Virus record (IMG/VR): IMGVR_UViG_3300009506_000022
Coordinates: 34,007-98,006 of that record
Origin: a virus
Length of the DNA: 64,000 nt
Direction: 5' to 3' (one strand)
Of this stretch, positions 1 through 64,000 are shown piece by piece. Below the pieces are notes generated by a model. That model saw only the letters and a program-made list of their open reading frames with translations, was not told where the DNA came from and searched no databases. How positions within the stretch are numbered: the first letter of the stretch is position 1; each line of letters starts with the position of its first letter. The translations under genes were made by a program, and so were the position numbers.

Positions 1-352
1 GCCATTTTTGGATGGAACACCATATGAGGAATATCTTAAGTGGTGGAACCCGTTTTTCAAAAAAGCTAAAGAAGATAAGTTTGTTGCTGAGAAACAAAAA
101 AGAGTTGGTAGCGTAACCTTCGATGAGCGCGATTTGTTGGCTTGCAAAAGAATTGTTCTAGAGTTTTTTTCTCAATGCGTTGTTATCTCCAAAGACGTAA
201 GTCCTTATGATAAAACTTATATTTATTGTTTGTATTCGATGTGGTTTGATTCGCTTCCTTCTGTTCGAGATATGAACCTAGAGGATATTCCTGAATACGA
301 ATGGTTTATTGGTTCTCGTAATGGCGGTCTTATCTGTATGAGGGTGAAATGA
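1..352 (+). CDS. hypothetical protein (probably 5'-partial)
   Basis: The frame of ORF 8..352 is open to the window edge; it overlaps the next gene by ATGA. Confidence 0.5.
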   Translation, partial: PFLDGTPYEEYLKWWNPFFKKAKEDKFVAEKQKRVGSVTFDERDLLACKRIVLEFFSQCVVISKDVSPYDKTYIYCLYSMWFDSLPSVRDMNLEDIPEYEWFIGSRNGGLICMRVK

Positions 353-576
353 GGTTGCAAATAAAAAACTGCAAAGCTTGTCCTTTGTTGGGACAAGAAC
401 TGAATAAAGATGGCGTTATTTCGGTGTGGTGTAATCATCCGAGAACTGCGCAAAAAAAGTATGATAAATATGTGATAGGGGGAAATGTTTTTAGAGGATT
501 TCGAATTGGAGTGCGCAAGCCGCCAAAACAATGTCCATTGTATTATTGTGAGCTCGAGCTGTGTGTGAATAGATAA
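349..576 (+). CDS. small Cys-rich hypothetical protein
   Basis: CKACP...C.HP...CPL pattern; ATGA coupling; SD GAGG upstream. Confidence 0.55.
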   Translation: MRLQIKNCKACPLLGQELNKDGVISVWCNHPRTAQKKYDKYVIGGNVFRGFRIGVRKPPKQCPLYYCELELCVNR

Positions 577-591
577 TAAAGGTTCAAGGAA

Positions 592-807
592 ATGACAAAT
601 AAAGCAGAAATAGCAAAATGGTTGAAAGGTGGTGCTAAGAGATGCGATTCTTCTCTTAGAGTTGGTAAATGTGATATTTGCGGGAAAGCGATTATTAGAG
701 GAAACTATTATTTCTCTCAATCAAGCGGCGTTGCTCACATGGATTGTGTTTTATCTGAGGATGTGATGCAAGAGCTAGAGATAGAACGCGGTGTGCGAAA
801 TGTGTAA
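592..807 (+). CDS. small Zn-finger-like hypothetical protein
   Basis: CDICG...H.DC motif. Confidence 0.55.
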   Translation: MTNKAEIAKWLKGGAKRCDSSLRVGKCDICGKAIIRGNYYFSQSSGVAHMDCVLSEDVMQELEIERGVRNV

Positions 808-904
808 TCCTACCGATAGGTGGCTTTGTTTTGATGCTGCCTGGAAAAAACAAATGAGTTGGCAGGGATATCCTGAAAACTGGAGACCAAACAATAATTT
901 GTTG

Positions 905-967
905 AAGCGAGCCAATCAAGCCTAGCTTCTAAATCTCCCCCCCGGGAAGCGCTTGATTGGCTCGCTT
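905..967 (+). repeat. perfect 17-bp inverted repeat (stem-loop)
   Basis: AAGCGAGCCAATCAAGC (905-921) / GCTTGATTGGCTCGCTT (951-967), just upstream of the SD of the DUF1643 gene. Confidence 0.85.
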
Positions 968-981
968 GAGCGAGGAGTCTT

Positions 982-1488
982 ATGGAAAGAAATGCTGTTA
1001 TCTCTATGTGTGGAAAATATCGCTATTGGTTATCTCGAAAATGGGATGATATTAACGATAACGAAATGGTTTGTTGGGTGATGTTGAATCCAAGTATTGC
1101 AGATGGAAATGTTGACGATCCAACAATCAGGAAATGTATTGGGTTCAGCAAACAAATAGGATCTGGCGGACTTCAGGTTGTAAATCTTTTTGCGTATCGA
1201 GCGACGAATCCAAGAGAACTTTTGAATGTTCGCGATCCAGTTGGTGTACAGAACTGTAGATGGTTGCGAGATATTCTTCTCAAAAGCAACAAGGTTATTT
1301 TTGCATGGGGTTCTAATGGAGGAAAGAAAAAGCTTATAGATGTAGGTCCTCTTATTTTAATAAACAACATAGTTTTGTTACAAAACATGCAAGAAAAATT
1401 TTTTCGTTTTGGTCTTACCAAAAACGGTCAACCACTTCATCCGCTTATGTTGCCGTATAGTAGCAAACTAGAGAGGGTTTATGAGTGA
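982..1488 (+). CDS. DUF1643 family protein
   Basis: S.CGKYRYWLSRKW, MLNPSIA, DDPTIRKC, VNLFAYRATNP, AWG, G.PLHPL signature motifs. Confidence 0.9.
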   Translation: MERNAVISMCGKYRYWLSRKWDDINDNEMVCWVMLNPSIADGNVDDPTIRKCIGFSKQIGSGGLQVVNLFAYRATNPRELLNVRDPVGVQNCRWLRDILLKSNKVIFAWGSNGGKKKLIDVGPLILINNIVLLQNMQEKFFRFGLTKNGQPLHPLMLPYSSKLERVYE

Positions 1489-3451
1489 ACTTATAGAAGG
1501 GTTAAACGACAGACAACAAGAAGTTGTTTATCATGATCAAGGACCAATACTTGTTGGAGCTGGCGCTGGTAGTGGGAAAACGCAAGTCTTGATTAGAAGA
1601 GTCGGATATCTCGTTATAGAAAGAGATGTTGATCCGACTAGGATTCTTGCTGTGACTTTCAGCAAAAGTGGCGCTGAGGAAATGCAAGAACGACTTGATT
1701 CTCTTATTGGAGAGAGTGGAGCCAGGATTGGAACATTTCATTCTTTAGCATATGAGATCATCAAACACGAAAATTCAGAATATCGAACATGGATTGTTGA
1801 TGACAAAAATAGATATCGTGTTTGTATCAAGGAAGCCGTTGGTTATAAAGGAATCAAATGGAACAATGCAGATGTCAATATTCTGGAGCGTTTTATTGAA
1901 ATCTGTAAAGCTTATGGTGCGCGACCTGGTTCAGCGAAAGCTTTAGAGATAGCACGAAGTTTTGCAAAAAAGAAGCCTAGCTTATCTACGATTCCGGTAA
2001 AAATGATTATGGCTTATGATGAAGCGGAAGGGATTCGAGAATCTAAGCGTCTCATTTGTTTTGACGACATGTTGCTGGAAGCCGTTGAGTTGCTCACGAA
2101 CAAGCTTATTTGTAAACATTGGGCGAATAAATACGACTACATTTTACAAGATGAAGCTCAAGATCAAAACTGGTGTCAGTTTCAAATAGGCGAGCTTCTT
2201 GCCAAAGAACATCGCAACTACATGCTGGTTGGCGATCCTTGTCAAACCATATACTCATTTCGTGGTGTTGAGGTAAAGAGATTTTTTGAGCTAAGAGATC
2301 GATGGAATGCAAAGTTCATTTCGATGAACCGAAATTATCGAAGTGGACAATCGATTATTTCTAGTGCCAATTCGTTGTTGCGAAACATGGATCCTAAAAT
2401 AGCCTTGAGCGAAATGGTTTGTGAACGATCTGTTGATAGCGAAGTTTCGGTTGTTAGTTACGCAACGCTGGACGAAGAAGGAAACGGCATTGCGAATCAG
2501 ATCAAACAGTTGTTGAGTGATGGAGAACAACCTAAGAATATTGCTGTGTTGTATCGCACCAACGCGCAGTCTAGAGCACCAGAGGAATCGTTGATTTCTG
2601 CTGGTGTTCCATATCAAGTCATAGGGAGTATAAACTTCTATGAACGTAAAGAGGTCAAACATCTTCTATCTTATTTGAGATTAGCGGCTCTTAGGGGTAG
2701 TTTCCAAGATGTTGCTGGTTCAATAAATAGTCCATTTCGATTTCTTGGGAAGAAGTTTCTTGAAAGGGTAGAGAAGGCATCATCGAAAGGCAAAAAGATA
2801 GCTGATTGGCCAGGTCTTGTTCAAGACGTTTGCAAACAGGCTGGCCTTCAATACAGGCAGAAACAGAGCGCTGAAGAATGGATCGATTTAGTTCGTGAGA
2901 TGACGGCTCGAGCGATAATAAATCAAACAGAAGAGTGTACGCCAGAGGATTTAGAAGAAGCGAAACCAGCTTCGATCCTTTCCGATATTGTACGCGAAAC
3001 AAAATATAAAGAATGGCTGAAACAAGAAGAGGGCGATGAGACTCCAGACAACAGTAGGGTTTCGAATGTCATGGAGATGATTCGCGCCGCAAGCCGCTTC
3101 GATACTGTTGACGCTCTTTTGGATTATGTCGATATGACACTAGAGGCTTCAAAGACCAGTTCTAAAAACGGCGGAGGACCAAACAAAGTTACGTTGTGTT
3201 CGATCCATCGTTCGAAGGGTTTGGAATGGGCGAATGTTTTTATCGCTGGAGTATGCGAAAAGATTCTTCCTCATGGTAGATGCGAAGATATTGAAGAGGA
3301 ACGTAGGATTTTTTACGTTGGGATTACGAGAGCTCAAGAGCGGTTGGCGATAAGCGCTGTAAGAAAGATTGCCGTTGGGGGAGACATGATAGAGGTTGAA
3401 CCGAGTCGATTCATCAAAGAGATCGGTGGCGAAATAAAACAAGAAGGGTGA
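1481..3451 (+). CDS. UvrD/PcrA-like SF1 DNA helicase
   Basis: AGAGSGKT, TFHSL, DEAQD, VGDPCQTIYSFRG, NYRS, LYRTNAQS, IHRSKGLEW, EERRIFYVGITRA. Confidence 0.95.
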   Translation: MSELIEGLNDRQQEVVYHDQGPILVGAGAGSGKTQVLIRRVGYLVIERDVDPTRILAVTFSKSGAEEMQERLDSLIGESGARIGTFHSLAYEIIKHENSEYRTWIVDDKNRYRVCIKEAVGYKGIKWNNADVNILERFIEICKAYGARPGSAKALEIARSFAKKKPSLSTIPVKMIMAYDEAEGIRESKRLICFDDMLLEAVELLTNKLICKHWANKYDYILQDEAQDQNWCQFQIGELLAKEHRNYMLVGDPCQTIYSFRGVEVKRFFELRDRWNAKFISMNRNYRSGQSIISSANSLLRNMDPKIALSEMVCERSVDSEVSVVSYATLDEEGNGIANQIKQLLSDGEQPKNIAVLYRTNAQSRAPEESLISAGVPYQVIGSINFYERKEVKHLLSYLRLAALRGSFQDVAGSINSPFRFLGKKFLERVEKASSKGKKIADWPGLVQDVCKQAGLQYRQKQSAEEWIDLVREMTARAIINQTEECTPEDLEEAKPASILSDIVRETKYKEWLKQEEGDETPDNSRVSNVMEMIRAASRFDTVDALLDYVDMTLEASKTSSKNGGGPNKVTLCSIHRSKGLEWANVFIAGVCEKILPHGRCEDIEEERRIFYVGITRAQERLAISAVRKIAVGGDMIEVEPSRFIKEIGGEIKQEG

Positions 3452-3458
3452 AAGCTGT

Positions 3459-3734
3459 ATGAGAGAAAAACTAAAGAAGCGTGTCAGAGATGCTGTTATG
3501 GCTTGTGCTGGTAGGATGAAAGCCAAAAGGCTTTATTTAGAATTTGAGAGAGCCAGCGATGCTCCAACGGCAAGGATGAAAGAATCCGATATCAAGAAGG
3601 TTCTTGATGCCATGATGTCTACATCGAAAGGAAGAATCAAACTTTTTATGTTGGCCTATCTTGGCTTGCAGGTTTGCGATAACGAGATTCAAAAATTGGA
3701 ACGAGGAAGCGACAATCTCCTGATGGGAGATTGA
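3459..3734 (+). CDS. hypothetical protein
   Basis: ORF in a tightly packed operon. Confidence 0.55.
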   Translation: MREKLKKRVRDAVMACAGRMKAKRLYLEFERASDAPTARMKESDIKKVLDAMMSTSKGRIKLFMLAYLGLQVCDNEIQKLERGSDNLLMGD

Positions 3735-3751
3735 GAAAGGAAAATATAGAT

Positions 3752-4099
3752 ATGTCAAATGACGCAAGAGAAATGATGAAACCGTTATCTACAGATGAGG
3801 TTCGCAATCTGTTGACATCAACTCTTCATGGATCACCTCCACACAAAACGCTGATGAGAATCTTTGCAACTCTTGCGGCGTGGTCGTCTTTGGAGGAAAA
3901 CGAACGTGTTGTTTTTGAAGCGATTCAGTCTATTTGTGAATCGTTGAAGCATGCTCATCAAGGTTCTGAAATGATGCTTCAACAAATAGAACGAAAGGAT
4001 TATAAGGCGCTTCTAGAAACCGGCAAGGCAGCGAAAGCGGCAATGAGTGAACTTGTTCGAGTGACAGCCGAACTTTTGAAATTGAGACAGAAAAGTTGA
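3752..4099 (+). CDS. hypothetical protein
   Basis: ATG at 3752 after AAGGA; helical C-terminus. Confidence 0.55.
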   Translation: MSNDAREMMKPLSTDEVRNLLTSTLHGSPPHKTLMRIFATLAAWSSLEENERVVFEAIQSICESLKHAHQGSEMMLQQIERKDYKALLETGKAAKAAMSELVRVTAELLKLRQKS

Positions 4100-4452
4100 T
4101 GGATAAACCTACATATCTGATCTCTCTGTTTGGGTGGGAGGGGTTCTGGCCGCTTTTTCTGAAAGATGATTACGAGGAAGCAAAACGGATTGTCGAAGAT
4201 GTTGTCAAAAAGCAAGGTGTTCCAGAGGATACAGTTGGCTATTGCGTTACATGTTTTGATCGTAGCGATATTGCGCTTGGCGATATCTTTTATCAATGCA
4301 AAGAGGATCCTTCAGAAAACCCAGATTGGAGAAAGCCTGGTTGTTCTCAATGGGAATGGGATTCGGTTCCTTATCATTCTCGTCCTCGAGAAGAATGCAC
4401 TTGGTGGCGCTCTTTTGTTGTGGATGCTAAAATAGATATTGAGGAAAAATAA
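4099..4452 (+). CDS. hypothetical protein
   Basis: TGATG coupling with upstream gene. Confidence 0.55.
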   Translation: MDKPTYLISLFGWEGFWPLFLKDDYEEAKRIVEDVVKKQGVPEDTVGYCVTCFDRSDIALGDIFYQCKEDPSENPDWRKPGCSQWEWDSVPYHSRPREECTWWRSFVVDAKIDIEEK

Positions 4453-4661
4453 TGAGTTGTCTGAAGCAATGGAAGGTTGGGCGTCGTGTTCTTGGTTTGA
4501 TGGCAAGTGGGGTGGTTGTTATCGCAGAACGGAGAGATGGGGGTGGTTTTCCAGATGAGCAATTTACACTTGCGAGTGGACTTCCAGGTTTGATTGCAAT
4601 ACGGGATACGTTGAATGAAGTTATAGACGAGATAAAATCTCGTAGAAAACAAAAGGAGTAG
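4452..4661 (+). CDS. hypothetical protein
   Basis: TAATG coupling; GAGG SD. Confidence 0.5.
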   Translation: MSCLKQWKVGRRVLGLMASGVVVIAERRDGGGFPDEQFTLASGLPGLIAIRDTLNEVIDEIKSRRKQKE

Positions 4662-4663
4662 TC

Positions 4664-4921
4664 ATGGTAGAGATATTCATAAACAGGTTGGTTCAGAAGA
4701 TAAACATGTTGAACCTTTTTTTGGTGAACAACGTAGTTGTTGAGCAAGACGAAGATATTCCAACAATTATCATTATCAAGGTGTATCTTTCGAAGTGGGG
4801 ATATTTTTTCTTCGGATTGATACAGTGGTTTGTGAAAAGGAAGCTTGCTGCGGTTGCTTTAGATCTTCCTGAAGATTTTCAGGTTACCATCGAAGCGACC
4901 TATCAATCCCCAAAGAAATGA
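4664..4921 (+). CDS. hypothetical protein
   Basis: AGGAG SD; operon packing. Confidence 0.55.
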   Translation: MVEIFINRLVQKINMLNLFLVNNVVVEQDEDIPTIIIIKVYLSKWGYFFFGLIQWFVKRKLAAVALDLPEDFQVTIEATYQSPKK

Positions 4922-5214
4922 GGCGATTGGTTACATCGAACTCTTTTACACGTAGTCAAGTTCGTTTGATTGTTAGATTGTTTAATGCGTTACTTCAAGG
5001 TCGCGATGTAACGTTTTACTTTCGAAGTCCAGATTTTGGCGCCGTGTTTGAAAAGTTCAAAACGATGTATGATAAGTGGGAAGAAAACGAAAGAAAGAAG
5101 TTTGCCAAAAGAAAAAATAAAAATATCCATAATATTAGGGCAAAGGATGAAAACCCTAAGGAACCGCAAGGGGTTGACAGCTTACCAACTTGCGAGAATG
5201 ACAGGGATATCTAG
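4918..5214 (+). CDS. hypothetical protein
   Basis: ATGA coupling; 3' end overlaps the HTH gene. Confidence 0.5.
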   Translation: MRRLVTSNSFTRSQVRLIVRLFNALLQGRDVTFYFRSPDFGAVFEKFKTMYDKWEENERKKFAKRKNKNIHNIRAKDENPKEPQGVDSLPTCENDRDI

Positions 5215-5341
5215 GGATGACATATCTAGAATGGAAAATGGATGGGTATGTCCTACTATAAATAAGTTATATAAAGTGTCTATTGCCCTTTGTGTTCCGA
5301 TATCTGAGATTGTTTGTGTGCTTGAAGGGATTGAACTGTGA
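5069..5341 (+). CDS. XRE-family helix-turn-helix transcriptional regulator (start uncertain)
   Basis: LGQRMKTLRNRKGLTAYQLARMTGISRDDISRMENG..CPTINKLYKVS..L is a canonical HTH_3 pattern. Confidence 0.85.
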   Translation: MISGKKTKERSLPKEKIKISIILGQRMKTLRNRKGLTAYQLARMTGISRDDISRMENGWVCPTINKLYKVSIALCVPISEIVCVLEGIEL

Positions 5342-5739
5342 AAATAATCATTGCGGGAATCAGAACTTTAACTGATTATTCTATCGTTTGTCGCGCTGTT
5401 GAAATCAGTGGGCTCAAAATCTCTATGGTTGTGAGTGGTTTGGATGACGAGATAGAAAAAAGGAGCGTTCAAGGATTTAGAATTAGAGGCGTTGACGCTT
5501 TAGGTGTTCGTTGGGCAAAACAACACAAGATTCCTTTTATTGTTTTTCCTCCCAATTGGAATCGATATGGAAAACGAGCTGGACCAAAGAGAAACAGAGA
5601 GATGGCGGTTTACGCCAACGGCTTGATTGCTATTTGGAACGGTCGAAGCGATGGAACGAAAGATATGATTGATGCGATGTATAACAAAAAGAAACCGATA
5701 TTTGTTTACAGTTTGTCTTGTGACGAACAATTGGTTTGA
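5338..5739 (+). CDS. SLOG-superfamily (DUF2493/YspA-like) protein
   Basis: KIIIAG.R, VVSG, GVDALG..WA, F...WN.YGKRAGPKRNREM, AIWNG.S.GTKDMI. Confidence 0.85.
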   Translation: MKIIIAGIRTLTDYSIVCRAVEISGLKISMVVSGLDDEIEKRSVQGFRIRGVDALGVRWAKQHKIPFIVFPPNWNRYGKRAGPKRNREMAVYANGLIAIWNGRSDGTKDMIDAMYNKKKPIFVYSLSCDEQLV

Positions 5740-5750
5740 TCGGAGATATC

Positions 5751-6080
5751 ATGAAAAAGAGGATTCGAGATCTAATCGACAGTGATATATCTTATGAAGT
5801 TCCAAGACATGTTCTTGGCCATTTTTTGCAGCTTAGCCATTATACGAAGTTTGAGCGGAAGCTTGAACTTGTTTTTCAGAACTATCTTGGTCGAACTTTC
5901 AACGATTCTACGGTCAATGATTTGGTAGATAGGATTAGAAATATTTGGTCTAGAATGTATATAGAAGGCATGGTCGATTGTCCTGTTGATGAAATGCCAC
6001 TCTATAAAATTGAGTTTGACCATGATCGAAACCTAGTTTTCTCTTGGAATGACGAAGGGGATAGCAATGAAACACACTGA
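5751..6080 (+). CDS. hypothetical protein
   Basis: GGAG SD before ATG 5751. Confidence 0.55.
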   Translation: MKKRIRDLIDSDISYEVPRHVLGHFLQLSHYTKFERKLELVFQNYLGRTFNDSTVNDLVDRIRNIWSRMYIEGMVDCPVDEMPLYKIEFDHDRNLVFSWNDEGDSNETH

Positions 6081-6537
6081 AGGGTTTTGCCATATGGAAT
6101 ATAGTTCTGAATGTGGAAAGAAAATTAGCATTTGGAATAGTCGAGATGGCGTTACACCATTTATTTGTTTTATAGAAGGGGTTGAATATAAACATTCGAA
6201 TTGGAATAACGATAAGCAAAACGCTAGTTATATTCCAAGGGTTGGAGACTACCTTTTTGTTGATTCCACTCTTGAAGATTTGATAGACGAACGTTTTATC
6301 TGGTGGGATACTAACGCTAATTCGATAGATTCGTTTGCTGTGAAAACCTTTCATGCTCACTACGGTTATGATCGGAATAAAACGTGTCGCCTTCTTGCTG
6401 AGGAAGATTTAATTCGAAACGGTGAACCTCCACCACATCTTTTGGTGGCAACAAAAGATTTTGTTCGAGGATGGATTTGTCATAAACAAATGCTTATTAC
6501 CGCCATGGATAGTATTCAAAAAAAATATAAAATATAA
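6067..6537 (+). CDS. hypothetical protein
   Basis: GGGG SD; H.EGFC.M.Y...IWNSRDGVTPF segment. Confidence 0.6.
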   Translation: MKHTEGFCHMEYSSECGKKISIWNSRDGVTPFICFIEGVEYKHSNWNNDKQNASYIPRVGDYLFVDSTLEDLIDERFIWWDTNANSIDSFAVKTFHAHYGYDRNKTCRLLAEEDLIRNGEPPPHLLVATKDFVRGWICHKQMLITAMDSIQKKYKI

Positions 6538-6550
6538 GAAAGTGGTTAAG

Positions 6551-6859
6551 ATGAAGATAATAAACGGAGAACATGATTCAAAAGATAATGAAAGAGTTCC
6601 TTTTTCCACTTTGAAGCCTGGTGACTTTTTTATCCATTCTTCGCGTGTTTTGGTGAAGGTAGATAAAGATATTTATCAAATCGAACATGAAAAAGAGGAT
6701 GGTGCATCTCATAGCTTCAAGCTTGTCTCTGCTGTTCGTATTGGTCATATAGATGATCCAGAAGAATCAAGAAAGATTGCTGGAAAAACAAGTAACATTG
6801 GACAAGACACTAAAGTAAAGTTGGTTGACAATATCGCCGCGATGTATCTAAAAGGGTAG
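6551..6859 (+). CDS. hypothetical protein
   Basis: ATG 6551 after the preceding stop; FSTLKPGDFF segment. Confidence 0.55.
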   Translation: MKIINGEHDSKDNERVPFSTLKPGDFFIHSSRVLVKVDKDIYQIEHEKEDGASHSFKLVSAVRIGHIDDPEESRKIAGKTSNIGQDTKVKLVDNIAAMYLKG

Positions 6860-7113
6860 TGATGAAGAAAGCCAAGACGTTGTTTCCTCTTGATTGCAAG
6901 CCAACTTTTGTTGACTCTATCGAAGTTGGCGATCTCAAGTTATTTGAGAAGACTCTTGGAAACAATGTCTTGAAAAAAAATGATGGGCTTCGACCAACCC
7001 CTCTTGCAGTAAGGGTCGTTGAAAACAAAGGGGTTCCAAAGAACGTTGCGGTTCTTTGTGATAGCAAGGGGAATGTGATCGTTCAGTGTTGTTTTTGTGA
7101 ATCTGAAGAGTGA
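6859..7113 (+). CDS. hypothetical protein
   Basis: Coupled to the previous stop codon. Confidence 0.5.
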   Translation: MMKKAKTLFPLDCKPTFVDSIEVGDLKLFEKTLGNNVLKKNDGLRPTPLAVRVVENKGVPKNVAVLCDSKGNVIVQCCFCESEE

Positions 7114-7157
7114 TCTTTTTGAAACAAAAACGGAAACGATTTTTTATAAAAAAAGTG

Positions 7158-7185
7158 TTGTTATTTAGCTTCTAATCTATATTAT
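7158..7185 (+). promoter_or_regulatory. putative sigma70-like promoter
   Basis: TTGTTA-N16-TATTAT with an A/T-rich upstream tract. Confidence 0.4.
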
Positions 7186-7231
7186 TGGCGGCGTAGTTAG
7201 CAGTTCCACAACCAACAAATAGGAGGAATCG

Positions 7232-8143
7232 ATGGGAACCGCACACGCCAATATTTGGCTAAGAAATGCTAATTGTGAGTTGTTGCCGAATGTCTGGAGA
7301 ACAGATCTTGTAATACAGGGTTGTCCAGGTTCATATTTGGTCGATCTTTTTCCAGAGGTCATAGACCAGCTGAAAGAACGATATAGCACCTCAGCTTCGA
7401 TGATATGCACTACTGATTTTCCTTTAGGGACCGATCAAGCTGGAAAGACTTTAGGCCTTACTTTTGGTTCTGGAAGCGTTCAGAACCTGGCTTTTAGCGC
7501 TCCAGCGATGAAGCTTGAGGAGATCGTTGGTCAGATGAAAGCTTTCTTCAAAGATTGCGAAATCGCTGTGATTGACGGAAGCATTGTTGTCAAAACCACA
7601 GAACATGGTCCTGGTGTTTCGATTACGGTTAGTGGCGATAGCGATTTGACCTGGAGCACAGTGAAGGATGGAGAAGGATATAAGATCGTATCTCATTTCT
7701 ATCAGAATGCGAAACGGATCATGTTGATGCCACCTTCTGGAGAAAACATCAATCATATAGAAGTGGATATTCCGCCTGGTTGCTATCGTGTTTGGACTCG
7801 TGTTTGTCATGGCAACAATGAGGAAACTTCGATTCAGATGATAAATCCAAGATGTGGGGAGGAAGTATGTGTGAACCTATTGCTTCCAACGATTGAAACG
7901 TGTTCAGCTCACCTGGTTCATCCTCTTATGGATCACATTGTGGTCAACCAGAAGTTTGATAACGATGCGAATCGTGTCATGATTTTTCGCGGCTTGATCT
8001 ATGGTGCTCAGTTGGCGAAACAGGTTGTTCTGGATCAACTTGCTTATCGATTAGAGGAAGCTGAGGATAAAAACGACACCGATCTGCAAGCTCGAGTTAA
8101 TGCTGTTATTGCGTTGGCTAACCAGCTTCCAGATTGTTATTGA
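7232..8143 (+). CDS. hypothetical 303-aa protein in a stand-alone (moron-like) cassette
   Basis: Strong SD AGGAGG; own promoter and terminator; Cys-rich. Confidence 0.8.
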   Translation: MGTAHANIWLRNANCELLPNVWRTDLVIQGCPGSYLVDLFPEVIDQLKERYSTSASMICTTDFPLGTDQAGKTLGLTFGSGSVQNLAFSAPAMKLEEIVGQMKAFFKDCEIAVIDGSIVVKTTEHGPGVSITVSGDSDLTWSTVKDGEGYKIVSHFYQNAKRIMLMPPSGENINHIEVDIPPGCYRVWTRVCHGNNEETSIQMINPRCGEEVCVNLLLPTIETCSAHLVHPLMDHIVVNQKFDNDANRVMIFRGLIYGAQLAKQVVLDQLAYRLEEAEDKNDTDLQARVNAVIALANQLPDCY

Positions 8144-8164
8144 TATCTGAAACAATAGCTTGAG

Positions 8165-8194
8165 ATAGGGCGGGTTTTCCCGCCCTATTTTTTT
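8165..8194 (+). terminator. Rho-independent terminator
   Basis: ATAGGGCGGG-TTTT-CCCGCCCTAT followed by a T-tract. Confidence 0.9.
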
Positions 8195-8247
8195 GGCGAC
8201 TTATCTTACATCAGAATATAAAAATAGTGATAAAACAAAATAAAGTG

Positions 8248-8276
8248 TTGCATCAACAAAAGAGATGGTTCATATT
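8248..8276 (+). promoter_or_regulatory. putative early sigma70-like promoter
   Basis: TTGCAT-N17-CATATT, A-rich UP element, ATG 6 nt after the -10 box. Confidence 0.6.
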
Positions 8277-8282
8277 TAAAAC

Positions 8283-8525
8283 ATGACAACAACAAGAGGA
8301 AAAGAAAGCATGATGAAAAGAATAGGAACTGTGGTTGTTGGAAGAGATCTTGTTGGCGGCAAATGGGAGAGAACAGAACTTGGTCGTTACAAAACAGAAA
8401 AGGCCGCGAGATTCGCTTATTATCGCAGACATCAATATGCGAACTTTTCAAATATCGATGTTGAACCCATTTATACATTTGCTGGAAGTGATTGTTCTTC
8501 CGATCCTTTTGCTATTTTTAACTGA
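8283..8525 (+). CDS. hypothetical protein (alternative start 8310)
   Basis: First ORF after the promoter. Confidence 0.55.
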   Translation: MTTTRGKESMMKRIGTVVVGRDLVGGKWERTELGRYKTEKAARFAYYRRHQYANFSNIDVEPIYTFAGSDCSSDPFAIFN

Positions 8526-8539
8526 TTGTGGGGGTAGAT

Positions 8540-9082
8540 ATGCATCCGAAAAAGATTGATAGATTCATTAAGCTTGTTGCGAGAGAGTTGAATAAAGCTG
8601 GTGTTTATTCTCCGAAAGCTGAGAATAAAGCGCGCGATATCGTATATGCTAGTGTCAATGGAATGAAGCTTACTCGTTATGTTGTTGCGGATTTTTTGAA
8701 ACCTGTCGGCAAAAATAAACTTGGCGAAATCGAAAATAGTTTTCTTCGCGCTAAAGTTGCGATCGATGTTTCGAGGATTTGGATTTACATGACTTCAGAT
8801 ACTGCAAACAATGCGTGTTTGAGATTGCATCTCGATACGATGATGACAAAAAAAGCTGCTGCAAAATGGTTGTTAAAGAAAGGGTTTATTTCTGAGTTGA
8901 TTTATGACTCTTTCATTCTTGATCATTATCATGGTGGTGTTGATGGCAATCCGGTTGTTAAAGACGACCAAACTAGTCTGGAAATCGATTTTGGCAAACA
9001 GCTCAAGAAAGATCCGAGACGAGGGTTGAATCATTCTGTTCGCAAGCTTAATCTAAAAAGGAGGGAGCTAAGCGGAGCATAA
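8540..9082 (+). CDS. hypothetical protein
   Basis: GGGGG SD, 180 aa. Confidence 0.65.
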   Translation: MHPKKIDRFIKLVARELNKAGVYSPKAENKARDIVYASVNGMKLTRYVVADFLKPVGKNKLGEIENSFLRAKVAIDVSRIWIYMTSDTANNACLRLHLDTMMTKKAAAKWLLKKGFISELIYDSFILDHYHGGVDGNPVVKDDQTSLEIDFGKQLKKDPRRGLNHSVRKLNLKRRELSGA

Positions 9083-9101
9083 AAACAAGATTGGGGGAAA
9101 A

Positions 9102-9302
9102 ATGACGCAATATCAGTTGAGACAGATCGCCAAAAAAATAAGGAATGGAAACGCAAGAGTTGAGGGGAAAACATGTGATGGTTCTTGGTGGACAGAGGGA
9201 GAGCATTTTTGGATTATCACAGATTTCGAGACACAATCAACGCTTCATGTTCCTGTTAGTATGAGACCAACATGGGGAAGGTATGTTTGTTCCGACAATT
9301 AA
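9102..9302 (+). CDS. hypothetical protein
   Basis: GGGGG SD. Confidence 0.55.
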   Translation: MTQYQLRQIAKKIRNGNARVEGKTCDGSWWTEGEHFWIITDFETQSTLHVPVSMRPTWGRYVCSDN

Positions 9303-9324
9303 CTATACGAATAAAGGGGTAGAA

Positions 9325-9588
9325 ATGTCTGTTCGAGAAAAAATAAAGCTTATAAAGAGTGTGATTGCATACAAAGAGAAGGCCTTGGATGTAATTCGAG
9401 GTTCCAATCGAGATGGGGACTACACCGTTTTGATGTACGAGATCGGTGGTATGCAGAATGCTTTAGATGCATATGAGAGACATCAAGATGTTGATTCACG
9501 CATCAAGCAATATCTTGGTAGTCGACCGAAGATCCATACACGCGCTTTTGTCATGGGAATGTATTTTGTAGCCAAAGTGATCCAATAA
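9325..9588 (+). CDS. hypothetical protein
   Basis: AAGGGG SD before ATG 9325. Confidence 0.55.
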   Translation: MSVREKIKLIKSVIAYKEKALDVIRGSNRDGDYTVLMYEIGGMQNALDAYERHQDVDSRIKQYLGSRPKIHTRAFVMGMYFVAKVIQ

Positions 9589-9832
9589 GAGAAAAAGTGT
9601 TCTTTTGTGCGCAAGTCGATTTTGCGTAAAGGCACCAAATCTTCGATTTGAGGCTGTCAAAATATCATTGAAACACCGTTCGATAAAAATGATGGAAGAG
9701 AATCTGGTCGTTGGCTTGTTTGTCCTCAGCTTTGTAAAGCGGCGCGCTTCGATTCACTGCGGAGAGATACTGTAGAAAAAAAGTACTGTATTCGCATATC
9801 TCACTTATTTTTTGTGAAACATCATTATTTTG

Positions 9833-9861
9833 TTGAAACACTAATAGTGATGATCCATAAT
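9833..9861 (+). promoter_or_regulatory. putative early sigma70-like promoter
   Basis: TTGAAA-N17-CATAAT, ATG 6 nt after the -10 box. Confidence 0.6.
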
Positions 9862-9867
9862 TTAAAT

Positions 9868-10044
9868 ATGGACAAGGCAACAATAAAAGCGAAACCACCA
9901 CAACCAGCGATTGCAAGGAAGCTCGAGAATCCTCTTCAGAAAATGGGTAGAGAACTCGACACATATCTGAAGGCCGTTCGTGTTTCGGAAAACCTAACTT
10001 TATTGATCAAAGAATCTAATAAAATAAACAAGTTAGCAGCATAA
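9868..10044 (+). CDS. small hypothetical protein (possibly leaderless)
   Basis: ATG coincides with the predicted +1; no SD. Confidence 0.45.
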   Translation: MDKATIKAKPPQPAIARKLENPLQKMGRELDTYLKAVRVSENLTLLIKESNKINKLAA

Positions 10045-10057
10045 CAAAGGGGTAAAA

Positions 10058-10657
10058 ATGAAAACTTTAATCCAAAATAAAATTTTTGAATTGCAAACGT
10101 TGTTAGAGGCTACTCACGAAATCGATTGTGAGAGTTGTCGCTGTTCCGAGTCGTCCTGTACACAATGCGACGATATCGTCAAGACTCTCATGGATGAGAT
10201 AGAGAACCTAAAGAAAAACTTAGCCGAGAGTAATGAACCGCGTGAGTGGTCAATGCGCGATGATGGTGGTTGGCATGGCACGATTGTGGCCGAGTCTGCA
10301 GAGGAGGCGCTGGATGAGGTGGAGTCAGATATGGATATTGATTCTTGGGTGGATGCGGCTGGTAATGTCGAGACAGTGTATGTGACATTGTGGGCAGAAT
10401 GCGAGTTGACTGGCGAAGAAGAAAGCCGTGATGTGGTGTTAGAGCCAGCAGAACCAAGATGTACACATGATGGACATCACTGGGTAGATATTTCAAATGG
10501 ATATGATTTTGTCGATTCATCCGATTATGCCTGTATCCATTGTGGGTGTGCGCGGACAGAAAAACGACATGCAGATTGTAGTGGTATCCTACGAGACTAT
10601 ATTTCGTATGAGCCGAAAAAATACGCTGATTCTCTTGATATTGATGAGTGCGACTGA
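10058..10657 (+). CDS. acidic Cys-rich hypothetical protein
   Basis: GGGGG SD; CxxC clusters; visibly more GC-rich than its neighbours. Confidence 0.7.
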   Translation: MKTLIQNKIFELQTLLEATHEIDCESCRCSESSCTQCDDIVKTLMDEIENLKKNLAESNEPREWSMRDDGGWHGTIVAESAEEALDEVESDMDIDSWVDAAGNVETVYVTLWAECELTGEEESRDVVLEPAEPRCTHDGHHWVDISNGYDFVDSSDYACIHCGCARTEKRHADCSGILRDYISYEPKKYADSLDIDECD

Positions 10658-10661
10658 ACCT

Positions 10662-10703
10662 TAGCTGGGCGTTTCCCTCCTATGGTAGGGGATAGCCCAG
10701 CTA
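10662..10703 (+). repeat. intergenic stem-loop
   Basis: TAGCTGGGC / GCCCAGCTA with an inner imperfect stem. Confidence 0.7.
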
Positions 10704-10740
10704 TGGATTACCGCGATCTCATAATAGAAAGGATTAAAAA

Positions 10741-10941
10741 ATGATTATCTACAAAGGTAAGAGAATGACGAAAGATTCGCAGCATGATGGTGTCCATGGA
10801 AAGGATATCTTGGATGCTATTGAGAAGAATAATGTTGAGTTGCGAGATGGACATTTTGAAGCTGTTGTTCCTCGATTTTGTCAGGATTCAAACTGTGCGT
10901 GGATCCCAACAACGATTCAATTCACTTTTGTTGCAGACTAG
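10741..10941 (+). CDS. hypothetical protein
   Basis: AAGGA SD. Confidence 0.55.
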   Translation: MIIYKGKRMTKDSQHDGVHGKDILDAIEKNNVELRDGHFEAVVPRFCQDSNCAWIPTTIQFTFVAD

Positions 10942-10955
10942 GAAGGTATGGTGGT

Positions 10956-11228
10956 ATGGAAAAGGTTAGTGTCAATAGGGTAGAGAAGATTGAAACGAAG
11001 TTTCAGCTTCGCTTGAATCAAGAAGAACTTTTGTTTTTTCTAAAAGGGGTTGTTCCAAAGGACGCTACGGAAATAAAGGTTTTCGTAAAAGTTCCTGGTG
11101 ACGCAGATTGCTCAAACGTTGAACTCGAGATTGGTGAAGATGTATCTTTGATTGTTGAGTGGAAAGTCAAGTCGATATCGCACAAAAGGGTAGAACTTCG
11201 CATTCCAAAAACAAAAGGGAAGAGATAA
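10956..11228 (+). CDS. hypothetical protein
   Basis: Operon packing; SD-like GGAAGG. Confidence 0.5.
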   Translation: MEKVSVNRVEKIETKFQLRLNQEELLFFLKGVVPKDATEIKVFVKVPGDADCSNVELEIGEDVSLIVEWKVKSISHKRVELRIPKTKGKR

Positions 11229-11230
11229 CC

Positions 11231-11521
11231 ATGTTGTTATCAGGAGAATCGATCAAGTGGATGGCTTTTCAGCTCAAAACCAAAGAAGCCTTTGCTGAAG
11301 CTATGATGAACTGTGTTGTTTGTTCATACAACGATCTTTTGGATCATAGCCATACATGGCGAGTTGAACTTCTTGTTTCTCGTCTTGGCAGAGTGATTCT
11401 AGCGATTTCTATTGTTCCAATGGGAGATGATTTTGAAACGATTTCAAAAGACATGGGAGGGGTTTATGTTCGGAAATATTGGCGTAATGAAAAGAACATT
11501 ATTACTGATTCTCATAACTAG
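11231..11521 (+). CDS. hypothetical protein
   Basis: Operon packing. Confidence 0.5.
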   Translation: MLLSGESIKWMAFQLKTKEAFAEAMMNCVVCSYNDLLDHSHTWRVELLVSRLGRVILAISIVPMGDDFETISKDMGGVYVRKYWRNEKNIITDSHN

Positions 11522-12002
11522 TTTGTGTTGTTGTGGCAGCTACGTTGGTTGGGGAAGCGATTCGGATAATAATCAAAATAGAAAAGATCGAACTGTTTAT
11601 AACGAGTTGTCGGTTGAAGATATCATCGATGTTGTTGATGGTGTGATGTATGACATCGATGATTCATGGCCTGGAAAATGGAGCAATGATTGTTATGAGC
11701 GAATGGGTTGGTTTGAGGTCTTCTTTGTTGATGACACAACGCCATTTTGTTCAGATGACACGCCAGATTGTTTTGGCGTAATAGATACACAAAAGTGGAC
11801 AATTTATGTTCTTGCTGGCGATCGCGATTTGCTCTCTCAATATGAAACTCTTGCCCATGAATACACCCATCATATTGGCAACTGTTTGTATTTGGATGTC
11901 GATAGCGATCACGATAGAGAAGATTACTGGAAAACTCTTGATCCAGAAAACAGCATTGAGGCGAGAATAAACGAAGTTATTTGGCAACTTACACGAAAGT
12001 AG
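11466..12002 (+). CDS. putative lipoprotein zinc metallopeptidase
   Basis: MKRTLLLILITSLCCCGS lipoprotein-like signal; HExxH motif LAHEYTHHIG. Confidence 0.65.
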   Translation: MFGNIGVMKRTLLLILITSLCCCGSYVGWGSDSDNNQNRKDRTVYNELSVEDIIDVVDGVMYDIDDSWPGKWSNDCYERMGWFEVFFVDDTTPFCSDDTPDCFGVIDTQKWTIYVLAGDRDLLSQYETLAHEYTHHIGNCLYLDVDSDHDREDYWKTLDPENSIEARINEVIWQLTRK

Positions 12003-12007
12003 ATGAT

Positions 12008-12721
12008 ATGAAAGTTATAGGATACATAAGAGTTAGCACTGAAGAACAAGCAACTGGCGGAATAAGCTTAGAAGCTCAAGCTGAAAAGATTCGAACATAT
12101 TGTAAACTATATGATCTTGAGCTTATTGCTATAATCGAAGATGCTGGTGAATCAGCAAAAACATTGAAGCGTCCTGGGATGCAATGGGTACTTGATATTC
12201 TAAAAGTCGGGCATTGTTCAAAAGGCATTGTTGAAGGCGTAATTGTTTCTAAACTTGATCGGTTGACTCGCAGCATGAGAGACTTGTCTTATCTGATTGA
12301 GACGTATTTTTCCTCCAGGTTTGATTTGTTTTCTGTATCTGAAAACTTGAATCCAAAAACAGCTGCTGGTCGACTTGTTCTAAACATATTGGCTTCGGTT
12401 GCTCAGTGGGAACGAGAAGTGATTGCAGAAAGAACATCAACTGCCCTTCAGCATCTAAAAGCAAAAGGTCGATATATTGGTGGTCGCGCACCATATGGTT
12501 TCAAACAAGACGGAGAAAACGTTGTTGTGGATTCTCGCGAACAGGACATGATTGTGGTGGCTCATAGTCTAAAAAGTGACGGGTTATCTCTAAGAAAAAT
12601 AGGAAAGGTTCTTTCCGAGATGGATTACCATCCAAGAAGCGGTGGAAAATGGTCTGCGCAGCAAGTAAAAAGCTTGCTTGCTCAAAAAAATAGAAAGGAT
12701 AAACATGAAAAAAGGAGATAA
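12008..12721 (+). CDS. serine recombinase (resolvase family with C-terminal recombinase/HTH domain)
   Basis: GYIRVSTEEQ, DAGESAK...RPG, KLDRLTRS, AQWEREVIAERT, APYGF, G.SLRKIG..L. Confidence 0.92.
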   Translation: MKVIGYIRVSTEEQATGGISLEAQAEKIRTYCKLYDLELIAIIEDAGESAKTLKRPGMQWVLDILKVGHCSKGIVEGVIVSKLDRLTRSMRDLSYLIETYFSSRFDLFSVSENLNPKTAAGRLVLNILASVAQWEREVIAERTSTALQHLKAKGRYIGGRAPYGFKQDGENVVVDSREQDMIVVAHSLKSDGLSLRKIGKVLSEMDYHPRSGGKWSAQQVKSLLAQKNRKDKHEKRR

Positions 12722-13181
12722 AAACAAACCTCGTTCTGGTTACACTTGCAAATTTTGTGGAGAACCAACCGACAAAAAAGGAAGCTTTTGTAAACCAGAA
12801 TGCGAGATTGCTTTCTTGAAAGCCGAACTCGCTAAGAAAAATAGAAGCGATAGCGATCCTTATTGTTTTGGGCGCGTTGAATGGGGAACATGTATCCAAG
12901 AACTCTATTCGACATCTTCTTACGATGCAAAAAAGAGAGCTTCTGATCTTCGTAAGCAAGGGTTTGTTTGTGAGGCAACAAGGATCACAGGTGTTCCTAT
13001 TTTTTCTGTGGAGCACAACAGAGTTGTCAACGAAAACATGACCTTATTGACATGCGTCAATAAAGGGAAGAAGTATGATGAGGTAGCACCGAAGCCAACG
13101 TTTTGGGAAGATGGTCTTGGTTTGGTTGCGAACAAAGGGGTTTTGAGACCAAAAGGGGTTTTGAGACCAGAAGGAGAATAG
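12705..13181 (+). CDS. hypothetical protein with N-terminal Zn ribbon
   Basis: CKFCG...FC...C; AAGGA SD. Confidence 0.6.
   Translation: MKKGDKNKPRSGYTCKFCGEPTDKKGSFCKPECEIAFLKAELAKKNRSDSDPYCFGRVEWGTCIQELYSTSSYDAKKRASDLRKQGFVCEATRITGVPIFSVEHNRVVNENMTLLTCVNKGKKYDEVAPKPTFWEDGLGLVANKGVLRPKGVLRPEGE
13134..13169 (+). repeat. 18-bp tandem duplication (in frame, KGVLRP x2)
   Basis: AAAGGGGTTTTGAGACCA x2. Confidence 0.9.
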
Positions 13182-13184
13182 GGA

Positions 13185-13757
13185 GTGTCAAACATCAAGA
13201 TCGCCACTTTCCTTATTGATTCTCCTTGGCCAGAAGAAGGTGGCGGAAAGATAAAAAGGGGTGCGCCTTATAAAACGATGAAGCCAAGGGATATTTTTCG
13301 TACCATCTGGACATGTCCGATTTTCAACCCAACTGATGACTCTCATCTCTATATGTGTGCTTCGAATAACTATGTTCCGCATGCAATAAGGATGATTTCT
13401 CAGCTTGGATTTGAGTACAAAACAATGTTGACATGGGCGAAAGATCACATGTCTTTAGGGCAATATTTTAGGGGTAGAACTGAACAGATCATTTTTGCTA
13501 CCAGAGGAAAAGGGTTTGCTCTTAGAACGGAAAGACGAGATTTGGATACTTTCATCTTTGCTCCAGTTGAACGATACGAAAGTGGTCCAAACAAAGGCAA
13601 AAAGATTCATTCTAGGAAACCAGAAGCGCTATATGAGAGAATCGAACAACGTTCTTTTGGGCCATATGGCGAGATATTTGCCACACAACATAGAGAGAAA
13701 AAGATAATAGGAAATCGAGAAATTGTATGGACATGTTGGGGTGATCAGTTAGAATGA
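13185..13757 (+). CDS. MT-A70 family adenine methyltransferase
   Basis: IDSPW (DPPW variant), Y.TM, LGFEYKTMLTWAK, LGQYFRGRTE, HSRKPE.LY. Confidence 0.88.
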   Translation: MSNIKIATFLIDSPWPEEGGGKIKRGAPYKTMKPRDIFRTIWTCPIFNPTDDSHLYMCASNNYVPHAIRMISQLGFEYKTMLTWAKDHMSLGQYFRGRTEQIIFATRGKGFALRTERRDLDTFIFAPVERYESGPNKGKKIHSRKPEALYERIEQRSFGPYGEIFATQHREKKIIGNREIVWTCWGDQLE

Positions 13758-13780
13758 ACCTTCATCTACTTGACACCCTT

Positions 13781-13818
13781 GCCGCCACAGTTGACTACCC
13801 CCATCTGTGGCGGTTTTT
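13781..13818 (+). terminator. Rho-independent terminator
   Basis: GCCGCCACAG / CTGTGGCGGT followed by a T-tract. Confidence 0.8.
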
Positions 13819-13820
13819 AT

Positions 13821-13849
13821 TTGAACTCAAAGGTTTGTTGTAATATCCT
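13821..13849 (+). promoter_or_regulatory. putative sigma70-like promoter
   Basis: TTGAAC-N17-TATCCT upstream of the C1 peptidase gene. Confidence 0.5.
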
Positions 13850-13882
13850 TATCTGAACAACACCAGACAAGGAGAAAAGTAG

Positions 13883-14791
13883 ATGTTTTCATCACCGATG
13901 ATTAAATCAGGAAATGGAATCAAAAAGGTTCGAACTGGTTGGAAGCCAGATATTTTTGATCCACGAGATTTTGGCGAGCGTTCGCCACTCATTATTGAGA
14001 CAACAAAAGGACTCAACGTTTTGAGTCTGAGAGCCGAACAGCTTCCGAGAGAAGTTGTTTATTTTGACTATTGTGGTGAGATGGACGATCAAGGTGCGCT
14101 TGGTTCATGTGTGGCCTTTGGAACGTTGAACCATGTTGAATGCATGCAAGCACTTGCAACGGGAAAACATATTCGCGGTTCGCGGCGTGCTTTATACAAG
14201 ATCATGCGAAACCTCATGAAGGTGACGGGTGACACAGGAGCGTGGAACAGATTAGCATTTCAGGCATTGAGACTTTTTGGCCTTCCTCTTGAAGAATATT
14301 GGGAATACGATATCGAGAACTTTGATGATGAAGTTTCCGCTTTTGCTTTGGGGACTGGATTCAAGGCGATAAGCGACTTGAATTATTTCCGGCATGACAC
14401 TATCGATTTACCGCAAGAATGCATTCCAAGTTCGATCAAGAAATGGATGGCTGCTGGAGTGACCTGTGTAGGTGCGTTTTATGGTTGTTCGAATTTCAAT
14501 CGAGGTGGTAGACCTGGAGACATCCCGATGCCTCGCAACAGTGAGCGTCCATCGTGGGGACATTCAGTACATTTCTGTGGTTACAATGACGACTACGAAA
14601 TAGTAGATGTTGATACTGGAGAAAAGACGATAGGCGCCTTTTATCTCGAGAATTCATGGGGGAACGACAACGGAGATGGCGGGTTTTATGCCATTCCGTA
14701 TCAGTACATTATGGCGGGATATGCCCAAGATTTTTGGTCTTTAGTAGATCATAAATGGGTTGATCTCGACGATTTTGGCGCGATTGTTTAG
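13883..14791 (+). CDS. papain-like cysteine peptidase (C1 family)
   Basis: GWKPD..DPRD, DQGALGSCVAF (catalytic Cys), GHSV (His), ENSWG..NGDGGFY. Confidence 0.92.
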   Translation: MFSSPMIKSGNGIKKVRTGWKPDIFDPRDFGERSPLIIETTKGLNVLSLRAEQLPREVVYFDYCGEMDDQGALGSCVAFGTLNHVECMQALATGKHIRGSRRALYKIMRNLMKVTGDTGAWNRLAFQALRLFGLPLEEYWEYDIENFDDEVSAFALGTGFKAISDLNYFRHDTIDLPQECIPSSIKKWMAAGVTCVGAFYGCSNFNRGGRPGDIPMPRNSERPSWGHSVHFCGYNDDYEIVDVDTGEKTIGAFYLENSWGNDNGDGGFYAIPYQYIMAGYAQDFWSLVDHKWVDLDDFGAIV

Positions 14792-14799
14792 TAGATATC

Positions 14800-14875
14800 T
14801 TCAAGTTGAATCAACTTGAACCTTTCAAATCTCTCGACATAACTTGAGGTCAAAGATAGACTTCAAGTTATGTCG
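14800..14875 (+). promoter_or_regulatory. palindromic site plus a hairpin covering the start codon
   Basis: TTCAAGTTGA-A-TCAACTTGAA (14800-14820); CGACATAACTTGAGGTC / GACTTCAAGTTATGTCG (14835-14875) includes ATG 14870. Confidence 0.7.
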
Positions 14876-15478
14876 TTGCAATTAAAGGGTGATGATCTTA
14901 GAACAGCTCTTGGGAAACTAAGGACATGTTTAGTAGAGAATAAAAAAGATAGCGAGATTTGCGAAGAAATCGGTTTGAGGTGGGAGGAACTACTTGAACT
15001 GAAGCGCAAGTTTTATGATGCTGAAGCCGAGATTCTTAGGGGGAGATCCACTGAACACACCTATGTTCGTTATGTATTAGAGCAACGTCGTTGCATGACA
15101 GATCTTGATGTTGCGATCACGAAAGACAATAAAGGGAATTCGAGTTATGTAAGCGCTGTTCGCGCGAAATCCGAGATTCTTGACAAGATTTTGAAGACTG
15201 GTGTCGAACTCGGTTTGATCCAAAGGCTTGCTGATGGTGGCGGTTACGCTGCTGGCGAAGCGATCAAATCGATGAACAACAAGGATTTTCGCGTTTATAT
15301 CCTTCAAGAGATTCAGGTCCTCAATCAGATGATGGTAAAGTTCGGCGATACTACCATTATGGATGTAGAGGTTGGTCCTCTATATGAAACAAAAAAACAG
15401 CCAAAGATGCCAGTAAAAGGACATTCGAGAACGAAAACTTTTGGTGGCAGAAGGGTTTTGAAAGGGAAAAGTTCATGA
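14870..15478 (+). CDS. putative terminase small subunit
   Basis: Position upstream of TerL; N-terminal HTH-like segment (SEICEEIGL); helical core; basic tail. Confidence 0.55.
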   Translation: MSLQLKGDDLRTALGKLRTCLVENKKDSEICEEIGLRWEELLELKRKFYDAEAEILRGRSTEHTYVRYVLEQRRCMTDLDVAITKDNKGNSSYVSAVRAKSEILDKILKTGVELGLIQRLADGGGYAAGEAIKSMNNKDFRVYILQEIQVLNQMMVKFGDTTIMDVEVGPLYETKKQPKMPVKGHSRTKTFGGRRVLKGKSS

Positions 15479-15597
15479 GAATCGATGGTGATTCTCTATT
15501 TATAAACTGTACTCCAGTTTATCGTGAGGTAAACAGGCTGCTGGGTTCTGACGGTTCAGTATGCTGTCAAGAGTACACTTTCTAACAGGAGGAAAGA

Positions 15598-15891
15598 ATG
15601 TCAGATCGAGTTGTGTACGCAGGTTCATTTAAAGGTACGGGTTCATCCCTCAATATTACCACATTAGGATTTCGTCCTCGTGTGTTGAAGTTGATGAATA
15701 TTGATGGTCTTTGTGAACTCAAATGGCAAAAAGGAATGGCAGATGCAAGCGGAGTAAAGACCGTAACAGCTGGAACGATTTCTCATATCACTTCTGGTGG
15801 CATCACACCTCTAAACAACGGATTCACTTTGGGTGCGGATACGGATCTGAATGTGTCTGGTGAAGAGGTGCATTTCGAAGCTCACGACTGA
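15598..15891 (+). CDS. putative virion structural/decoration protein
   Basis: GSFKGTG...LGFRP.VL...GFTLG motif typical of phage fibre/decoration domains; strong SD. Confidence 0.6.
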   Translation: MSDRVVYAGSFKGTGSSLNITTLGFRPRVLKLMNIDGLCELKWQKGMADASGVKTVTAGTISHITSGGITPLNNGFTLGADTDLNVSGEEVHFEAHD

Positions 15892-15968
15892 TAGGCGTAG
15901 GATCATAACAACAAATAGGCTTCCCCTCGGTTTATCCGAGGGGAACTTGTTATGGGGAAGGTGATAAC

Positions 15969-16394
15969 ATGGCAGATTTTAGTCCATATGTACCGTTGAG
16001 TGAGGACAACTTGCTCGAGGATAAATCAATCAATTCAGCTCCTCAGCGTGCACCGATTTTCACTGAGCACCGTTCAGTTTCTGGCGCGATTGATAGTGGC
16101 GACATAACAACTCGTGGTTGGGGAATGGTGATGTCTGAGTTCAAAACAGCTGTGATAAGAGTTGTTCCTGGAACGACTGCGAATATCACAGTTGAAGCTC
16201 GATTTTGGAGTGAGGATGCTGGCAAGTTTATTTCTGCAAATCCAGCGCTTCAACAAGCTGGTGCTGGTGCTGGAATTCCTTTTGATTACACTGTTGAGGT
16301 AAACGGAAAGATTCTTTTTGTTTATGTAACTGGAACAATCGGAAATGGCGCAAAGATTCAGATAGCTGGTGTTGATTTTATTTCAGAACCGTGA
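15969..16394 (+). CDS. hypothetical (beta-rich, probably structural) protein
   Basis: SD AAGGTG; preceded by hairpin TTCCCCTCGG/CCGAGGGGAA. Confidence 0.6.
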   Translation: MADFSPYVPLSEDNLLEDKSINSAPQRAPIFTEHRSVSGAIDSGDITTRGWGMVMSEFKTAVIRVVPGTTANITVEARFWSEDAGKFISANPALQQAGAGAGIPFDYTVEVNGKILFVYVTGTIGNGAKIQIAGVDFISEP

Positions 16395-17908
16395 TGGCAA
16401 AGACTGCGGAAATAGTACCACTCATTAGAGGTGCAGCAAAGAAGCTTGAGAGATTAGAGCGAAGCGAGTTGGTTTCTGTCTATGAACAGTATCGAACAGC
16501 TTCTAATGAGTGGCTTCGCAGGCAGATAGTAGAAAACAATAGAATAGATATATTAGCGACTGTCATCCTTGGATATAAAGTAAAACCGTTTCATTTGGCA
16601 ATGTTGAAATGGCAGTTTCGTTACCCTCAAAATCTTGTTCTATCGTTTCGTGGTTGTGGAAAATCAACGATATGCACAGTTATAAAAGCCATTCATTTGC
16701 ATTGTAAAAATCGTCAGCTTAGGATCTTGATTGTTTCGGAAAGTAAAGCAACAGCATCTGATATTTTGAGGGACATCAAAGGGCATTATGAAAGCAACGA
16801 TAGGTTGGCTGAAGTTTTTGGTTCTTTTTACGATCCAAAAATTGTCTCGAAATGGGATGTTTCAGCAATATCTATTGTCGGATCGCGACTGACACAAAAA
16901 GAGACTAGTATCATGTGTGCTGGTCCAGATACTCGGATCACAGGAAAGCATTTTGATGTTGGTTTGATCGATGATTTGGTTACAGAAGACAATTCGCGTA
17001 CTGAACATATGCGTGTTCGCGTAAAAACTTGGTATTATAAAACATATAGGCCTTTGATTTTGCCGCCAAAAGAAGGTCTTGAACATAGGGGAGAGCAACA
17101 TCATAACGGAACATTTTATCATTGGGATGATCACTATCATCACCTTGAAGCGAATGAACTAAAAGGCAAAGTTCTAAAAATTCCATCGTTAGATGAAAAC
17201 GATAACTCACCTTGGCCTGAAGAGTATTCAACTAAGTTTTTATTAAACCAAAAAGATGAGCTTGGTTCGATTGTTTTTGGTTCTCAATATCAGATGGACA
17301 CAGACGCAATGAAAGGTGAAATCTTTCAGTATGACGATTGCCACCAAATAGATGGAGCGGATTATCCCCCTATTTCTGACATGATCATAACGATGGGATG
17401 CGATCTTTCTGCGGACGAGAAAGAACAAAAACAGAATGCGATGTTTGCCATTGCTGTTATTGGGATAACTGGCAACATAGCAAAAGATGATATTTATATT
17501 TATCTATTAGATTATTATTTGCAGCATTTGAGACCAAGCAAACAACCAGAAAAGGTTATTGAATATTTTGATATATGGAATCCTTTTAGAGTCGGAATCG
17601 AAACAAATCAATATCAAGCTTCTTTGAAAGAGGCTGTAAAGCTGAAACGACCACAGATGAATGTGATAAAAATTCATTCTAAGATAGATAAAATAACTCG
17701 TGCGATAAATGATTCTAGATATTTTGAAAATGGAAGAGCGTTTTTCAAAAAAGGTGTGCACGCAAAGCCGATCGATCATTTAGTGTTGTTTTCTGCAAGA
17801 TCGAAATACAAAGATTTTTTTGATGCTTATGATTTCGCGCTGTACGCGGCAAAGAAAAAGAGAAACAAACAAGGAAAGCAAAAACGAAAAGTTTTTGGTG
17901 TCTTATAG
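16394..17908 (+). CDS. terL: terminase large subunit
   Basis: Walker A FRGCGKST, ITGKHFD..LIDD, GT.YH.DD, FGSQYQ, nuclease GCDLS and C-terminal D.FDA. Confidence 0.92.
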   Translation: MAKTAEIVPLIRGAAKKLERLERSELVSVYEQYRTASNEWLRRQIVENNRIDILATVILGYKVKPFHLAMLKWQFRYPQNLVLSFRGCGKSTICTVIKAIHLHCKNRQLRILIVSESKATASDILRDIKGHYESNDRLAEVFGSFYDPKIVSKWDVSAISIVGSRLTQKETSIMCAGPDTRITGKHFDVGLIDDLVTEDNSRTEHMRVRVKTWYYKTYRPLILPPKEGLEHRGEQHHNGTFYHWDDHYHHLEANELKGKVLKIPSLDENDNSPWPEEYSTKFLLNQKDELGSIVFGSQYQMDTDAMKGEIFQYDDCHQIDGADYPPISDMIITMGCDLSADEKEQKQNAMFAIAVIGITGNIAKDDIYIYLLDYYLQHLRPSKQPEKVIEYFDIWNPFRVGIETNQYQASLKEAVKLKRPQMNVIKIHSKIDKITRAINDSRYFENGRAFFKKGVHAKPIDHLVLFSARSKYKDFFDAYDFALYAAKKKRNKQGKQKRKVFGVL

Positions 17909-17917
17909 GAGGAATCG

Positions 17918-19711
17918 ATGGGAGAAATAACAAAAAACTCGAACTTGCCTCTTCCAGAATCCCCAGAATCTCTAGCGATAAGAAAAAGGAATGTTAGAGC
18001 TGTTTTGATAAATAGCGACATAATCAAAAAAGTTTCTACCGAAATAATAGAAAAACAAGAAGACACCGAAGTTGGAGGAAGCAAACAAGTAGAAACCGAG
18101 TTTGCAAAGTTGATTTCTTCTGGACAAGCTATTGATCCACCTTTTGATATGTTTGTTTTATCCACTCTTTCTGAGTACAACTCGGAAATGGGACCTTGCA
18201 TCGAGGCAATGAGAACCAACATAGATGGATTCGGTCATCGCTTGGTTTATCGTGGCGATCCAAAAGAGCTTGAAAACGATAAGCCGTTGGCAAAGAAGGT
18301 CTTAGAAGAAAAGGTTAGATTGGAAAACTTCTTCTTGTATGCTGGGCTCGATGATTCGTTTACAAAGATCAGAAAGAAAATGAGAACTGATCTTGAAAAG
18401 ACAGGGAATGCGTATTGGGAAGTTGTCCGCTCCATGAAAGGCGAGATTCAGTATTTTGTTCCAATAAAAAGCTATCAAGTTCGACTTACAAAACGCGACA
18501 AAGAACCAACAGAAGTAAACTTTCCTGTAGTAAAAATAGGACCTGATGGTAAATCGATCAAAAACGATTCGTTCAAAGTAAATACTTATTTCAGGAGATT
18601 TGTTCAGATCACATCGACAACATCTGTTGGCGCAAAAAAAAGTTGGTTCAAACAGTTTGGCGATCCAAGAATAATGGATTGCAAAACTGGGAGTTATGTT
18701 TCTCAAGGCGACTTGGAAAACTTCGAAGATACTGGCAAACCGATGCCAGCAAGTAGAAGGGCAAACGAAGTCGTTCATTGGAAAATGAATGACGATCGTT
18801 CCCCCTATGGATTGCCTCGATGGATTGGAATATTCCTTGATATTTTGGGAGACAGAAAAGCAAGCGAAATCAACTATATTACTTTTTGTAACAATAATAT
18901 TCCAAGCTTGATTATTGCGGTTTCGAACGGGCAACTAACACAAGATACAGTTGATCGCATCAAAGAGTTTTTCGAGAAAGTTCAAGGTGACGACAACCGT
19001 TCGAAAGCACTTGTGCTTGAAGCAGAACCATCAGATGAAGATGATGGAGAGGATGCTGGCGCGACCAAGATTGACGTAAAAACGCTAACGGAAGCGCAAC
19101 ATGATGATGCGATGTTCCAAAACTATAGTCGAGAGAACAGAGAAAAGGTTCGTGTTATCTGGCGCCTTCCTCCTATTTTCACTGGTAGAGCTCAAGACTA
19201 TACGAGAACAACGGCTGAAACTTCTAGAGCGTTAGCTGATGAGCAAATTTTCGCACCAGAACGAGACGATTTTGACGATTGGGTAAACCGTATTTTGTTT
19301 CCAAGAATGGGTGTTTTGTATCATCGTTTTCAATCGAACTCTCCAAATACAACTGATAACTCAGAACTTACAAAGATTCTTTCTGGCGCTGAGAAGACAG
19401 GAGGGATTACACCGCGGATCGCGAGAAAGGTTCTCGAGGATATTTTAAGCGTTGAACTTCCACCGTTTCCAGAGGACTTCAACCCAGATATTCCGTTTAG
19501 CCTGACAATGGCTGAAGCGGTAAAAAATATGGGAAACCCAGTTGAGCCAGGACAATCAGTTACAGCTCTAAAGGGGTTAGAGGATGTCGTGAAACTAACT
19601 GGAACGCCACACCCATTGATTAGTGCATTGATACTTCTTCGAAAGTCGCTTGAAGTCGAATGGTTGAAAGAGGTTTCTGAATCAGAATCAGAAGAAGAAC
19701 ATGTTGCGTAG
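17918..19711 (+). CDS. portal protein (PBSX/XkdE-like)
   Basis: CIEAMRTNIDGFG, DLEKTGNAYWEV.R, YGLPRW, F.NNNIP, D.MFQNY, ..LPPIF.G. Confidence 0.9.
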   Translation: MGEITKNSNLPLPESPESLAIRKRNVRAVLINSDIIKKVSTEIIEKQEDTEVGGSKQVETEFAKLISSGQAIDPPFDMFVLSTLSEYNSEMGPCIEAMRTNIDGFGHRLVYRGDPKELENDKPLAKKVLEEKVRLENFFLYAGLDDSFTKIRKKMRTDLEKTGNAYWEVVRSMKGEIQYFVPIKSYQVRLTKRDKEPTEVNFPVVKIGPDGKSIKNDSFKVNTYFRRFVQITSTTSVGAKKSWFKQFGDPRIMDCKTGSYVSQGDLENFEDTGKPMPASRRANEVVHWKMNDDRSPYGLPRWIGIFLDILGDRKASEINYITFCNNNIPSLIIAVSNGQLTQDTVDRIKEFFEKVQGDDNRSKALVLEAEPSDEDDGEDAGATKIDVKTLTEAQHDDAMFQNYSRENREKVRVIWRLPPIFTGRAQDYTRTTAETSRALADEQIFAPERDDFDDWVNRILFPRMGVLYHRFQSNSPNTTDNSELTKILSGAEKTGGITPRIARKVLEDILSVELPPFPEDFNPDIPFSLTMAEAVKNMGNPVEPGQSVTALKGLEDVVKLTGTPHPLISALILLRKSLEVEWLKEVSESESEEEHVA

Positions 19712-20813
19712 TCAAACAATACATAGCCATATGCATGATGGCATTTCTGCGATTGACGCTATTATCGGTAAGGCGTTGAAGGTGAGTGAACTTGCCAGGA
19801 TTGCGAAGATCGAAACGAATCTTAGAAAGTATATTGGTCGCGAATGGGACTCGTTGGCTTTAGATGCATCGAAACAAGCTGCAAGTGTAATCCGTTCTGG
19901 TTCTGGCGATCCGAATAATGATGATATCAACAGAATGATGGTGAAGATAAATCGCGTAATGAGCGATTGGAACGACAACATAGAGAAGCGATATATAGAT
20001 GACAACAAAGAGGTTTATGAACTTGCGCATATTGCAGCGATGAAGCGTTCTCTTGGCAAAAACAAGAAGCAATTAGAATACAATACGCCAATAGGGCCTG
20101 AAACGAAGGTAAGCAAAGCAAAAGATATCGTTTATGTTACAGGAGATGATGGCGCGCGAGTTCCTGTTGTTCTTCCCTCATTCAACACAGTTGATCTTGC
20201 GGCCATTGATGCTTTTGAGGAACATCAAGTTTTTTGGATCGGTCGACATTATAAAGAAAACGTTTCAAACACAGTTGCTGAAACCGCTCGAAACACGATT
20301 GTGAAAGCTGGTCTTGGACGCGAAGAAGCTGGAAAGATCGCGCAAAAAGTTGTTCGTGAAACGCTGGATATCGTGAAGGTTCCAGGTGGATTCAGTGGAA
20401 CATCAACACAGTATTTCGAAGGCTTGGTTGCGAACGCTGTTACAACACAACGTGTTGCGGCTCAACTCACGAGTTTCGAGCGATTTGGATACACAAAACA
20501 AACTATTGTAAATCCTCGTGATCAGAGGACGTGTCCTATATGCGATTTGATGGACGGAAAAGTTTTTGATGTTTCTGATGGAAGGCGAACTTTAGATAGA
20601 TTGGTCAAAGCGAAGAATCCTACTTCTGTAAAAAAGATTCAGCCATTTATGACAGTTGCGATCGCAAGAGAACTTACTGGTGGTAAACGCGGTCCTATTG
20701 GAGCCAAACAGACTAAAGCTATTGTCGCTAGAGGCAATTCGATTCCCCCATTTCATTTTAAATGTAGGTGCAGTATCGATATAACAGAGGAAGAAGAAAT
20801 CATTTCTTTTTGA
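19701..20813 (+). CDS. minor head protein (MuF / SPP1 gp7-like)
   Basis: D.RTCPICDLMDGKVF and PPFHFKCRC motifs; follows the portal gene. Confidence 0.88.
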   Translation: MLRSQTIHSHMHDGISAIDAIIGKALKVSELARIAKIETNLRKYIGREWDSLALDASKQAASVIRSGSGDPNNDDINRMMVKINRVMSDWNDNIEKRYIDDNKEVYELAHIAAMKRSLGKNKKQLEYNTPIGPETKVSKAKDIVYVTGDDGARVPVVLPSFNTVDLAAIDAFEEHQVFWIGRHYKENVSNTVAETARNTIVKAGLGREEAGKIAQKVVRETLDIVKVPGGFSGTSTQYFEGLVANAVTTQRVAAQLTSFERFGYTKQTIVNPRDQRTCPICDLMDGKVFDVSDGRRTLDRLVKAKNPTSVKKIQPFMTVAIARELTGGKRGPIGAKQTKAIVARGNSIPPFHFKCRCSIDITEEEEIISF

Positions 20814-20822
20814 GGAGTCAAT

Positions 20823-23800
20823 ATGAAAAACGAGCTACCAAAATCTGGAATAGTAGTTACCCCATCAAGTATGGCTGTTGCGATTTCCGAAGGTAGAAAA
20901 ACTATCTTGGTGAAGACGAGAAGCTACAATATTGCCAACAGAGAAATGTTACTTCTTGATCGCAACAAAGCGTTGGGTGTTGTAAAAATCGGAGAAGAAC
21001 AGGTTCTTCAAAACGATAATTTTGGCGAACATGAAGAACAACATCTGATTACAAAAGAGATCAGAAAAGACTGGTCTGAAGCTCAACCATCATGGGAAGA
21101 AGGGCCGTTCTTTCAATGGTCTGTCGAGATGGTTCAGAAATTTGATGAACCAATAAAGACTTATGTTGAGATTGGACCAACAGTTGTTATAGAAGAAATA
21201 AGTGAAATCGATATTGAAAAACGAGGACCTTTTGGACGTTGGGGTAGTTCAGGAATGTATGCTGAATGGCTTATAAAGCAGTTTCCAGAACACAAGAAGT
21301 ATGTCGAGCCATTTGCGGGTTCTGCTTCTATTTTCTTTCGAAAGCAACCTTCAGAATCTGAAGTTCTTGCTGACTACGATAGCGAGGTTGTAAATGCTCT
21401 GAAAACAATTAAAAAGTTGACGGAAGAACAATTTACAGTTCTCGAGTCTAAAGATCGCATCTTGTCCGAAGATAAGTGGAAGGAAATGAGAAGTAACATT
21501 CCTGAAGATTCTTTAGATAGGCTTCATCGAATGTTGTTCTTGAATGGTGGGGGTTGGAGTTCGAGTCTTATAAGCTATAGAATTCATAAAGATGGAAAGC
21601 AATCGTATGACCCGAATAGGCTGAAGCCGTACAAAGAGAGACTGAATAAAGGAAAAGTATCAATAGAATGTGCTGATTGGAAAGCGACGATTAATAAACA
21701 TGATTCAAAAGACACATTTTTCTTTATTGATTGTCCATATCCTGGAGAGTGGAGCAAAAAAGCCGATGATATTCCAAATGACGATCCAAAACGTGGCGAA
21801 AAAGTTCCTCTTGAGGAGTATGGAAAAGTCTTGAAGTCGATCAAGGGAAGTTTCGTTTTTGCGCTTGGTGATCACAAAGAACATCTCAAGTTTTTGAAAT
21901 CACTTGAAGGTGTTGAAATAAAAACGTTTAGTGGAACTGAAGCATCAAATAAAGGTGGAACAAAAACAGCAAAGAGATATTTTGCTTTTAAAACAGCGGC
22001 GTGTGGGAGCAAAAAACCAAAAAAGAAATCGTTTGACGAAGTCGAAACAGATGCAATGGAGTTTATCGATATAACAGAGGACCAACATGTTTTTGACGGG
22101 TTGATCCTAACAACAGAAAAAGAGGTGATTGACTACAGCACTTCTGAGTTAGTTGATATTCATAAATTGCTTCATCAGATATATTCAGAATTACCAGATG
22201 GTTGGAACACATCTGATGTTGTCAATTTACATTCGATGGTTGTTGATGAGTTGTGCTCAAGAGAAAAAAATCACCCGTCACCTCCAGATAATGGCCTTGA
22301 CGATATTTCTTTTGATTTTGAGTGTCTTACATCGAAACAAAAGAAATGGTTTGAAGAAAATTGCGACGAAGTTCCAGAAATTGAAGAGAGCATATCTTAT
22401 CTAGAAAAACGTCGACTTGCTTTATGGGGTTCCACCGCTGGAAAAAGCAGAGTTGCCAAAAGAATTGTGTCGATGATCCCAGAACACAAAACGTATGTCG
22501 AGCCGTTTGCTGGTGGTGCTGCTGTTTTTTATGCAAAAGAGCCAAGCGAAAAAGAGGTTCTTTGTGATTCAAATCCAGAAGTTACACACGCATTCAAGTT
22601 TGTTCAATCTGCAAGTGATAACGAAATCGAAGCGCTTAAGAAAATGGATTGGACAGTAAGCAAGCCTCGAGCAAAATCGGTTCATGAAATGAAACCAAAA
22701 GGAAGCGCTGAGAGATTTTTTAGGTTTGCTTATAAGAGATATGCGCTTTTTATGCGAAATGAAAATAGGATTACCGCAATAGATCCAGCAAAAGAAGGGA
22801 AGGCGCCAGATATAGCGAGTAGGATTTCCGAAACAAGAGAGAGACTGAAGAGGGTTTCTATTGTTGAAGGTGGATATGAAAAAGCGGTTAGTAAGTTTGA
22901 TTCGCCAGAAACATTCTTTTATTTCGATCCGCCATATCCAAGTTTGGTCCAGGAGGTTGGAGAGAAAAGCTTTGATGAGGAAGCTTTCATCAAAACACTG
23001 AAAGGCTTGAAGGGAAAGTTTCTTCTCCATTATGAAGCAAAAGCGAAAAAGAAATTTGATGGCGTTGATGGTTGGATTGTAAAAACCATTTCTGTTGCTC
23101 GTACTCCAGGTCATACAAAAGGAGGTAGCGCGCCAGGAAAACTTCTTGAAGTTAGAAATTATGAACTACCCAAAAAGAAGGTGAAGAAAAACGATCCGTA
23201 TTTGATGGCACCAGAAGGAGAGTTCCCTTTTTCAATACAACACCATTGGATTGGAAAATCGATGAACTCAGTTTTGAGAATCGGTGTTGTTCCAGACAGA
23301 TGTGCGATCGGTTGGGCGATGAATACTCAACAAACTGAAGTAAGCGAACCAGTAACAACTCTTGCGAAATCTCGAGAGATATCAAAAAACTCAAGCAATA
23401 TTTTCAGTGTTGATTGGTCTATTGGTAGATGGAACAAGAAAGGTGAAGAGGAACAACATATAGAGATTCTTTGTAAACGCCAATCTGTTTTTTCTCCTGT
23501 TTGGCTCGACATTGAGGCGAAAACCGCGAATCCAAAAGAAGGTGAACCATTACCTCTTGGCGGGAATCCGAAATATCCAGGTGTTTTCGAGATTGTAGAA
23601 AAAGGGGTAGTTCAGTTTGGCGCTCAAAGCGAAACTCTTCATGAATATTTTCTTTCTGGCACTGGATTCAAAGGAAAAACTATCTTTCGTATGATGAAGA
23701 TCAAAAAATCGATAGATGGTGATTGTCATGTTTGTGGAGTTGACGCAATAGTTGATGTTGGTTGGGCCGATGAACTCCCAGTGAAACTTTGTAAAAAATG

Positions 23801-24953
23801 CTATGACGATTGGCAAAAAAAGGAAGTGATAGAAAAATCATGCATTCCACAGATAGAATATGGTGACGATATTTCGTTCTGGGTTGGAACCAATTCGAAA
23901 GATGCTGTTCCATTTGTGCTATCCGAAAAAGCGGTGAGTAGCGAGTGGATGCCACCAGATGGCGTTGCCGCTTTACCTAAAGAGATCAAAAAACAAATTC
24001 CTAAAGAGTACGAATATTGGAATGAAGCTGGTAGTGATGCGAGACAGATGAGAGATCAACTTGTAAAGGCGATTCAAGAAAAAGATATTCCTCCTTTTGA
24101 TTTCGAGTCAATCTTCAAATCTGATAGCCAGAAATCTGGATTCGTTTTACAAAAGCAAATCTGGGAAGATAAGAGCGATCCACGCTGGTTCATTAGAATT
24201 GATACAGGCAAACCAGAAATAAACGTAATTGAATTGCAGTCAGACCCAACCAATATTGAAAAAAGTGAAGTCCGAGTTTGGGTAGAGAAATATAAGTCTT
24301 CAATGGATATCGAGGGGTTGTTGTCGGTTGCTCATTATCTAAATCCAAAGAAAGGGATTAGCTCGTATCTGAAGAAGGTTGATGTTGGAAACGCTTCTGT
24401 GTTGTCTGATTCTGAAGAATCTACTCAAATTGAGTTTAAAGGAGATATTCTGGATGGAGTATTTACGTTAAAGCGAAATAATAACGAGTACTTATTAGAG
24501 AGAAGCGGCAACGACACAATTGCTGAAATAGAGAAAATGATTGATTTTGAACTTGTTTTGCCAATCGATCATTTTGAAATCCACAAAGCAAAAAAAGGCA
24601 AGGAAAAACGGTTAGTTACTGGAATAGTACTTGAACCAGATATGGTTGATGCTCAAGACGACACCATCAAGTCTGAAGTGATCGAAAAAGCAGCTCATAT
24701 GTTTCTTACTCAGTACAACAAAGAAACGAAACTTGGTTTGATGCACACAACGTTTGGCGATATCGGATTTGAATTGTGTCAATCCTTTCTCTCTCCTGTT
24801 GAGTACACTGTAGGGAAAAAAACAGTAAAAAAAGGAAGCTGGGTAATGACAGTACATGTCACTGATGATAATAGATGGTATGATATAAAAAATCGCAGGC
24901 TCACTGGATTTAGTATTGGTGGGAAGGCGAGGATGGCGAAGAAGAATGGATAA
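20823..24953 (+). CDS. multidomain head polyprotein: ASCH-like + 2x Dam-family adenine MTase + 2x LigD-PE-like + XkdF-type prohead serine protease
   Basis: YVEPFAGSASIFF...FFIDCPY (21222-21990); GKSRVA...YVEPFAGGAAVF...FYFDPPY (22410-23165); C-terminal RLVTGIVLEPD.VDAQDD...LMH...KGSWV...TGFSIGG. Confidence 0.88.
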   Translation: MKNELPKSGIVVTPSSMAVAISEGRKTILVKTRSYNIANREMLLLDRNKALGVVKIGEEQVLQNDNFGEHEEQHLITKEIRKDWSEAQPSWEEGPFFQWSVEMVQKFDEPIKTYVEIGPTVVIEEISEIDIEKRGPFGRWGSSGMYAEWLIKQFPEHKKYVEPFAGSASIFFRKQPSESEVLADYDSEVVNALKTIKKLTEEQFTVLESKDRILSEDKWKEMRSNIPEDSLDRLHRMLFLNGGGWSSSLISYRIHKDGKQSYDPNRLKPYKERLNKGKVSIECADWKATINKHDSKDTFFFIDCPYPGEWSKKADDIPNDDPKRGEKVPLEEYGKVLKSIKGSFVFALGDHKEHLKFLKSLEGVEIKTFSGTEASNKGGTKTAKRYFAFKTAACGSKKPKKKSFDEVETDAMEFIDITEDQHVFDGLILTTEKEVIDYSTSELVDIHKLLHQIYSELPDGWNTSDVVNLHSMVVDELCSREKNHPSPPDNGLDDISFDFECLTSKQKKWFEENCDEVPEIEESISYLEKRRLALWGSTAGKSRVAKRIVSMIPEHKTYVEPFAGGAAVFYAKEPSEKEVLCDSNPEVTHAFKFVQSASDNEIEALKKMDWTVSKPRAKSVHEMKPKGSAERFFRFAYKRYALFMRNENRITAIDPAKEGKAPDIASRISETRERLKRVSIVEGGYEKAVSKFDSPETFFYFDPPYPSLVQEVGEKSFDEEAFIKTLKGLKGKFLLHYEAKAKKKFDGVDGWIVKTISVARTPGHTKGGSAPGKLLEVRNYELPKKKVKKNDPYLMAPEGEFPFSIQHHWIGKSMNSVLRIGVVPDRCAIGWAMNTQQTEVSEPVTTLAKSREISKNSSNIFSVDWSIGRWNKKGEEEQHIEILCKRQSVFSPVWLDIEAKTANPKEGEPLPLGGNPKYPGVFEIVEKGVVQFGAQSETLHEYFLSGTGFKGKTIFRMMKIKKSIDGDCHVCGVDAIVDVGWADELPVKLCKKCYDDWQKKEVIEKSCIPQIEYGDDISFWVGTNSKDAVPFVLSEKAVSSEWMPPDGVAALPKEIKKQIPKEYEYWNEAGSDARQMRDQLVKAIQEKDIPPFDFESIFKSDSQKSGFVLQKQIWEDKSDPRWFIRIDTGKPEINVIELQSDPTNIEKSEVRVWVEKYKSSMDIEGLLSVAHYLNPKKGISSYLKKVDVGNASVLSDSEESTQIEFKGDILDGVFTLKRNNNEYLLERSGNDTIAEIEKMIDFELVLPIDHFEIHKAKKGKEKRLVTGIVLEPDMVDAQDDTIKSEVIEKAAHMFLTQYNKETKLGLMHTTFGDIGFELCQSFLSPVEYTVGKKTVKKGSWVMTVHVTDDNRWYDIKNRRLTGFSIGGKARMAKKNG

Positions 24954-25797
24954 GCCGCAATCTTCAAAACAAAACCTAAAAGATGCCAACGAGATTCTTG
25001 AGCTATTCGTAGGCGAGGTTTCGGTGGTAGATAAGCCAGCTAATCTGCGAGATTTTTTGGTAGTCAAAAGAAGAAACAAGGAGGACTCGATGGGACAAGC
25101 TTTTCAGCAGGATCCTGAGGTCGACAATTTAGAGTTAGTAGAAAAACTAGCTTGGTCAGACCTTGAGAAAGCGGCGCTGCCTGATGATCTAAAGAAAATG
25201 ATCGACTCAGCAGTTGCCTGGATGAAAAAAAACGCAAGTGCTGAGAACGCGCCGAAAGAAGCGATTCTTGCTGCTACAGCACTTCTATCAAAGGTTGCTG
25301 GCGGGAAGTTCCCTGGCACAGCACCGAAATCGAAGGATGATGATAAAGACAAGAGCGATGATAGCAAAGATAAGAAAAAGTCTTTGTTGGTTGTTGGAGA
25401 TGACGGTTCTTTTGAGATCGGCGGTGAGCCTATCGAAAAAGGGAAATCTCAGTTTACCAAAGAAAGAGTTGACGCTTTGAAAAATGCAATAGCGCCTTTG
25501 ATTGGCGTATATGCTCAAGTTGATGAAGCCGGTGCGAAAGAGATGGTTCAAAACCTTGTTGGCGAAACTCTTTCTGGTGAAATAAAGTGGACAGAAAAGC
25601 GTGTTCCAGAACCAACCGATATCGCAGAACAGATCAAGAAGGCAATGGAACCTTTTGCTGAACAAATCAAAGAGGTTGGAAAGCGAGTTGAAGACCTCGA
25701 GGGTTCTCGCTCAGCTCCACAATCTGATCCTGGTGATGGTGACACCACCGACAAACAAAAAAGTGACAACCCTTGGGATGGCTTGCCGATAGGCTAG
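24946..25797 (+). CDS. capsid scaffolding protein with N-terminal protease fragment (internal start at 25090)
   Basis: EVSVVDKPAN at the N-terminus; charged coiled-coil body; C-terminal W-x-G motif; directly precedes the MCP gene. Confidence 0.75.
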   Translation: MDKPQSSKQNLKDANEILELFVGEVSVVDKPANLRDFLVVKRRNKEDSMGQAFQQDPEVDNLELVEKLAWSDLEKAALPDDLKKMIDSAVAWMKKNASAENAPKEAILAATALLSKVAGGKFPGTAPKSKDDDKDKSDDSKDKKKSLLVVGDDGSFEIGGEPIEKGKSQFTKERVDALKNAIAPLIGVYAQVDEAGAKEMVQNLVGETLSGEIKWTEKRVPEPTDIAEQIKKAMEPFAEQIKEVGKRVEDLEGSRSAPQSDPGDGDTTDKQKSDNPWDGLPIG

Positions 25798-25854
25798 CTT
25801 TGCCGCAGTGGCTTTTTCGCAACCCTTATAGGTTTATTTTATCAGGAGGAAATC

Positions 25855-27066
25855 ATGGGTTTATCAAATGAAGAACTTGCAATGATCCAGAAGGCTATTA
25901 CCGCGGCAAACGTCCTAGTTTCTGCAGGAAAGCTAAATCCAGTACAGGCCTCGAAGTTTCTCGATTATGTGATCGACACCACCGTTATGAAGAACAATGT
26001 TCGTATTGTTCGTTTTCGTAACGAGAAGATGGAGATCAATAAACTCGATATCGGGAATCGAGTTATGTTTCCTGGAACCGAGTATCAAGCTCCACAAGAG
26101 CGTCAAGGGGTTACATCTTCCAAGCTCGAGCTTCAACCGAAAGAGGTTGTTTGTGCTTTCGATATCACCGACACCTTCAAGAATCAAAATATCGAAGGTG
26201 ATAACGCCGCTGATCACATCATGCGGATGTTTGCAACGGGTTGGGGAAACAACATGGAAGAGACAGCGATCAACGGTGATGTCGTTGGTCCAGCTGGTCT
26301 TGAAAATGATGTGTGGGGGTCTGGCTCAACCACACAATACGTCCTTGATTCTTTGCTGGCTTTATTTGACGGTTGGTGGCGTAAAGCAGATGGCGCTCAT
26401 CTCGTTAATATGAATGGTGCAAATGTTGGAATCAGTGTTTTTCGGAAGATGTTGACTGCAATGCCAGCCAAGTTCAAAAAGCAACGGCGTAATCTTCGAT
26501 GGCTTGTTTCCGATGAGTTGGCGGATGTGTATATCGAAAAGGTTTCAACACGCCAAACAGCGAAGGGTGATCGTGCGGCTGAAGGCGAGGAACAATCTCC
26601 TCTTGGAATCCCCATGGTGAGAATCCCGGGATTGCCTTTTAACCCAAAGATCGTTCAACATGTCGCGCTTCCGAACGACACCGCAGTAGCTTTACGCTAC
26701 AAACCGATTGTTTCTGCTTCAGAGGTAGTGACACCAAGCACGTTGGATCGAACTCCAGTGACTCCATATGTTGAGGGAACCGCCTATGATATGGATTACG
26801 TCAATGGGACGATCACAAATCCAAGTGGTGACGCAACTATCGGTGATGGCGATACTGTCAAGATCACTTACGAAGCGGCTCCTCAAATCATTCTAACCCA
26901 TTGGCAGAACTTCATTCTTGCTTTTGGGATGGATGATCTCAAAGTCGAGAGACAACGCAATATCCACAAGCGCGCTGATGAGTATGTTATGAGTGGTCGG
27001 TTTGACCAACTGATTGAAAACCTCGATGCTTGCGTCAAGGGATACAATCTAGGGGATAGTCTATAG
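25855..27066 (+). CDS. major capsid protein (XkdG-like, HK97 fold)
   Basis: G.LNP.QA..F, NIEGD, E..AINGD, DGW; strong SD AGGAGG; position after the scaffold gene. Confidence 0.9.
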   Translation: MGLSNEELAMIQKAITAANVLVSAGKLNPVQASKFLDYVIDTTVMKNNVRIVRFRNEKMEINKLDIGNRVMFPGTEYQAPQERQGVTSSKLELQPKEVVCAFDITDTFKNQNIEGDNAADHIMRMFATGWGNNMEETAINGDVVGPAGLENDVWGSGSTTQYVLDSLLALFDGWWRKADGAHLVNMNGANVGISVFRKMLTAMPAKFKKQRRNLRWLVSDELADVYIEKVSTRQTAKGDRAAEGEEQSPLGIPMVRIPGLPFNPKIVQHVALPNDTAVALRYKPIVSASEVVTPSTLDRTPVTPYVEGTAYDMDYVNGTITNPSGDATIGDGDTVKITYEAAPQIILTHWQNFILAFGMDDLKVERQRNIHKRADEYVMSGRFDQLIENLDACVKGYNLGDSL

Positions 27067-27074
27067 GCTGTATT

Positions 27075-27117
27075 TTAGAGCAAGGTGTACTTTATGGGAT
27101 TGTACACCTTGCTCTAA
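27075..27117 (+). repeat. 16-bp perfect stem-loop after the MCP gene
   Basis: TTAGAGCAAGGTGTAC / GTACACCTTGCTCTAA. Confidence 0.85.
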
Positions 27118-27140
27118 CCATGTGATTGGAGGACTCAAGC

Positions 27141-27443
27141 ATGGAAGCAACGATTCAACTGAAAGGCTGTAGAAGCCATAGTGTTACGATCAAAGGCAAT
27201 TCGGTCAAATTTATTTTTGGGCGCGGGTTTCCGACATCCAACACTGATGTGATCGAATATTGTGAATCTCAACCAGATATGTTCGGTGTCACTAAGAAGG
27301 TCGAACAAGAGAAGTCAGATAAACTAGCTGCAGCTCCCAAACAACAAGCCGTTGAGCACGAGGAAAGAGAGGAAGATGATTCGCCAACCAAAAGCGAATC
27401 GCCTCCACCTCGAGGTAGACGGAGAAAGGTCAAGGCTGAATAG
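27141..27443 (+). CDS. small head-associated protein (possibly YqbF-like)
   Basis: GGAGG SD; position after MCP; short beta domain plus low-complexity basic tail. Confidence 0.55.
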   Translation: MEATIQLKGCRSHSVTIKGNSVKFIFGRGFPTSNTDVIEYCESQPDMFGVTKKVEQEKSDKLAAAPKQQAVEHEEREEDDSPTKSESPPPRGRRRKVKAE

Positions 27444-27445
27444 CA

Positions 27446-27805
27446 ATGACTCGAACCTTTTATGCGCCAAAGAATGTTGGTCCAGTCCAAATTGACTTGC
27501 CAGAATTCAAAGTGAAAGGACGCAAAGGAGCGCTTCATATTAGACCTTCATCGACTCTATCTTTGTCTGATGACGAAGTGAAGTTTCTCTCAACTAACAA
27601 AAAGACCAAAGAGCTTTTTTTAAAGCTTAGAGAAACGACACCAAAAAAAAGTGGAGTTTATAAACCTGTTGTTCGGCCACCAGCTGGAAATGAACTCTTT
27701 GTTGGAAGCAATCTAACAGATGTGAAAGACGAACAGAAAACAGGTGGAACTTTGGAGGAAGGTAAGAAGAAAGCTTCAACTGTTCAGAAAAAGAAATCTG
27801 AATAG
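27446..27805 (+). CDS. hypothetical protein
   Basis: Operon packing. Confidence 0.6.
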   Translation: MTRTFYAPKNVGPVQIDLPEFKVKGRKGALHIRPSSTLSLSDDEVKFLSTNKKTKELFLKLRETTPKKSGVYKPVVRPPAGNELFVGSNLTDVKDEQKTGGTLEEGKKKASTVQKKKSE

Positions 27806-27828
27806 TTTCGCGTCCTCTAGAGGAGGAC

Positions 27829-28209
27829 ATGTTAAAGATACATTTATCAGATGGAAGGACACTTAGTTTTGATTTGAGTGATCCTGATAAAGCGAAAGAA
27901 TGGTTATCCCTCGTGAGAAAACTTGCATTTCAGGATTCTATACGCGGGATGACCATTCAGCATAATGGGGGTTCATATTCGCTAACAAGGCCTGATTCTT
28001 TTCATCATCTTTGGCTGTTTGCGGAACATCTTGATCCAGAACAAAGCAAGAAGTTCAAAGGCGGTAAACAGCTGATTTGTCAGGCTGATGATGTTCGAGT
28101 TTCCATGATGATCCATGAAAAGTCTCGAGCTGTTCGTGTTAGCCTGAAGCGGACTGGTTCTCAACGCTACAATCCGATCATGGATGATGGGAGGGCTTAT
28201 GGCGGTTGA
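27829..28209 (+). CDS. hypothetical protein
   Basis: GAGGAGG SD. Confidence 0.65.
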   Translation: MLKIHLSDGRTLSFDLSDPDKAKEWLSLVRKLAFQDSIRGMTIQHNGGSYSLTRPDSFHHLWLFAEHLDPEQSKKFKGGKQLICQADDVRVSMMIHEKSRAVRVSLKRTGSQRYNPIMDDGRAYGG

Positions 28210-28768
28210 TGAACTAGTGAAGAATCGACAGCTTTCGCTTCCAGATACATTCAACGATCAGTTGAGTGGCGAAGACATTGAGGACATAGAATCAACTGCG
28301 GATCATATGGGTCATTTTCTTTGGGCAGTGATGAGCCAGTTCAAGCGGATCATCCATGGAGATGATGTTGGTAACTGGACAGACAACCCAGTTGAGATCT
28401 TTGGTGGCGATGCTTCTTTGAAAGCACTGTTTGAAGGTGCAAGCGTTTCAAATCAACGCGCTAGCTTGAGCAATAAAGCAATGGCTGCGCAAGCCACAAG
28501 TTCAGATGGCGATCTTGCTTGTGATGTTGCTATTGCCGCAACACCTTCAAATGATGGATATGTTAGAATTTCGATAAACGGCCTTGCAATCAATTTGGGC
28601 GATGGGGTCAAAACAACAGAGGGCTATTTTTCAAATGATGGCGGCGCAACAGCTCGAGACATTGCCGATATTGCAAGTGGTGATTTGTTGTATTGGAATG
28701 GAAGCGTTGCTAAATATGAGCTTTCTATCGAGGACATTGTTGATTTTGAATATTCAGAGGACACCTGA
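28199..28768 (+). CDS. putative virion decoration protein
   Basis: C-terminal beta domain ..TP....V.I.ING...D.V.FEY shared with neighbouring genes. Confidence 0.6.
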   Translation: MAVDELVKNRQLSLPDTFNDQLSGEDIEDIESTADHMGHFLWAVMSQFKRIIHGDDVGNWTDNPVEIFGGDASLKALFEGASVSNQRASLSNKAMAAQATSSDGDLACDVAIAATPSNDGYVRISINGLAINLGDGVKTTEGYFSNDGGATARDIADIASGDLLYWNGSVAKYELSIEDIVDFEYSEDT

Positions 28769-29193
28769 TGCAACTACCGATAAAACAGCTTCGCCAAAGT
28801 GGCGCTTCTGATGGTCAGGTTCCAACCTGGAGCGATGCGCTTCAGCAGTATGTTCCTCAAACGGTTTCTGGTGGTGGTGGTGGCAACACGTTTGTTGCAG
28901 AACCTTTTGTGTATGCAGATACAACAAATAAAGTGATTGGTCCTTTATCGAATACTCCAGCAAACTTGTCTTCCGTTAGTTTATTTCCTATTACTGGCTT
29001 GATCCAAAAATACACACAAGACTACACGGTTAGATTGGTAATCGGCGGAAGCGCTCCTGGTTATTATATTTGTTTGTCACCAACGAGTACTCCACCAGGT
29101 GGCGGTTCGTTTTCTGGAAGTTCAAATCCAGCAACTGGAATAGATGGGAATCTAGATCTTGGCGACGATTTTAGAGTTTTATATCCGTATTAG
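28768..29193 (+). CDS. putative virion decoration/fibre protein
   Basis: GASDGQVPTW fibre motif; LSNTP...GDDFRVLY domain. Confidence 0.65.
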   Translation: MQLPIKQLRQSGASDGQVPTWSDALQQYVPQTVSGGGGGNTFVAEPFVYADTTNKVIGPLSNTPANLSSVSLFPITGLIQKYTQDYTVRLVIGGSAPGYYICLSPTSTPPGGGSFSGSSNPATGIDGNLDLGDDFRVLYPY

Positions 29194-29201
29194 GAGGACA
29201 C

Positions 29202-30974
29202 ATGTCAAAAATACAAACAAAGTGGATTGCGGATGATGCTATTACTGCTGATAAGATTCATTCTGGAGTTGCTGGCGATGGTCTGATTCAAGCTGGCGAT
29301 GGTTCGCTTGAAGTAAACGATGACGATTCGACCCTTGAGATTTCAGCTGATATTTTACAGGTAAAAGACCTTGGCATTACAACAGCTAAGTTGGCTGCGA
29401 CTTCGGTAACTTCAGCGAAGCTAGGGGTTGTTGCTGGTGATGGCATTACAGGCGGCAACGGATCGGATTTAGCCGTAGATCCAGACGTGACTGGCGGCGC
29501 CAACCTTGCTCGAGCGATTAGTGTTTCGTCAAATGGCGTTGCGGTAAAAATTGATAACGACACTATTGTTGAAAATGGTTCGCAGCAACTTGCGGTTGGA
29601 GCCAATAGCATTGGAGCCAACGAAGTCGACGAAAGCGATAGCTACACTTGGGTTACAGGGAGCCACGATTTTACTGGTTCTGGTGGCGTTACGGTTCCAA
29701 CGCCAACTGGAGACACCGATGCTGTAACTAAAGCGTATGCAGATGCATTACGCCAAGGAGCTAAACCAAAAGATCCAGCTGAAGCTTTGGCTGATAGCAA
29801 TCAGACTTTGAGCGGATTGCCAAGCAACATTGATGGAGTTACCTCTTGGTCGGCTGGCGATCGCGTGTTGCTTACAAATCAAACGACACCTTCAGAAAAC
29901 GGCATTTGGGAAGTTCAAACAGGTTCTTGGACGCGACCTGTAGATTTTGATACTGGCGATAGCGCTGGTGGTTCTCAGATTTGGATTCATGCTGGTACAA
30001 ACTACGGTGATAGCCAGTGGACTTGCACAACGGATCCGCCAAACGATGTTGTTGACACAGATTCTATTGCCTTCACGCAAACGTCTGGAGCTGGTCAGAT
30101 AACCGCTGGAACTGGTCTCACAAAAAGTGGAAACACCATCCAGGTTGGTGACGGAAGCACGGGGAATATCAACGGAATAGCCAGGACTGCAAATGATATT
30201 TCAGCGGCTGTTGATGACTCTTCAATCGAAGTTGCATCAAACGTTCTTCAGTTGAAGGACCTTGGTGTTTCAACAGCTAAACTGGCGGCAACTTCCATAA
30301 CTTCAGCAAAGCTTGGCGCTATCGCTGGAAACGGATTGGGTGGAGGAAGCGGTTCAGCTCTAGTTGTCAATCCAGATACTGTTGGTGGTGCCAATCTTGC
30401 CACAGTTGTCAATGTGATTTCTAATGGTGTCGCTGTACGAATAGATAGCTCAACGATTGGCGAGAACGGTTCGAATCAGCTTTATGTTCCAAATGGAGGT
30501 ATTACCGAGACCCAATTAAATGCAAGTGTTGCTGGAACTGGAATCGCTGGTGGTGGCGGTTCTGCTCTTGCTTTAGATATCCATAGCTTGACAGCTGAAA
30601 CAAGCGCAGATGATAACGATGAAGTTGCGATTTATGACAATTCGGCTGGCGCGCTTCGAAGGATGACGAGAGCGAACTTTCTTCTTGGAACTGGCGCAAC
30701 ACGAGTTCAGGAAATGCATCTTGTTACCGCTGGAGAAGTTACCGCTGGATATTTTACGTTGAGCAATACGCCAGTGAGCGCTGGAAACGTGGTTGTTGTT
30801 CCTGTCGGTGGGCCGCAACAAGTAAACAAGCAAGATGTTGGAGCTACTGGCGCGACTCCAGATTTTGATATTCTGAGTAGCAACCAGTGTCATATCAACA
30901 ACAATGGAGCTGCAACTGGTTTATCTGGCGATATTGAAGCTGGAGATGTTTTGATGGCTACTTACACGTATTAG
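29202..30974 (+). CDS. head/neck fibre protein with internal duplication
   Basis: ITTAKLA repeats, DAVTKAYAD, GDRVLLTNQT..SENGIW, AGTGLTKSGNTI; Gly/Ala/Thr-rich. Confidence 0.8.
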   Translation: MSKIQTKWIADDAITADKIHSGVAGDGLIQAGDGSLEVNDDDSTLEISADILQVKDLGITTAKLAATSVTSAKLGVVAGDGITGGNGSDLAVDPDVTGGANLARAISVSSNGVAVKIDNDTIVENGSQQLAVGANSIGANEVDESDSYTWVTGSHDFTGSGGVTVPTPTGDTDAVTKAYADALRQGAKPKDPAEALADSNQTLSGLPSNIDGVTSWSAGDRVLLTNQTTPSENGIWEVQTGSWTRPVDFDTGDSAGGSQIWIHAGTNYGDSQWTCTTDPPNDVVDTDSIAFTQTSGAGQITAGTGLTKSGNTIQVGDGSTGNINGIARTANDISAAVDDSSIEVASNVLQLKDLGVSTAKLAATSITSAKLGAIAGNGLGGGSGSALVVNPDTVGGANLATVVNVISNGVAVRIDSSTIGENGSNQLYVPNGGITETQLNASVAGTGIAGGGGSALALDIHSLTAETSADDNDEVAIYDNSAGALRRMTRANFLLGTGATRVQEMHLVTAGEVTAGYFTLSNTPVSAGNVVVVPVGGPQQVNKQDVGATGATPDFDILSSNQCHINNNGAATGLSGDIEAGDVLMATYTY

Positions 30975-30979
30975 GTTGT

Positions 30980-31948
30980 ATGTCAAAAACGAAGACAAAA
31001 TGGATTGAGAATTCTGCTGTTACGGAAGCCAAGATTGCGGCTTCTGTCGCTGGTGTTGGAATATCTGGTGGTGCTGGAAGCGCGTTAGCTTTAGATATCA
31101 ATGGATTGACGAACGAATCGACAGTAGACAAAGTAAACGATACTGTTGCGATTTATGATAGTTCGGCAACTGCAGTTAGAAAGACTGCGATTACAAATCT
31201 TCGAGAGTTTCCAACGGGACATCTGTATGGATTCCCGATGTACAACAACGCCACAAACCCTAATTATCAAATCGATATTGAACCTGGTGTTTGTCGCAGT
31301 AGCGATGACACAACCGATTTGGTTCTAACGACAACTCTTACAGTTGATATTTCAGCTTCTGGTGCAAATGGTCTTGATACTGGAAGCGAAAGTTCATTTG
31401 TCTGGTACTATATATATTTGATATATAATCCAACAACATCAGCGTATGCAAGTTTGATAAGCAATAGTTCAACATCTCCAACATTGCCAAGTGGATACAC
31501 AAAGTATCGTAGGCTTGGCAGTGTAATAAACGATGGAAGTAGCAATTTCAAATATTTTAGATGTGAATATAGATTGGGTAGAGAGCGTGTCTTTATGTAT
31601 AACGATATCGATGAAAACGATGTTCAACTGCTTTCTGGTGGTTCAGCGACATCGTGGACCAATATTTATTCTGGTGCATCGATTCCACCAACATCGTTGT
31701 TAGGCAAGTTTCTCTTTAGGTTTTCGGGTCAGAATTATGATTGGAAATGCTATTTGAGACCAGGTGATAGTTCTCAGAATACACCCCCAACAACTGTTTT
31801 TGGTGGTGGCGATTTAGCTGGCGATCTAGTGACATCGAGTTTAGCGATTGAGATGAGAACGGATAGTTCAAGAAACATCCAATATAGACAGGCTTCAGCT
31901 GGTGCTGAATTAAGCGTTTGGGTGTTGGGATATATTGATTTTGTGTGA
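30980..31948 (+). CDS. fibre/decoration protein
   Basis: N-terminus paralogous to the previous gene; GANGLDTG...WYYIY...PTLPSGYTKYRRLG motif. Confidence 0.75.
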   Translation: MSKTKTKWIENSAVTEAKIAASVAGVGISGGAGSALALDINGLTNESTVDKVNDTVAIYDSSATAVRKTAITNLREFPTGHLYGFPMYNNATNPNYQIDIEPGVCRSSDDTTDLVLTTTLTVDISASGANGLDTGSESSFVWYYIYLIYNPTTSAYASLISNSSTSPTLPSGYTKYRRLGSVINDGSSNFKYFRCEYRLGRERVFMYNDIDENDVQLLSGGSATSWTNIYSGASIPPTSLLGKFLFRFSGQNYDWKCYLRPGDSSQNTPPTTVFGGGDLAGDLVTSSLAIEMRTDSSRNIQYRQASAGAELSVWVLGYIDFV

Positions 31949-31965
31949 TTGAAAGGAGTACGAGA

Positions 31966-33369
31966 ATGAAAAACGCAATCTATATTTTGGTCGTTATTCT
32001 GGCAGTTTGCTGTATGAAGCAACCAACGCATATTCAAGAAAGCAAAAAGGCAAACAAAAAAGAAGCGTTGGTTTTGGAGACAATTGATTTTGCTGGATTT
32101 ACCTGGATAGTGAAAAGTGGATATTGCAGTGTTGGGAACAAAGCGGGCCCGGGCCCTAACTATTTTTGTGGGGAAGATGAAGATCTATGGGTTGATGCTC
32201 AAGATCGATTGCATATGAGAATAAATTACAAGGAAAGTCTTAGTGCATATGGAGCTGTGTCGATAAAAACCGAAGTGAGCGGTTGTGGTGTCTATCGATA
32301 CTATGTTGAAGATGGTCCAAATGGAACTCCTGACAATTTTGATGAAAATGTTGTTTTGGGGTTATTTACATACAGAACGGATGCTGCAAACGACAACTGG
32401 GAAGTTGATGTAGAGATAACAGATTGGAAGGATGAAACGCCAGATTACAATCTGTACTTAAGTACATGGGATGATAGCGAATCGATCTCTGATAGTTTTT
32501 TGGTTACGTTTGGCGAAGGGGTTGTTCAACACTCATTTACCTGGCAGCCTTCAGCGATCATTTTCAACTCAACGAAAAATGGATTCTTGCTTGGAGAAGG
32601 GGTTCGTACTGGTGGAGATTCATATCCATGTCCTACAGGTCCTGTGGATGCAAGGATAAATCTTTGGCTAGCAGATGGAGAAGCTCCAGCTTCAGAACAA
32701 GAGGTAATCATATCTTATTTTGAATATGAACAGTTTGTTGTTTTGGATACTCCAACGGATCTTGCTGCAACAGTAGTAAGCGAAACAGAGATAGATTTGG
32801 AATGGACGGACAACTCAAGCGGAGAAAGTGGAGTTGAACTTGAAAGGAAAGAATCTGGTGGCGCATATTCCTTGGTGGATACACTTGATCCAGAATCTAC
32901 AGAATATGAGGACACAAATCTAGATGATTGCACGACATATTTCTATCGAGTTAGAACGACAGATGGATATGGAGAGAAAAGCTCTTATTCGAGTGAAGTT
33001 CAGGCAACTACAGAATGCTTAGATGCTGGCGTACCAGATCCTTCATTGTCAACTGTTCAATGGGCTTGTAATGGCTGGGATGGATATGTATCGGGAACTG
33101 TTTCTGATATGCCCGATGGAACTTGGCATATACGATCATGGATCAAAAGCAGTAAATGGTGGTGTCAAGGCGAAGATATGACAGTGGTCAACGGTGCATT
33201 CTATGCCACTCATGGTTTGTGGTGTACTCCAGGTCCTGGTGTCGATATTTACGTTGCGATGTACTATGCCGCAACCGATCCATGGGGAACTGGAGACTGC
33301 GAGACAATGGAACTTGGCGAATGGCCAGATGGATATGATTATTTATTTGGTCCGTTTCCAACTCAATAG
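31966..33369 (+). CDS. GH16-like glycoside hydrolase + fibronectin type III domain, with N-terminal signal
   Basis: GPGPNYF, LWVD, DENVVLGLFTY, catalytic-like EVDVE; FN3 PTDLAA...IDLEWTDNS...Y.YRVR. Confidence 0.75.
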   Translation: MKNAIYILVVILAVCCMKQPTHIQESKKANKKEALVLETIDFAGFTWIVKSGYCSVGNKAGPGPNYFCGEDEDLWVDAQDRLHMRINYKESLSAYGAVSIKTEVSGCGVYRYYVEDGPNGTPDNFDENVVLGLFTYRTDAANDNWEVDVEITDWKDETPDYNLYLSTWDDSESISDSFLVTFGEGVVQHSFTWQPSAIIFNSTKNGFLLGEGVRTGGDSYPCPTGPVDARINLWLADGEAPASEQEVIISYFEYEQFVVLDTPTDLAATVVSETEIDLEWTDNSSGESGVELERKESGGAYSLVDTLDPESTEYEDTNLDDCTTYFYRVRTTDGYGEKSSYSSEVQATTECLDAGVPDPSLSTVQWACNGWDGYVSGTVSDMPDGTWHIRSWIKSSKWWCQGEDMTVVNGAFYATHGLWCTPGPGVDIYVAMYYAATDPWGTGDCETMELGEWPDGYDYLFGPFPTQ

Positions 33370-33378
33370 AGGTTGTTT

Positions 33379-33651
33379 GTGGGTATAACTCACGAAAAGA
33401 TCGTTGAACTAGTTGGAGTTGTGGATGGTGCAAACCAAGATTTCACAACTCCATCGGTTTATATTTTGGGAACATTTCGATTGATTGTGAATGGAATAAT
33501 ATATGCTTCAGATCATCCATATTACGGATGGACGGAAGTCGATAACACTACGATTCAAACTGTGACGCCACCAGAAGCTGGTTCTTTGATGCAAGGGTTT
33601 TATCAAGAGGCTGAACCGCAAGGATCGCCGTTTCATCCTACGGAGGTATGA
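33379..33651 (+). CDS. small structural protein
   Basis: G.VDG.N.DFT...L.VNG...I....PP..GS.....Y phage Ig-like pattern. Confidence 0.65.
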   Translation: MGITHEKIVELVGVVDGANQDFTTPSVYILGTFRLIVNGIIYASDHPYYGWTEVDNTTIQTVTPPEAGSLMQGFYQEAEPQGSPFHPTEV

Positions 33652-34757
33652 TGCCATCGCTTGAAAGAGAACAGATAACGACAGAAAACGATCTGAACTG
33701 GTACATTACCGTAGGCGGAACCCTTACCGATCAGTATGAGGTAAGCTTTCAGATTTGGGATATCAGTTCTGGTTCCCCTGGAACTCAGATTTTTCCTGAT
33801 GTTGCAGATGAATGGGAAGAGGTAACATCTAGCGGTAAATTTGCAACAGGTTCTTATTACACATATGACAACGCTTCAGCTCAAGGCTGGCAAGTTCCAG
33901 CAGATGCAACGCTTGGCGAACATCGCGTAAAATGGAGATGGAAACTTTCCGCTTCAAGTCCATATCGATATGGACAAGAGGACTTTACTGTGGTCCCTTA
34001 TGCAAGCGGCGCCGATCAAACTTACGTCAACGTTCTTGACATTCGAAACGAAGGGATCACATCAGCTATTGCTAGCGATAGCCAGATCTATTCTTCGATT
34101 CTTTTATGGCAAGAAATCTTAGATCGGTGCTGCAGACAATGGTTTTTGCCAAAGTTGTTGACAATCGAATTCGATGGAGACAACTCAACAACGATGCATC
34201 TTGGCATCCCATGTATTGAGGTTGAGTATCTCAGAATAAACAAGAGTTCTACTGATTTGGATTCAGATCTTTATCAGGTCTATGGAAATCAAACTGATGG
34301 TTTGCAAAGTCGAAGGAGAAACCCGAAAATCGCTTTGGTTCAGAATATAACTCAAGACATCAATCGAGATATTCATTTGGCGCCGTTTCACGAAGGTCGA
34401 TTGATGTTTTACAAAGGGTACAAAAACCAAGTGCTTAGAGGAACATTTGGTTTTGTTAATGACGATTTGAGTCCACCACGTGCGATCCAAAGAGCGTTGA
34501 CGAAGTTGGTTATCGAAAAGCTTACGAATCCAATCTATCCAGGAGATGATGCACCAACACCAGCAGCGCCAAGCTTCGCGGGAATCGTTGTTGAAGAGAA
34601 GACTGATGGCCATTCTTTGAAATACGCAGCGCCAGAATATGGCAAGAGAAAATCGGGTCTTTCTGGCATAACAAGTGATCCAGAAATACAAGATATCATC
34701 AAGCTGTATCGAGGGCCTATTGGAATAGCAACCCCTTCACATTGGATGTACACATAA
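33648..34757 (+). CDS. head-tail adaptor with N-terminal extra domain
   Basis: YV.V.DIRNEG, ILDRCCRQWF, GTFGFV...PRAIQRA..KL, DPEI..II.LY. Confidence 0.65.
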   Translation: MMPSLEREQITTENDLNWYITVGGTLTDQYEVSFQIWDISSGSPGTQIFPDVADEWEEVTSSGKFATGSYYTYDNASAQGWQVPADATLGEHRVKWRWKLSASSPYRYGQEDFTVVPYASGADQTYVNVLDIRNEGITSAIASDSQIYSSILLWQEILDRCCRQWFLPKLLTIEFDGDNSTTMHLGIPCIEVEYLRINKSSTDLDSDLYQVYGNQTDGLQSRRRNPKIALVQNITQDINRDIHLAPFHEGRLMFYKGYKNQVLRGTFGFVNDDLSPPRAIQRALTKLVIEKLTNPIYPGDDAPTPAAPSFAGIVVEEKTDGHSLKYAAPEYGKRKSGLSGITSDPEIQDIIKLYRGPIGIATPSHWMYT

Positions 34758-35170
34758 TGGCGCGTTATCCAAGATTACTACATCCAGTTCCTGTTCAGAT
34801 TGAACAGGCAAATAGGAGCAATACGGCTTACGATGATGATGCACGAGAGCCAGTTGGCCAAGTGGCGGTCAATTCTGTTGTTACGATAAACGGTCAAGTA
34901 AAGTATGGTTCGAGCAAGCAACTTGGATATCAATCTGGCGCTGGAGTTCAAGAAAATGAAAAGGGATACGTTTTGTTTAGACAACGCGATCTTGATGCAA
35001 ATTCTGTTGAGCTTCAACCAAGCGATCGAATAATAAAAATAGGACGAGTAGATCACGATGTTTATATATCTAGACTTATGCCAACTGGGCATTATGGAGA
35101 GCATGGTGGCAACACTCTTTTGAAAGCATTTTTTGAGGATAGACAACCATCAAAACATAGGAGCCGATGA
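34757..35170 (+). CDS. head closure/stopper protein
   Basis: YDDDAREP...GY.LF...L...DRI; position after the adaptor gene. Confidence 0.6.
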   Translation: MARYPRLLHPVPVQIEQANRSNTAYDDDAREPVGQVAVNSVVTINGQVKYGSSKQLGYQSGAGVQENEKGYVLFRQRDLDANSVELQPSDRIIKIGRVDHDVYISRLMPTGHYGEHGGNTLLKAFFEDRQPSKHRSR

Positions 35171-35859
35171 TGGAAGAATATATTTATATACAAAAAGCAA
35201 ATTTGACTTTGATGAAGGACGAATCAGTAAGAGATTATGAAATGGCGCTTCGTACAAAAATAAATGAAGATTTAGCAAATCTAAAGACTCCATCGCCTAC
35301 AGGGAATGTTCCAAATCTTTGGGTTCAGTACCTCTATGCAGATAGAGCAATAATCGAATGTTATGATCATTCGACTTCAAATGAGAAGTATTACGAGGTT
35401 CCATATAAGCGCGATTCTAAAGGGATTTTTACTTTAGGTAAGCCAGTTGAAGTTAGCGAGAGAAAAACGTTTATCCCAGTTCCAGTTCAGAAAGCTGTTT
35501 GGACAACTGCGTTTATCAATAAACTTCCAGACAATTCGTTTCTTCATATTGAAAGTGGCGGGAAAAAAGATGGTGAAGGAAAGACTGTTCCTAGAAGTTT
35601 GAGGCATTTTCCTTACAAAGACAGCGAAGGAAAAATTGATCTCCCACATCTTCGAAATGCAATTGCAAGAATTCCACAAGCAAAGATTTCTGGAATGACG
35701 AAACAGGACCTTGATGTTCTTCAAACAAAAGCACAAGCGATGCTTGAGAAAGAGAACGCGAGACGCGAACGAGAAATGAAACAGGACAAGAAAAAGTTTC
35801 TGAGAGAGTGTGGATTTGATAGGATCCCAAGTCAGCTTTGGGATGGATTACCAGTATAG
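35167..35859 (+). CDS. putative internal head (cargo) protein
   Basis: WTTAFINKLPD.SF...SLRHFPY...GKIDLPHLRNAIAR domain; IQKA/VQKA motifs; C-terminal WDGLPV. Confidence 0.7.
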   Translation: MMEEYIYIQKANLTLMKDESVRDYEMALRTKINEDLANLKTPSPTGNVPNLWVQYLYADRAIIECYDHSTSNEKYYEVPYKRDSKGIFTLGKPVEVSERKTFIPVPVQKAVWTTAFINKLPDNSFLHIESGGKKDGEGKTVPRSLRHFPYKDSEGKIDLPHLRNAIARIPQAKISGMTKQDLDVLQTKAQAMLEKENARREREMKQDKKKFLRECGFDRIPSQLWDGLPV

Positions 35860-35867
35860 AAAAAACG

Positions 35868-36515
35868 ATGAGCGCCTATATAAAACTTAGTAAAGAGTGG
35901 AAAGGCTTTGGGAAAGCTATCGATGTAAGCTTCCACAAAGCCACTCTCGAAAAGTATGTTGGGCGCGCAACTAGAGCGAATGCGATTGCAGTAAGAAGAC
36001 GGATTAGACAAAAAATAAAAGAGGGTGACTTCGAGGAAAATGCACCTCTTACAATGCTTTTCAAAAAAGGAACATCTCAACCTTTGAAGGGGACAAAAGG
36101 AAGCGACTTATTCAATTCTATTATGTATGAAGTCGATGATTGGAAAACGGCTCTTGTTGGCGTAAATCGTTACAATGATGATGGATATAACATTGGGTTG
36201 ATTCTTCATGAAGGCGCAACTATTCCAGTTACAGAAGCAATGAGGAACATGTTCTATTTGCTTTGGTTAGCTGGGTTGGGAGCTTTTGATCCTGATTTGC
36301 TAAAAGGACGTGCCAAAGAGATTTATGACGCAACAAATGGAGCGAAAGGATTTTTGCCGATTGATCCAAAAACATCGTATATTAGAATTCCACCAAGACC
36401 ATTTTTGACAGATACTATTGATGATCCAGAAACAATAAATGTAATAGAAACAAACTGGCAAAGAGCCGTTGAAGCAACGATTAGAGACCAAGCAAAAAGA
36501 GGAAGAAGGATCTGA
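35868..36515 (+). CDS. neck/tail completion (virion morphogenesis) protein
   Basis: NAPLT...KG..PL...LFNSI, ILHEGA.I, IPPRPFL. Confidence 0.75.
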   Translation: MSAYIKLSKEWKGFGKAIDVSFHKATLEKYVGRATRANAIAVRRRIRQKIKEGDFEENAPLTMLFKKGTSQPLKGTKGSDLFNSIMYEVDDWKTALVGVNRYNDDGYNIGLILHEGATIPVTEAMRNMFYLLWLAGLGAFDPDLLKGRAKEIYDATNGAKGFLPIDPKTSYIRIPPRPFLTDTIDDPETINVIETNWQRAVEATIRDQAKRGRRI

Positions 36516-37786
36516 TGGAACTCAGAAGTTTTATAAAGCTTTTTACTTGGGAAGAATCAGATCGAAGGAGAATTGTGCTTGGGTCTGACACTAGAATAAA
36601 TCCTGACACAAATCGAGCTCAACTTGGAAGCTATGATTCTTCTGTTTATCCGACAGATTCAGATCTTTATGTGAAAAGCTGGATTGCAAATCCTGGTGAG
36701 GTTCGAGAATGGCAAGGGTTCGAAGCAACAATCATTCATAAAACTGTTAATGGCGTTCAAGTAACAGGAGAAGGATTCAGGCTTTCTGATGGAACCGATG
36801 AATATTGGTGGAACGGCGCATCATGGGAAACCAACACAGCGGATTGGAACACAGAAGTTGAAGTTGCTGAGAACATCTCCTCTTTTTCAGCAACGGCGCG
36901 AAAGATTCAAATCGTTGTTAATCTATCAACAACAGATGAAACTCAAACACCAGAGTTGGTTGAAGTGAAAGTTTTGTTTGGAGCGCTGCTTGATTCTGAA
37001 CTTGAAGATTTGGTCCTTCGTTCTTTGGTTCCAGCTTTACGTTCTGGTGTTCGACCGATAACAAGGTTTGTTTTGACAGCAATCGAGACAGACCAGATTG
37101 ACTTGAAGCAATTCAAACTTGATGGGGACTACCGAGTAGTAGATGTAGACGCAGTTTTCAATGAGACAACAGATCCAAATCACAACACAGACTTGTATCA
37201 AAGCCATACTTTAAGGTCTGAACCAACAGATTCTTGGGTAGATGGTCAGGTTGATGTTATTACTTTAAGTTCGTCTGTGAGTATAGGTAATACATTATGG
37301 CTGCGTTTAAGATACGAACCAGTAGTAGCTATTGAAACCTCTCGTGATTATTACGAAATTGAGCATGTTCCTTGTTTATGTATTGAAAGAATCACGTATG
37401 AAGCGCGCGAATTTGGGGGAGACCATCATGTTGGGAACAAAAACGATTACACCGCAAAAGTCTTGAAATCGCCTTTGCAAGGTACTTTAGAGATGTCGTT
37501 GGTCGGAATGTCTGGTAAATTAGTAGATAATGAGAGGTTGAATGGTGAAGTGAATAGGTTTTTTGGTTCAAGTCGGGTGATCCGATCGACAGGGTTAGAT
37601 GAATCTTATAGGCTTCGACTTATGAGAGAACACGAACATAGAAGCCGTGCAAATGCGGCTGATTTGCGAACTTGGACGAAAATCATTCGAGTTGAGAATT
37701 TTAGAACCTGGCACCGCTCGGTCGAGGACGGATATCTTGTAAACCGTTTTCTCATACAAGGTGATGCGAGTGTCACAGTTGAATAA
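36515..37786 (+). CDS. putative tail terminator with N-terminal extension
   Basis: Position directly before the sheath gene; 423 aa. Confidence 0.5.
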   Translation: MELRSFIKLFTWEESDRRRIVLGSDTRINPDTNRAQLGSYDSSVYPTDSDLYVKSWIANPGEVREWQGFEATIIHKTVNGVQVTGEGFRLSDGTDEYWWNGASWETNTADWNTEVEVAENISSFSATARKIQIVVNLSTTDETQTPELVEVKVLFGALLDSELEDLVLRSLVPALRSGVRPITRFVLTAIETDQIDLKQFKLDGDYRVVDVDAVFNETTDPNHNTDLYQSHTLRSEPTDSWVDGQVDVITLSSSVSIGNTLWLRLRYEPVVAIETSRDYYEIEHVPCLCIERITYEAREFGGDHHVGNKNDYTAKVLKSPLQGTLEMSLVGMSGKLVDNERLNGEVNRFFGSSRVIRSTGLDESYRLRLMREHEHRSRANAADLRTWTKIIRVENFRTWHRSVEDGYLVNRFLIQGDASVTVE

Positions 37787-37798
37787 AGGAGAGCTGAC

Positions 37799-40117
37799 AT
37801 GACACAAAGAACGTTTGGCCCAATTCGTGGCGCTGGCACACAAATCATAGAAAGAGAAGGGGACCAACCGATTACACCTGGTGCTTTAGGGTGGCGTGGA
37901 TTTGTTGGGCTTTTGGAAAAGGGACCGACAGACGAGTTGATCTGGCTTAGTAGTCCAGATATCGCAAAGCGAAGAATCGGCTCTTATATTTCAGATTCTT
38001 TGGCTCCTGATGCAATATTGGATTCTTTCAAAACAGCTTCTGGAGCTGGTGGTGTCCTGGCTGTTCGTGTTACCGATGGCAACGAGGTTCAAGCTCAGTA
38101 TAACCTGTATGCGCGCCGCGGTTCTCTTCTCACTCCTATTGGGAACCTAAAAGCCCATAATGGTGGTCGATGGGGTGGGAAGCTCAAGCGATACACAGAT
38201 GATCTTGCTCTTATCGGAGATCTTACAAACACGACTCTTGATACGAAGGATACAAGCTCGTTTGAAACCGATGAATGGGTTGGTGGTTATGTTCAGCTCA
38301 GTGGGGGTTCGAACTCAGCAAAGCAATATCCTATCATCGGGAATACATCTGCTGGTGTGATCACGGTTGCTGCGGATCAAACAATGTTGGATGATCTAAA
38401 CGCTGGAACTCCGGCGGATCTTCGTTACTACCTGGTTCGAGAAAACGAGAGTAAAGCGCTCTCTGTTGAAATCAAAGATGGCGATGAGAATCCAGATACA
38501 GAGTTTGGTCTATACATCTATGTGGATGGTGATCTGGTTTCGACATATCCAAACCTATCTATGGATCCGAACAGCTCGAGATATTGGGAATCGATTATCA
38601 ATGAAGACACCGCGAATTACGAAGTTGTTGCTGAAGATACTTGGACTGGCGCAATCACTGCGGATATCAGACCAGCAAATATCTATGGAATAATAGATGC
38701 CATAACAGCGACAGTTTTGACCGCTGCGATTCATGATTTTACAATTAACTCTCCAGGTGGTGGCGATCCAACCATGACTTTGGGGACAACTTCTGATGCG
38801 ATGATTGCTCAGAAGATCACTATTACAATGACATCACCAACGGCTGGCGATGTTGTTTCAGATAAATTTGGAAGTCTGGGTTCGATTACACTTGGGACGT
38901 TATTTGATCCGCCAAATGCGGCTGGTGGTGCTGTAACAAACAAATGGGCGCCACCTTTCACGATAGATGCTGGCGGAACTGCATTGGTTGCAACTGACAC
39001 CTTGGTGATCAACTATAAACCGTTTGTTGCGGATGAATTGATCAATGGCGCGTTGTATCCAGATAAGGTGAATGCAAAGCGTGAAAACTATCGGATCACA
39101 GATAACGATCACAAGACAATCACTGTTGTTGATGGTTCTGACTTAACGGCAAGTGGAGCGATAAATGATGAATTTACGGTTGTTGCGCCAATGGAGTTTG
39201 AGGGGGGACGTGATGGAAACGCAGATATTGCGGATGCCGACTATCTTCAAGCTTGGGATACAAGCAACAGCCTTTTCAATCGGATTGTTGATAAGGGGCT
39301 TGGATTGGTAAAGTTTGCGACTCCAGGCGTAACAGCAACAGCAGTTCAAAAAGCTGGAATCGCATATGCCTATGCGAAGAATCAGCAATACAGAATCGAG
39401 GTTCCATCAAACGTAACAACTGATGATGCTGCTGATGAGTATGTAAACGAAACTATCGGGCGAAGCAATTATGTCGCGGTGTCATTTCCGTCATATGCGT
39501 ATGTTGCGGATCCAGAAGGTGGAACAGATGGGATTTTAAAACTCACTTCTCGTACTGGAGAGATCTTTGGTAGAGAAGCAAGAATCGCAGTCGACAACGG
39601 TGGATATCATCGCGCTGGAGCTGGTTTGATTGCGACACTTCCATCTGTTTTGAAGTTGACGACTGGCGAGCGTATTATCAACGAAGAACTTCTCAATCCA
39701 CGAGGAATCGCAGTTATCAAAAAGAAACAAGGGAACTATGTCATTTGGGGTGATCGCATTCCTTCAACGGATCCAGAATGGAAATGGAAGCATCAACGAG
39801 AACAGATGTGTTATTACGAAAATGTTCTGCGAGAAAGCTTCGACTGGATTATCTTTTCTTTGAATAATCCAGAGACACGTCAACGAGCATATACAGCTTT
39901 GAGACAATTTTTTCAGTTGGAGTATGACAATCAAGCTCTTGATAATGACTATGATTTTGAGGATGCTTGCATTATCAAGGTTGATGACGAAATCAATACA
40001 GATGCTCAAAAAGAAGCTGGGAACATGATTGCCCATGTTGCCTTGAAGCTTGTTGGAACGGTCGAGAGATTTATCATAAGTATTGGTAAACAAGGAATCT
40101 TTACTTCTGTAAGTTAA
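37799..40117 (+). CDS. tail sheath protein
   Basis: GFVGLLEKGP, AVRV, G.WG, GG.DG, LLNPRGI..I...GNYVIWGDR, WIIF..N, VERFII. Confidence 0.92.
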   Translation: MTQRTFGPIRGAGTQIIEREGDQPITPGALGWRGFVGLLEKGPTDELIWLSSPDIAKRRIGSYISDSLAPDAILDSFKTASGAGGVLAVRVTDGNEVQAQYNLYARRGSLLTPIGNLKAHNGGRWGGKLKRYTDDLALIGDLTNTTLDTKDTSSFETDEWVGGYVQLSGGSNSAKQYPIIGNTSAGVITVAADQTMLDDLNAGTPADLRYYLVRENESKALSVEIKDGDENPDTEFGLYIYVDGDLVSTYPNLSMDPNSSRYWESIINEDTANYEVVAEDTWTGAITADIRPANIYGIIDAITATVLTAAIHDFTINSPGGGDPTMTLGTTSDAMIAQKITITMTSPTAGDVVSDKFGSLGSITLGTLFDPPNAAGGAVTNKWAPPFTIDAGGTALVATDTLVINYKPFVADELINGALYPDKVNAKRENYRITDNDHKTITVVDGSDLTASGAINDEFTVVAPMEFEGGRDGNADIADADYLQAWDTSNSLFNRIVDKGLGLVKFATPGVTATAVQKAGIAYAYAKNQQYRIEVPSNVTTDDAADEYVNETIGRSNYVAVSFPSYAYVADPEGGTDGILKLTSRTGEIFGREARIAVDNGGYHRAGAGLIATLPSVLKLTTGERIINEELLNPRGIAVIKKKQGNYVIWGDRIPSTDPEWKWKHQREQMCYYENVLRESFDWIIFSLNNPETRQRAYTALRQFFQLEYDNQALDNDYDFEDACIIKVDDEINTDAQKEAGNMIAHVALKLVGTVERFIISIGKQGIFTSVS

Positions 40118-40143
40118 TTTTTGTCCGAAACAGGAGGTCTATC

Positions 40144-40584
40144 ATGACAGTGAAAAATTTAGAACAAAATCTAGGCGAAACTGGAGCGTTCACCGATCGA
40201 TCCAGCGGCAAAGACAATCTATACGATGTCGTAAAAGCAATGGCGCAAGGACCAGCCAATGATTTGGATGGTCGCCAAGACACCGTTGCAACTGGCATTG
40301 TTTCATCTCGGATCGCGAGCGGAGACGCCAAAATTACAGGGTTGAAAATACGAGTTGGAACAACGGGAACCGCTGGTTCAACAACTGTTCAAGTTCTGAA
40401 GAATGGCGCTTCGCAAGGTTCTCTTACGATAGCGAACACAGAAGATGATGGAACACAAAAATCTTTGGATTTGGATGTCGACTGTGTCGAGGATGACTAT
40501 GTGGAAATCAATGTTTCAGCAGCTCCTACAGGTGGCGCAAACCTCATTGCGTCTGTCAAGATGGCTGCTGTAGACGTTCAGTAA
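40144..40584 (+). CDS. structural protein inserted between sheath and tube genes
   Basis: AGGAGG SD; beta-sandwich pattern (T.GS.TVQVLKNG...DDYVEI.V). Confidence 0.65.
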   Translation: MTVKNLEQNLGETGAFTDRSSGKDNLYDVVKAMAQGPANDLDGRQDTVATGIVSSRIASGDAKITGLKIRVGTTGTAGSTTVQVLKNGASQGSLTIANTEDDGTQKSLDLDVDCVEDDYVEINVSAAPTGGANLIASVKMAAVDVQ

Positions 40585-40632
40585 ACAAAGAGCGATAGGC
40601 GCGTTTCGGGCGAACTAGCTGGAGGAAAGACA

Positions 40633-41073
40633 ATGCCACTAAGAGGTACGATAAAAAACAATCACGTTCCGCTTAACAGTTTTGAGTTGATCGTTGCAGG
40701 GATGCCACAGATTACGGTTGTGACAACCGATGACATCGAACAGATGATCACGGCTGTCACAATGCCAGATGGAACGATTAGATCTGGTGGAAAAACAGAA
40801 CCTGTTGAGTTTACGATTTCCGTTCCGATGCATCACGATGTTGAGCAAGCAGCGCTGGAAGCATGGAAAAAGCTTGCCGAAGGTCCTGTTAGCAGCTCGT
40901 ATTTGAAAGCTGGTAGTCTGGTTTTCTACAAAAACGATGGAACACCAAAATCATATTCCTTCACAAACATGTGGCTTAGTGGAAGAACGATCCCTGGAGC
41001 CGATATGGGGAATGAAGGCGATATGGCTGCGGTAACATTTATGGTGAAAGCAGACTACGTTTTGCCAGTATAA
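40633..41073 (+). CDS. tail tube protein (T4 gp19-like)
   Basis: FELIV.G, G.TEPVEFTI, AW...K.GSL..Y..DG....YSF..MW. Confidence 0.75.
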   Translation: MPLRGTIKNNHVPLNSFELIVAGMPQITVVTTDDIEQMITAVTMPDGTIRSGGKTEPVEFTISVPMHHDVEQAALEAWKKLAEGPVSSSYLKAGSLVFYKNDGTPKSYSFTNMWLSGRTIPGADMGNEGDMAAVTFMVKADYVLPV

Positions 41074-41131
41074 CAACAAAAGCCCTACAGCTGGGCCTAT
41101 CAAGATCGAAAGATCGATTGGAGGTTAGCTG

Positions 41132-42004
41132 ATGAAAGAATTGACACTTAAAGAGCAAGGCGCAAAGCTACCGATCGGAATAGTTGATAATGATCGGCGA
41201 GTTCTGCGCGATTTTTCCATAAAGCGCTGGACGGCAAAGCAAGAGCGCGAACTTGGTAGACTTAGACAAGAGTATAAGGCCCTTTCTATGCCTGACCATA
41301 TCGCGCTTGTGTTGGCTGTTTTGTGCGAGAAGATTGGGCCATACGATTTTTCTTCGATGAAGAAGTTGGCGGAAAAGAAGTTGGCGATAAGTCAGATGTT
41401 TTCAGGTGATGTTTTCTATGTCTACTGTTACATCAGATGTCAGTCCCTTGGTTCTTTTCTTGGCTTTGATGTTGAGTGTCCAGCTTGTGGAGAAAAATAT
41501 TCATCTGAAACAGATTTGATGGATATGACAAATATCATCGCAGATAACCTGGATGAAACGATATGGGAATATTCTCTCTTGGAACCCTTCATGTTTCGAG
41601 AAGTCGAAGCAAAGACATTTCGTGTTGGACAGACTCTTTGGCACTCTCTCGAAAAAGCAGAGATCGAAGGTCGACTTGATGTTGAGGGTGGCAAAATGGC
41701 GATGCTTGCTGGAGCAATCAGATCGATCAAAGAGTTCCCAGCTGAAGTTCAGCCAGTGATCGAAGAACTTGATGACATGGGGAAGCGCGACATCGTTGCT
41801 TTAGTAGACGAAATGAACGAACGTCATTTTGGACCAGATATGCGGTTGATCACGCGATGTCCGAAATGCAAAACGGATAATATCCAGCCGATCAATTGGA
41901 GTTACCAAAGTTTTTTCGGCAGTTCTTCCCTCTCCCAGACGAGAGGGAATTTGTCCAACAAATCTTCTCAGCAACCTACTTCTCAAAAGGAGCCGCAACA
42001 GTAA
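41132..42004 (+). CDS. tail assembly chaperone (two CxxC repeats, T4 gp26-like)
   Basis: CPACG and CPKC; FF motif followed by a low-complexity tail; between tube and tape measure genes. Confidence 0.7.
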   Translation: MKELTLKEQGAKLPIGIVDNDRRVLRDFSIKRWTAKQERELGRLRQEYKALSMPDHIALVLAVLCEKIGPYDFSSMKKLAEKKLAISQMFSGDVFYVYCYIRCQSLGSFLGFDVECPACGEKYSSETDLMDMTNIIADNLDETIWEYSLLEPFMFREVEAKTFRVGQTLWHSLEKAEIEGRLDVEGGKMAMLAGAIRSIKEFPAEVQPVIEELDDMGKRDIVALVDEMNERHFGPDMRLITRCPKCKTDNIQPINWSYQSFFGSSSLSQTRGNLSNKSSQQPTSQKEPQQ

Positions 42005-42162
42005 ACATTCTTGATCTGACCCATCGAGAAAGAGTTGTTTGGTTAGAGTGTTTAGAGAAACAAATTAGAAAGGAAAATCGACAACACAGAAATGCAATGA
42101 AAGGATTGAAAGTTCCTAAACGCAAGTGGGGAAAAAGAACTAGGACTTATAGGAAAAAATAG
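41911..42162 (+). CDS. -1 frameshift extension of the tail chaperone (gpGT / T4 gp51-like)
   Basis: Slippery T TTT TTC at 41911-41917; the -1 frame is open up to the base before the tape-measure ATG. Confidence 0.7.
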   Translation, partial: FFRQFFPLPDEREFVQQIFSATYFSKGAATVNILDLTHRERVVWLECLEKQIRKENRQHRNAMKGLKVPKRKWGKRTRTYRKK

Positions 42163-44538
42163 ATGGCTATACTACCCATAGAGTTGAGTGCGATATTGAA
42201 CTTTGATGCTCGAAAAGCCATCAACAATATGGGTAGGAGTGCTATTGCTTTCAAACGATTGCAAAGCCAAGCCAATCGAGTTGGAAGCGGGTTGAAAGCG
42301 GTTAGTGGCGGAATTGGAAGAGCATCTCTTGCGTTTACCCCATTGACGCTTGGTATGGGGTTTGCCGTTGCAAAAGCTAACGAATTTGAGCGAGGGATTT
42401 ATGAAGTAAGCACTATTGCTGATGAAGCAGAGTTTCCACTTAGTAAGATAGATTCATCGGCGATAGAACTTGCCAAGACTTTTGCAACCGCACCTGTTGA
42501 GCAAACAAAAGCAATGTACAACGCAGTTTCTTTTGGTGCATCAACAGCGGCTGAAGCAAACGATCGTTTAGTTGAATCGAACAAGCTGGCGATCGGTGGT
42601 GTTACAGAGACCAACACAGCGCTCGAGCTTCTTTCAGGTGCCATGAATGTTTATGGTGGCATGGGTCAAACAGCAGCTGATGCAAGTGATATTTTCTTCA
42701 CTACCGTCCAAAAAGGAAAGACGACTATCGCTGAGCTATCGGCTTCGTTTGGCCAAGTTATGCCGACCGCTGCTGCTTTAGATATTGGACTTGCGGATCT
42801 TAGCGCATCTCTTGCCACAGTTACACTTGCAAATATCAATACTGCTGAAGCTTCAACCGCATTAAATGCTGCTTTTTCGAATGTGATCAAGCCATCTAAA
42901 GAGGCAAAGGATGCTGCAAAATCTCTTGGAATAGAGTTTACGGCAACGGCGCTGAAAACCAAAGGTCTTGTTCCTTTCATGCAAGAGATTACCGATAAAG
43001 CGGGTGGAAACATTGATGCAATGGCTGCGTTGTTTGGTTCTGTCCGCGGTGTAAAATCGATGCTTGCTTTGACAGCAAATGATGGCGCGATTTTCAATGA
43101 TGTACTCAAAGCAATGGAAAATCGTACTGGAGCTGCGGATGTCGCTTTCCAGAAGATGTCGAAGTCAACTGATTTCCAGATGAGGCGACTGCTGGCTTTG
43201 AAAGATATCGGAATGACAGTGTTTGGTCAGGTTCTTCAGCGCTCTTTGCTTAGAATGTTGTCGCCGCTTGCGGGTGTTGCAGAGGGATTTGTTGACATCA
43301 TGCAAGCCGTAAAGACAGGCGATCTAGAGGGATTGAGTCCTACTATGGCCGCGATGGCAAAAGGGATTCGTGAGGGATTTGATACGATCCGCAAGGGGTT
43401 CGACTTTGTTATTGATGCTGCGAACCAAGCGCGCGCTTGGTTCAGCGATACGTTCGGAACAGAGGGAACCCAAAAGATTGCAAAGTTCGCAACTGTTTTT
43501 CTGGTGGTTGGCGCCGCGATCGCACCAGTGATTCTTGCGGTTGCTGGAATCGGGTTTGTCGTGGCTCAACTTGTTCCAGTGATTTCTGGTCTTGGATTGG
43601 TGTTTTCTGGAGTTTTTGGCGCCTTGCTTGGACCAATAGGATTGATTGGGGTCGCTTTGTATTTGTTTTGGGATCAAGCCGTTCAAGTTTTCAATGGGAT
43701 TCTCGAGGTGGTAGGACCAGTTTTTGACAACATTAAATCGATCGTGATGGATACGTTTCAGGAACTTGGAAACATTTTTGCTTCGATTGGTGCGTTATGG
43801 AGCGACACGACAGGAGGAATGTCGGTTGATTGGAAAGAGGTTGGAAGGATTGTTGGTGCTGTTATTGGTTCGATCATAACGGCTGTTGTTCAAGTTGCTT
43901 CCTTTGTGGCAAAAGCAGCTGGATTCATGCTTTTTGCTTTTGTTAATTTTGGCAAAGGGCTTGGCGAAGTTGCCGCGATGATCGTTGAGTTTCTTATGTC
44001 TCCGATCCAACAAACAGCTCGTGGTGTGGTTTGGCTGCTGGAAGCGATCAAAGTAAAAGTCCCAAAAGGATTGAGAGATTATGCCAAGATTGAAAGGAAG
44101 CCTGTAACACAATTTACCAGAGAAAGAGGGCTTAATGGAGCTGCTGTAACTCAGGAACAGCTTCAACTTGAAAAACAACTTGGTGTTAAATTCACAACGA
44201 AAAGGACAGGTCTTGGTTTATCTCAAGCTGTCCAAGAGGCTGGAGCCGCTCAAAACGAAGCGGTTGTTACAGGGAAAGCGGAACGAGAGAAATCTCTTGG
44301 CGCTCTTTCTGGCGTGCTCGATGAAGTTGCAGCTGCTGCAAACAATACGGCTTCATCCGCTGAATCAGCGGCTGCAGCTGCAAAAAAGAAACCTTGCGCT
44401 CAGGTGAACCTTGATGGTCGCGAGGTTGCTCGCTCAACCGCCAAAGCGAACGATGAAATCCGAGCCAGGAGCGGCGCGAAAGCGACACCTTGGCAACGGA
44501 GACAGGTTCTTGAATACGGCGCTCAACCAGCAACCTAG
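42163..44538 (+). CDS. tape measure protein (TP901 family)
   Basis: FER....V.T, AMY...S.G, DIFF.TV.KGKTT..EL, AST.L; Ala-rich with hydrophobic middle. Confidence 0.92.
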   Translation: MAILPIELSAILNFDARKAINNMGRSAIAFKRLQSQANRVGSGLKAVSGGIGRASLAFTPLTLGMGFAVAKANEFERGIYEVSTIADEAEFPLSKIDSSAIELAKTFATAPVEQTKAMYNAVSFGASTAAEANDRLVESNKLAIGGVTETNTALELLSGAMNVYGGMGQTAADASDIFFTTVQKGKTTIAELSASFGQVMPTAAALDIGLADLSASLATVTLANINTAEASTALNAAFSNVIKPSKEAKDAAKSLGIEFTATALKTKGLVPFMQEITDKAGGNIDAMAALFGSVRGVKSMLALTANDGAIFNDVLKAMENRTGAADVAFQKMSKSTDFQMRRLLALKDIGMTVFGQVLQRSLLRMLSPLAGVAEGFVDIMQAVKTGDLEGLSPTMAAMAKGIREGFDTIRKGFDFVIDAANQARAWFSDTFGTEGTQKIAKFATVFLVVGAAIAPVILAVAGIGFVVAQLVPVISGLGLVFSGVFGALLGPIGLIGVALYLFWDQAVQVFNGILEVVGPVFDNIKSIVMDTFQELGNIFASIGALWSDTTGGMSVDWKEVGRIVGAVIGSIITAVVQVASFVAKAAGFMLFAFVNFGKGLGEVAAMIVEFLMSPIQQTARGVVWLLEAIKVKVPKGLRDYAKIERKPVTQFTRERGLNGAAVTQEQLQLEKQLGVKFTTKRTGLGLSQAVQEAGAAQNEAVVTGKAEREKSLGALSGVLDEVAAAANNTASSAESAAAAAKKKPCAQVNLDGREVARSTAKANDEIRARSGAKATPWQRRQVLEYGAQPAT

Positions 44539-44546
44539 AGGATCCT

Positions 44547-45389
44547 ATGGCTATCGCAAGAGACTTGGCACAAATCGCAGCTGGCCCACTTTTAGGTCCT
44601 CTGATCAACTCGTTGGGCGCGAGAAAGATTCACCGATGGGTTCTTGAGAACCTCGATACTGGAGAGACAGTAGAAGGCCAGTTTGGGCCAGTATCGCCTA
44701 CAAAGATTCCTGGAAACCCGCAGTATGCAGAACACACATCTTTAGGGCGAGAAACGCCGATCATTCAGTACACGCATGGAACCGCAGATGGGTTTCGGTT
44801 TACCGCAGTGTGGTTTGCGGTTCATGAAGATGACAGCACACCAGAGAAGGCGATAAAGGTTCTTGAAAACTGGAAATCTAGAGATGCTGATTTGGCTAGA
44901 CCGCCAAGAGTCAGCTTTTCTGTTGGTGATGGCCAGATGTCGCTCCTTGAGGGTGTAATTTCAGAGTTGGGGGAAATATCCTATTTCGATCCGCCAAAAT
45001 ATGGTGGGGGGATCCGCGGTGTTTCGGTTCAAGTTACGTTGAAAGAGTACACGAGATATGAACTCATAACTGAACCAGCTCCAGAAACCAGATATCATCA
45101 TGTAAGACAAGGTGAATATTACGAGCTGATCGCGTATTTTGAGTACAGAACACCAGAACTTGGTGACATTATTCGGAAACGTCATCCAACGAAGATATCT
45201 TTGGTTGAAAATGACATCGTAAAACTGCCTTCTGCAGAAGCGATCCGAACCATTCCTGTGAGACCAACTTCAATGGTCTTCAAAAACACTCTTTTGATCA
45301 AAGATTCAGTTCAGAAACAGCTCAAGGTTTCGGTTTTCGATCGAAACGATCGCGCATACACAAGTCCTATAATTCCAGCGGGGTTGTGA
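44547..45389 (+). CDS. tail tube initiator / baseplate protein with LysM-like domain
   Basis: GQF.P, PIIQY..G, RPPRV.F..G, VTLKEY, H.VRQGE.YELIA...Y. Confidence 0.7.
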   Translation: MAIARDLAQIAAGPLLGPLINSLGARKIHRWVLENLDTGETVEGQFGPVSPTKIPGNPQYAEHTSLGRETPIIQYTHGTADGFRFTAVWFAVHEDDSTPEKAIKVLENWKSRDADLARPPRVSFSVGDGQMSLLEGVISELGEISYFDPPKYGGGIRGVSVQVTLKEYTRYELITEPAPETRYHHVRQGEYYELIAYFEYRTPELGDIIRKRHPTKISLVENDIVKLPSAEAIRTIPVRPTSMVFKNTLLIKDSVQKQLKVSVFDRNDRAYTSPIIPAGL

Positions 45390-46534
45390 TGGCGGATCAA
45401 GACAAATATATGGCGCCAAGCTTTCAAGTCGCGATTGCTGGTTCTAATCTTGGCGTAAAGCTTTCTGAGCTTGTACAGTCGATCGAATATGAGAGTGTTG
45501 ATGGGATTGCAGATGAAGCGCGTTTGACACTCATAAACCCAAACTATGAACTCAGCAATTCTCCTCTTTGGCAACCAGGGAATGAACTTGAAATATGGTT
45601 TGGTTATGGTCATGACCTTGGACATGTTGGTCGCGTGATCATTACCGAACCAAAACTATTTTTTCCATCAAGCGGAGAACCAACGATTCAGATCAAAGGA
45701 TACACGAAAGATCAGCTTATGATGAGAAACGCTCCAGCGCTAGATAAAGCTGATATCAGAAACTTCGAAGTTGATCTTATTTCAGATGCTGTTGAGCGAG
45801 TAGCCAGTAGGCCAGCATATAGATTTGATAATCTTGATATAGACGAGAGTCCACCGAACAGATATGCATCACCACAAAAATCAGACATAACCGATTATAA
45901 CTATGTGAAGGGCTTATCTAATTTGCTTGGGTGGTTGTTTTGGGTTGATTATGACGAAGAAACAAAATGGACACTGCATTTTAAGAATCCGGAAACCTTT
46001 CAAGCTCAAGATGTTGTTTATACTTTTGAGCATAATCGAGGAAACGCATCTACCCTTTTATCTTTTGAACCATCTCCATCATTAGATGGAGCTGTTACAA
46101 CGTTGCAAGTTCAGAGTAGGAATCCAGATACAAACGAATCATTTATTGAGGAGTTTGACGAAACCGTTGAAGCTCCAGATTCAAAATACAAAGGCGATCC
46201 GAAAGAGACGGTTGACGAAGAACACACAACAGCTGGCGCTGTTGTAAAGCTTTTTTTTGGCGATTATGCACTTGAAGTTGTTTCTGACAAAAAGTTCCAT
46301 TCAGCGGCTGAAATGAAGTTGTGGGCTCAACAGTGGTTTAGGCGTAGACGAGAGGGGTTTATAACAGGACGTGGAACGGTGATCGGCGTCGACACTTTAA
46401 GAGCGCGCCAAACACATAAGCTTATTTTGCCAGCGACTTCTTTGACTGGCGATTATTATTTTGCTCGTGTTGCTCACAAGTTTGATTCCACTTCTGGTTA
46501 CATGGTTGATTTCAATGCACGAAAGGTCTTTTGA
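45389..46534 (+). CDS. baseplate hub protein (P2 gpD / late control D-like)
   Basis: APSFQV.I.G, SIEYES..G.AD, GNEL.IWFGY, Q...TDY, G.G.VIG...LRA. Confidence 0.85.
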   Translation: MADQDKYMAPSFQVAIAGSNLGVKLSELVQSIEYESVDGIADEARLTLINPNYELSNSPLWQPGNELEIWFGYGHDLGHVGRVIITEPKLFFPSSGEPTIQIKGYTKDQLMMRNAPALDKADIRNFEVDLISDAVERVASRPAYRFDNLDIDESPPNRYASPQKSDITDYNYVKGLSNLLGWLFWVDYDEETKWTLHFKNPETFQAQDVVYTFEHNRGNASTLLSFEPSPSLDGAVTTLQVQSRNPDTNESFIEEFDETVEAPDSKYKGDPKETVDEEHTTAGAVVKLFFGDYALEVVSDKKFHSAAEMKLWAQQWFRRRREGFITGRGTVIGVDTLRARQTHKLILPATSLTGDYYFARVAHKFDSTSGYMVDFNARKVF

Positions 46535-47436
46535 TGATCAAAAGTGAAAAATATATCGCTGTTGTTGCAAACACCGATGATCCAGAAAAGAGATTTCGTA
46601 TAAAAGTAAAATGTGCGGCTCTTTTAGGAAGCGAAGATGTTGTATTGAATCGATGGGTCAACCCAGCATTTGGTTGGGGAATGGTTTTGGTTCCAAATGT
46701 AAACGAGCAAGTCGAAATTGAAGTGTATTCTGGAAGCGATAAAGACGAAGTTGAAGGACAATCTTTTCTTGAGAACCCAGATATTCGCTGGAAAGGAATT
46801 CGTTACCAAGGTCCTAATGCGTATGAGTCAATGTTTACCGAAACAAACTATGGTAAGCGCCGCGGGTTTGTAACGCCAGCTGGCCATCTTTTGATGTTTG
46901 ATGACACCGATGGATCCGAGAAAATTAATTTGGTTTGGCATAACTCAGAAGATGGTTACGCGATGTTTTCGATGAACGAAGATGGTTCAATTGTTCTTGC
47001 AAACAAAAATGGATCAATGCTTTATTTGAATGCTGCAAATCAAGAACTGGCGTTGATCGATGAGCATGGAAACTCGATTTCTAGCGCGTCAACTGGCATC
47101 AAGATCATCGATGCGACAGGAAATATCATTGAGTTGAAAAGTGGAGCTATTCAAGTTCTTGGACAAAGTGGTGTAACTATTTCGTGCAAAGATGCTGTTT
47201 TGGATGCTGGCAAAGTTCAGATCGGAGGGCAACCAGCTGTTGAAGCTTTGATGAAAGGAACCTCTTTTATGGCCGCTCATAATGTTTGGGTGGCTGCGAT
47301 AACTGCAGTTGTTGCGGCTTTGGTTGTTCCAACTGGAATTGATGCTGGTAGCAAGACAACCTTTGCGACTGCTTCAGCGACATATCAGGCAGCTTTAGCG
47401 GCTGTTCTAAGCACACAAGGATTTGTAAAAGCGTAA
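46534..47436 (+). CDS. baseplate central spike (gpV/gp5-like)
   Basis: VV..DDPEKR.RIKV, P.V.EQV.IE, TPAGH.L.FDD..G.EKI; beta-helix repeats. Confidence 0.85.
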   Translation: MIKSEKYIAVVANTDDPEKRFRIKVKCAALLGSEDVVLNRWVNPAFGWGMVLVPNVNEQVEIEVYSGSDKDEVEGQSFLENPDIRWKGIRYQGPNAYESMFTETNYGKRRGFVTPAGHLLMFDDTDGSEKINLVWHNSEDGYAMFSMNEDGSIVLANKNGSMLYLNAANQELALIDEHGNSISSASTGIKIIDATGNIIELKSGAIQVLGQSGVTISCKDAVLDAGKVQIGGQPAVEALMKGTSFMAAHNVWVAAITAVVAALVVPTGIDAGSKTTFATASATYQAALAAVLSTQGFVKA

Positions 47437-47672
47437 TGGCGAGCAAATGCACATTTCCATCCGTTTCTGGATTGTTGTTACCAGTCCCAATTCCACCTGG
47501 AGTTCCAGCGGTTCCTGGTTTACCGCTGAACCCAAGTGTACCAACACTTGATGTTGCTATTCAATCTCCTTCGCTTTCGTCTCCATCGTTACCAGTCCCA
47601 ATTCCACCTGGAGTTCCAGCGGTTCCTGGAGTTCCAGCGGTTGCGTTGGTCCCACCCTGTCCATTGGATTGA
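47436..47672 (+). CDS. small Pro-rich protein with terminal cysteines
   Basis: TAATG coupling; contains an exact 42-bp direct repeat. Confidence 0.6.
   Translation: MASKCTFPSVSGLLLPVPIPPGVPAVPGLPLNPSVPTLDVAIQSPSLSSPSLPVPIPPGVPAVPGVPAVALVPPCPLD
47477..47629 (+). repeat. 42-bp exact direct repeat
   Basis: GTTACCAGTCCCAATTCCACCTGGAGTTCCAGCGGTTCCTGG at 47477-47518 and 47588-47629. Confidence 0.9.
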
Positions 47673-47674
47673 TT

Positions 47675-48055
47675 ATGCCTAAAGGAATAAAAGTACCAGT
47701 ACAAGTCGATAAATCTGGACGAATCGCGATGATTGAAGGCGATGCGTTGAATAGACAGTTGATTGCGCTTTCTTTGGCTGATGATGAAAACGAAAACGCT
47801 TTTCAACAGCAAATCGGACTTGGCGAATCTATGATTTTTGAGAACGACACGTCTTCTTCGAGAGCAAAAATCCTCAGAATTCTTTATTCTATTTTCTTGG
47901 ATTTTGAATCAAGAAAGATCTTTAGACTCGTAAGAGAAACAATAGAATGGTCTAAAGATCCTGAAAATGGAGATTTGATTCTATCGTTTTATTACATCGA
48001 CCTTGAAAGCGACCAACCTCAGTTTTTCCAGAAAGCTTTTACAACAAGGATTTGA
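47675..48055 (+). CDS. baseplate wedge protein (gp25-like)
   Basis: GIKVP....G, size and position before baseplate J. Confidence 0.65.
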   Translation: MPKGIKVPVQVDKSGRIAMIEGDALNRQLIALSLADDENENAFQQQIGLGESMIFENDTSSSRAKILRILYSIFLDFESRKIFRLVRETIEWSKDPENGDLILSFYYIDLESDQPQFFQKAFTTRI

Positions 48056-48056
48056 T

Positions 48057-50237
48057 ATGGCTACTGTAGAGATTCCATCATTTGATTTTACGGCTTTTTA
48101 TTACGGCCAGATTCTTGAAGCGCTGATTGCTTTCAAGAGAACATATGTTCCAGAACATACAGATGAATCGCCTCAAGATCCTTTTATTCAGTTACTTAGA
48201 GCAATTTCATGTGTTGGACACCTAAATAATACGAACGTTGATATCTTGGCAAATGAAAATACATTGAGAACAGCACAGTTGCCAGAAACGATCCGAGATA
48301 TGTTGACGCTTATCGATTATCGTTTGTCTTCAGCTTCTCCAGCGGAAGCAGAAGTCGTTTTCAAACTTGTTGGTGCGCTAACAGCTGATTCGAATGTTAT
48401 CTATAATGGTTCTCAAGTTTCCACTCGAGCAAGCGCAACGGAAACATCAAAGACTTTTGAAGCAACTGAGGTTCTTACTGTTGAACGAAGCGATGATGAA
48501 CACATCTCTCATGTGTTTGCTTACGATGAAAGCACGGATACTTATACTGACTATACAACAGAGGCGAACGCAGCTGTTACGACATTTACACCATGGGCTA
48601 GTCCTGCCGCAAAAGACTGTTTATATATTGGTCATAGCGGTGTTTTATGGGATCTTTTGAATGTCTTGCTGAATACGGCTGGAGCAAACATAAACGGAGT
48701 ATGGGAAGTCTACGATGGAAACTTTCTTGATTCGAAGCCTGATTCTGTAGAAAGAATAAGTTCGACGCTTCGATTTGTTGTGAACGATCTTCTTGGCACA
48801 AGCGATAGACAAGGTGCAACGGTTAGGGTTCAATTGGATCGCACTGGTTCATATGAAGAGGTTGAATCGCAGTGGGGAGATCTTGGAAGCGGAAATGTCA
48901 ACTATATTGTGACATCCACTTTGCTTGGACAAACGATTTCTGAAGCGGATGCAACATCTTTATCTGATTACACTGTTGGGAGAGAATGGAAAGAGGTTCC
49001 TGATTTATCTGATGGAACAAGCGATCTAACATCTTCTGGAGATGTTGAATTTTCTTTGCCAGAGGATCTTACTCATGAGTGGAATACTGGAGATGTAAAC
49101 AGCGAAACTGCTTATTGGCTAAGATATCGTATTGTTTCTGTGAGTACCCCAACAGCTCCTATTTTTGAAAAGCTCAGAATCGATACTAGAAACCAATATG
49201 TAAAAGCCACTGTGGTTCAAGGGACAACTCAGAACGATGCAAATCTTGGAACGGCTGATGGCATTACTGCAGATCAAGAGTTTCAATCAACAAAGGATGG
49301 ATTCATTGATGAAAGTGATACGGTAACGGTTGCCAGCGTAGAGTGGTCGCGTGTTGAAAACTTTTTGCAAAGTACGGCTACTGATAGACATTACGTCGTT
49401 CGACTTGGCGAGAATGATCGTGCCACATTTGTTTTTGGAAATGGCATCGCTGGAGCGATCCCAACAGGACAGGTTGATGCTGTTTATCGATATGGAGTCA
49501 CCGAAGATGGAAACGTTGGTGCGAACACGATTGTTGTGGATAAATCAGGACTTGCTTTAGTCAATACTCTTTACAATCCACGCGCTGCTGTGGGATGGCA
49601 ACAAGCGCAAAGCGCATCCACTGAATCTCTTGAGCAAGCAAAGGTCCTTGGACCAGCATCTCTCAGGACTGGAGAAGTCGCGCTTAATCCAGAGGGAATT
49701 GAAACCCTTGCGTTATTATATACTGATCCAATTACAGGGATAAAACCGTTTTCTCGCGCAAGAGCTGTTGAAGAATCATTTGGGCCAAAAACAGTAGAAT
49801 TGATAATCGTTGCTGCTGGTGGTGGAGCTGCTTCATCCACATTACTTTCTGAGCTTGATGAATATTTCAATGGTAATCGATACACGAGTCCACCAGTTAG
49901 AAAGAAGTTGGTTGCGAATCAAGAGTTGACATCTACAAACTACACCCCAAAGACGGTAAATATCAGTGCAACGGTTTATGACGCAACAAGTATTTCAGCA
50001 ATTGAAGATTCGTTAGCAGCGCTTCTTCAACCAGAAACCCGTCAAGAAGATGGTGTTTCCTTTGAATGGGAATTTGGAGGTGACGTTTTTCTTTCAAGAA
50101 TTACTCATGAAATATTTGCTGCGGATAACAACGTTTCAAGAGTTGAGGACTTATTGATAAACGGAGTCGATTCAAACCTTTCTTTGGGAGATAGAGAACT
50201 TCCAGTGTCTGGAACCATTACGATTACAGCGGGATAA
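48057..50237 (+). CDS. baseplate J-like protein
   Basis: DFT..YY..I..AL, TDESP.DP.IQL, D..ANE..L.TA, FGNG..G.IP, GNVGANTI, ES.E.AK. Confidence 0.85.
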   Translation: MATVEIPSFDFTAFYYGQILEALIAFKRTYVPEHTDESPQDPFIQLLRAISCVGHLNNTNVDILANENTLRTAQLPETIRDMLTLIDYRLSSASPAEAEVVFKLVGALTADSNVIYNGSQVSTRASATETSKTFEATEVLTVERSDDEHISHVFAYDESTDTYTDYTTEANAAVTTFTPWASPAAKDCLYIGHSGVLWDLLNVLLNTAGANINGVWEVYDGNFLDSKPDSVERISSTLRFVVNDLLGTSDRQGATVRVQLDRTGSYEEVESQWGDLGSGNVNYIVTSTLLGQTISEADATSLSDYTVGREWKEVPDLSDGTSDLTSSGDVEFSLPEDLTHEWNTGDVNSETAYWLRYRIVSVSTPTAPIFEKLRIDTRNQYVKATVVQGTTQNDANLGTADGITADQEFQSTKDGFIDESDTVTVASVEWSRVENFLQSTATDRHYVVRLGENDRATFVFGNGIAGAIPTGQVDAVYRYGVTEDGNVGANTIVVDKSGLALVNTLYNPRAAVGWQQAQSASTESLEQAKVLGPASLRTGEVALNPEGIETLALLYTDPITGIKPFSRARAVEESFGPKTVELIIVAAGGGAASSTLLSELDEYFNGNRYTSPPVRKKLVANQELTSTNYTPKTVNISATVYDATSISAIEDSLAALLQPETRQEDGVSFEWEFGGDVFLSRITHEIFAADNNVSRVEDLLINGVDSNLSLGDRELPVSGTITITAG

Positions 50238-50238
50238 T

Positions 50239-51426
50239 ATGACTGTTCCAACCCAGATATACAATTTCCTTCTTCGTTCGATTCGAGATTTGGATCAAAA
50301 AGAAGGCTATCAGTTTCTCGAGCGTTTTCTTATGGGACCGCAAAGTATCTGGGAAACAATAGATGCTGCGTTGAATTCTGTTCCAAACTTGTGGTCTATC
50401 ACTGATTGTCCAGACGAATATTTAGAGTATCTAAAATGGATTGTCGGTTGGACATCCGAGTTGGAAGAAGTCACTTATGGGTTGAGTTATGACGAGCTTC
50501 GTAGACTAATTGCTATTTCCGGTAGGCTTTGGAAGCTTAGAGGAACAGAGGATACGATAATAGATGTTTTGAAGTTTGCCACTGGTGCAAGATGTAGATA
50601 TTGGAATTGGTTTGATTACAGATGGATTGTCGATGAAACGATTCTTAGCGAAGAACATGATGGTCACGATCCTTGGATGATAGAGCTTCCAGATCCAGCG
50701 GTTGCTGGTTCTGAGTATGTTTCGTCGCTTCGTATTGTTGATAACGGATCTCTAAATAAAGAGTTGGTTGTCAATCTCATGAAGTTGATGAGAGCTACTG
50801 GCGAGCGATGGGAAATCCTTTATCTTGGGTTTTTAGATCAGTTCATTATCGATAATGATACGACACAATGGGATGTACCAACTCAAACTGGAACGAACGT
50901 TTTTCAGGTTGCAGATGGAAAAATGAGGTTTGGCGTAACTGCAACTGGCAGCGAATCGACAGAAGCAATTGTTTCGTGGGCAAGTTGGGATGAAATGGTT
51001 CTTGGCGCTCGCGTTAGATGTTTTCCTCTTGGAACATCGATGACTTTTCAGATTAGGTTTCATTATATTGATTCTAATAACTATTATGCTTTAGAGGTTT
51101 GGCCATCATCACATAGTTCTGGACCAATGTTTTGGCTATACAAAGTGTCAAGTGGTGCGCCAGTTCCTCTGACTGCTGCGGCTTCAAGTGTGCCTATATA
51201 TGATGAAGTTTGGTACTATTTTCGAATCAGTATTGTAGATGTCGGTTCAAATAAAGAAATCAAGATTTATATGGATGCTGTTGAGGTAATGAATGCAACC
51301 GATTCATCATCGCCGTTTCAAGATGGGAATATCGGGTTGCAATCAGTAAATGGAGAAATTGAAGTTGATGAAGTAGAGCTTTTTGAGCTTCCAGCAGAAA
51401 GCGATTATATCGACATAAATTCGTAG
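50239..51426 (+). CDS. baseplate wedge / tail protein I-like with C-terminal lectin-like beta domain
   Basis: CPDEYL.YL.W.VGW...RRLI.....LWK.RGT. Confidence 0.75.
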   Translation: MTVPTQIYNFLLRSIRDLDQKEGYQFLERFLMGPQSIWETIDAALNSVPNLWSITDCPDEYLEYLKWIVGWTSELEEVTYGLSYDELRRLIAISGRLWKLRGTEDTIIDVLKFATGARCRYWNWFDYRWIVDETILSEEHDGHDPWMIELPDPAVAGSEYVSSLRIVDNGSLNKELVVNLMKLMRATGERWEILYLGFLDQFIIDNDTTQWDVPTQTGTNVFQVADGKMRFGVTATGSESTEAIVSWASWDEMVLGARVRCFPLGTSMTFQIRFHYIDSNNYYALEVWPSSHSSGPMFWLYKVSSGAPVPLTAAASSVPIYDEVWYYFRISIVDVGSNKEIKIYMDAVEVMNATDSSSPFQDGNIGLQSVNGEIEVDEVELFELPAESDYIDINS

Positions 51427-51435
51427 GAGTGAACC

Positions 51436-54342
51436 ATGGGACTTACAGGCGATCAGTACGTAGGCATTACAGATAAAAGAATCCTTGGTTATGAGGATTT
51501 TGGTGATTATTTTTTGGGATATTTGCGTGTATCAATCGAGTATATTTTAGCAAAGATTTTCACGAAAAGTGGAACCTTTGGTTCTTCAAAACTTGGTCTT
51601 GATAGCGCAACAAATGACACCTTTCATTTATTGGATGATGGCGAAGGTGTTAGTTCTGAAGGCCATTTGTTTGCGTATTACGAATCACTTACAGAATATA
51701 TTTTCGAGAACCAAAATGGGCAAACCTATGATGTCGGGTTTGCTTATAGCGAATATCCAGTTGCGCTTGCGATCAATCCAAGAACTGGCTATCCAGAGTT
51801 CACTAGATATGAGGAATATTGTGGTGGCGAGGCAACAGCACCTGGAGCTGCTGTAGTCGATAACGGCTCGAATCTTACGATTGTTGTGAATGGAACCGTT
51901 GAACCTGGGGTGGATAACTCAGGAAGGGAAGTTCGTGTTTGGAAAAACGTTCCTGGTCCAAATGCAACAAGCATGAGTATTGCTGTTGAAACTTGTACAG
52001 TTCAGTGGGGAGACCTTGGAAGCGGAAATGTCAACTACGTGGTAACAACCGCAAAATTTGGCCAAGACACTGTTGAGGCAAATCCAGGCGAATATTCTTG
52101 TCAACTTCTTGGGCCATATGTTTCTCGTGATTCATCGCTTACCGATAGTGGTTATTGGTTTATTGGACAGATTACAGGAAATGGTCCTTCGGCTACACCG
52201 ACAGGTTTTGATCTTACTGATCAGCAGATTATTCCTTTTTCTCTTTCTGAATCTCAAGAAGCCGCAAACATTCTTGCTGATGACGCCAACTTTCATCCAG
52301 CTTCAGCTGATGATAGCGATTCTGGTGGAATCGGAACACCATATACGATTTTGCAGGATGTCCTTGATGCAATCGATGAAGCTTTAGTTAGAAGAAGAAC
52401 CTTTGTAACTCTTGCTGATAATAGCCAAAGAACTATTGGTGATTATATTGGCGCGAATGCAATAGATGAGATAAATACAATTGGAAACGGTGGGACCTAT
52501 TTTGTTTTGGAAGCAGCAGCATCTTTTGAGATTAGTGTCGGAGGTTCTATTGGCTCAAGCGCTGAAGATCCTGAAGTTTTGGGTGAAGCCGCAACTGGTG
52601 GCCATGAGGGATATGCCTCTATTTATCTCAAAAATGGCGGTTCGGTTGATGCCAAACTTCAAGGCTCATTCAAAAGACTTCATTTTTATAGCGGAGATTT
52701 CAACAACTTCCTTCAGATAGGATATGATGGAACCCGTGGCGAATGCTTCTTTGATCAATGTGGGTTTAGAAGTGGCCACGCCATCTTTCGCGGTTTTGCT
52801 GGAGACACGAGACCAATAGTTATCAGAAACTGTGAGTTTGCGCCAGATTCTGTCGGAAACCAGGGACCTGGTGTTGCCGTTTTTGATATGCTTCAATCGC
52901 TTGGCGAATATCCCTTCATCATTTTAGAGAACTGTGTTATTCGCGGTCCATATAGTGGAGCAAGTAGTCAAGTTGCTGTTTTGAGAATCAAAGATATGGG
53001 CGATCCGGCAGATATGGCAAACCCTCAAAACGCAGACAGTCGCCTTATTCTTTTTAGAAATTGCCATATCATCCATGAAGAGGTTGTTGGGATCCCTACA
53101 GTTTATTTGGATTCAAACTCGAGACAGATAGTTGCTTTTGAAAACTGCAAAATAAAAGGAATGACTGGACAAACGCAACCAGTGTTCGTTTCGAATAGCG
53201 ATAACAGGGTGTATATGAAAAACGTTGAGATCGAAGCGATCTCTGGCCAAGCACTTCAGTTGGACGAAACAAACGGCGTTCTTGAGGATGTTACGATTTA
53301 TTCTGGAAGCGATACAACGGTTAGTGATCCTCAGTTGGTTGGAATCATATCTAACAACAATGAAGGAATGACAATCAGAAATATGTCTATCTTTGTTGGC
53401 GAAAGCTCTATGCGTCAAGGTTCATCGCCAAGCTATCCCGTGATTGAGATCGGAAAACGTTTAGATTTTTATACTGGTTCAACTGTAAACGTTGATGGTT
53501 TATATATAAAACCAATTGGAGATATGCATGACAACTCTCTTCTTAGGCTTTATGGGAGAGGAAACGTTTCAAATTTTAGAAATATTGACATCGATTTTTC
53601 GCAAGCCACTTTAGGCGATGGTTCTTCTGCTGAAGCAAGCGTGATTGAGGTTGAAGGCGACAGCAGTTATGAAACAAAGGTTTCCTTAGATAACCTTTCT
53701 GTAGGCGGAATAGGGGAGCCAGATAGCAGCAGCTCTGCCTATGATTTTCTTCGACTCACCAGAGTAAAGGCGAAGAATATTCGATTGCGAAAAGAGTCTG
53801 GAACAACATATGGTTGGGCGAACATAATCAATTGTACAACCCCTTGTCACCTTCAAGATATCACGCTTGAAAACAACGCCTCATATGCTTGGGATATAAC
53901 AGGTAGTGTCATTGTTATTCCTGGCGGATTTATAGACAAAGTAAATTTTGACGATTTCTTTGTTTCTGGCGGTAGCAACTATATTTCTGCTGCTGGTCCT
54001 ATATCGATTTCGAACATTTTTGCAACTGGCGGATTCAATACGAACTTTGCATTTATCTACGTGAATGGCGATGAGTTTTCGATTCGAGATTGCATTATGT
54101 CGACAACATCTACAATAACTACCGCGATCCTCAATTTGTCTGGAGCGCGTGGAACTGTGATCGGAAACAAGCTTAGAATGGCGGCAAGTGGTTCTATCGC
54201 GTGGATCCTTGGCGATGCGAGCGCCGATGAAGTTTTGGCTGTTGGCAACGTATTGAAGAGCACGAATTCAACGACTCCAATAATCGATTTGAGTTCTGGA
54301 ACAGATACGTTGGCGGCAAATAATATTCTTGCAAACACATAG
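51436..54342 (+). CDS. tail fibre / tailspike with right-handed beta-helix region
   Basis: 968 aa; repeated I.F.NC.I / ENC.I parallel beta-helix turns; last gene of the tail module. Confidence 0.75.
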   Translation: MGLTGDQYVGITDKRILGYEDFGDYFLGYLRVSIEYILAKIFTKSGTFGSSKLGLDSATNDTFHLLDDGEGVSSEGHLFAYYESLTEYIFENQNGQTYDVGFAYSEYPVALAINPRTGYPEFTRYEEYCGGEATAPGAAVVDNGSNLTIVVNGTVEPGVDNSGREVRVWKNVPGPNATSMSIAVETCTVQWGDLGSGNVNYVVTTAKFGQDTVEANPGEYSCQLLGPYVSRDSSLTDSGYWFIGQITGNGPSATPTGFDLTDQQIIPFSLSESQEAANILADDANFHPASADDSDSGGIGTPYTILQDVLDAIDEALVRRRTFVTLADNSQRTIGDYIGANAIDEINTIGNGGTYFVLEAAASFEISVGGSIGSSAEDPEVLGEAATGGHEGYASIYLKNGGSVDAKLQGSFKRLHFYSGDFNNFLQIGYDGTRGECFFDQCGFRSGHAIFRGFAGDTRPIVIRNCEFAPDSVGNQGPGVAVFDMLQSLGEYPFIILENCVIRGPYSGASSQVAVLRIKDMGDPADMANPQNADSRLILFRNCHIIHEEVVGIPTVYLDSNSRQIVAFENCKIKGMTGQTQPVFVSNSDNRVYMKNVEIEAISGQALQLDETNGVLEDVTIYSGSDTTVSDPQLVGIISNNNEGMTIRNMSIFVGESSMRQGSSPSYPVIEIGKRLDFYTGSTVNVDGLYIKPIGDMHDNSLLRLYGRGNVSNFRNIDIDFSQATLGDGSSAEASVIEVEGDSSYETKVSLDNLSVGGIGEPDSSSSAYDFLRLTRVKAKNIRLRKESGTTYGWANIINCTTPCHLQDITLENNASYAWDITGSVIVIPGGFIDKVNFDDFFVSGGSNYISAAGPISISNIFATGGFNTNFAFIYVNGDEFSIRDCIMSTTSTITTAILNLSGARGTVIGNKLRMAASGSIAWILGDASADEVLAVGNVLKSTNSTTPIIDLSSGTDTLAANNILANT

Positions 54343-54351
54343 GAGTAGTAA

Positions 54352-55026
54352 ATGAAGTTGTTGAAACTGGGTTGTAAAGGGCCTGCAACGAAAGAGTTGC
54401 AGGAAAAACTAACACCAAAATATTATAGGGGTAAGCTTGATGGCGATTTTGGACCGATGACACAAGCTGCTGTTAGAGTTTTTCAGACAGATTTTTTCGT
54501 CAACGGAGAAGTTGATGAAGGAACAGCAAAAGCTCTTGATAGCGTTGAGAAAGAACTGAAGTCAGAGCTTTCGGTTGTTCCGATTCCCTCTGATCGGGAA
54601 CAGTTGGTTAGAGTTTTTGGCAAGATCGATTTTGTAAACCTGGATGGTGGTCGCATTCGGATCACGAACAATTGGGCAAAGAGAAATGTGGTAAAAGCGC
54701 ATCTTCCAATTGTTGGCTATCGCTGGGTTCATAAGAAGTTGGTCGAACATTTTGCGGCTGCTTTGCGCTATATCGAAGCTGAAGGTTTTGCTGGAGAAAT
54801 CACGCAGTTTGGGACATGGGCGCCACGTCACATCCTTCACAATTCAAAGAAACCTCTTTCGTTGCATTCATGGGGAATTGCATGTGATATCAATTGGCAC
54901 GAAAATCATTATGGCGACGAAAGCAACCTCCATCCTGTTATCATAGAAGGATTCAAGAAGTTTGGGTTCACATGGGGTGGAGATTGGAGGAAAAAGGATC
55001 CGATGCACTTCCAGTACTATAAATAA
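54352..55026 (+). CDS. endolysin: peptidoglycan-binding domain + M15 peptidase
   Basis: LKLG.KG...KELQ..L...DGDFGP.T.AAVR.FQ; S.HSWG.A.DIN...WGGDW..KDPMHF. Confidence 0.9.
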   Translation: MKLLKLGCKGPATKELQEKLTPKYYRGKLDGDFGPMTQAAVRVFQTDFFVNGEVDEGTAKALDSVEKELKSELSVVPIPSDREQLVRVFGKIDFVNLDGGRIRITNNWAKRNVVKAHLPIVGYRWVHKKLVEHFAAALRYIEAEGFAGEITQFGTWAPRHILHNSKKPLSLHSWGIACDINWHENHYGDESNLHPVIIEGFKKFGFTWGGDWRKKDPMHFQYYK

Positions 55027-55060
55027 TACTGCTGCTTTGCTCACATATAGTTGTGTTTTC

Positions 55061-55103
55061 CTTGCAATACTTCTATTGCAAGATGAGTTATGTTGAGTAT
55101 ACT
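55061..55103 (+). promoter_or_regulatory. promoter with overlapping inverted repeat
   Basis: CTTGCAATA-N4-TATTGCAAG overlaps TTGCAA-N16-TATACT. Confidence 0.55.
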
Positions 55104-55120
55104 ATTTATAGGAGTTGGCC

Positions 55121-55306
55121 ATGTTCAAGTTGTTTTCTAATCTTTGGAAAAAGCTTACCGCTGCTTTTGACCGTAGAGACAAAAGGCAAAAAGAGGCGAA
55201 GGAAGCTGCAAAAAAAACCAGGAAAGAGATTGATGAAATCGAAAACACGAGACGAATCAATCTAGGGAAAGCTAGAAACAATGCGTTGAAAGATCGGAGG
55301 AACTAA
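55121..55306 (+). CDS. small lysis-region protein
   Basis: GGAG SD; amphipathic N-terminus, charged coiled coil. Confidence 0.55.
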   Translation: MFKLFSNLWKKLTAAFDRRDKRQKEAKEAAKKTRKEIDEIENTRRINLGKARNNALKDRRN

Positions 55307-55701
55307 TGGTGATACAGCTGTTTTCGTTACTATTGGTTTTTCAGTTCACAGCAGCAACGGTCCCACAACTTTCAGAGAGCGATTATTTATTGTTGAGAGA
55401 GGGAGATGTCGCTCCGTTTAGCGGTGTTTTGCTTTTGGATGACGACTATCGCGAACTGAAAATAAAAGAGAGCGAACTGCTTCTAGCGCAGAAAGATCTC
55501 GAGATTGCAAAAAAACGCTTCGAAGCAAGCGAAAAAAGCTATCTAGAGATGAAAGAGGTTGCGGAGGAATGCGCAGCAAACCTTGATAAAATAAACAAAG
55601 AATCGCCAGCTTGGTACGAGAGTGTTGAGTTTTGGATCGGCGCTGTTGTTGGAGCTGGATTGGCAATAGCAACAGCCTACTCTGTAAACGAATTGAAGTG
55701 A
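55306..55701 (+). CDS. membrane protein, spanin-like candidate
   Basis: N-terminal signal, L.EG..APFSGVLL, coiled coil, C-terminal TM helix. Confidence 0.55.
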   Translation: MVIQLFSLLLVFQFTAATVPQLSESDYLLLREGDVAPFSGVLLLDDDYRELKIKESELLLAQKDLEIAKKRFEASEKSYLEMKEVAEECAANLDKINKESPAWYESVEFWIGAVVGAGLAIATAYSVNELK

Positions 55702-55708
55702 GGATTTT

Positions 55709-56224
55709 ATGGGTGAAAATTGCAATGTCGAAAACATAGAAAATGTCGTTAATACTTCAGTTCGACCGCCAGGGGAAAAAATAAGAATGTTTCAGTCAGA
55801 TGGAACGGGAATGAGGGTAACAATGGGTTGGAAAGGGTGGGGAACCCTTCTCATTGCTTTACTTGCTGGTGGAGGTGGCGTCACAGGATTTAGTGTGGTC
55901 ACTGGTGGAGAGCTCGACGAGAAGATTTCCAAAAGCGAACAGAAGCAAACCGAGCGTGTTGAAGAGGTCAAAAAAGAAGTCGAGAAGAACCGTGAATCAA
56001 TCAACGATCTCAACGCGACTGTAAAGAGCGTCCAGGAAGTGCAACACATAGATGTCGCACATAGAGAAGCGCGCCGTGTTGTTGAAGAACAGATGACATG
56101 CAACTTAAGCCAAAAATCTTGTAGAATGAAACGAACCGAGAAGATCGAACGACTTCGACGGATCAACATGAAACGGCTCAAAGATAAACGTGAGACGTGT
56201 GATCAACTCGACTGTTATGATTGA
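55709..56224 (+). CDS. single-TM coiled-coil protein (holin/spanin-like candidate)
   Basis: GWGTLLIALLAGGGGVTGF TM segment followed by coiled coil. Confidence 0.5.
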   Translation: MGENCNVENIENVVNTSVRPPGEKIRMFQSDGTGMRVTMGWKGWGTLLIALLAGGGGVTGFSVVTGGELDEKISKSEQKQTERVEEVKKEVEKNRESINDLNATVKSVQEVQHIDVAHREARRVVEEQMTCNLSQKSCRMKRTEKIERLRRINMKRLKDKRETCDQLDCYD

Positions 56225-56292
56225 GCTGTCTTTTTATTTGCAAATTGATGAAAAGCGATCCAATATAAAATGTGAACAGCGGAATGTCGCGC

Positions 56293-56334
56293 AAACAGCT
56301 ATCAATGGTTCAAACTGTTGATAGCTGTTTTTTT
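56293..56334 (+). terminator. Rho-independent terminator
   Basis: AAACAGCTATCAATGG / CTGTTGATAGCTGTTT plus T-tract. Confidence 0.75.
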
Positions 56335-56359
56335 GCAATTGAAGTGTTGCTTTTCATCA

Positions 56360-56393
56360 TGTGTTGTCTGCTGTAGGCAACACACCTTTTTTT
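56360..56393 (+). terminator. second tandem terminator
   Basis: TGTGTTGTCT / AGGCAACACA plus T7 tract. Confidence 0.65.
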
Positions 56394-56436
56394 GGCAACT
56401 ATTTGCATTCGCGATTTTCTACTCTAAATTAGGAAA

Positions 56437-57882
56437 GTGCGACTGCTGCTTGATAACCAGAATATCTATCTGGAAGATGTTCCAAAGAAGATAATCAAAA
56501 TCCTTTCTAGGCGATTTAGTTATCGAGTTGCTGGAGCTCGATATGTGACATCGTTTCAATCTGGAAGCTGGGATGGACGCAAACACTTGATATCTATGTT
56601 GGCGGATGGTCGACTTCGAGCGCCAGCCGGAATCGCTCATGAGATCGCAACCACCATAACAGAGAATGGTTGCGATTTTGATTTTTTGGATGCAAGGCGA
56701 TACTCAGATGAGCGTTTTGATTTCGAGTTCGATAAATCGATTGTTCTTCGCCCATATCAACTGGAAGCGGTTGAACTTCTAAGCAATCCATTAGCTCCTT
56801 TGGATATCCGCGGTCGAGGAATCATCAAGTTACCACCTCGAGCTGGGAAAACCCTGATTGGAGCCGCTGTGATTGCGCGCTTTGGGGTGCGAACCCTCTT
56901 TGTTGTTCCAGCTCAGTTTCTTTTACATCAATCGATAAACGCGATTTCAAAGGCGTTAGGAACAGAAGTGGGATTTATCGGTGAAGGGTCTTGGAAACCC
57001 GGGCCCATAACGGTTACCACAATTCAGAGTTTGCTGGCCAAAAGAAATGGTGGGACAAAAGCGAATCCGCCAGAACCAGAATACATAAAGCTTATGCAGT
57101 CATGCGAACTCGTGATCGTCGATGAACACCACCACATGGAAGGCGAGATGTGGAGGAAGGTTATCCAGGATTCGCAAGCACCCTTTAAGGTGGGGTTGAG
57201 CGCAACGGTGTTTCTTGATCATCAGAAAGAATGTGAGCTTGGTGTTATATGGCTACACGCGATTGCTGGCGACATCCTTCTTGATATTTCTGTTAGCGAT
57301 TTGATTGAACAAGGGTACCTTGTCAGACCAGATATTTGGGTTTGTCCCATTCGCGATCCTGTCTTTCCTAAAAATCGAGGGTGGTCACAAAACTTACAAA
57401 AACAAGCGATCTATGAAAACGAACATCGTAACAATCGGATTGTTGAGTTTGCGGTAATGCTTGTGAAAGAGAAGAAGAGACCAGTCATCATCTCAAACCG
57501 CCATTCCCAAGTATTTGCGTTGCAGGATAAACTAGAATCAGCTGGATTGTCCGTTGGCCAGATCATCGGACAGACGAAGCGAGCCAAAAGAGAATCGATT
57601 GTAGAGGCGTTTAGGCGGCGTAAAATCGATATTCTTCTTGGCACTATTTTTGGCGAAGGGGTGGATATTCCAGAAATTGACAGCGTTATCGTAGCAGAAG
57701 GTGGTTCTGGGGTGAAACAAACCTACCAGAGGTTGCGGTGTATGACTCCTTGTGAGGGAAAAGAAAAAGCTGTGGTTATCGATTTCATGGATTTGACTCA
57801 TCCATACTTTGCGCGACACTCGATAGAGCGATTGGGGGTCTATGAATCGGAACGCGCATTTCGCATAAAAATCGTTGAATAG
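56437..57882 (+). CDS. SF2 DExH helicase (UvsW/XPB-like)
   Basis: LRPYQ, LPPRAGKT, DEHHH, GLSAT, GEGVDIP, YQRLR. Confidence 0.92.
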   Translation: MRLLLDNQNIYLEDVPKKIIKILSRRFSYRVAGARYVTSFQSGSWDGRKHLISMLADGRLRAPAGIAHEIATTITENGCDFDFLDARRYSDERFDFEFDKSIVLRPYQLEAVELLSNPLAPLDIRGRGIIKLPPRAGKTLIGAAVIARFGVRTLFVVPAQFLLHQSINAISKALGTEVGFIGEGSWKPGPITVTTIQSLLAKRNGGTKANPPEPEYIKLMQSCELVIVDEHHHMEGEMWRKVIQDSQAPFKVGLSATVFLDHQKECELGVIWLHAIAGDILLDISVSDLIEQGYLVRPDIWVCPIRDPVFPKNRGWSQNLQKQAIYENEHRNNRIVEFAVMLVKEKKRPVIISNRHSQVFALQDKLESAGLSVGQIIGQTKRAKRESIVEAFRRRKIDILLGTIFGEGVDIPEIDSVIVAEGGSGVKQTYQRLRCMTPCEGKEKAVVIDFMDLTHPYFARHSIERLGVYESERAFRIKIVE

Positions 57883-57927
57883 CGATTAAAACACTATTTA
57901 GACTCAATGTAGTTTTGATTTATTTGG

Positions 57928-57956
57928 TTGACATTGTAATAATTGCGCAATATTCT
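57928..57956 (+). promoter_or_regulatory. sigma70 promoter of the replication operon
   Basis: Perfect -35 TTGACA-N17-TATTCT. Confidence 0.75.
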
Positions 57957-57963
57957 TCTAAAT

Positions 57964-58084
57964 ACTTGTGTGCAACCGTCTTGAAATATCGAGAAGATAC
58001 TGCAACTATCTTCTTGGACTCCAAAGTCTCTCGGTTACTGATTGCAAGGCCAACCTATTATTGCGATCGTAGCAGCGCACAAGT
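57964..58084 (+). ncRNA. putative structured 5' leader / small RNA
   Basis: Closing stem ACTTGTGTGC/GCGCACAAGT begins at the predicted +1 and encloses several hairpins. Confidence 0.4.
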
Positions 58085-58111
58085 TGAGGGATATTGGGGT
58101 CTATTTTAATT

Positions 58112-58420
58112 ATGCGAGAAAAAGAGAAAGAGGCGCCGGAAGGGATTACGATTACGGAAGCGTATAACCAATTGCCGCGAACTGCTTTTGCTTTATGGAT
58201 TAGGATGGCTGTGCATCCCATACATGAGCTCGAGACATTGGGAATGTATAAGCTAGCAAAACAGTTCGGATATTCTCGCAGAACGTTTTACGATCAAGTC
58301 CAGGTTCTACGAAACTTTGGCTACATTCGATACGCCACAGTTCATGGTAGAGCGTCTCAGATCCGCCTGACAAAACGGCCACTTTTGGTTGGGGTAGATC
58401 AGTTTATCAAATTGTCTTGA
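58112..58420 (+). CDS. winged-HTH DNA-binding protein
   Basis: AFALW...KLAKQFGYSRRTFYDQVQVLRNFGYI. Confidence 0.7.
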   Translation: MREKEKEAPEGITITEAYNQLPRTAFALWIRMAVHPIHELETLGMYKLAKQFGYSRRTFYDQVQVLRNFGYIRYATVHGRASQIRLTKRPLLVGVDQFIKLS

Positions 58421-58424
58421 ATAC

Positions 58425-59804
58425 ATGACAAGAGAAAAAAAAGAGAGACGATATAGAAAGATCCGCGTTGGGTTATGGACGGATTCGCGCTACAGATCTT
58501 TACCAAAAACAGAGCCAAGCGCACGTCATCTCTATTGGTTTTTGAGAACTGGACCGCACACAACAATGATTCCAGGTGTGTTTCAAGCTCGAGCTCCAGG
58601 TCTTGCTGATGAACTTGGGTGGGAGACCCAAGAGTTCAAAACATGTTTTGAAGAGTTGATTGAAAGCCAACTTGCTTTTGCTGATTGGGATGAAGGCCTT
58701 GTTTTTCTTCCAGACGTAATTGTCGATGAGCAACCTCGTTCTGTAAATCAGATCGAAGGTTGGCGTATTTTTTGGTTAGAATTTCCTAGCTGCGATCTAA
58801 AAAAACGCATCCACAGACACTTCGATGAATATTTCAAAAAAGGACCAAGGTCATATTTATCAATATTTCTCGACATTTTTGGAAGAATTGATAACGAATC
58901 AAAAAAGAAACAAGAAAGAACACAATTGTGCGATGACACTTCTCTTGAAAGAACAACCAATTTCGTTCAGGAAGAAACGAAAAAGAAATCGGGTTTAACA
59001 GTTAACAGTAAACAGTTAACAGTAAACAGTGAGTACTCTAACGAGTTTATACACACAAGAAATCAAAAAGAATCGATAACGAAACAAGAAAGAACACAAT
59101 TGTGTAGCAACACTAATGAACAAGTTGTTCGAGGAAGGAAATTGGATCCCTCGGCTTTGAGAAAAAAGAAGAATGAAGCGAACAAAAAAAAGAAGGGGTT
59201 GAATAAAAAAGGAAAGGAAACCATTCATCTTCCTGATAGCGATCTGTTTTGTTTGCCAGAAAAAGAAAAGCAAAAGATTCTTGATTTGTTGGAATCAAAA
59301 AACGATGAGGATGAAAAAAAGAGACGATTTTATCTCGATGAGCTTCAACAACTGGTTTTAGATGCTTATAGCGTTGCGAAGAAAAATCATACTGGGAATG
59401 GTTATCATAGGCTTGGTAAACATGGCAAAGAAGCGGCTCGAAAAATTGGCATTGGGTGCCTAGCATATAATCTGACACCTAAAGATTTGATTGTTTATTG
59501 GGCGAAAAATCATTGGACAAAAATGAGTTTTCCAACACTTCTTTTTGTTTCTAGCGAAAAAAATATAGAAACGGCTGCTGCTGAACTTTCGGGTTCTAAT
59601 AGAAAAAAGAAAGGATACGTTCCAGTCAATGAAAGATTTGAAGATGATTCTGTCGACGATTTCGAAGAATTACAACTTCTTGCCGAAAAAAGAGATCGAG
59701 AAGTTAGAGAAGCAAAAACAGAGAGAACAGAGAATGGAGCGGCTGGAAAGATCGGGGATACTAAACGTATTACCCGAGGACGACGTAAAAATGCTGGTAA
59801 CTAA
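58425..59804 (+). CDS. replication initiator protein
   Basis: RYRKI....W.D..Y..L...A..LY.FL.T.PHT..IPG N-terminal domain; internal iterons; followed by a DnaC-like gene. Confidence 0.8.
   Translation: MTREKKERRYRKIRVGLWTDSRYRSLPKTEPSARHLYWFLRTGPHTTMIPGVFQARAPGLADELGWETQEFKTCFEELIESQLAFADWDEGLVFLPDVIVDEQPRSVNQIEGWRIFWLEFPSCDLKKRIHRHFDEYFKKGPRSYLSIFLDIFGRIDNESKKKQERTQLCDDTSLERTTNFVQEETKKKSGLTVNSKQLTVNSEYSNEFIHTRNQKESITKQERTQLCSNTNEQVVRGRKLDPSALRKKKNEANKKKKGLNKKGKETIHLPDSDLFCLPEKEKQKILDLLESKNDEDEKKRRFYLDELQQLVLDAYSVAKKNHTGNGYHRLGKHGKEAARKIGIGCLAYNLTPKDLIVYWAKNHWTKMSFPTLLFVSSEKNIETAAAELSGSNRKKKGYVPVNERFEDDSVDDFEELQLLAEKRDREVREAKTERTENGAAGKIGDTKRITRGRRKNAGN
58907..59104 (+). repeat. putative replication origin iterons
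   Basis: 24-bp exact repeat GAAACAAGAAAGAACACAATTGTG (58907, 59081) flanking 5 x WAACAGT (58996-59030) and palindrome GAGTACTC. Confidence 0.75.
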
Positions 59805-60246
59805 CGAAACAAAAAAATGGAAGCCAATTGTTGTTGTGGAAATGTGGCTGAAGACAGATTTTCCTTTTTTGGTTTTGCTTGGTGTTTCTGGGGGTGGAAA
59901 AACTGTAGCTTCTGGATACATGATTTCTATGGTTGGTGGACTCTATGTTCATACGAGAAGTATGGAGCGTTATTTCGCGTCTAGTTTTGGAGAACCTTTA
60001 GATAAACAGCAAAGCATAAAAATGGCTCGATACGCTGTGATTGATGATCTTGATACAGAAGATAATCACGAGAAATTTCAAGGCGCGCTTTATGAAGTGA
60101 TTGATTCACGCCAAAGCAAAAAAACGATTCTTACTAGCAATTTGAACAGAAAGGGGTTTAATGAGGTTTATAATGATGTTCGTCTACAACGTAGACTGGA
60201 GCGAGCAAAGTTTGTGGTTGTGAAGGATGTCAACAAGAAGTCATAA
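59629..60246 (+). CDS. DnaC/IstB-like helicase loader ATPase
   Basis: Walker A GVSGGGKT, Walker B VIDDL, IDSR...TILTSNL, RL.RRL. Confidence 0.85.
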   Translation: MKDLKMILSTISKNYNFLPKKEIEKLEKQKQREQRMERLERSGILNVLPEDDVKMLVTNETKKWKPIVVVEMWLKTDFPFLVLLGVSGGGKTVASGYMISMVGGLYVHTRSMERYFASSFGEPLDKQQSIKMARYAVIDDLDTEDNHEKFQGALYEVIDSRQSKKTILTSNLNRKGFNEVYNDVRLQRRLERAKFVVVKDVNKKS

Positions 60247-60703
60247 ATTTATTCATTTTTTAGATCCTAATAGTAAGACAAAAGATACTATTTTCAGATC
60301 TGTTTTGTGTAATAAGAGAACAATTTTTTTAGAATATGAAACACAAAAAAAAAGAGCTAGACCAAGAAGAAAAAACGCAATCGATGACACTATTAGGTTG
60401 GGGTTTGATTTCAAAGGGTTTGATCAAGGTTATTACACAAAAGATAAAAACAAAGTGACATGTAAAAATTGTAAAATGATGATGGAAGGTAAAAAGAAGA
60501 GTTGGAAATTAGAAGAGGATTTTTGGAATCCTATTTTTGTTGGAACTATAAAAGCTGGTGGATGGATAGTTGTTGGTGTTGATGGCGTTCAAAAGATGTT
60601 TCCTGGCGCGAGTAGAAAGAATCACGAAACAGCAAAAGAGATGGTTCGAAAACACAACCAAAAAATAATAAGCGACTATAACGCAAAAAGAGCTAAGGGG
60701 TAA
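60227..60703 (+). CDS. hypothetical protein
   Basis: VTCKNC motif; operon packing. Confidence 0.55.
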   Translation: MSTRSHKFIHFLDPNSKTKDTIFRSVLCNKRTIFLEYETQKKRARPRRKNAIDDTIRLGFDFKGFDQGYYTKDKNKVTCKNCKMMMEGKKKSWKLEEDFWNPIFVGTIKAGGWIVVGVDGVQKMFPGASRKNHETAKEMVRKHNQKIISDYNAKRAKG

Positions 60704-60705
60704 AA

Positions 60706-61314
60706 ATGGAAATGGATATAAAATATAAACCAGAGATGGTTTTGAGAAGAGGGCCTAAGTCGTGGCAAGAAGATCCTCGATTCAAATATCTTTATTTAGA
60801 TACGATACGAGGTGTTGTTGCGGCAACCAATTTGGCTATGTTGGTTGAAATTCCAGTCACCATTTTATCTAGAGATGTTTCAGGATATATACAGCCAGAA
60901 GCTATCGAAAGAGCTCGCGAACGCGCCAAACAGCTTGGTAAAACAAAAATGTTTATCAAGGCGATGAAGACCAAGTTGGTTGTTGGGGACACGAGTTTTG
61001 AAAGGCCGCCTTTGGAAATGGGATATCCAGACTATAGAAAAGAGGTTTTTTCAAAATTGCCATCAATAAAAGACTCTATTATTTTCGGTGTTGATTTTGG
61101 ATTTGTCGAACGATTACGCGAGTCTCTTGGTGTTGATGTCAATAAACATTCAGAGTTGTTTTTTGCTTTTGATCCAAAAGGGGTAAGGAACCCAGAAGGT
61201 GGATATGAAGATACGATAAGGGTTTTTCTTCAGACGAAAACAAAAAGCCAGGAAGTTGCGGTTATCATGCCGAGAAGGTGGTTTAATAACAATCCAAATG
61301 CTGGCGATTATTAG
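60706..61314 (+). CDS. beta-clamp-like protein (truncated DnaN-like)
   Basis: VAATN..ML, GYPDY..V, FGVD..F..RL and terminal AVIMP echo the DnaN ATD/YPDY/FN/lMP motifs. Confidence 0.5.
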   Translation: MEMDIKYKPEMVLRRGPKSWQEDPRFKYLYLDTIRGVVAATNLAMLVEIPVTILSRDVSGYIQPEAIERARERAKQLGKTKMFIKAMKTKLVVGDTSFERPPLEMGYPDYRKEVFSKLPSIKDSIIFGVDFGFVERLRESLGVDVNKHSELFFAFDPKGVRNPEGGYEDTIRVFLQTKTKSQEVAVIMPRRWFNNNPNAGDY

Positions 61315-61347
61315 AAACAAAACCTTTTTGAAAGTTGTGAGAAAAAA

Positions 61348-61794
61348 ATGAAAGCTTTGACACTTTGGAGACCATGGCCAGCTGCGATATTCTTTTTTAG
61401 CGATAAGTATTGGAAGGATATCGAGAATCGACCATATAGGCCGCCACAATCTGTGATCGGTCAACGTATTGCGATCCATGCTGGTAAAAGACTTGACAAA
61501 GAAGCTTTTGATCAATGGCTAGAGATAATGAAACCGAACATTCTTTCTACGGTTGTTTTTCTCGAGTCGTGGAAAGAGATTAGTGAGATGGAAGGAATAA
61601 TTGGAACAGTTGTTATTGATAGTGTTTGTAAACCAGAAGAGACAGATAGTCAGTGGGCTTCTGGGCCAGTATGTTTGAAGCTGAGGGATAGAAGGCATCT
61701 AAAGGCTCCAATTCCATGTAAGGGGAAACAAGGTTATTGGAATGTCCCTTTGGAGATTGAGCATTTGATAAAGAGGCGAGAAGTGCAAAAATGA
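61348..61794 (+). CDS. ASCH domain protein
   Basis: MKALTLWRPW..AI....KDIENR, RIAIHAG, G.IIGTV, PIPCKGKQGYW. Confidence 0.88.
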   Translation: MKALTLWRPWPAAIFFFSDKYWKDIENRPYRPPQSVIGQRIAIHAGKRLDKEAFDQWLEIMKPNILSTVVFLESWKEISEMEGIIGTVVIDSVCKPEETDSQWASGPVCLKLRDRRHLKAPIPCKGKQGYWNVPLEIEHLIKRREVQK

Positions 61795-62525
61795 AAGCGC
61801 CGAGTTGCATAGGTTACTACGAAGCTGGCGATGATCAGTGTGATGGCGCTCAATACAAACACAAATCAAAACCGTGTTTGATGCGTTCGCATTGTAGGAA
61901 GATTCAAAAGTATCGGGTTAGAGAAAAAAACAAAATAAATGAACTTCTTACAGATCAACCTGTTAGCGAAATTGAGAGATTTATAAAACATATTGATGAT
62001 GGCGGAACCATCGATAGTTTTGTCCATGGAAGATTAGCAAAAACAAAGATTGCAATGAGACAAAAACAAAACACTCAAGAGTGTTGGAGTCTATATAGGC
62101 ATTTTGAAAATCAGATGTCTGATAGGTTTGGAGAAAGTCTATTGGCAAATAGGCTTTGTGTTGGGAATCAAGATTTGGTTGTGTTTCTTGAAGGAACTTT
62201 TTATCCAGTGGACCGAACGAACAATAGGGTTGCTTATGTGCTTTGGTATTGCAAAACAAAAAAAGGATATGACACTTTAATTTGCAAGATATTCTTTCGT
62301 TCTCGTTCGAACTCATTAGATATTAGTATTCCTATTGATATAAAAACTTTATCAGAAGTGTTTAGCGATATTACTCTAAGGAAAATAAAGGCAATTCCTA
62401 TAGAGCAAGGGTTGTTGAAAACAACATTCAAAAGATTGGATTACGAAGGTGTCGGGTTGACAGTTGGTTGCTTGAAACGGCTTGTTGACCGCAATGTTCT
62501 AAAACTTCCGAGGAAAAAATTATGA
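61791..62525 (+). CDS. hypothetical protein
   Basis: ATGA coupling; Cys-rich N-terminus. Confidence 0.6.
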   Translation: MKAPSCIGYYEAGDDQCDGAQYKHKSKPCLMRSHCRKIQKYRVREKNKINELLTDQPVSEIERFIKHIDDGGTIDSFVHGRLAKTKIAMRQKQNTQECWSLYRHFENQMSDRFGESLLANRLCVGNQDLVVFLEGTFYPVDRTNNRVAYVLWYCKTKKGYDTLICKIFFRSRSNSLDISIPIDIKTLSEVFSDITLRKIKAIPIEQGLLKTTFKRLDYEGVGLTVGCLKRLVDRNVLKLPRKKL

Positions 62526-63019
62526 GTAAAAGAGTGATAAAAACAGAGGGTGGAGAAACCATATCTCTTTCTGGTCAGAAAAAGAAGCTTTGTGGGTGTG
62601 GGAGACCAGCAACTCGATATTGCGATTTTCCAAGATACGGAATGTTATCTGGAACCATTGATCGTGAAACTGGAAGGATCGCTTCTGTTGGTCAACATAC
62701 AACAGTGTTATGTGCAAAACCTTTATGCGATCAATGCACGGTTGAACAACCAAACGATAAGGATTTTTGCTATCAACACTCGCAACAACTGAAGCGAATG
62801 ATAGAAAGTGCAAACTCTTTTGAGCCAGATTATCAGGCGGTTCAGAAAGGCGACAAAGATAGAGAGCTGGAGGAACTTATTCGGTGTTCGAATACATCGA
62901 TTTGTAACTGCGAACATTGTTGTGAAATGTTCAAGTTACATGGTGGTGGGTTTTGTGATGAGCATAGAGAAAAAGCAAATCAGATCTTGGAATATTTGAA
63001 AGGGTTAGATGCCAAATAA
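62522..63019 (+). CDS. Cys-rich hypothetical protein
   Basis: C.CG..AT..CD...C..PLC..C...D.C..H Zn-binding pattern. Confidence 0.6.
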   Translation: MSKRVIKTEGGETISLSGQKKKLCGCGRPATRYCDFPRYGMLSGTIDRETGRIASVGQHTTVLCAKPLCDQCTVEQPNDKDFCYQHSQQLKRMIESANSFEPDYQAVQKGDKDRELEELIRCSNTSICNCEHCCEMFKLHGGGFCDEHREKANQILEYLKGLDAK

Positions 63020-64000
63020 ACCAAAAGAGGATTTTGTTCATCTACACTGCCATAGCGATATGAGTCAGCTTGATGGTTGCGCGCGCGTAGAGGAATATGT
63101 GAAAGCTGCGGCTGAACGTGGGGCTCCAGCTGTAGCGCTTACGGATCATGGAACTATGAGGGGTGCTTACGAGCTTGCAAAGCAATGCAAAAAATATGGC
63201 GTGAAACCGATATTTGGGATTGAGTTCTATGTTTGTGATGACATGCATCTAAAAGGAACTGGAAAGAAGAGGAGAAAGAAAGGGGAAGAAGAGCAAGAAA
63301 GTCTTTTCAAGACAGATTTGTCAACTCTAGAAGAGAAAGCATCATCGCGAAAAACGACACATCTAACAGCATGGGCTTTGGATAACGAGGGTTTGAAAAA
63401 CTTATATCGATTGAAGGATATTACTATCGTCCAAGGATCGATCTGGATACTTTGATCGAACATAACAAAGGGATTGCGGTTGGTTCTGGGTGTGCTGGTT
63501 CTGTGTTGAACGATGCTGTGTTGAAAAAGGATAAACCTCGTCTCGATACAGTGATGGGAAAGCTTGTAGATACGTTTGGCAATCGTTTTTATATCGAGTT
63601 TATGCCTCATATCTTAGAGAATAAAGAACAAATTAGATGTAACGAATACGCATCTGATATTGCAGATTTGCTTCAAAATAAATCCATTCCGATTGCAACT
63701 CAAGATGCTCATTATTTAGAATATGATGCAACAGAACATCACAACGTCTTGTTGGCAATGCAAACACAGGATGTTTTGAGCAACAAAGAAAGGTTTGCTT
63801 TTAGCCAAGAGCCATTTGATTTCAAAACAAGCGATGAGATGAGAACGTTGTTTTTGGAGAATCATCGATGGATTGGCGAAAAGTATATTCAAAGATTACT
63901 TCATGGAACGCTTCATCTTGCTGAAAGATGTACAGCGGAAATAGAAATAGATCCGCTGAAAGGGTTGCTTCCAAAGGTTGAGGTTCCAGAGATTCATCGA
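63009..64000 (+). CDS. dnaE: DNA polymerase III alpha subunit (PHP domain), frame-disrupted at about 63411, runs off the window
   Basis: FVHLHCHSDMSQLDG, ALTDHG, KPIFGIEFY; continues in the -1 frame as EGYYYRPRID, SGC, FYIE, ATQDAHY. Confidence 0.88.

Follow-up and report, generated by a model that had tools for sequence, protein, structure and literature searches.

The window analysed here is a 64,000-nucleotide stretch (positions 34,007 to 98,006) of the IMG/VR virus record IMGVR_UViG_3300009506_000022, from a 98-kb uncultured phage. It contains an uninterrupted open reading frame (ORF) of 1376 aa in a head-gene module with the order TerL, portal, MuF, XkdF-fusion gene, scaffold and major capsid protein (MCP) (Table 1). 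An earlier note, made from the sequence alone, had claimed that a single gene of this length occupies the protease locus, and this is confirmed by the ORF itself and by the Pfam and PHROG assignments of its neighbours. The anatomy put forward there is likewise confirmed almost domain for domain: an ASCH/PUA-like domain, two Dam-family methylases separated by a His-rich helical module, two LigD-phosphoesterase-like (PE) domains with a CxxC-CxxC finger between them, and an XkdF-type serine protease at the C-terminus. For the scaffold gene, a start at TTG 24916 was considered and replaced by ATG 24946, most likely the true start, which overlaps the stop codon of the protease (ATGGATAA). The same phage also encodes a free-standing C5 methylase. 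In relatives of the phage, the MuF gene bears a C-terminal cargo of its own, e.g., an ADP-ribosyltransferase, which is an established class of head-packaged effectors (PMC5512222).

Table 1. Genes of the head module and domains of the fusion protein, in nucleotide positions of the window.
Feature	Position	Strand	Basis or remark
TerL	16391-17908		
Portal	17918-19711		
MuF-like minor head protein	19701..20813	+	Pfam PF04233, E 2.5e-7; directly 5' of the XkdF-fusion gene
XkdF-fusion gene	20823..24953	+	Uninterrupted ORF
ASCH/PUA-like N-domain, aa 1-132	20823..21218	+	AF2 model, pLDDT 86, ASCH fold
Dam-family (D12) N6-adenine methylase domain 1	21219..21998	+	Pfam PF02086, E 3e-15, aa 147-308
His-rich helical module, aa ~436-512	22128..22358	+	Alignment; conserved, four histidines
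Dam-family (D12) N6-adenine methylase domain 2	22404..23177	+	Pfam PF02086, E 1.2e-16, aa 540-737
PE1, LigD-phosphoesterase-like, degenerate, aa ~800-960	23178..23717	+	Sequence motif only
CxxC...CxxC zinc-ribbon-like finger and helical linker region	23718..24122	+	Read from translation
PE2, LigD-phosphoesterase fold without His/His/Asp metal ligands, aa ~1104-1228	24123..24527	+	VIA, Foldseek
XkdF-type (Peptidase_S78_2) prohead serine protease, extreme C-terminus and stop codon	24540..24953	+	Pfam PF14550
Scaffold protein	24946..25797	+	phrog_3017 (C-terminal part)
MCP	25855..27066	+	phrog_1623, E 2e-66

Domains of the N-terminal extension

The ASCH/PUA-like reading of the N-domain is borne out by its predicted structure. 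The AF2 model of aa 1-132 has the beta-barrel fold of the ASCH family (PF04266); Foldseek matched it to 2dp9 (E 2e-6) and to ZmASCH (5guq/5y6c, E about 2e-4), and the VIA-wide comparison aligned it with 5guq over 119 residues (Z 11.0). The top structural matches were all ASCH or ASCH-like structural-genomics proteins, and other named families were absent from among them. The Pfam ASCH profile found no match in the phage's own N-domain; it matched one of ten relatives (E 0.09), and in a more distant protein, P0169, it scored 22.2 bits against a cut-off of 21.2.

Both proposed methylase domains match MethyltransfD12 (PF02086) above the cut-off of 22, with 57.1 bits for methylase 1 and 61.6 bits for methylase 2. 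Methylase 2 has PFAGGAA as motif I and the canonical DPPY as motif IV, and with 79-84% identity among the orthologues it is one of the most conserved domains of the protein. Methylase 1 has PFAGSAS as motif I and DCPY, an unusual variant of DPPY, as motif IV; in the alignment the latter reads DCPY in four orthologues and DPSY in a fifth, against a family pattern of (D/N/S)PP(Y/F/W). In the orthologue P0005, methylase 1 is only 31% identical, whereas every other domain is 56-88% identical, and methylase 1 therefore looks like a swapped cassette. As far as the sequences tell, such a swap within an otherwise orthologous protein fits arms-race turnover. The genome contains 457 GATC sites at an observed/expected ratio of 0.68, which is no strong avoidance and says little about methylation.

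The His-rich helical module is real and conserved. Its invariant histidines in the alignment lie in H-x3-H, NLH and HPxPPDxGLD..S.DFE. It found no match in the PDB, the Atlas or Pfam, and it belongs to no known family. In a search of 1.84 billion representatives it was present in 231 clusters, where it accompanies the same set of cargo and is often C-terminal in proteins without XkdF.

The two PE-like domains were identified correctly as to anatomy: the fold of PE2 was found and PE1 is recognized by its motif only, but the metal ligands are absent from both. In LigD of P. aeruginosa, the metal-binding and catalytic residues are His42, His48, Asp50, Arg52, His84 and Tyr88. The model of PE2 has the eight-stranded barrel of the LigD 3'-phosphoesterase and aligned in VIA with 3p4h (Z 16.4, rmsd 1.9 over 115 residues) and 3n9b (Z 13), structures of bacterial and archaeal LigD PE domains, and its six best Foldseek matches in the PDB are all LigD PE. 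However, its motif FVLQKQ...WFIRID has a Q, and neither His nor Asp, at the ligand positions. The family profile of PE1 gave 3p4h as its sole PDB match (E 0.39), aligned over the catalytic motif. Relatives carry VQxHWRGKSxHSDLR and HEY in PE1, where the phage and its orthologues have QHHWIGKSMNSVLR; the pattern H..H.D.R of the relatives is H..N.V.R in the phage, with the second His and the Asp lost. As in LigD, PE1 of relatives keeps H..HxDxR and adjoins an ATP-dependent ligase, whereas this phage lacks a ligase or polymerase domain. The Pfam LigD_N profile (PF13298) matched nothing in the genome at thresholds up to E 10, and it matched PE2 of a relative weakly (E 0.0025, below the cut-off). 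The finger between the two folds is evident from the translation, with its cysteines at C968/C971 and C990/C993, which are kept in most relatives; in the structural model this region forms short strands and then helices.

Judged by their residues, both PE folds are catalytically dead in this phage. Because the ligands are lost and the PE-finger-PE block stays with the protease even in relatives without methylases, PE1 and PE2 look like a structural hub and not like enzymatic cargo; most likely they form a structural or DNA-binding hub between the cargo and the protease. One alternative extends this role to the entire N-terminal region, whose 1240 residues would mainly help to build or size a large (98-kb) head, as an internal core, as a spacer or as additional scaffold, with the enzyme folds being relics of little or no activity. 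The conservation of both PE folds despite their lost catalytic residues, the variant catalytic motif of methylase 1 and the presence of the PE-finger-PE block beside methylase-less proteases are in line with this idea. However, methylase 2 has canonical motifs and is highly conserved, close relatives with homologous MCPs manage on a protease of 140-250 aa, and the cargo content changes freely among relatives, unlike a structural core. We consider a mainly structural extension improbable.

The XkdF protease and its predicted docking to the scaffold

The assignment of the C-terminal domain as an XkdF-type serine protease is upheld by Pfam, by invariant residues and by its slot in the head module. 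PF14550 matched aa 1253-1370 (E 5e-26, 91.6 bits against a cut-off of 24; 96.9 bits in the genome-wide search). The candidate catalytic residues D1276, H1308 and S1364, the last within GFSIGG, are invariant in 20 relatives, and at least 90% of the aligned relatives also have H1292. The domain model resembles the fold of T4 gp21 (5jbl, Z 7.6, 119 aa), and its BFVD matches are XkdF proteins and prohead proteases. A genome search for a second head protease turned up neither an S78 nor a ClpP domain, and this XkdF domain was the only one.

The N-terminal peptide of the scaffold, EVSVVDKPANLRDFLVVKR, is the best-conserved portion of that protein in the alignment. Docking of the XkdF domain with scaffold residues 1-70 was predicted with a median score of 0.78, against 0.00 for the best control. 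This score is a model confidence, computed from alignments that we built ourselves, and in the benchmark 58 of 80 solved complexes attained the 0.78 mark, as did 2 of 110 mismatched pairs. The docking runs agreed in at least 76% of their contacts, with a low pLDDT for the partner (at least 51). The predicted contacts are between scaffold residues 13-38 and XkdF residues 124-131 (GFSIGG), 47-55 and 62-69. In these models, the active-site face of XkdF is predicted to dock the invariant N-terminal peptide of the scaffold. This predicted docking is what is new here, and it may offer the protease a route into the procapsid.

Relatives of the fusion gene

Four full-length orthologues of 1370-1376 aa, with 62-71% identity, the same domain order and no internal stops, were found in JGI and Logan assemblies. 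In IMG/VR, an XkdF gene is present in 75 loci, with a length from 140 to about 1780 aa, and the slot TerL-portal-MuF-XkdF gene-scaffold-MCP recurs across the loci whose flanks are present. Where no contig start truncates the XkdF ORF (58 loci), MuF lies upstream and MCP downstream in 40; a downstream MCP homologue is present in 55 of all 75, and in 66 of 75 XkdF ends its ORF and EVSLVDxPA opens the next gene. The extensions of the relatives are always N-terminal to XkdF. Their cargo varies, including Dam and C5 methylases, ATP DNA ligase, 2H phosphoesterase and others, all of which modify or repair nucleic acids. By our own count, Dam and XkdF occur together in 98 of 115 matches, and about 26 of these add an ATP DNA ligase. 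This survey of viral metagenomes shows that N-terminal cargo fusions to XkdF recur in IMG/VR loci, and the protease-cargo design is common in metagenomes; among 50,697 GenBank phage records, a search found no methylase-XkdF fusion.

The source of the gene is a single metagenomic contig, and the earlier note had allowed that the fusion might be an assembly chimera; separate genes merged through sequencing errors would be another artefact of this kind. A chimera is ruled out by the four orthologues, which come from other assemblies, and by dozens of related fusions in the same slot. The composition is also even along the gene, and an artefact of either kind is hardly credible. In four split variants (L017, L020, L029 and L031) the cargo is a separate upstream gene, and the covalent link to the protease is therefore not obligatory.

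Proposed loading and delivery of the cargo

Prohead proteases are built into procapsids. The XkdF fusion probably loads its attached enzymes into the phage head, and the fuller proposal, a prohead protease with a 1240-residue N-terminal extension that both loads cargo enzymes and delivers them via the head, has in our judgement an even chance of being right. Encapsidation, processing, methylase activity and delivery are steps that we infer. The protein would be made late, alongside the other head proteins. Its C-terminal protease domain would bind the invariant N-terminal peptide of the scaffold, whose gene comes next and would be translationally coupled, and co-assembly of the scaffold with MCP would bring the entire fusion protein inside the procapsid. 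The activated protease would digest the scaffold and probably also cut linkers within its own extension, whereas the folded ASCH domain, the two Dam domains and the PE/zinc-ribbon hub would be too large for the capsid pores and would stay in the head with the DNA. Along with the genome they would then pass into the next host, where adenines of the incoming DNA would be methylated before host restriction acts; the methylases may also act on DNA during packaging.

The idea of the earlier note that the protease carries DNA-modifying enzymes into the capsid fits the presence of a sole head protease, the kept slot with its N-terminal cargo and the predicted docking. It is supported in part; the picture is weakened by the PE domains, which look unlike enzymatic cargo, and by the split variants, in which the covalent link is missing. 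Two further points speak against carriage. A passenger of 155 kDa per protease copy would fill much of the head volume unless the copy number is low or the passenger is mostly degraded, and motif IV of methylase 1 is non-canonical.

The free-standing C5 methylase implies that self-methylation in principle needs no encapsidation. The gene may instead encode a late polyprotein that is not delivered at all. The fusion would then only couple the timing, amount and place of the methylases to head assembly, the enzymes would be cut free by the protease, either in the cytoplasm or where the DNA is packaged at the vertex, and progeny DNA would be methylated within the producing cell, ahead of packaging or in the course of it. 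Such a course would agree with the split variants, which work without a covalent link, with the ordinary way in which the phage's other methylase genes act, and with the plentiful supply in the producing cell of S-adenosylmethionine, which methylation needs. However, it leaves unexplained why the cargo is always attached N-terminally to the one protein incorporated into the procapsid, and why XkdF ends its ORF beside the scaffold peptide. The ligase and end-healing enzymes of relatives make most sense at entry, and the adjoining MuF gene bears classic injected effectors in relatives. We regard an undelivered polyprotein as rather unlikely.

The proposal of loading and delivery can also be put more broadly, and then only tentatively. 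The XkdF prohead protease, held by the scaffold via EVSLVDxPAN, might be a general loading device for any N-terminal fusion, by which one lineage of uncultured viruses delivers an exchangeable DNA protection and repair kit (Dam and C5 methylases, ATP ligase, LigD-type end-healing and 2H phosphoesterase). The four-histidine module might be a docking element of a new kind, with which unfused cargo could travel too.

The closest precedent is a class of polyvalent proteins known from both phages and conjugative elements (Iyer, Burroughs, Anand, de Souza and Aravind 2017, PMC5512222). In a polypeptide encoded among virion genes, these join a peptidase to many disparate enzymatic domains, N6-adenine methylases and 2H phosphoesterases among them, and the proposal was that they accompany the DNA and do their work on entry. 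The protein described here likewise has several disparate enzymatic domains and a peptidase in one polypeptide among virion genes. However, that paper (PMC5512222) describes MuF, portal, virion RNA polymerase and a zincin metallopeptidase as the anchors or peptidases and does not mention XkdF, whereas here the anchor is the prohead serine protease itself. The methylase there is of the DarB type, paired with an SNF2 helicase, whereas ours belong to the Dam (D12) class and are accompanied by a conserved hub of tandem dead LigD-PE folds.

P1 DarB, T4 Alt and the T4 internal proteins are head-packaged and injected (PMC5512222). DarB serves as a functional model, as a head-carried DNA methylase that protects the incoming genome in cis. 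In contrast to the phage protein, DarB is not fused to a protease, its loading depends on DarA and others, and an SF2 helicase is part of it; the phage protein has no helicase, and the two show no sequence relationship beyond the methylase fold. The T4 proteins are passengers that are loaded into the prohead core, freed by the prohead protease (gp21) and injected, as would be the case here. They are separate proteins with a short N-terminal capsid-targeting peptide, whereas the passengers described here share a polypeptide chain with the protease.

Should loading and delivery indeed take place, the phage head would have a second route, anchored in the protease, by which it is pre-loaded with antirestriction and DNA-repair enzymes, alongside MuF/portal fusions and targeting peptides, and with a cargo set that swaps between close relatives. 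It would also provide a simple rule for the engineering of capsid cargo, namely fusion to the N-terminus of the protease.

Ordinary XkdF proteases, such as XkdF of B. subtilis PBSX and those of Pakpunavirus, Otagovirus, Lactococcus ul36-like phages, psiM2 and haloviruses, belong to the same Pfam family and occupy the same slot after portal or MuF. However, they are 150-350 aa long, stand alone or are joined to the scaffold, and carry methylase cargo in none of the GenBank records searched. Many of them are mislabelled 'DNA methyltransferase', apparently by annotation transfer from similar fusions, and fusions of the kind described here would explain how this label became widespread among the small XkdF proteases of Pseudomonas, Lactococcus and Rhizobium phages.

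Gene order and domain anatomy

The IMG/VR virus record, of which the window makes up the last two-thirds at the 3' end, spans 98,006 bp, with an estimated completeness of 98%; a tail-sheath protein identifies the virus as a myovirus. All long ORFs of window positions 1-64000 lie on the + strand; the GC skew is positive throughout, and the cumulative skew climbs monotonically. A scan of 185,579 species genomes returned only one distant XkdF match, in a Polyangiaceae MAG, and so gave no host assignment. The fusion ORF lies among the head genes (see table), and the start codon of the scaffold gene overlaps its stop codon. Two further products were considered and rejected: a protease-scaffold fusion by +1 frameshifting, as the ATGGATAA overlap shows no evident slippery sequence, and a protease-only product from an internal start at M1240, as the upstream sequence lacks a Shine-Dalgarno-like element.

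Coordinates of the fusion ORF, its neighbours and related features
Feature	Coordinates	Strand	Remark
Large terminase	16391-17908		upstream of the fusion ORF
Portal	17918-19711		upstream of the fusion ORF
MuF-like protein	19701-20813		upstream of the fusion ORF
Fusion ORF	20823-24953	+	uninterrupted, 1376 aa
Finger between PE1 and PE2	C968-x2-C971 ... C990-x2-C993		in the fusion ORF
Scaffold-like protein	start ATG 24946		downstream of the fusion ORF
Scaffold N-terminal peptide	24946-25100		
Major capsid protein	25855-27066		downstream of the fusion ORF
Weak N6_N4 methylase-like ORF	~13338-13706	+	E 3.6e-4, below the cut-off
Free-standing C5 cytosine methylase	G000:C1:22390-23559	+	same phage, whole-genome numbering, outside the window; PF00145, E 8e-46
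Split fusion, viral locus L029	L029:6201-9730		overlapping ORFs, 892 aa and 303 aa
Extended MuF, viral locus L056	L056:4221-7037		
Extended MuF, viral locus L014	L014:2-3646		
Extended MuF, viral locus L013	L013:2473-5208		
Ligase of ANMV-1 virus KP703175 (L004), archaeal	3200-5800		866 aa
Pseudomonas phage VCM (L005)	4941-5393		XkdF protease, 150 aa, no methylase domain
Rhizobium phage RHph_Y1_11 (L002)	5974-6612		XkdF protease, 212 aa, no methylase domain
Lactococcus phage 28201 (L003)	4857-5906		small XkdF protease, no methylase domain

In the fusion ORF, Pfam recognizes a D12-class (Dam) methyltransferase domain twice: residues 147-308 match at E 3e-15 and residues 540-737 at E 1.2e-16. 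The C-terminus is occupied by a Peptidase_S78_2/XkdF domain (aa 1253-1370, E 5e-26). The N-terminal 132 residues had no match in the Pfam search. An AlphaFold2 model of this region built on ten relatives (pLDDT 86) has an ASCH fold, as indicated by Foldseek (2dp9 at E 2e-6, together with several Zymomonas ASCH entries) and by a VIA-wide comparison in which 5guq aligned over 119 residues at Z 11.0 and the remaining top rows were ASCH or ASCH-like structural-genomics proteins. Between the methylases lies a conserved helical module rich in histidine (aa ~436-512; the His-rich module). Four of its histidines are invariant, and its tail reads HPxPPDxGLD..S.DFE; a PDB profile search gave a chance-level match only, and the Atlas and Pfam none.

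Residues 780-1376 were modelled as one 597-residue piece (pLDDT 81), whose six best Foldseek PDB matches all belong to the LigD 3'-phosphoesterase (PE) family. The match maps to model residues 325-449, i.e., the second PE-like domain, PE2 (aa ~1104-1228), which VIA aligned to 3p4h over 115 residues (Z 16.4, rmsd 1.9). The C-terminal domain of the model resembles the T4 prohead protease gp21 (5jbl, Z 7.6, 119 residues), the third-best row of the all-PDB search; the row below scores Z 4.9. In BFVD the domain matches XkdF proteins and entries annotated as prohead proteases. In the VIA searches every LigD chain aligned to PE2 and none to PE1 (aa ~800-960), where relatives read VQxHWRGKSxHSDLR with HEY further on. 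The single PDB match of the PE1 profile, the archaeal PE domain 3p4h (E 0.39), is aligned exactly on this motif, and PE1 may thus be called PE-like on sequence grounds. As PE1 and PE2 were not significantly related by profile-profile comparison (probability 3%), their common origin would be argued from fold and motif. Overall, the anatomy put forward in the earlier note proved correct domain for domain, with PE1 recognized by its motif.

Methylase 2 possesses the canonical PFAGGAA and DPPY motifs and is 79-84% identical among orthologues, and methylase 1 has DCPY instead of DPPY. In the protease domain D1276, H1308 and S1364 are invariant, and H1292 occurs in at least 90% of relatives. Neither PE-like domain retains its metal ligands: the H..H.D.R of relatives is replaced by H..N.V.R in PE1, and PE2 reads FVLQKQ...WFIRID. 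Because, in addition, Pfam LigD_N has no match anywhere in the genome and a ligase domain is absent from it, PE1 and PE2 are, judging from their residues, fold relatives of the LigD PE and not functional members of that family. That the N-terminal extension is mainly structural appears improbable; the methylase 2 motifs speak against this reading, and the lost PE residues for it.

Authenticity and identity as a head protease

The entire domain architecture is repeated in four full-length orthologues of 1370-1376 aa (62-71% identity), which come from other assemblies. A scan of viral contigs with the single protein as query gave no match; an alignment-based profile scan of IMG/VR yielded 76 loci, 75 of them with an XkdF ORF. 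Among the 58 XkdF ORFs uncut by the contig start, 23 have at most 350 aa, 7 have 351-700, 16 have 701-1200 and 12 exceed 1200, and 40 of these 58 loci have MuF upstream and the major capsid protein downstream, which indicates that the long and short forms share one slot. The terminase, portal, MuF, scaffold and capsid proteins of this lineage are homologous across loci. Given the orthologues from other assemblies and the same-slot loci, an assembly chimera is very unlikely, and an artefact of any kind can be practically dismissed. At locus L029 the fusion is split between the finger region and PE2; this break may be a frameshift, either real or a sequencing error.

The assignment of the C-terminal domain as the head protease is well founded in its Pfam match, its gp21-like fold and its position among the head genes. 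It is also the only head-protease domain found, the genome containing one XkdF domain and no S78 or ClpP-type protease domain.

Predicted scaffold docking and a possible way into the capsid

At 66 of the 75 loci XkdF is the last domain of its ORF and is followed, within 400 bases, by a gene whose opening segment contains EVSLVDxPA. Conservation of the scaffold protein is highest in its first 40 residues (alignment A8). Their consensus, AREILDLxVREVSLVDRPANLRxFLVVKR, drawn from the window and the scaffold genes of these 66 loci, is similar to LVTGIVLEPD, the strand with which the XkdF domain itself begins. Scaffolds of five loci (L008, L014, L019, L021 and L026) contain a zinc-ribbon-like CPxCG...CxxCGY insert (A8 columns ~340-380), which the window scaffold lacks.

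When a complex of the XkdF domain and scaffold residues 1-70 was predicted alongside controls, the pair passed, with a median score of 0.78 against 0.00 for the best control, at least 76% contact agreement between runs and a partner pLDDT of at least 51. Of 80 solved complexes 58 attained this level, as did 2 of 110 mismatched pairs; these counts calibrate only roughly because our own alignments were used. As no XkdF complex is, to our knowledge, among the solved structures, the predictor is unlikely to have passed by reproducing a known one, yet the score expresses the confidence of a model and is not a measured quantity. In the predicted pose, scaffold residues 13-38 contact the serine loop (GFSIGG), the AAH helix and the histidine of LMH. 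The model suggests that the protease uses its C-terminal domain to hold on to the scaffold or to take it as a substrate. With docking at this end the N-terminus would stay free, a possible reason for the exclusively N-terminal accretion.

The earlier note proposed that the protease domain carries DNA-modifying enzymes into the capsid. The anatomy, the slot, the lone head protease and the predicted docking agree with a role as carrier, and loading into the virion and delivery from it are plausible extensions. The scaffold-bound protease would carry the whole domain train into the procapsid, with the dead PE tandem perhaps serving as a hub; processing would then free the folded methylase and ASCH domains, which could remain with the DNA and work in the next infection, as with P1 DarB or T4 Alt. 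Of the readings considered, this scheme is the best supported, and we give it an even chance. Alternatively, the ORF may be a late polyprotein whose enzymes act in the producing cell only, a view favoured by the split variants, in which the cargo is a separate gene, and by the free-standing C5 methylase of the phage; we regard this as a lesser though real possibility.

Relatives, cargo exchange and annotation

In a search of 5.8 billion proteins (Pfam content from a precomputed column, our own count), 98 of the 115 matches combine Dam and XkdF, and ~26 of the 115 additionally have an ATP-dependent DNA ligase, located directly upstream of a PE1-finger-helices-PE2-XkdF block. This block, ~aa 780-1376 here, is the conserved core, seen also with a C5 methylase replacing Dam or without any methylase. 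Some relatives, such as P0009 and P0011, retain H..HxDxR beside a PF01068 ligase. The survey of domains fused N-terminally to XkdF that the earlier note called for thus gave a varied cargo, which further includes 2H phosphoesterase, class-I methylases, AdoMet decarboxylase, PLP-enzyme domains and inteins; the ASCH domain recurs as well. Among 1.84 billion representatives the His-rich module is confined to 231 clusters, invariably accompanied by this cargo set, and is often C-terminal in proteins without XkdF, which fit the split arrangements of loci L017, L020 and L031. The 866-aa 'ATP-dependent DNA ligase' of ANMV-1 virus contains PE1 and the middle region of the block (24% identity, E 3e-19), and no XkdF domain was detected in it.

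In one orthologue (P0005) methylase 1 is 31% identical, compared with 56-88% for all other domains; by this sequence comparison it is a cassette swap, as expected under restriction-system pressure. Palindrome statistics of the genome point to no methylase target. Across the 98 kb, TTAA (0.34 observed/expected, Markov expectation), AATT (0.55) and CCGG (0.31) are strongly under-represented, possibly through restriction avoidance; CTCGAG is over-represented (1.77), and GATC is moderately low (0.68), yet frequent (457 sites).

The MuF gene of relatives, adjoining the protease gene, has C-terminal cargo of its own, e.g., an ADP-ribosyltransferase, a pattern published for 'polyvalent proteins' (PMC5512222). 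Extended MuF proteins have 900-1400 aa, and examples of their content are an ADP-ribosyltransferase domain, a weak HipA-like kinase match and an intein. They lie just upstream of the protease, and the lineage thus has two cargo-bearing head proteins. The general idea of head-loaded cargo is already published; the proposed anchor in the fusion described here, the XkdF protease, is new. The polyvalent-protein paper (PMC5512222) does not mention XkdF and deals with a methylase type different from Dam. Full-text literature searches turned up no account of methylase or ligase fusions with XkdF as the anchor. Such a fusion is absent from all 50,697 GenBank phage records searched; the family is common in metagenomes.

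The cultured phages labelled 'DNA methyltransferase/prohead protease' (Rhizobium RHph_Y1_11, Pseudomonas VCM and Lactococcus 28201) encode plain proteases of 150-350 aa. The 'DNA methyltransferase' label is attached to many plain XkdF proteases in GenBank, also in Lactococcus 50901 and in JG004, K5 and other Pakpunavirus and Otagovirus phages, and was probably transferred from fusion proteins like this one.

What the first reader, a model, noticed from the sequence alone, without database searches (positions are those of the whole stretch)
21213..25896. A recurring hydrophobic-x-Lys motif marks polyprotein domain boundaries and the capsid N-terminus: a probable self-cleavage code
Seen: IEK-R right before MTase 1, LEK-R right before MTase 2, VKK-N before PE-like 1, IKK-S and IEK-S flanking the Zn finger, IFK-S before PE-like 2, and IEK-M and IHK-A before the protease. 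The same motif appears in MCP (IQK-A at aa 11-14), scaffold (VVK-R, LEK-A, IEK-G, IKK-A), portal (IEK-Q, LRK-S) and MuF (IGK-A, VSK-A). Established: HK97-family proteases cut after Lys (HK97 Lys103). Inference: the polyprotein is cut into free enzymes inside the head. Caveat: the proteins are Lys-rich, so chance matches occur; the positional bias is the evidence.
Basis: partly seen in the sequence, partly recalled or inferred. Interest (0 to 1): 0.75.

Follow-up and report, generated by a model that had tools for sequence, protein, structure and literature searches.

The report
Lysine cleavage code in phage head
A short signal (valine or isoleucine, any residue, then lysine) recurs at domain junctions and protein ends of this virus's head proteins and of over a hundred relatives. 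It is most likely where the head-maturation protease cuts, releasing DNA-modifying enzymes packed inside the capsid.

Summary
Within this window alone the statistics are weak: [ILVF]-x-K in the 1376-aa protein is 47 observed against 38 expected (z 2.1). Against AlphaFold-defined linkers the positional bias is not significant (7 of 49 sites, 5.2 expected, p 0.25).

Comparison with relatives gives much stronger evidence.
- In about 80 related viral contigs and 64 related giant proteins, [ILVM]-x-K-[ASGRQ] is 3.4-fold over-represented in scaffolds (z 22) and 2.4-fold in cargo-protease polyproteins (z 15).
- It is not over-represented in terminase or tail proteins. Arg and Glu at the same position show no excess in scaffolds and polyproteins.
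- The capsid N-terminal site is kept in nearly all of 109 homologues.
- 25 of 29 adenine-methyltransferase domains have the motif 3-8 residues upstream. The same junction motif precedes ligase and LigD-phosphoesterase domains.
- Cultured Bacillus, Streptomyces and Rhodococcus phages with XkdF-type proteases show the same pattern. Published virion mass spectrometry of Bacillus phage 0105phi7-2 is compatible with loss of the capsid protein's first 10-11 residues.

Most likely this is the cleavage code of an XkdF-type prohead protease, refined to [V/I>L]-x-K|[A/S/R/Q/G]. The portal sites are not conserved. Two sites are conserved boundaries of XkdF proteases generally. No proteomic data confirm cutting.

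Other first-stage notes on this genome flagged the same stretch.

The parts
20823..24953 (+). 1376-aa cargo-protease polyprotein. Order: N-terminal domain (aa 1-115), D12 adenine methyltransferase 1 (~137-390), helical region (~430-510), D12 methyltransferase 2 (~535-780), LigD-phosphoesterase-like domain 1 (~791-962), Zn ribbon (~963-1000), middle domain, phosphoesterase-like domain 2 (~1105-1228), XkdF-type protease (~1245-1376).
   Evidence: Pfam PF02086 (two stretches) and PF14550; PHROG hits; AlphaFold models; Foldseek match to LigD 3'-phosphoesterase structures 3p4h and 3n9b, probability 1.0, target TM 0.62-0.83.
21213..21224 (+). IEK|R junction site, 3 residues before methyltransferase 1.
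   Evidence: Lies in the pLDDT<50 linker 116-141. 25 of 29 D12 domains in the family have [ILVM]-x-K 3-8 aa upstream.
22401..22412 (+). LEK|R junction site before methyltransferase 2.
   Evidence: Lies in the pLDDT<50 linker 511-530; conserved as [VIL]-E-K in relatives.
23181..23192 (+). VKK|N junction site before phosphoesterase-like domain 1.
   Evidence: Low-confidence linker. Lys kept in 33 of 36 distant members, hydrophobic P3 in 22, P1' mostly Gln.
23700..23711 (+). IKK|S at the end of phosphoesterase-like domain 1, before the Zn ribbon (weaker candidate).
   Evidence: At a strand end with pLDDT 92. Lys in 24 of 36 members, hydrophobic P3 in 18.
23829..23840 (+). IEK|S junction site after the Zn ribbon.
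   Evidence: Coil, pLDDT about 56. Lys in 24 of 31 members, hydrophobic P3 in 21.
24111..24122 (+). IFK|S before phosphoesterase-like domain 2 (weak candidate).
   Evidence: pLDDT 92 at a helix end. Lys in 20 of 36 members; P3 is mostly aromatic and [ILVM] in only 5.
24528..24539 (+). IEK|M in the linker before the protease domain.
   Evidence: pLDDT about 46. An x-E-K-[RQ] island sits in an otherwise variable Ala/Pro/Glu linker in about half of the members.
24579..24590 (+). IHK|A on the first strand of the protease domain; a conserved XkdF feature, possibly structural or the mature N-terminus.
   Evidence: [IVL]-x-K is present in essentially all 64 family members. It is also present in the cargo-free proteases of phages 0105phi7-2 and BillNye.
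24946..25797 (+). Scaffold protein; the ATG at 24946 overlaps the polyprotein stop. Its first ~50 residues carry the strand that in other XkdF proteins belongs to the protease polypeptide. Candidate sites: VVK|R 25060-25071, VEK|L 25138-25149, LEK|A 25162-25173, IEK|G 25432-25443, IKK|A 25633-25644.
   Evidence: Sequence. VVK|R is conserved in 49 of 51 scaffolds and IEK|G in 46 of 51. The scaffold family has 3.4-fold excess of the motif. The equivalent strand is in the protease polypeptide of 0105phi7-2 and BillNye.
25855..27066 (+). Major capsid protein (phrog_1623 type, no delta domain) with the predicted propeptide site IQK|A at 25885-25896.
   Evidence: PHROG hit. [ILVM]-x-K|[AGS] is kept in nearly all of 109 homologues of 37-86% identity and in cultured Bacillus, Streptomyces, Rhodococcus and Vibrio phages.
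19701..20813 (+). MuF-like minor head protein with IGK|A (19764-19775) and VSK|A (20109-20120).
   Evidence: Pfam PF04233. Sites conserved in 45 of 55 and 40 of 55 homologues. The second is a [VI]-x-K-A island in a gap-rich variable linker.
17918..19711 (+). Portal protein. IKK|V (18023-18034) and LTK|I (19367-19378) are partly conserved.
   Evidence: The portal family shows no motif excess (1.07).
35167..35859 (+). Probably another internal head protein.
   Evidence: Sites conserved in 14 of 16 and 13 of 16 homologues. Motif excess 38 against 14, z 7.7.

Best explanation
The motif is the substrate code of the virus's XkdF-type (Pfam PF14550) prohead serine protease, with cleavage after Lys where a beta-branched or aliphatic residue sits at P3. 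The best consensus is (D/E)-[V/I>L/M]-x-K|[A/S/R/Q/G]. The protease is the C-terminal domain of a 1376-aa protein that also carries two D12 adenine methyltransferases, two LigD-phosphoesterase-like domains and a Zn ribbon. Inferred sequence of events: the protease domain takes this cargo into the assembling prohead, possibly by pairing with the N-terminal strand of the scaffold, which in other XkdF proteins is part of the protease polypeptide. Once enclosed, the protease cuts the flexible junctions. This would free the enzymes, chop the scaffold at about eight sites so its pieces can leave, and remove 13 residues from the capsid protein. It would also trim MuF and the 230-aa protein at 35167-35859. 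The freed enzymes would stay in the head and enter the host with the DNA, to methylate or repair it. Shown here: the motif, its Lys-specific and head-protein-specific excess, and its conservation at junctions and termini. Inferred: that it is cut, by this protease, inside the head, and that the cargo is ejected.
For: (1) Excess in representatives clustered below 45% identity: scaffolds 251 against 73 for [ILVM]-x-K-[ASGRQ] (z 22), polyproteins 238 against 101 (z 15), the 35167 family 38 against 14 (z 7.7). Terminase, tail and other classified proteins are at about 1.0. The same pattern with Arg or Glu in place of Lys shows no significant excess in scaffolds or polyproteins (z -0.9 to 1.5). (2) Around Lys in scaffolds, P3 is V (2.4x) or I (2.25x), P4 is D/E, and P1' is S/R/A. 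(3) Junction conservation: 25 of 29 D12 methyltransferase domains have the motif 3-8 aa upstream (27 of 29 if T or A is allowed at P3). The same [VL]-E-K follows the same upstream domain whether the next domain is a methyltransferase or a ligase. The junctions before phosphoesterase domain 1 and after the Zn ribbon keep Lys in 33 of 36 and 24 of 31 distant members, whereas this protein's in-domain cargo sites are not kept as the motif (two keep Lys without a hydrophobic P3). (4) BLAST homology blocks start and end about twice as often at motif sites as at background positions. (5) The capsid N-terminal site is kept in 109 homologues. MuF and scaffold sites are kept in 73-96% of homologues, some as islands in unalignable linkers. 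(6) Scaffolds hold 11-12% Lys and the same excess across genomes of 30-70% GC. (7) Cultured phages with XkdF protease-scaffold fusions show the same excess: 0105phi7-2 17 against 3.2 (z 8.1), B83 16 against 2.9 (z 8.8), BillNye 10 against 2.5 (z 5.2), Trina z about 3. Their capsid proteins have I/L-x-K|A/V at residues 6-13. (8) Virion mass spectrometry of 0105phi7-2 found abundant peptide 12-38 of the capsid protein and nothing from residues 1-10 (PMC10219371). (9) The five best-conserved junction sites (K133, K529, K789, K1005, K1238) lie in low-confidence linkers of the AlphaFold models.
Against: There is no direct proteomic or biochemical evidence for cutting in this virus or any close relative. 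The 0105phi7-2 data used trypsin, which also cuts after Lys, and residues 1-11 give tryptic peptides too short to detect, so they cannot discriminate. Within the window alone the positional bias is not significant. Conserved [ILVM]-x-K also occurs inside the folded capsid protein (K63, K372, K395) and inside the protease domain (K1289, K1337), so conservation alone does not mean cleavage. P3 is T, A or aromatic at some junctions. The capsid propeptide itself is highly conserved, which would also fit a retained functional N-arm. Vibrio phage Ares1 shows no scaffold excess. The cleavage specificity of XkdF-type proteases was not found in the papers searched.
Confidence: 0.6

Rival explanations
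1. The motif is functional and selected but is not a cleavage site. It could be a recurring contact element of internal head proteins, such as a short strand-end or helix-cap element, or a Lys-based contact with DNA or the capsid interior.
For: Several conserved instances lie in well-folded parts: capsid K63, K372 and K395, protease K1289 and K1337, and IHK|A on the first protease strand. The capsid N-terminal 13 residues are themselves conserved.
Against: A contact motif would not be expected immediately upstream of unrelated enzyme domains (methyltransferase, ligase, phosphoesterase) within short acidic linkers. It would also not be expected about eight times per scaffold in unalignable low-complexity regions. 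The P1' preference for small or basic residues and the depletion of V/L/I there looks like a protease subsite pattern.
Confidence: 0.15
2. The sites are cleaved, but by a different protease: a host enzyme (as host Prp trims capsid and scaffold of Staphylococcus phage 80alpha, from general knowledge) or the papain-family cysteine peptidase encoded at 13883-14791.
For: A Peptidase_C1 homologue lies just upstream of the packaging genes (Pfam PF00112, E 6e-8). No experiment links XkdF proteases to Lys specificity.
Against: The motif travels with XkdF-type proteases in unrelated hosts (Bacillus, Streptomyces, Rhodococcus, a Myxococcota prophage), which argues against a host-specific enzyme. Papain-family enzymes select mainly at P2, whereas here P2 is variable and P3 is selected (enzyme preference from general knowledge). 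The excess is confined to proteins expected inside the prohead, where the fused protease sits.
Confidence: 0.1
3. The pattern is chance in Lys-rich proteins, and the reader picked boundary-adjacent matches after the fact.
For: Within this window the excess is small (z about 2). Linker enrichment of the broad motif is not significant (p 0.25). 42 of the 49 polyprotein sites are inside domains.
Against: Family-wide z-scores of 9-22 after redundancy reduction. Controls with Arg or Glu in place of Lys show no significant excess in scaffolds or polyproteins. Site-by-site conservation across 37-86% identity.
Confidence: 0.05

Closest known systems
T4 gp21 prohead protease (MEROPS S77) and its L/I-x-E cleavage code; phiKZ gp175 and SPN3US gp245 with the A/S/G-x-E code
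   Same: A head-maturation serine protease recognises a three-residue code with a defined P3 and P1. It uses the code on the capsid propeptide, on scaffold or core proteins (many cuts) and on internal proteins that are later ejected (T4 from general knowledge; SPN3US papers PMC10052503 and PMC7411985 seen).
   Different: P1 is Lys here, not Glu; [ILVM]-x-E shows no excess. The protease family differs (PF14550). In T4 and phiKZ the cargo proteins are separate genes with targeting propeptides, whereas here the cargo is fused to the protease itself.
HK97 gp4 protease (Pfam PF04586, MEROPS S78), which cuts the capsid protein after Lys103
   Same: Cleavage after Lys at the capsid protein N-terminal region; the protease is enclosed in the prohead and self-digests (general knowledge; the 102-residue removal is cited in PMC10219371).
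   Different: HK97 removes a 102-residue scaffolding delta domain; here the capsid protein would lose only 13 residues and a separate scaffold exists. The protease here matches PF14550 and not PF04586. One comparative study calls XkdF peptidases unrelated to the SH-fold prohead peptidases (PMC7824862).
Polyvalent proteins of phages and conjugative elements (Iyer et al. 2017, PMC5512222)
   Same: Very large late-gene proteins string together N6-adenine methylases, 2H phosphoesterases, InPase and other effector domains. They are proposed to be packaged in the head, processed by a built-in peptidase and delivered with the DNA. The family here has the same shuffled-cassette character.
   Different: The hub peptidase in that work is a zincin-like metallopeptidase. 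Here the only peptidase is the prohead protease, which could give both capsid targeting and release. In what I read of that paper, via keyword look-ups, no prohead-protease fusion and no cleavage motif was described; 'DNA ligase' has no occurrences and 'prohead' one, a passage I did not read.
Phage P1 DarB and the Dar system
   Same: A DNA methyltransferase-containing protein is packaged in the capsid and delivered to protect incoming DNA from restriction (PMC9024508).
   Different: DarB is targeted by its N-terminal 30 residues with helper proteins, not by fusion to the protease. P1 capsid processing is after Glu120.
XkdF-type protease-scaffold fusions of cultured phages (Bacillus 0105phi7-2 gp5, B83 gp09, Streptomyces BillNye gp22, Rhodococcus Trina gp71)
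   Same: Same protease family, same capsid protein family, same Lys motif excess in the scaffold part and the same capsid N-terminal site.
   Different: These have no N-terminal enzyme cargo, and protease and scaffold are one polypeptide. In this virus and its relatives the scaffold is a separate, translationally overlapping gene.

Membership tests
Peptidase_S78_2 / XkdF-type prohead protease (Pfam PF14550) | Significant match to the family profile over its whole length | tested here: met
   PF14550 E 5e-26, 91.6 bits against a cut-off of 24, profile positions 5-123 of 126, residues 1253-1370; phrog_3017 head maturation protease.
Peptidase_S78_2 / XkdF-type prohead protease (Pfam PF14550) | Conserved candidate catalytic Ser and His | tested here: inconclusive
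   S1364 (in G-F-S-I-G-G), H1292 and H1308 are invariant in the five-sequence alignment, and these columns stay invariant in the 42-row alignment A4. Which residues are catalytic was not tested.
Peptidase_S78_2 / XkdF-type prohead protease (Pfam PF14550) | Strand with the S-x-V-D-x-P-A-N motif in the same polypeptide | tested here: not met
   The strand is at the N-terminus of the next gene (scaffold, 24946 onward), as in all relatives examined. It is inside the protease polypeptide in 0105phi7-2 (N-terminal) and BillNye (C-terminal).
HK97-type prohead protease (Pfam PF04586, S78) | Match to the PF04586 profile | tested here: not met
   The Pfam scan at E up to 0.01 returned only PF14550 for the protease region.
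T4-type maturation cleavage code (L/I-x-E) | Glu at P1 with aliphatic P3, enriched in head-internal proteins | tested here: not met
   [ILVM]-x-E observed/expected is 1.0-1.06 in scaffold and polyprotein families, against 1.8 and 1.3-1.4 for Lys.
Maturation-protease cleavage code (general kind) | Motif over-represented specifically in proteins located inside the prohead | tested here: met
   scaffold, polyprotein, MuF, the 35167 family (and the capsid protein in the unclustered set only) are enriched; terminase and tail proteins are not.
Maturation-protease cleavage code (general kind) | Mature protein N-termini begin at P1' | not testable with these tools
   The only indirect data are the tryptic virion MS of 0105phi7-2 (PMC10219371), which is compatible but ambiguous.
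Polyvalent proteins (Iyer et al. 2017) | Two or more unrelated effector domains in one polypeptide, with shuffled architectures among relatives | tested here: met
   Relatives carry D12 and C5 methylases, ATP-dependent ligase, 2H/LigT, PALP, InPase and inteins in varying order.
Polyvalent proteins (Iyer et al. 2017) | Gene lies among virion late genes | tested here: met
   The order terminase, portal, MuF, polyprotein, scaffold, capsid protein is conserved.
Polyvalent proteins (Iyer et al. 2017) | Zincin-like metallopeptidase (MPTase) as the processing domain | tested here: not met
   No such Pfam hit in P0001 or in five large relatives. The MPTase is a frequent hub in that work, not an absolute requirement.
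LigD 3'-phosphoesterase domain | Fold match to solved phosphoesterase domains | tested here: met
   Foldseek 3p4h, 3p43, 3n9b, 3n9d, 2lj6 and 5dmp; probability 1.0, target TM 0.59-0.83. Which of the two domains matched, and whether catalytic residues are intact, was not resolved.
D12 class N6-adenine DNA methyltransferase | Profile match and the D-P-P-Y catalytic motif | tested here: met
   PF02086 E 4.5e-30 with two stretches. Domain 2 has D-P-P-Y and domain 1 has the variant D-C-P-Y (sequence).

The most novel reading that the evidence does not exclude
XkdF-type prohead proteases of many tailed phages (Bacillus, Streptomyces, Rhodococcus phages, Myxococcota prophages and a large uncultured clade) may share an undescribed cleavage code, [V/I]-x-K|small or basic residue. 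One clade may have used it to build a new class of polyvalent protein. In that class, trains of DNA methyltransferases, ATP-dependent ligases and LigD-type phosphoesterases are fused to the protease, which both carries them into the capsid and then releases them. The protease would be completed in trans by a strand donated by the scaffold protein.
Probability: 0.4. Interest if true: 0.8.

Novelty: new variant of a known kind. Interest (0 to 1): 0.64.

Why it matters
If correct, the code lets mature head-protein boundaries be predicted from sequence alone for every phage with an XkdF-type protease, a common and little-studied family. It would explain how the capsid protein of phages such as 0105phi7-2 can lack a visible propeptide yet lose its first residues. 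It would also define a new way of loading enzymes into capsids, by fusing them to the maturation protease with cleavable junctions. The cargo seen here (methyltransferases, ligase, LigD phosphoesterase, 2H enzymes) points to protection or repair of the injected genome at the moment of entry, which bears on phage counter-defence. The junction motif could also be useful for packaging foreign proteins into phage heads. The idea can be tested directly on phages already in culture.

Tried and rejected
- Positional bias within P0001 alone, using AlphaFold-defined linkers: not significant for the broad motif.
I replaced it with the search for related loci on an alignment.
- Near-identical cultured relatives: none in the phage collection.
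- Literature on XkdF cleavage specificity: nothing found.
- Halovirus phiCh1 protein E: I recall that processing was reported, but could not find the site in held papers. Its N-terminus has T-E-K|N at residues 14-17, noted only as a lead.
- Asgard archaeal host, suggested by Thorarchaeota labels on two capsid homologues: not supported. The nearest matches in cellular genomes are Myxococcota MAGs, one locus lying inside a 2-Mb contig and so probably a prophage.
- Programmed frameshift joining protease and scaffold: rejected. The overlapping or adjacent start and stop (ATGGATAA in this window) has no slippery site, and a separate abutting or overlapping scaffold ORF is found in the four relatives examined.
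- Amphipathic-helix or coiled-coil periodicity as the cause of the excess: rejected. Arg, Glu, Asp and Gln at the same position are much less enriched than Lys or not at all, and hydrophobic-x-x-Lys is depleted in scaffolds.
- The HSP-boundary test gave only about a two-fold signal and no permutation p-value was computed, so it counts as supporting evidence only.

Full report
**Context.** The window is the right-hand 64 kb of a 98-kb viral contig from IMG/VR. All genes lie on the + strand. A tail sheath homologue marks it as a myovirus. The head module reads:
- large terminase, 16391-17908
- portal, 17918-19711
- MuF-like protein, 19701-20813
- a 1376-aa protein, 20823-24953
- scaffold, 24946-25797
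- major capsid protein, 25855-27066

The 1376-aa protein has two D12 adenine-methyltransferase domains and a C-terminal XkdF-type protease domain (PF14550, 91.6 bits). AlphaFold models of residues 780-1376 (pLDDT 84) and 1-800 (pLDDT 74) resolve its domains and linkers. Foldseek matches the middle region to LigD 3'-phosphoesterase structures with probability 1.0 and target TM 0.59-0.83.

**Observation.** Taken on the window alone the signal is weak.
- Shuffle tests give 47 against 37.8 in the polyprotein (z 2.1), and z 0.7-1.6 in portal, MuF, scaffold and capsid protein.
- With linkers defined as pLDDT<50 segments, 7 of 49 broad-motif sites fall in 145 linker residues against 5.2 expected (p 0.25).
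- Only [ILV]-[EDQ]-K is enriched there, 4 of 10 against 1.1 expected (p 0.015).

**Relatives.** A protein search found 113 capsid homologues of 37-100% identity, the window's own protein included, of which 109 longer than 380 aa were aligned. It also found 64 giant proteins (768-2052 aa) that end in the same protease. Their cargo varies: D12 and C5 methylases, ATP-dependent DNA ligase, 2H/LigT phosphoesterase, PALP, InPase, and even inteins. An alignment-based scan of viral contigs returned 80 loci, many with 10-kb flanks and the same gene order. I called ORFs in these loci and classified them against the window's proteins.

**Family-wide statistics.** Observed over expected for [ILVM]-x-K:

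| Protein family | Observed/expected |
|---|---|
| scaffold | 1.79 |
| capsid protein | 1.47 |
| homologues of the 230-aa gene at 35167 | 1.40 |
| polyprotein | 1.32 |
| MuF | 1.28 |
| portal | 1.07 |
| terminase | 0.79 |
| tail and other proteins | 1.04-1.06 |

After clustering below 45% identity, [ILVM]-x-K-[ASGRQ] gives:

| Family (representatives) | Observed | Expected | z |
|---|---|---|---|
| scaffolds (32) | 251 | 73 | 22 |
| polyproteins (18) | 238 | 101 | 15 |
| 35167 family (7) | 38 | 14 | 7.7 |

- The same pattern with Arg or Glu in place of Lys shows no significant excess in scaffolds or polyproteins (z -0.9 to 1.5).
- An unbiased scan of all gapped dipeptides in 60 polyproteins ranked V-x-K first and I-x-K fifth. 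K-A was the top adjacent dipeptide.
- Around Lys in scaffolds, P3 is V (2.4x) or I (2.25x), P4 is acidic, P1' is S/R/A, and V/L/I are depleted at P1'.
- Scaffolds keep 11-12% Lys and the same excess in genomes from 30 to 70% GC. This argues for selection on Lys itself.
- Hydrophobic-x-x-Lys is depleted in scaffolds (0.61). The pattern is therefore not coiled-coil periodicity.

**Site conservation.**
- Capsid protein: the N-terminus reads M-x-N-E-E-L-[VIL]-x-K-A in nearly all of 109 homologues.
- Methyltransferases: 25 of 29 D12 domains have [ILVM]-x-K, mostly [VI]-E-K, 3-8 residues before the first conserved motif. The count is 27 of 29 if T or A is allowed at P3. The segment upstream of the motif is acidic and variable.
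- Ligase: the same [VL]-E-K follows one particular upstream domain whether a methyltransferase or a ligase comes next, and many ligase domains are preceded by it.
- Junctions in distant members: the junction before phosphoesterase domain 1 keeps Lys in 33 of 36, and the one after the Zn ribbon in 24 of 31. The in-domain motif copies of this protein's cargo region are not kept as the motif: two (812, 885) keep Lys without a hydrophobic P3, and the others mostly lose it.
- Scaffold: VVK|R is kept in 49 of 51 and IEK|G in 46 of 51.
- MuF: IGK|A is kept in 45 of 55 and VSK|A in 40 of 55. The latter is a clear island in a gap-rich linker.
- 35167 family: the two sites are kept in 14 and 13 of 16.
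- BLAST homology blocks among 86 polyproteins start and end about twice as often at motif sites as elsewhere, against about 1.0-1.6 for the control patterns. No permutation p-value was computed.

**Cautions.**
- Conserved [ILVM]-x-K also occurs inside the folded capsid protein (K63, K372, K395) and inside the protease domain (K1289, K1337). Conservation alone therefore does not prove cutting.
- IHK|A lies on the first strand of the protease domain, and the scaffold VVK|R closes the S-x-V-D-x-P-A-N strand. Both are also present in XkdF proteases with no cargo. In Bacillus phage 0105phi7-2 that strand is N-terminal, and in Streptomyces phage BillNye it follows the G-F-S-I-G-G motif. These two sites mark the edges of the protease fold. 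They may be autoprocessing sites, as for P2 gpO by analogy, or purely structural.

**Cultured relatives.** The capsid family extends to several cultured phages at about 24-33% identity.
- Capsid N-termini carry I-E-K|A (0105phi7-2 and B83), L-E-K|V (BillNye and Trina) and I-Q-K|A (Vibrio phage Ares1) at residues 6-13.
- Protease-scaffold fusion proteins show the same excess: 17 against 3.2 (z 8.1), 16 against 2.9 (z 8.8), 10 against 2.5 (z 5.2) and z about 3. Ares1 shows none.
- The 0105phi7-2 paper reports that virion mass spectrometry found many spectra for capsid peptide 12-38 and no coverage of residues 1-10. Its authors concluded that the first 10 residues were absent (PMC10219371). This fits cutting at I-E-K11|A12. 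Trypsin was used, however, and residues 1-11 give very short tryptic peptides, so the result is compatible rather than decisive.

**Mechanism proposed.** The motif is read as the substrate code of the XkdF-type protease.
1. The cargo train rides into the prohead attached to the protease.
2. The scaffold N-terminal strand probably completes the protease fold and tethers it. This is inferred from the split arrangement, which is conserved in all relatives examined.
3. The enclosed protease cuts accessible linkers. This frees methyltransferase 1 with the helical region, methyltransferase 2, phosphoesterase domain 1 with the Zn ribbon, and the middle domain with phosphoesterase domain 2.
4. The protease also fragments the scaffold and trims the capsid protein, MuF and the 35167 protein.

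Packaging, release and delivery of the cargo are inferred by analogy with T4 internal proteins, phiKZ and SPN3US ejection proteins, P1 DarB, and the polyvalent proteins of Iyer et al..

**Comparison with what is known.** It works like the T4 (L/I-x-E) and phiKZ/SPN3US (A/S/G-x-E) codes but with Lys at P1, in a different protease family. The HK97 Lys103 cut is an analogy only, because the protease here does not match PF04586. Polyvalent proteins are the closest concept for the cargo train. Those are described with a zincin-like metallopeptidase as the processing hub, not the prohead protease. I found no paper that gives the specificity of XkdF-type proteases. I rate the finding a new variant of a known kind.

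**Host.** Two capsid homologues carry Thorarchaeota MAG labels. The only clear matches in cellular genomes are Myxococcota MAGs. One locus lies inside a 2-Mb contig and is probably a prophage; it has the same capsid N-terminus and scaffold features. I therefore treat the host as an unknown bacterium, possibly Myxococcota.

**Verdict.** It is weakly supported in the window and strongly supported by comparison with relatives. The cleavage-code reading is the best explanation (about 0.6), with the corrections above. It can be tested directly on cultured phages.

Noticed in passing
24946-25100 (scaffold N-terminus) and 24900-24953: The protease domain ends about 10 residues after G-F-S-I-G-G. The strand with the S-x-V-D-x-P-A-N motif, which in other XkdF proteins is part of the protease polypeptide, is encoded at the start of the next gene (the ATGGATAA start/stop overlap). 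Four relatives examined have the same separate, abutting or overlapping scaffold ORF, and the strand motif is at the scaffold N-terminus in the ~50-sequence alignment. In 0105phi7-2 the strand is N-terminal to the protease core, and in BillNye it is C-terminal. This looks like a split, trans-completed protease.
   Followed up: partly
35167-35859: A 230-aa protein among the neck genes starts with a capsid-like propeptide ending I-Q-K|A and has a second V-Q-K|A. It ends in W-D-G-L-P like the scaffold C-terminus. Homologues keep both Lys sites. It is probably another internal head protein with a shared C-terminal targeting peptide.
   Followed up: partly
13883-14791: A papain-family cysteine peptidase homologue (PF00112, E 6e-8) is encoded just upstream of the packaging genes. 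Its role is unknown. It is a possible alternative processing enzyme or a lysis or host-directed factor.
   Followed up: no
P0122-P0180 (relatives of the polyprotein): Relatives carry ATP-dependent DNA ligase together with LigD-type phosphoesterase domains, that is, a LigD-like end-repair kit without the polymerase. They also carry C5 methylases, 2H/LigT, InPase and PALP domains. P0128 has an intein with a LAGLIDADG endonuclease inside the ligase.
   Followed up: partly
21222-23184: The two methyltransferase domains differ in the catalytic tetrapeptide: D-C-P-Y in domain 1 and D-P-P-Y in domain 2. Domain 1 may have altered or lost activity.
   Followed up: no
L086 (Myxococcota MAG, 2-Mb contig) and L085: Prophage-like loci in Myxococcota genomes have capsid proteins 48-49% identical. 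L086, read in detail, has the same capsid N-terminus and scaffold features; L085 shows the same capsid N-terminus. Its protease-bearing protein is only 537 aa. This gives the first host hint for the clade and argues against the Thorarchaeota labels on some MAG contigs.
   Followed up: partly
1481-3451 and 56437-57882: A UvrD/Rep-type helicase and a ResIII/DEAD (UvsW or XPB-like) helicase flank the structural region. These are ordinary replication or repair genes of a large phage.
   Followed up: no
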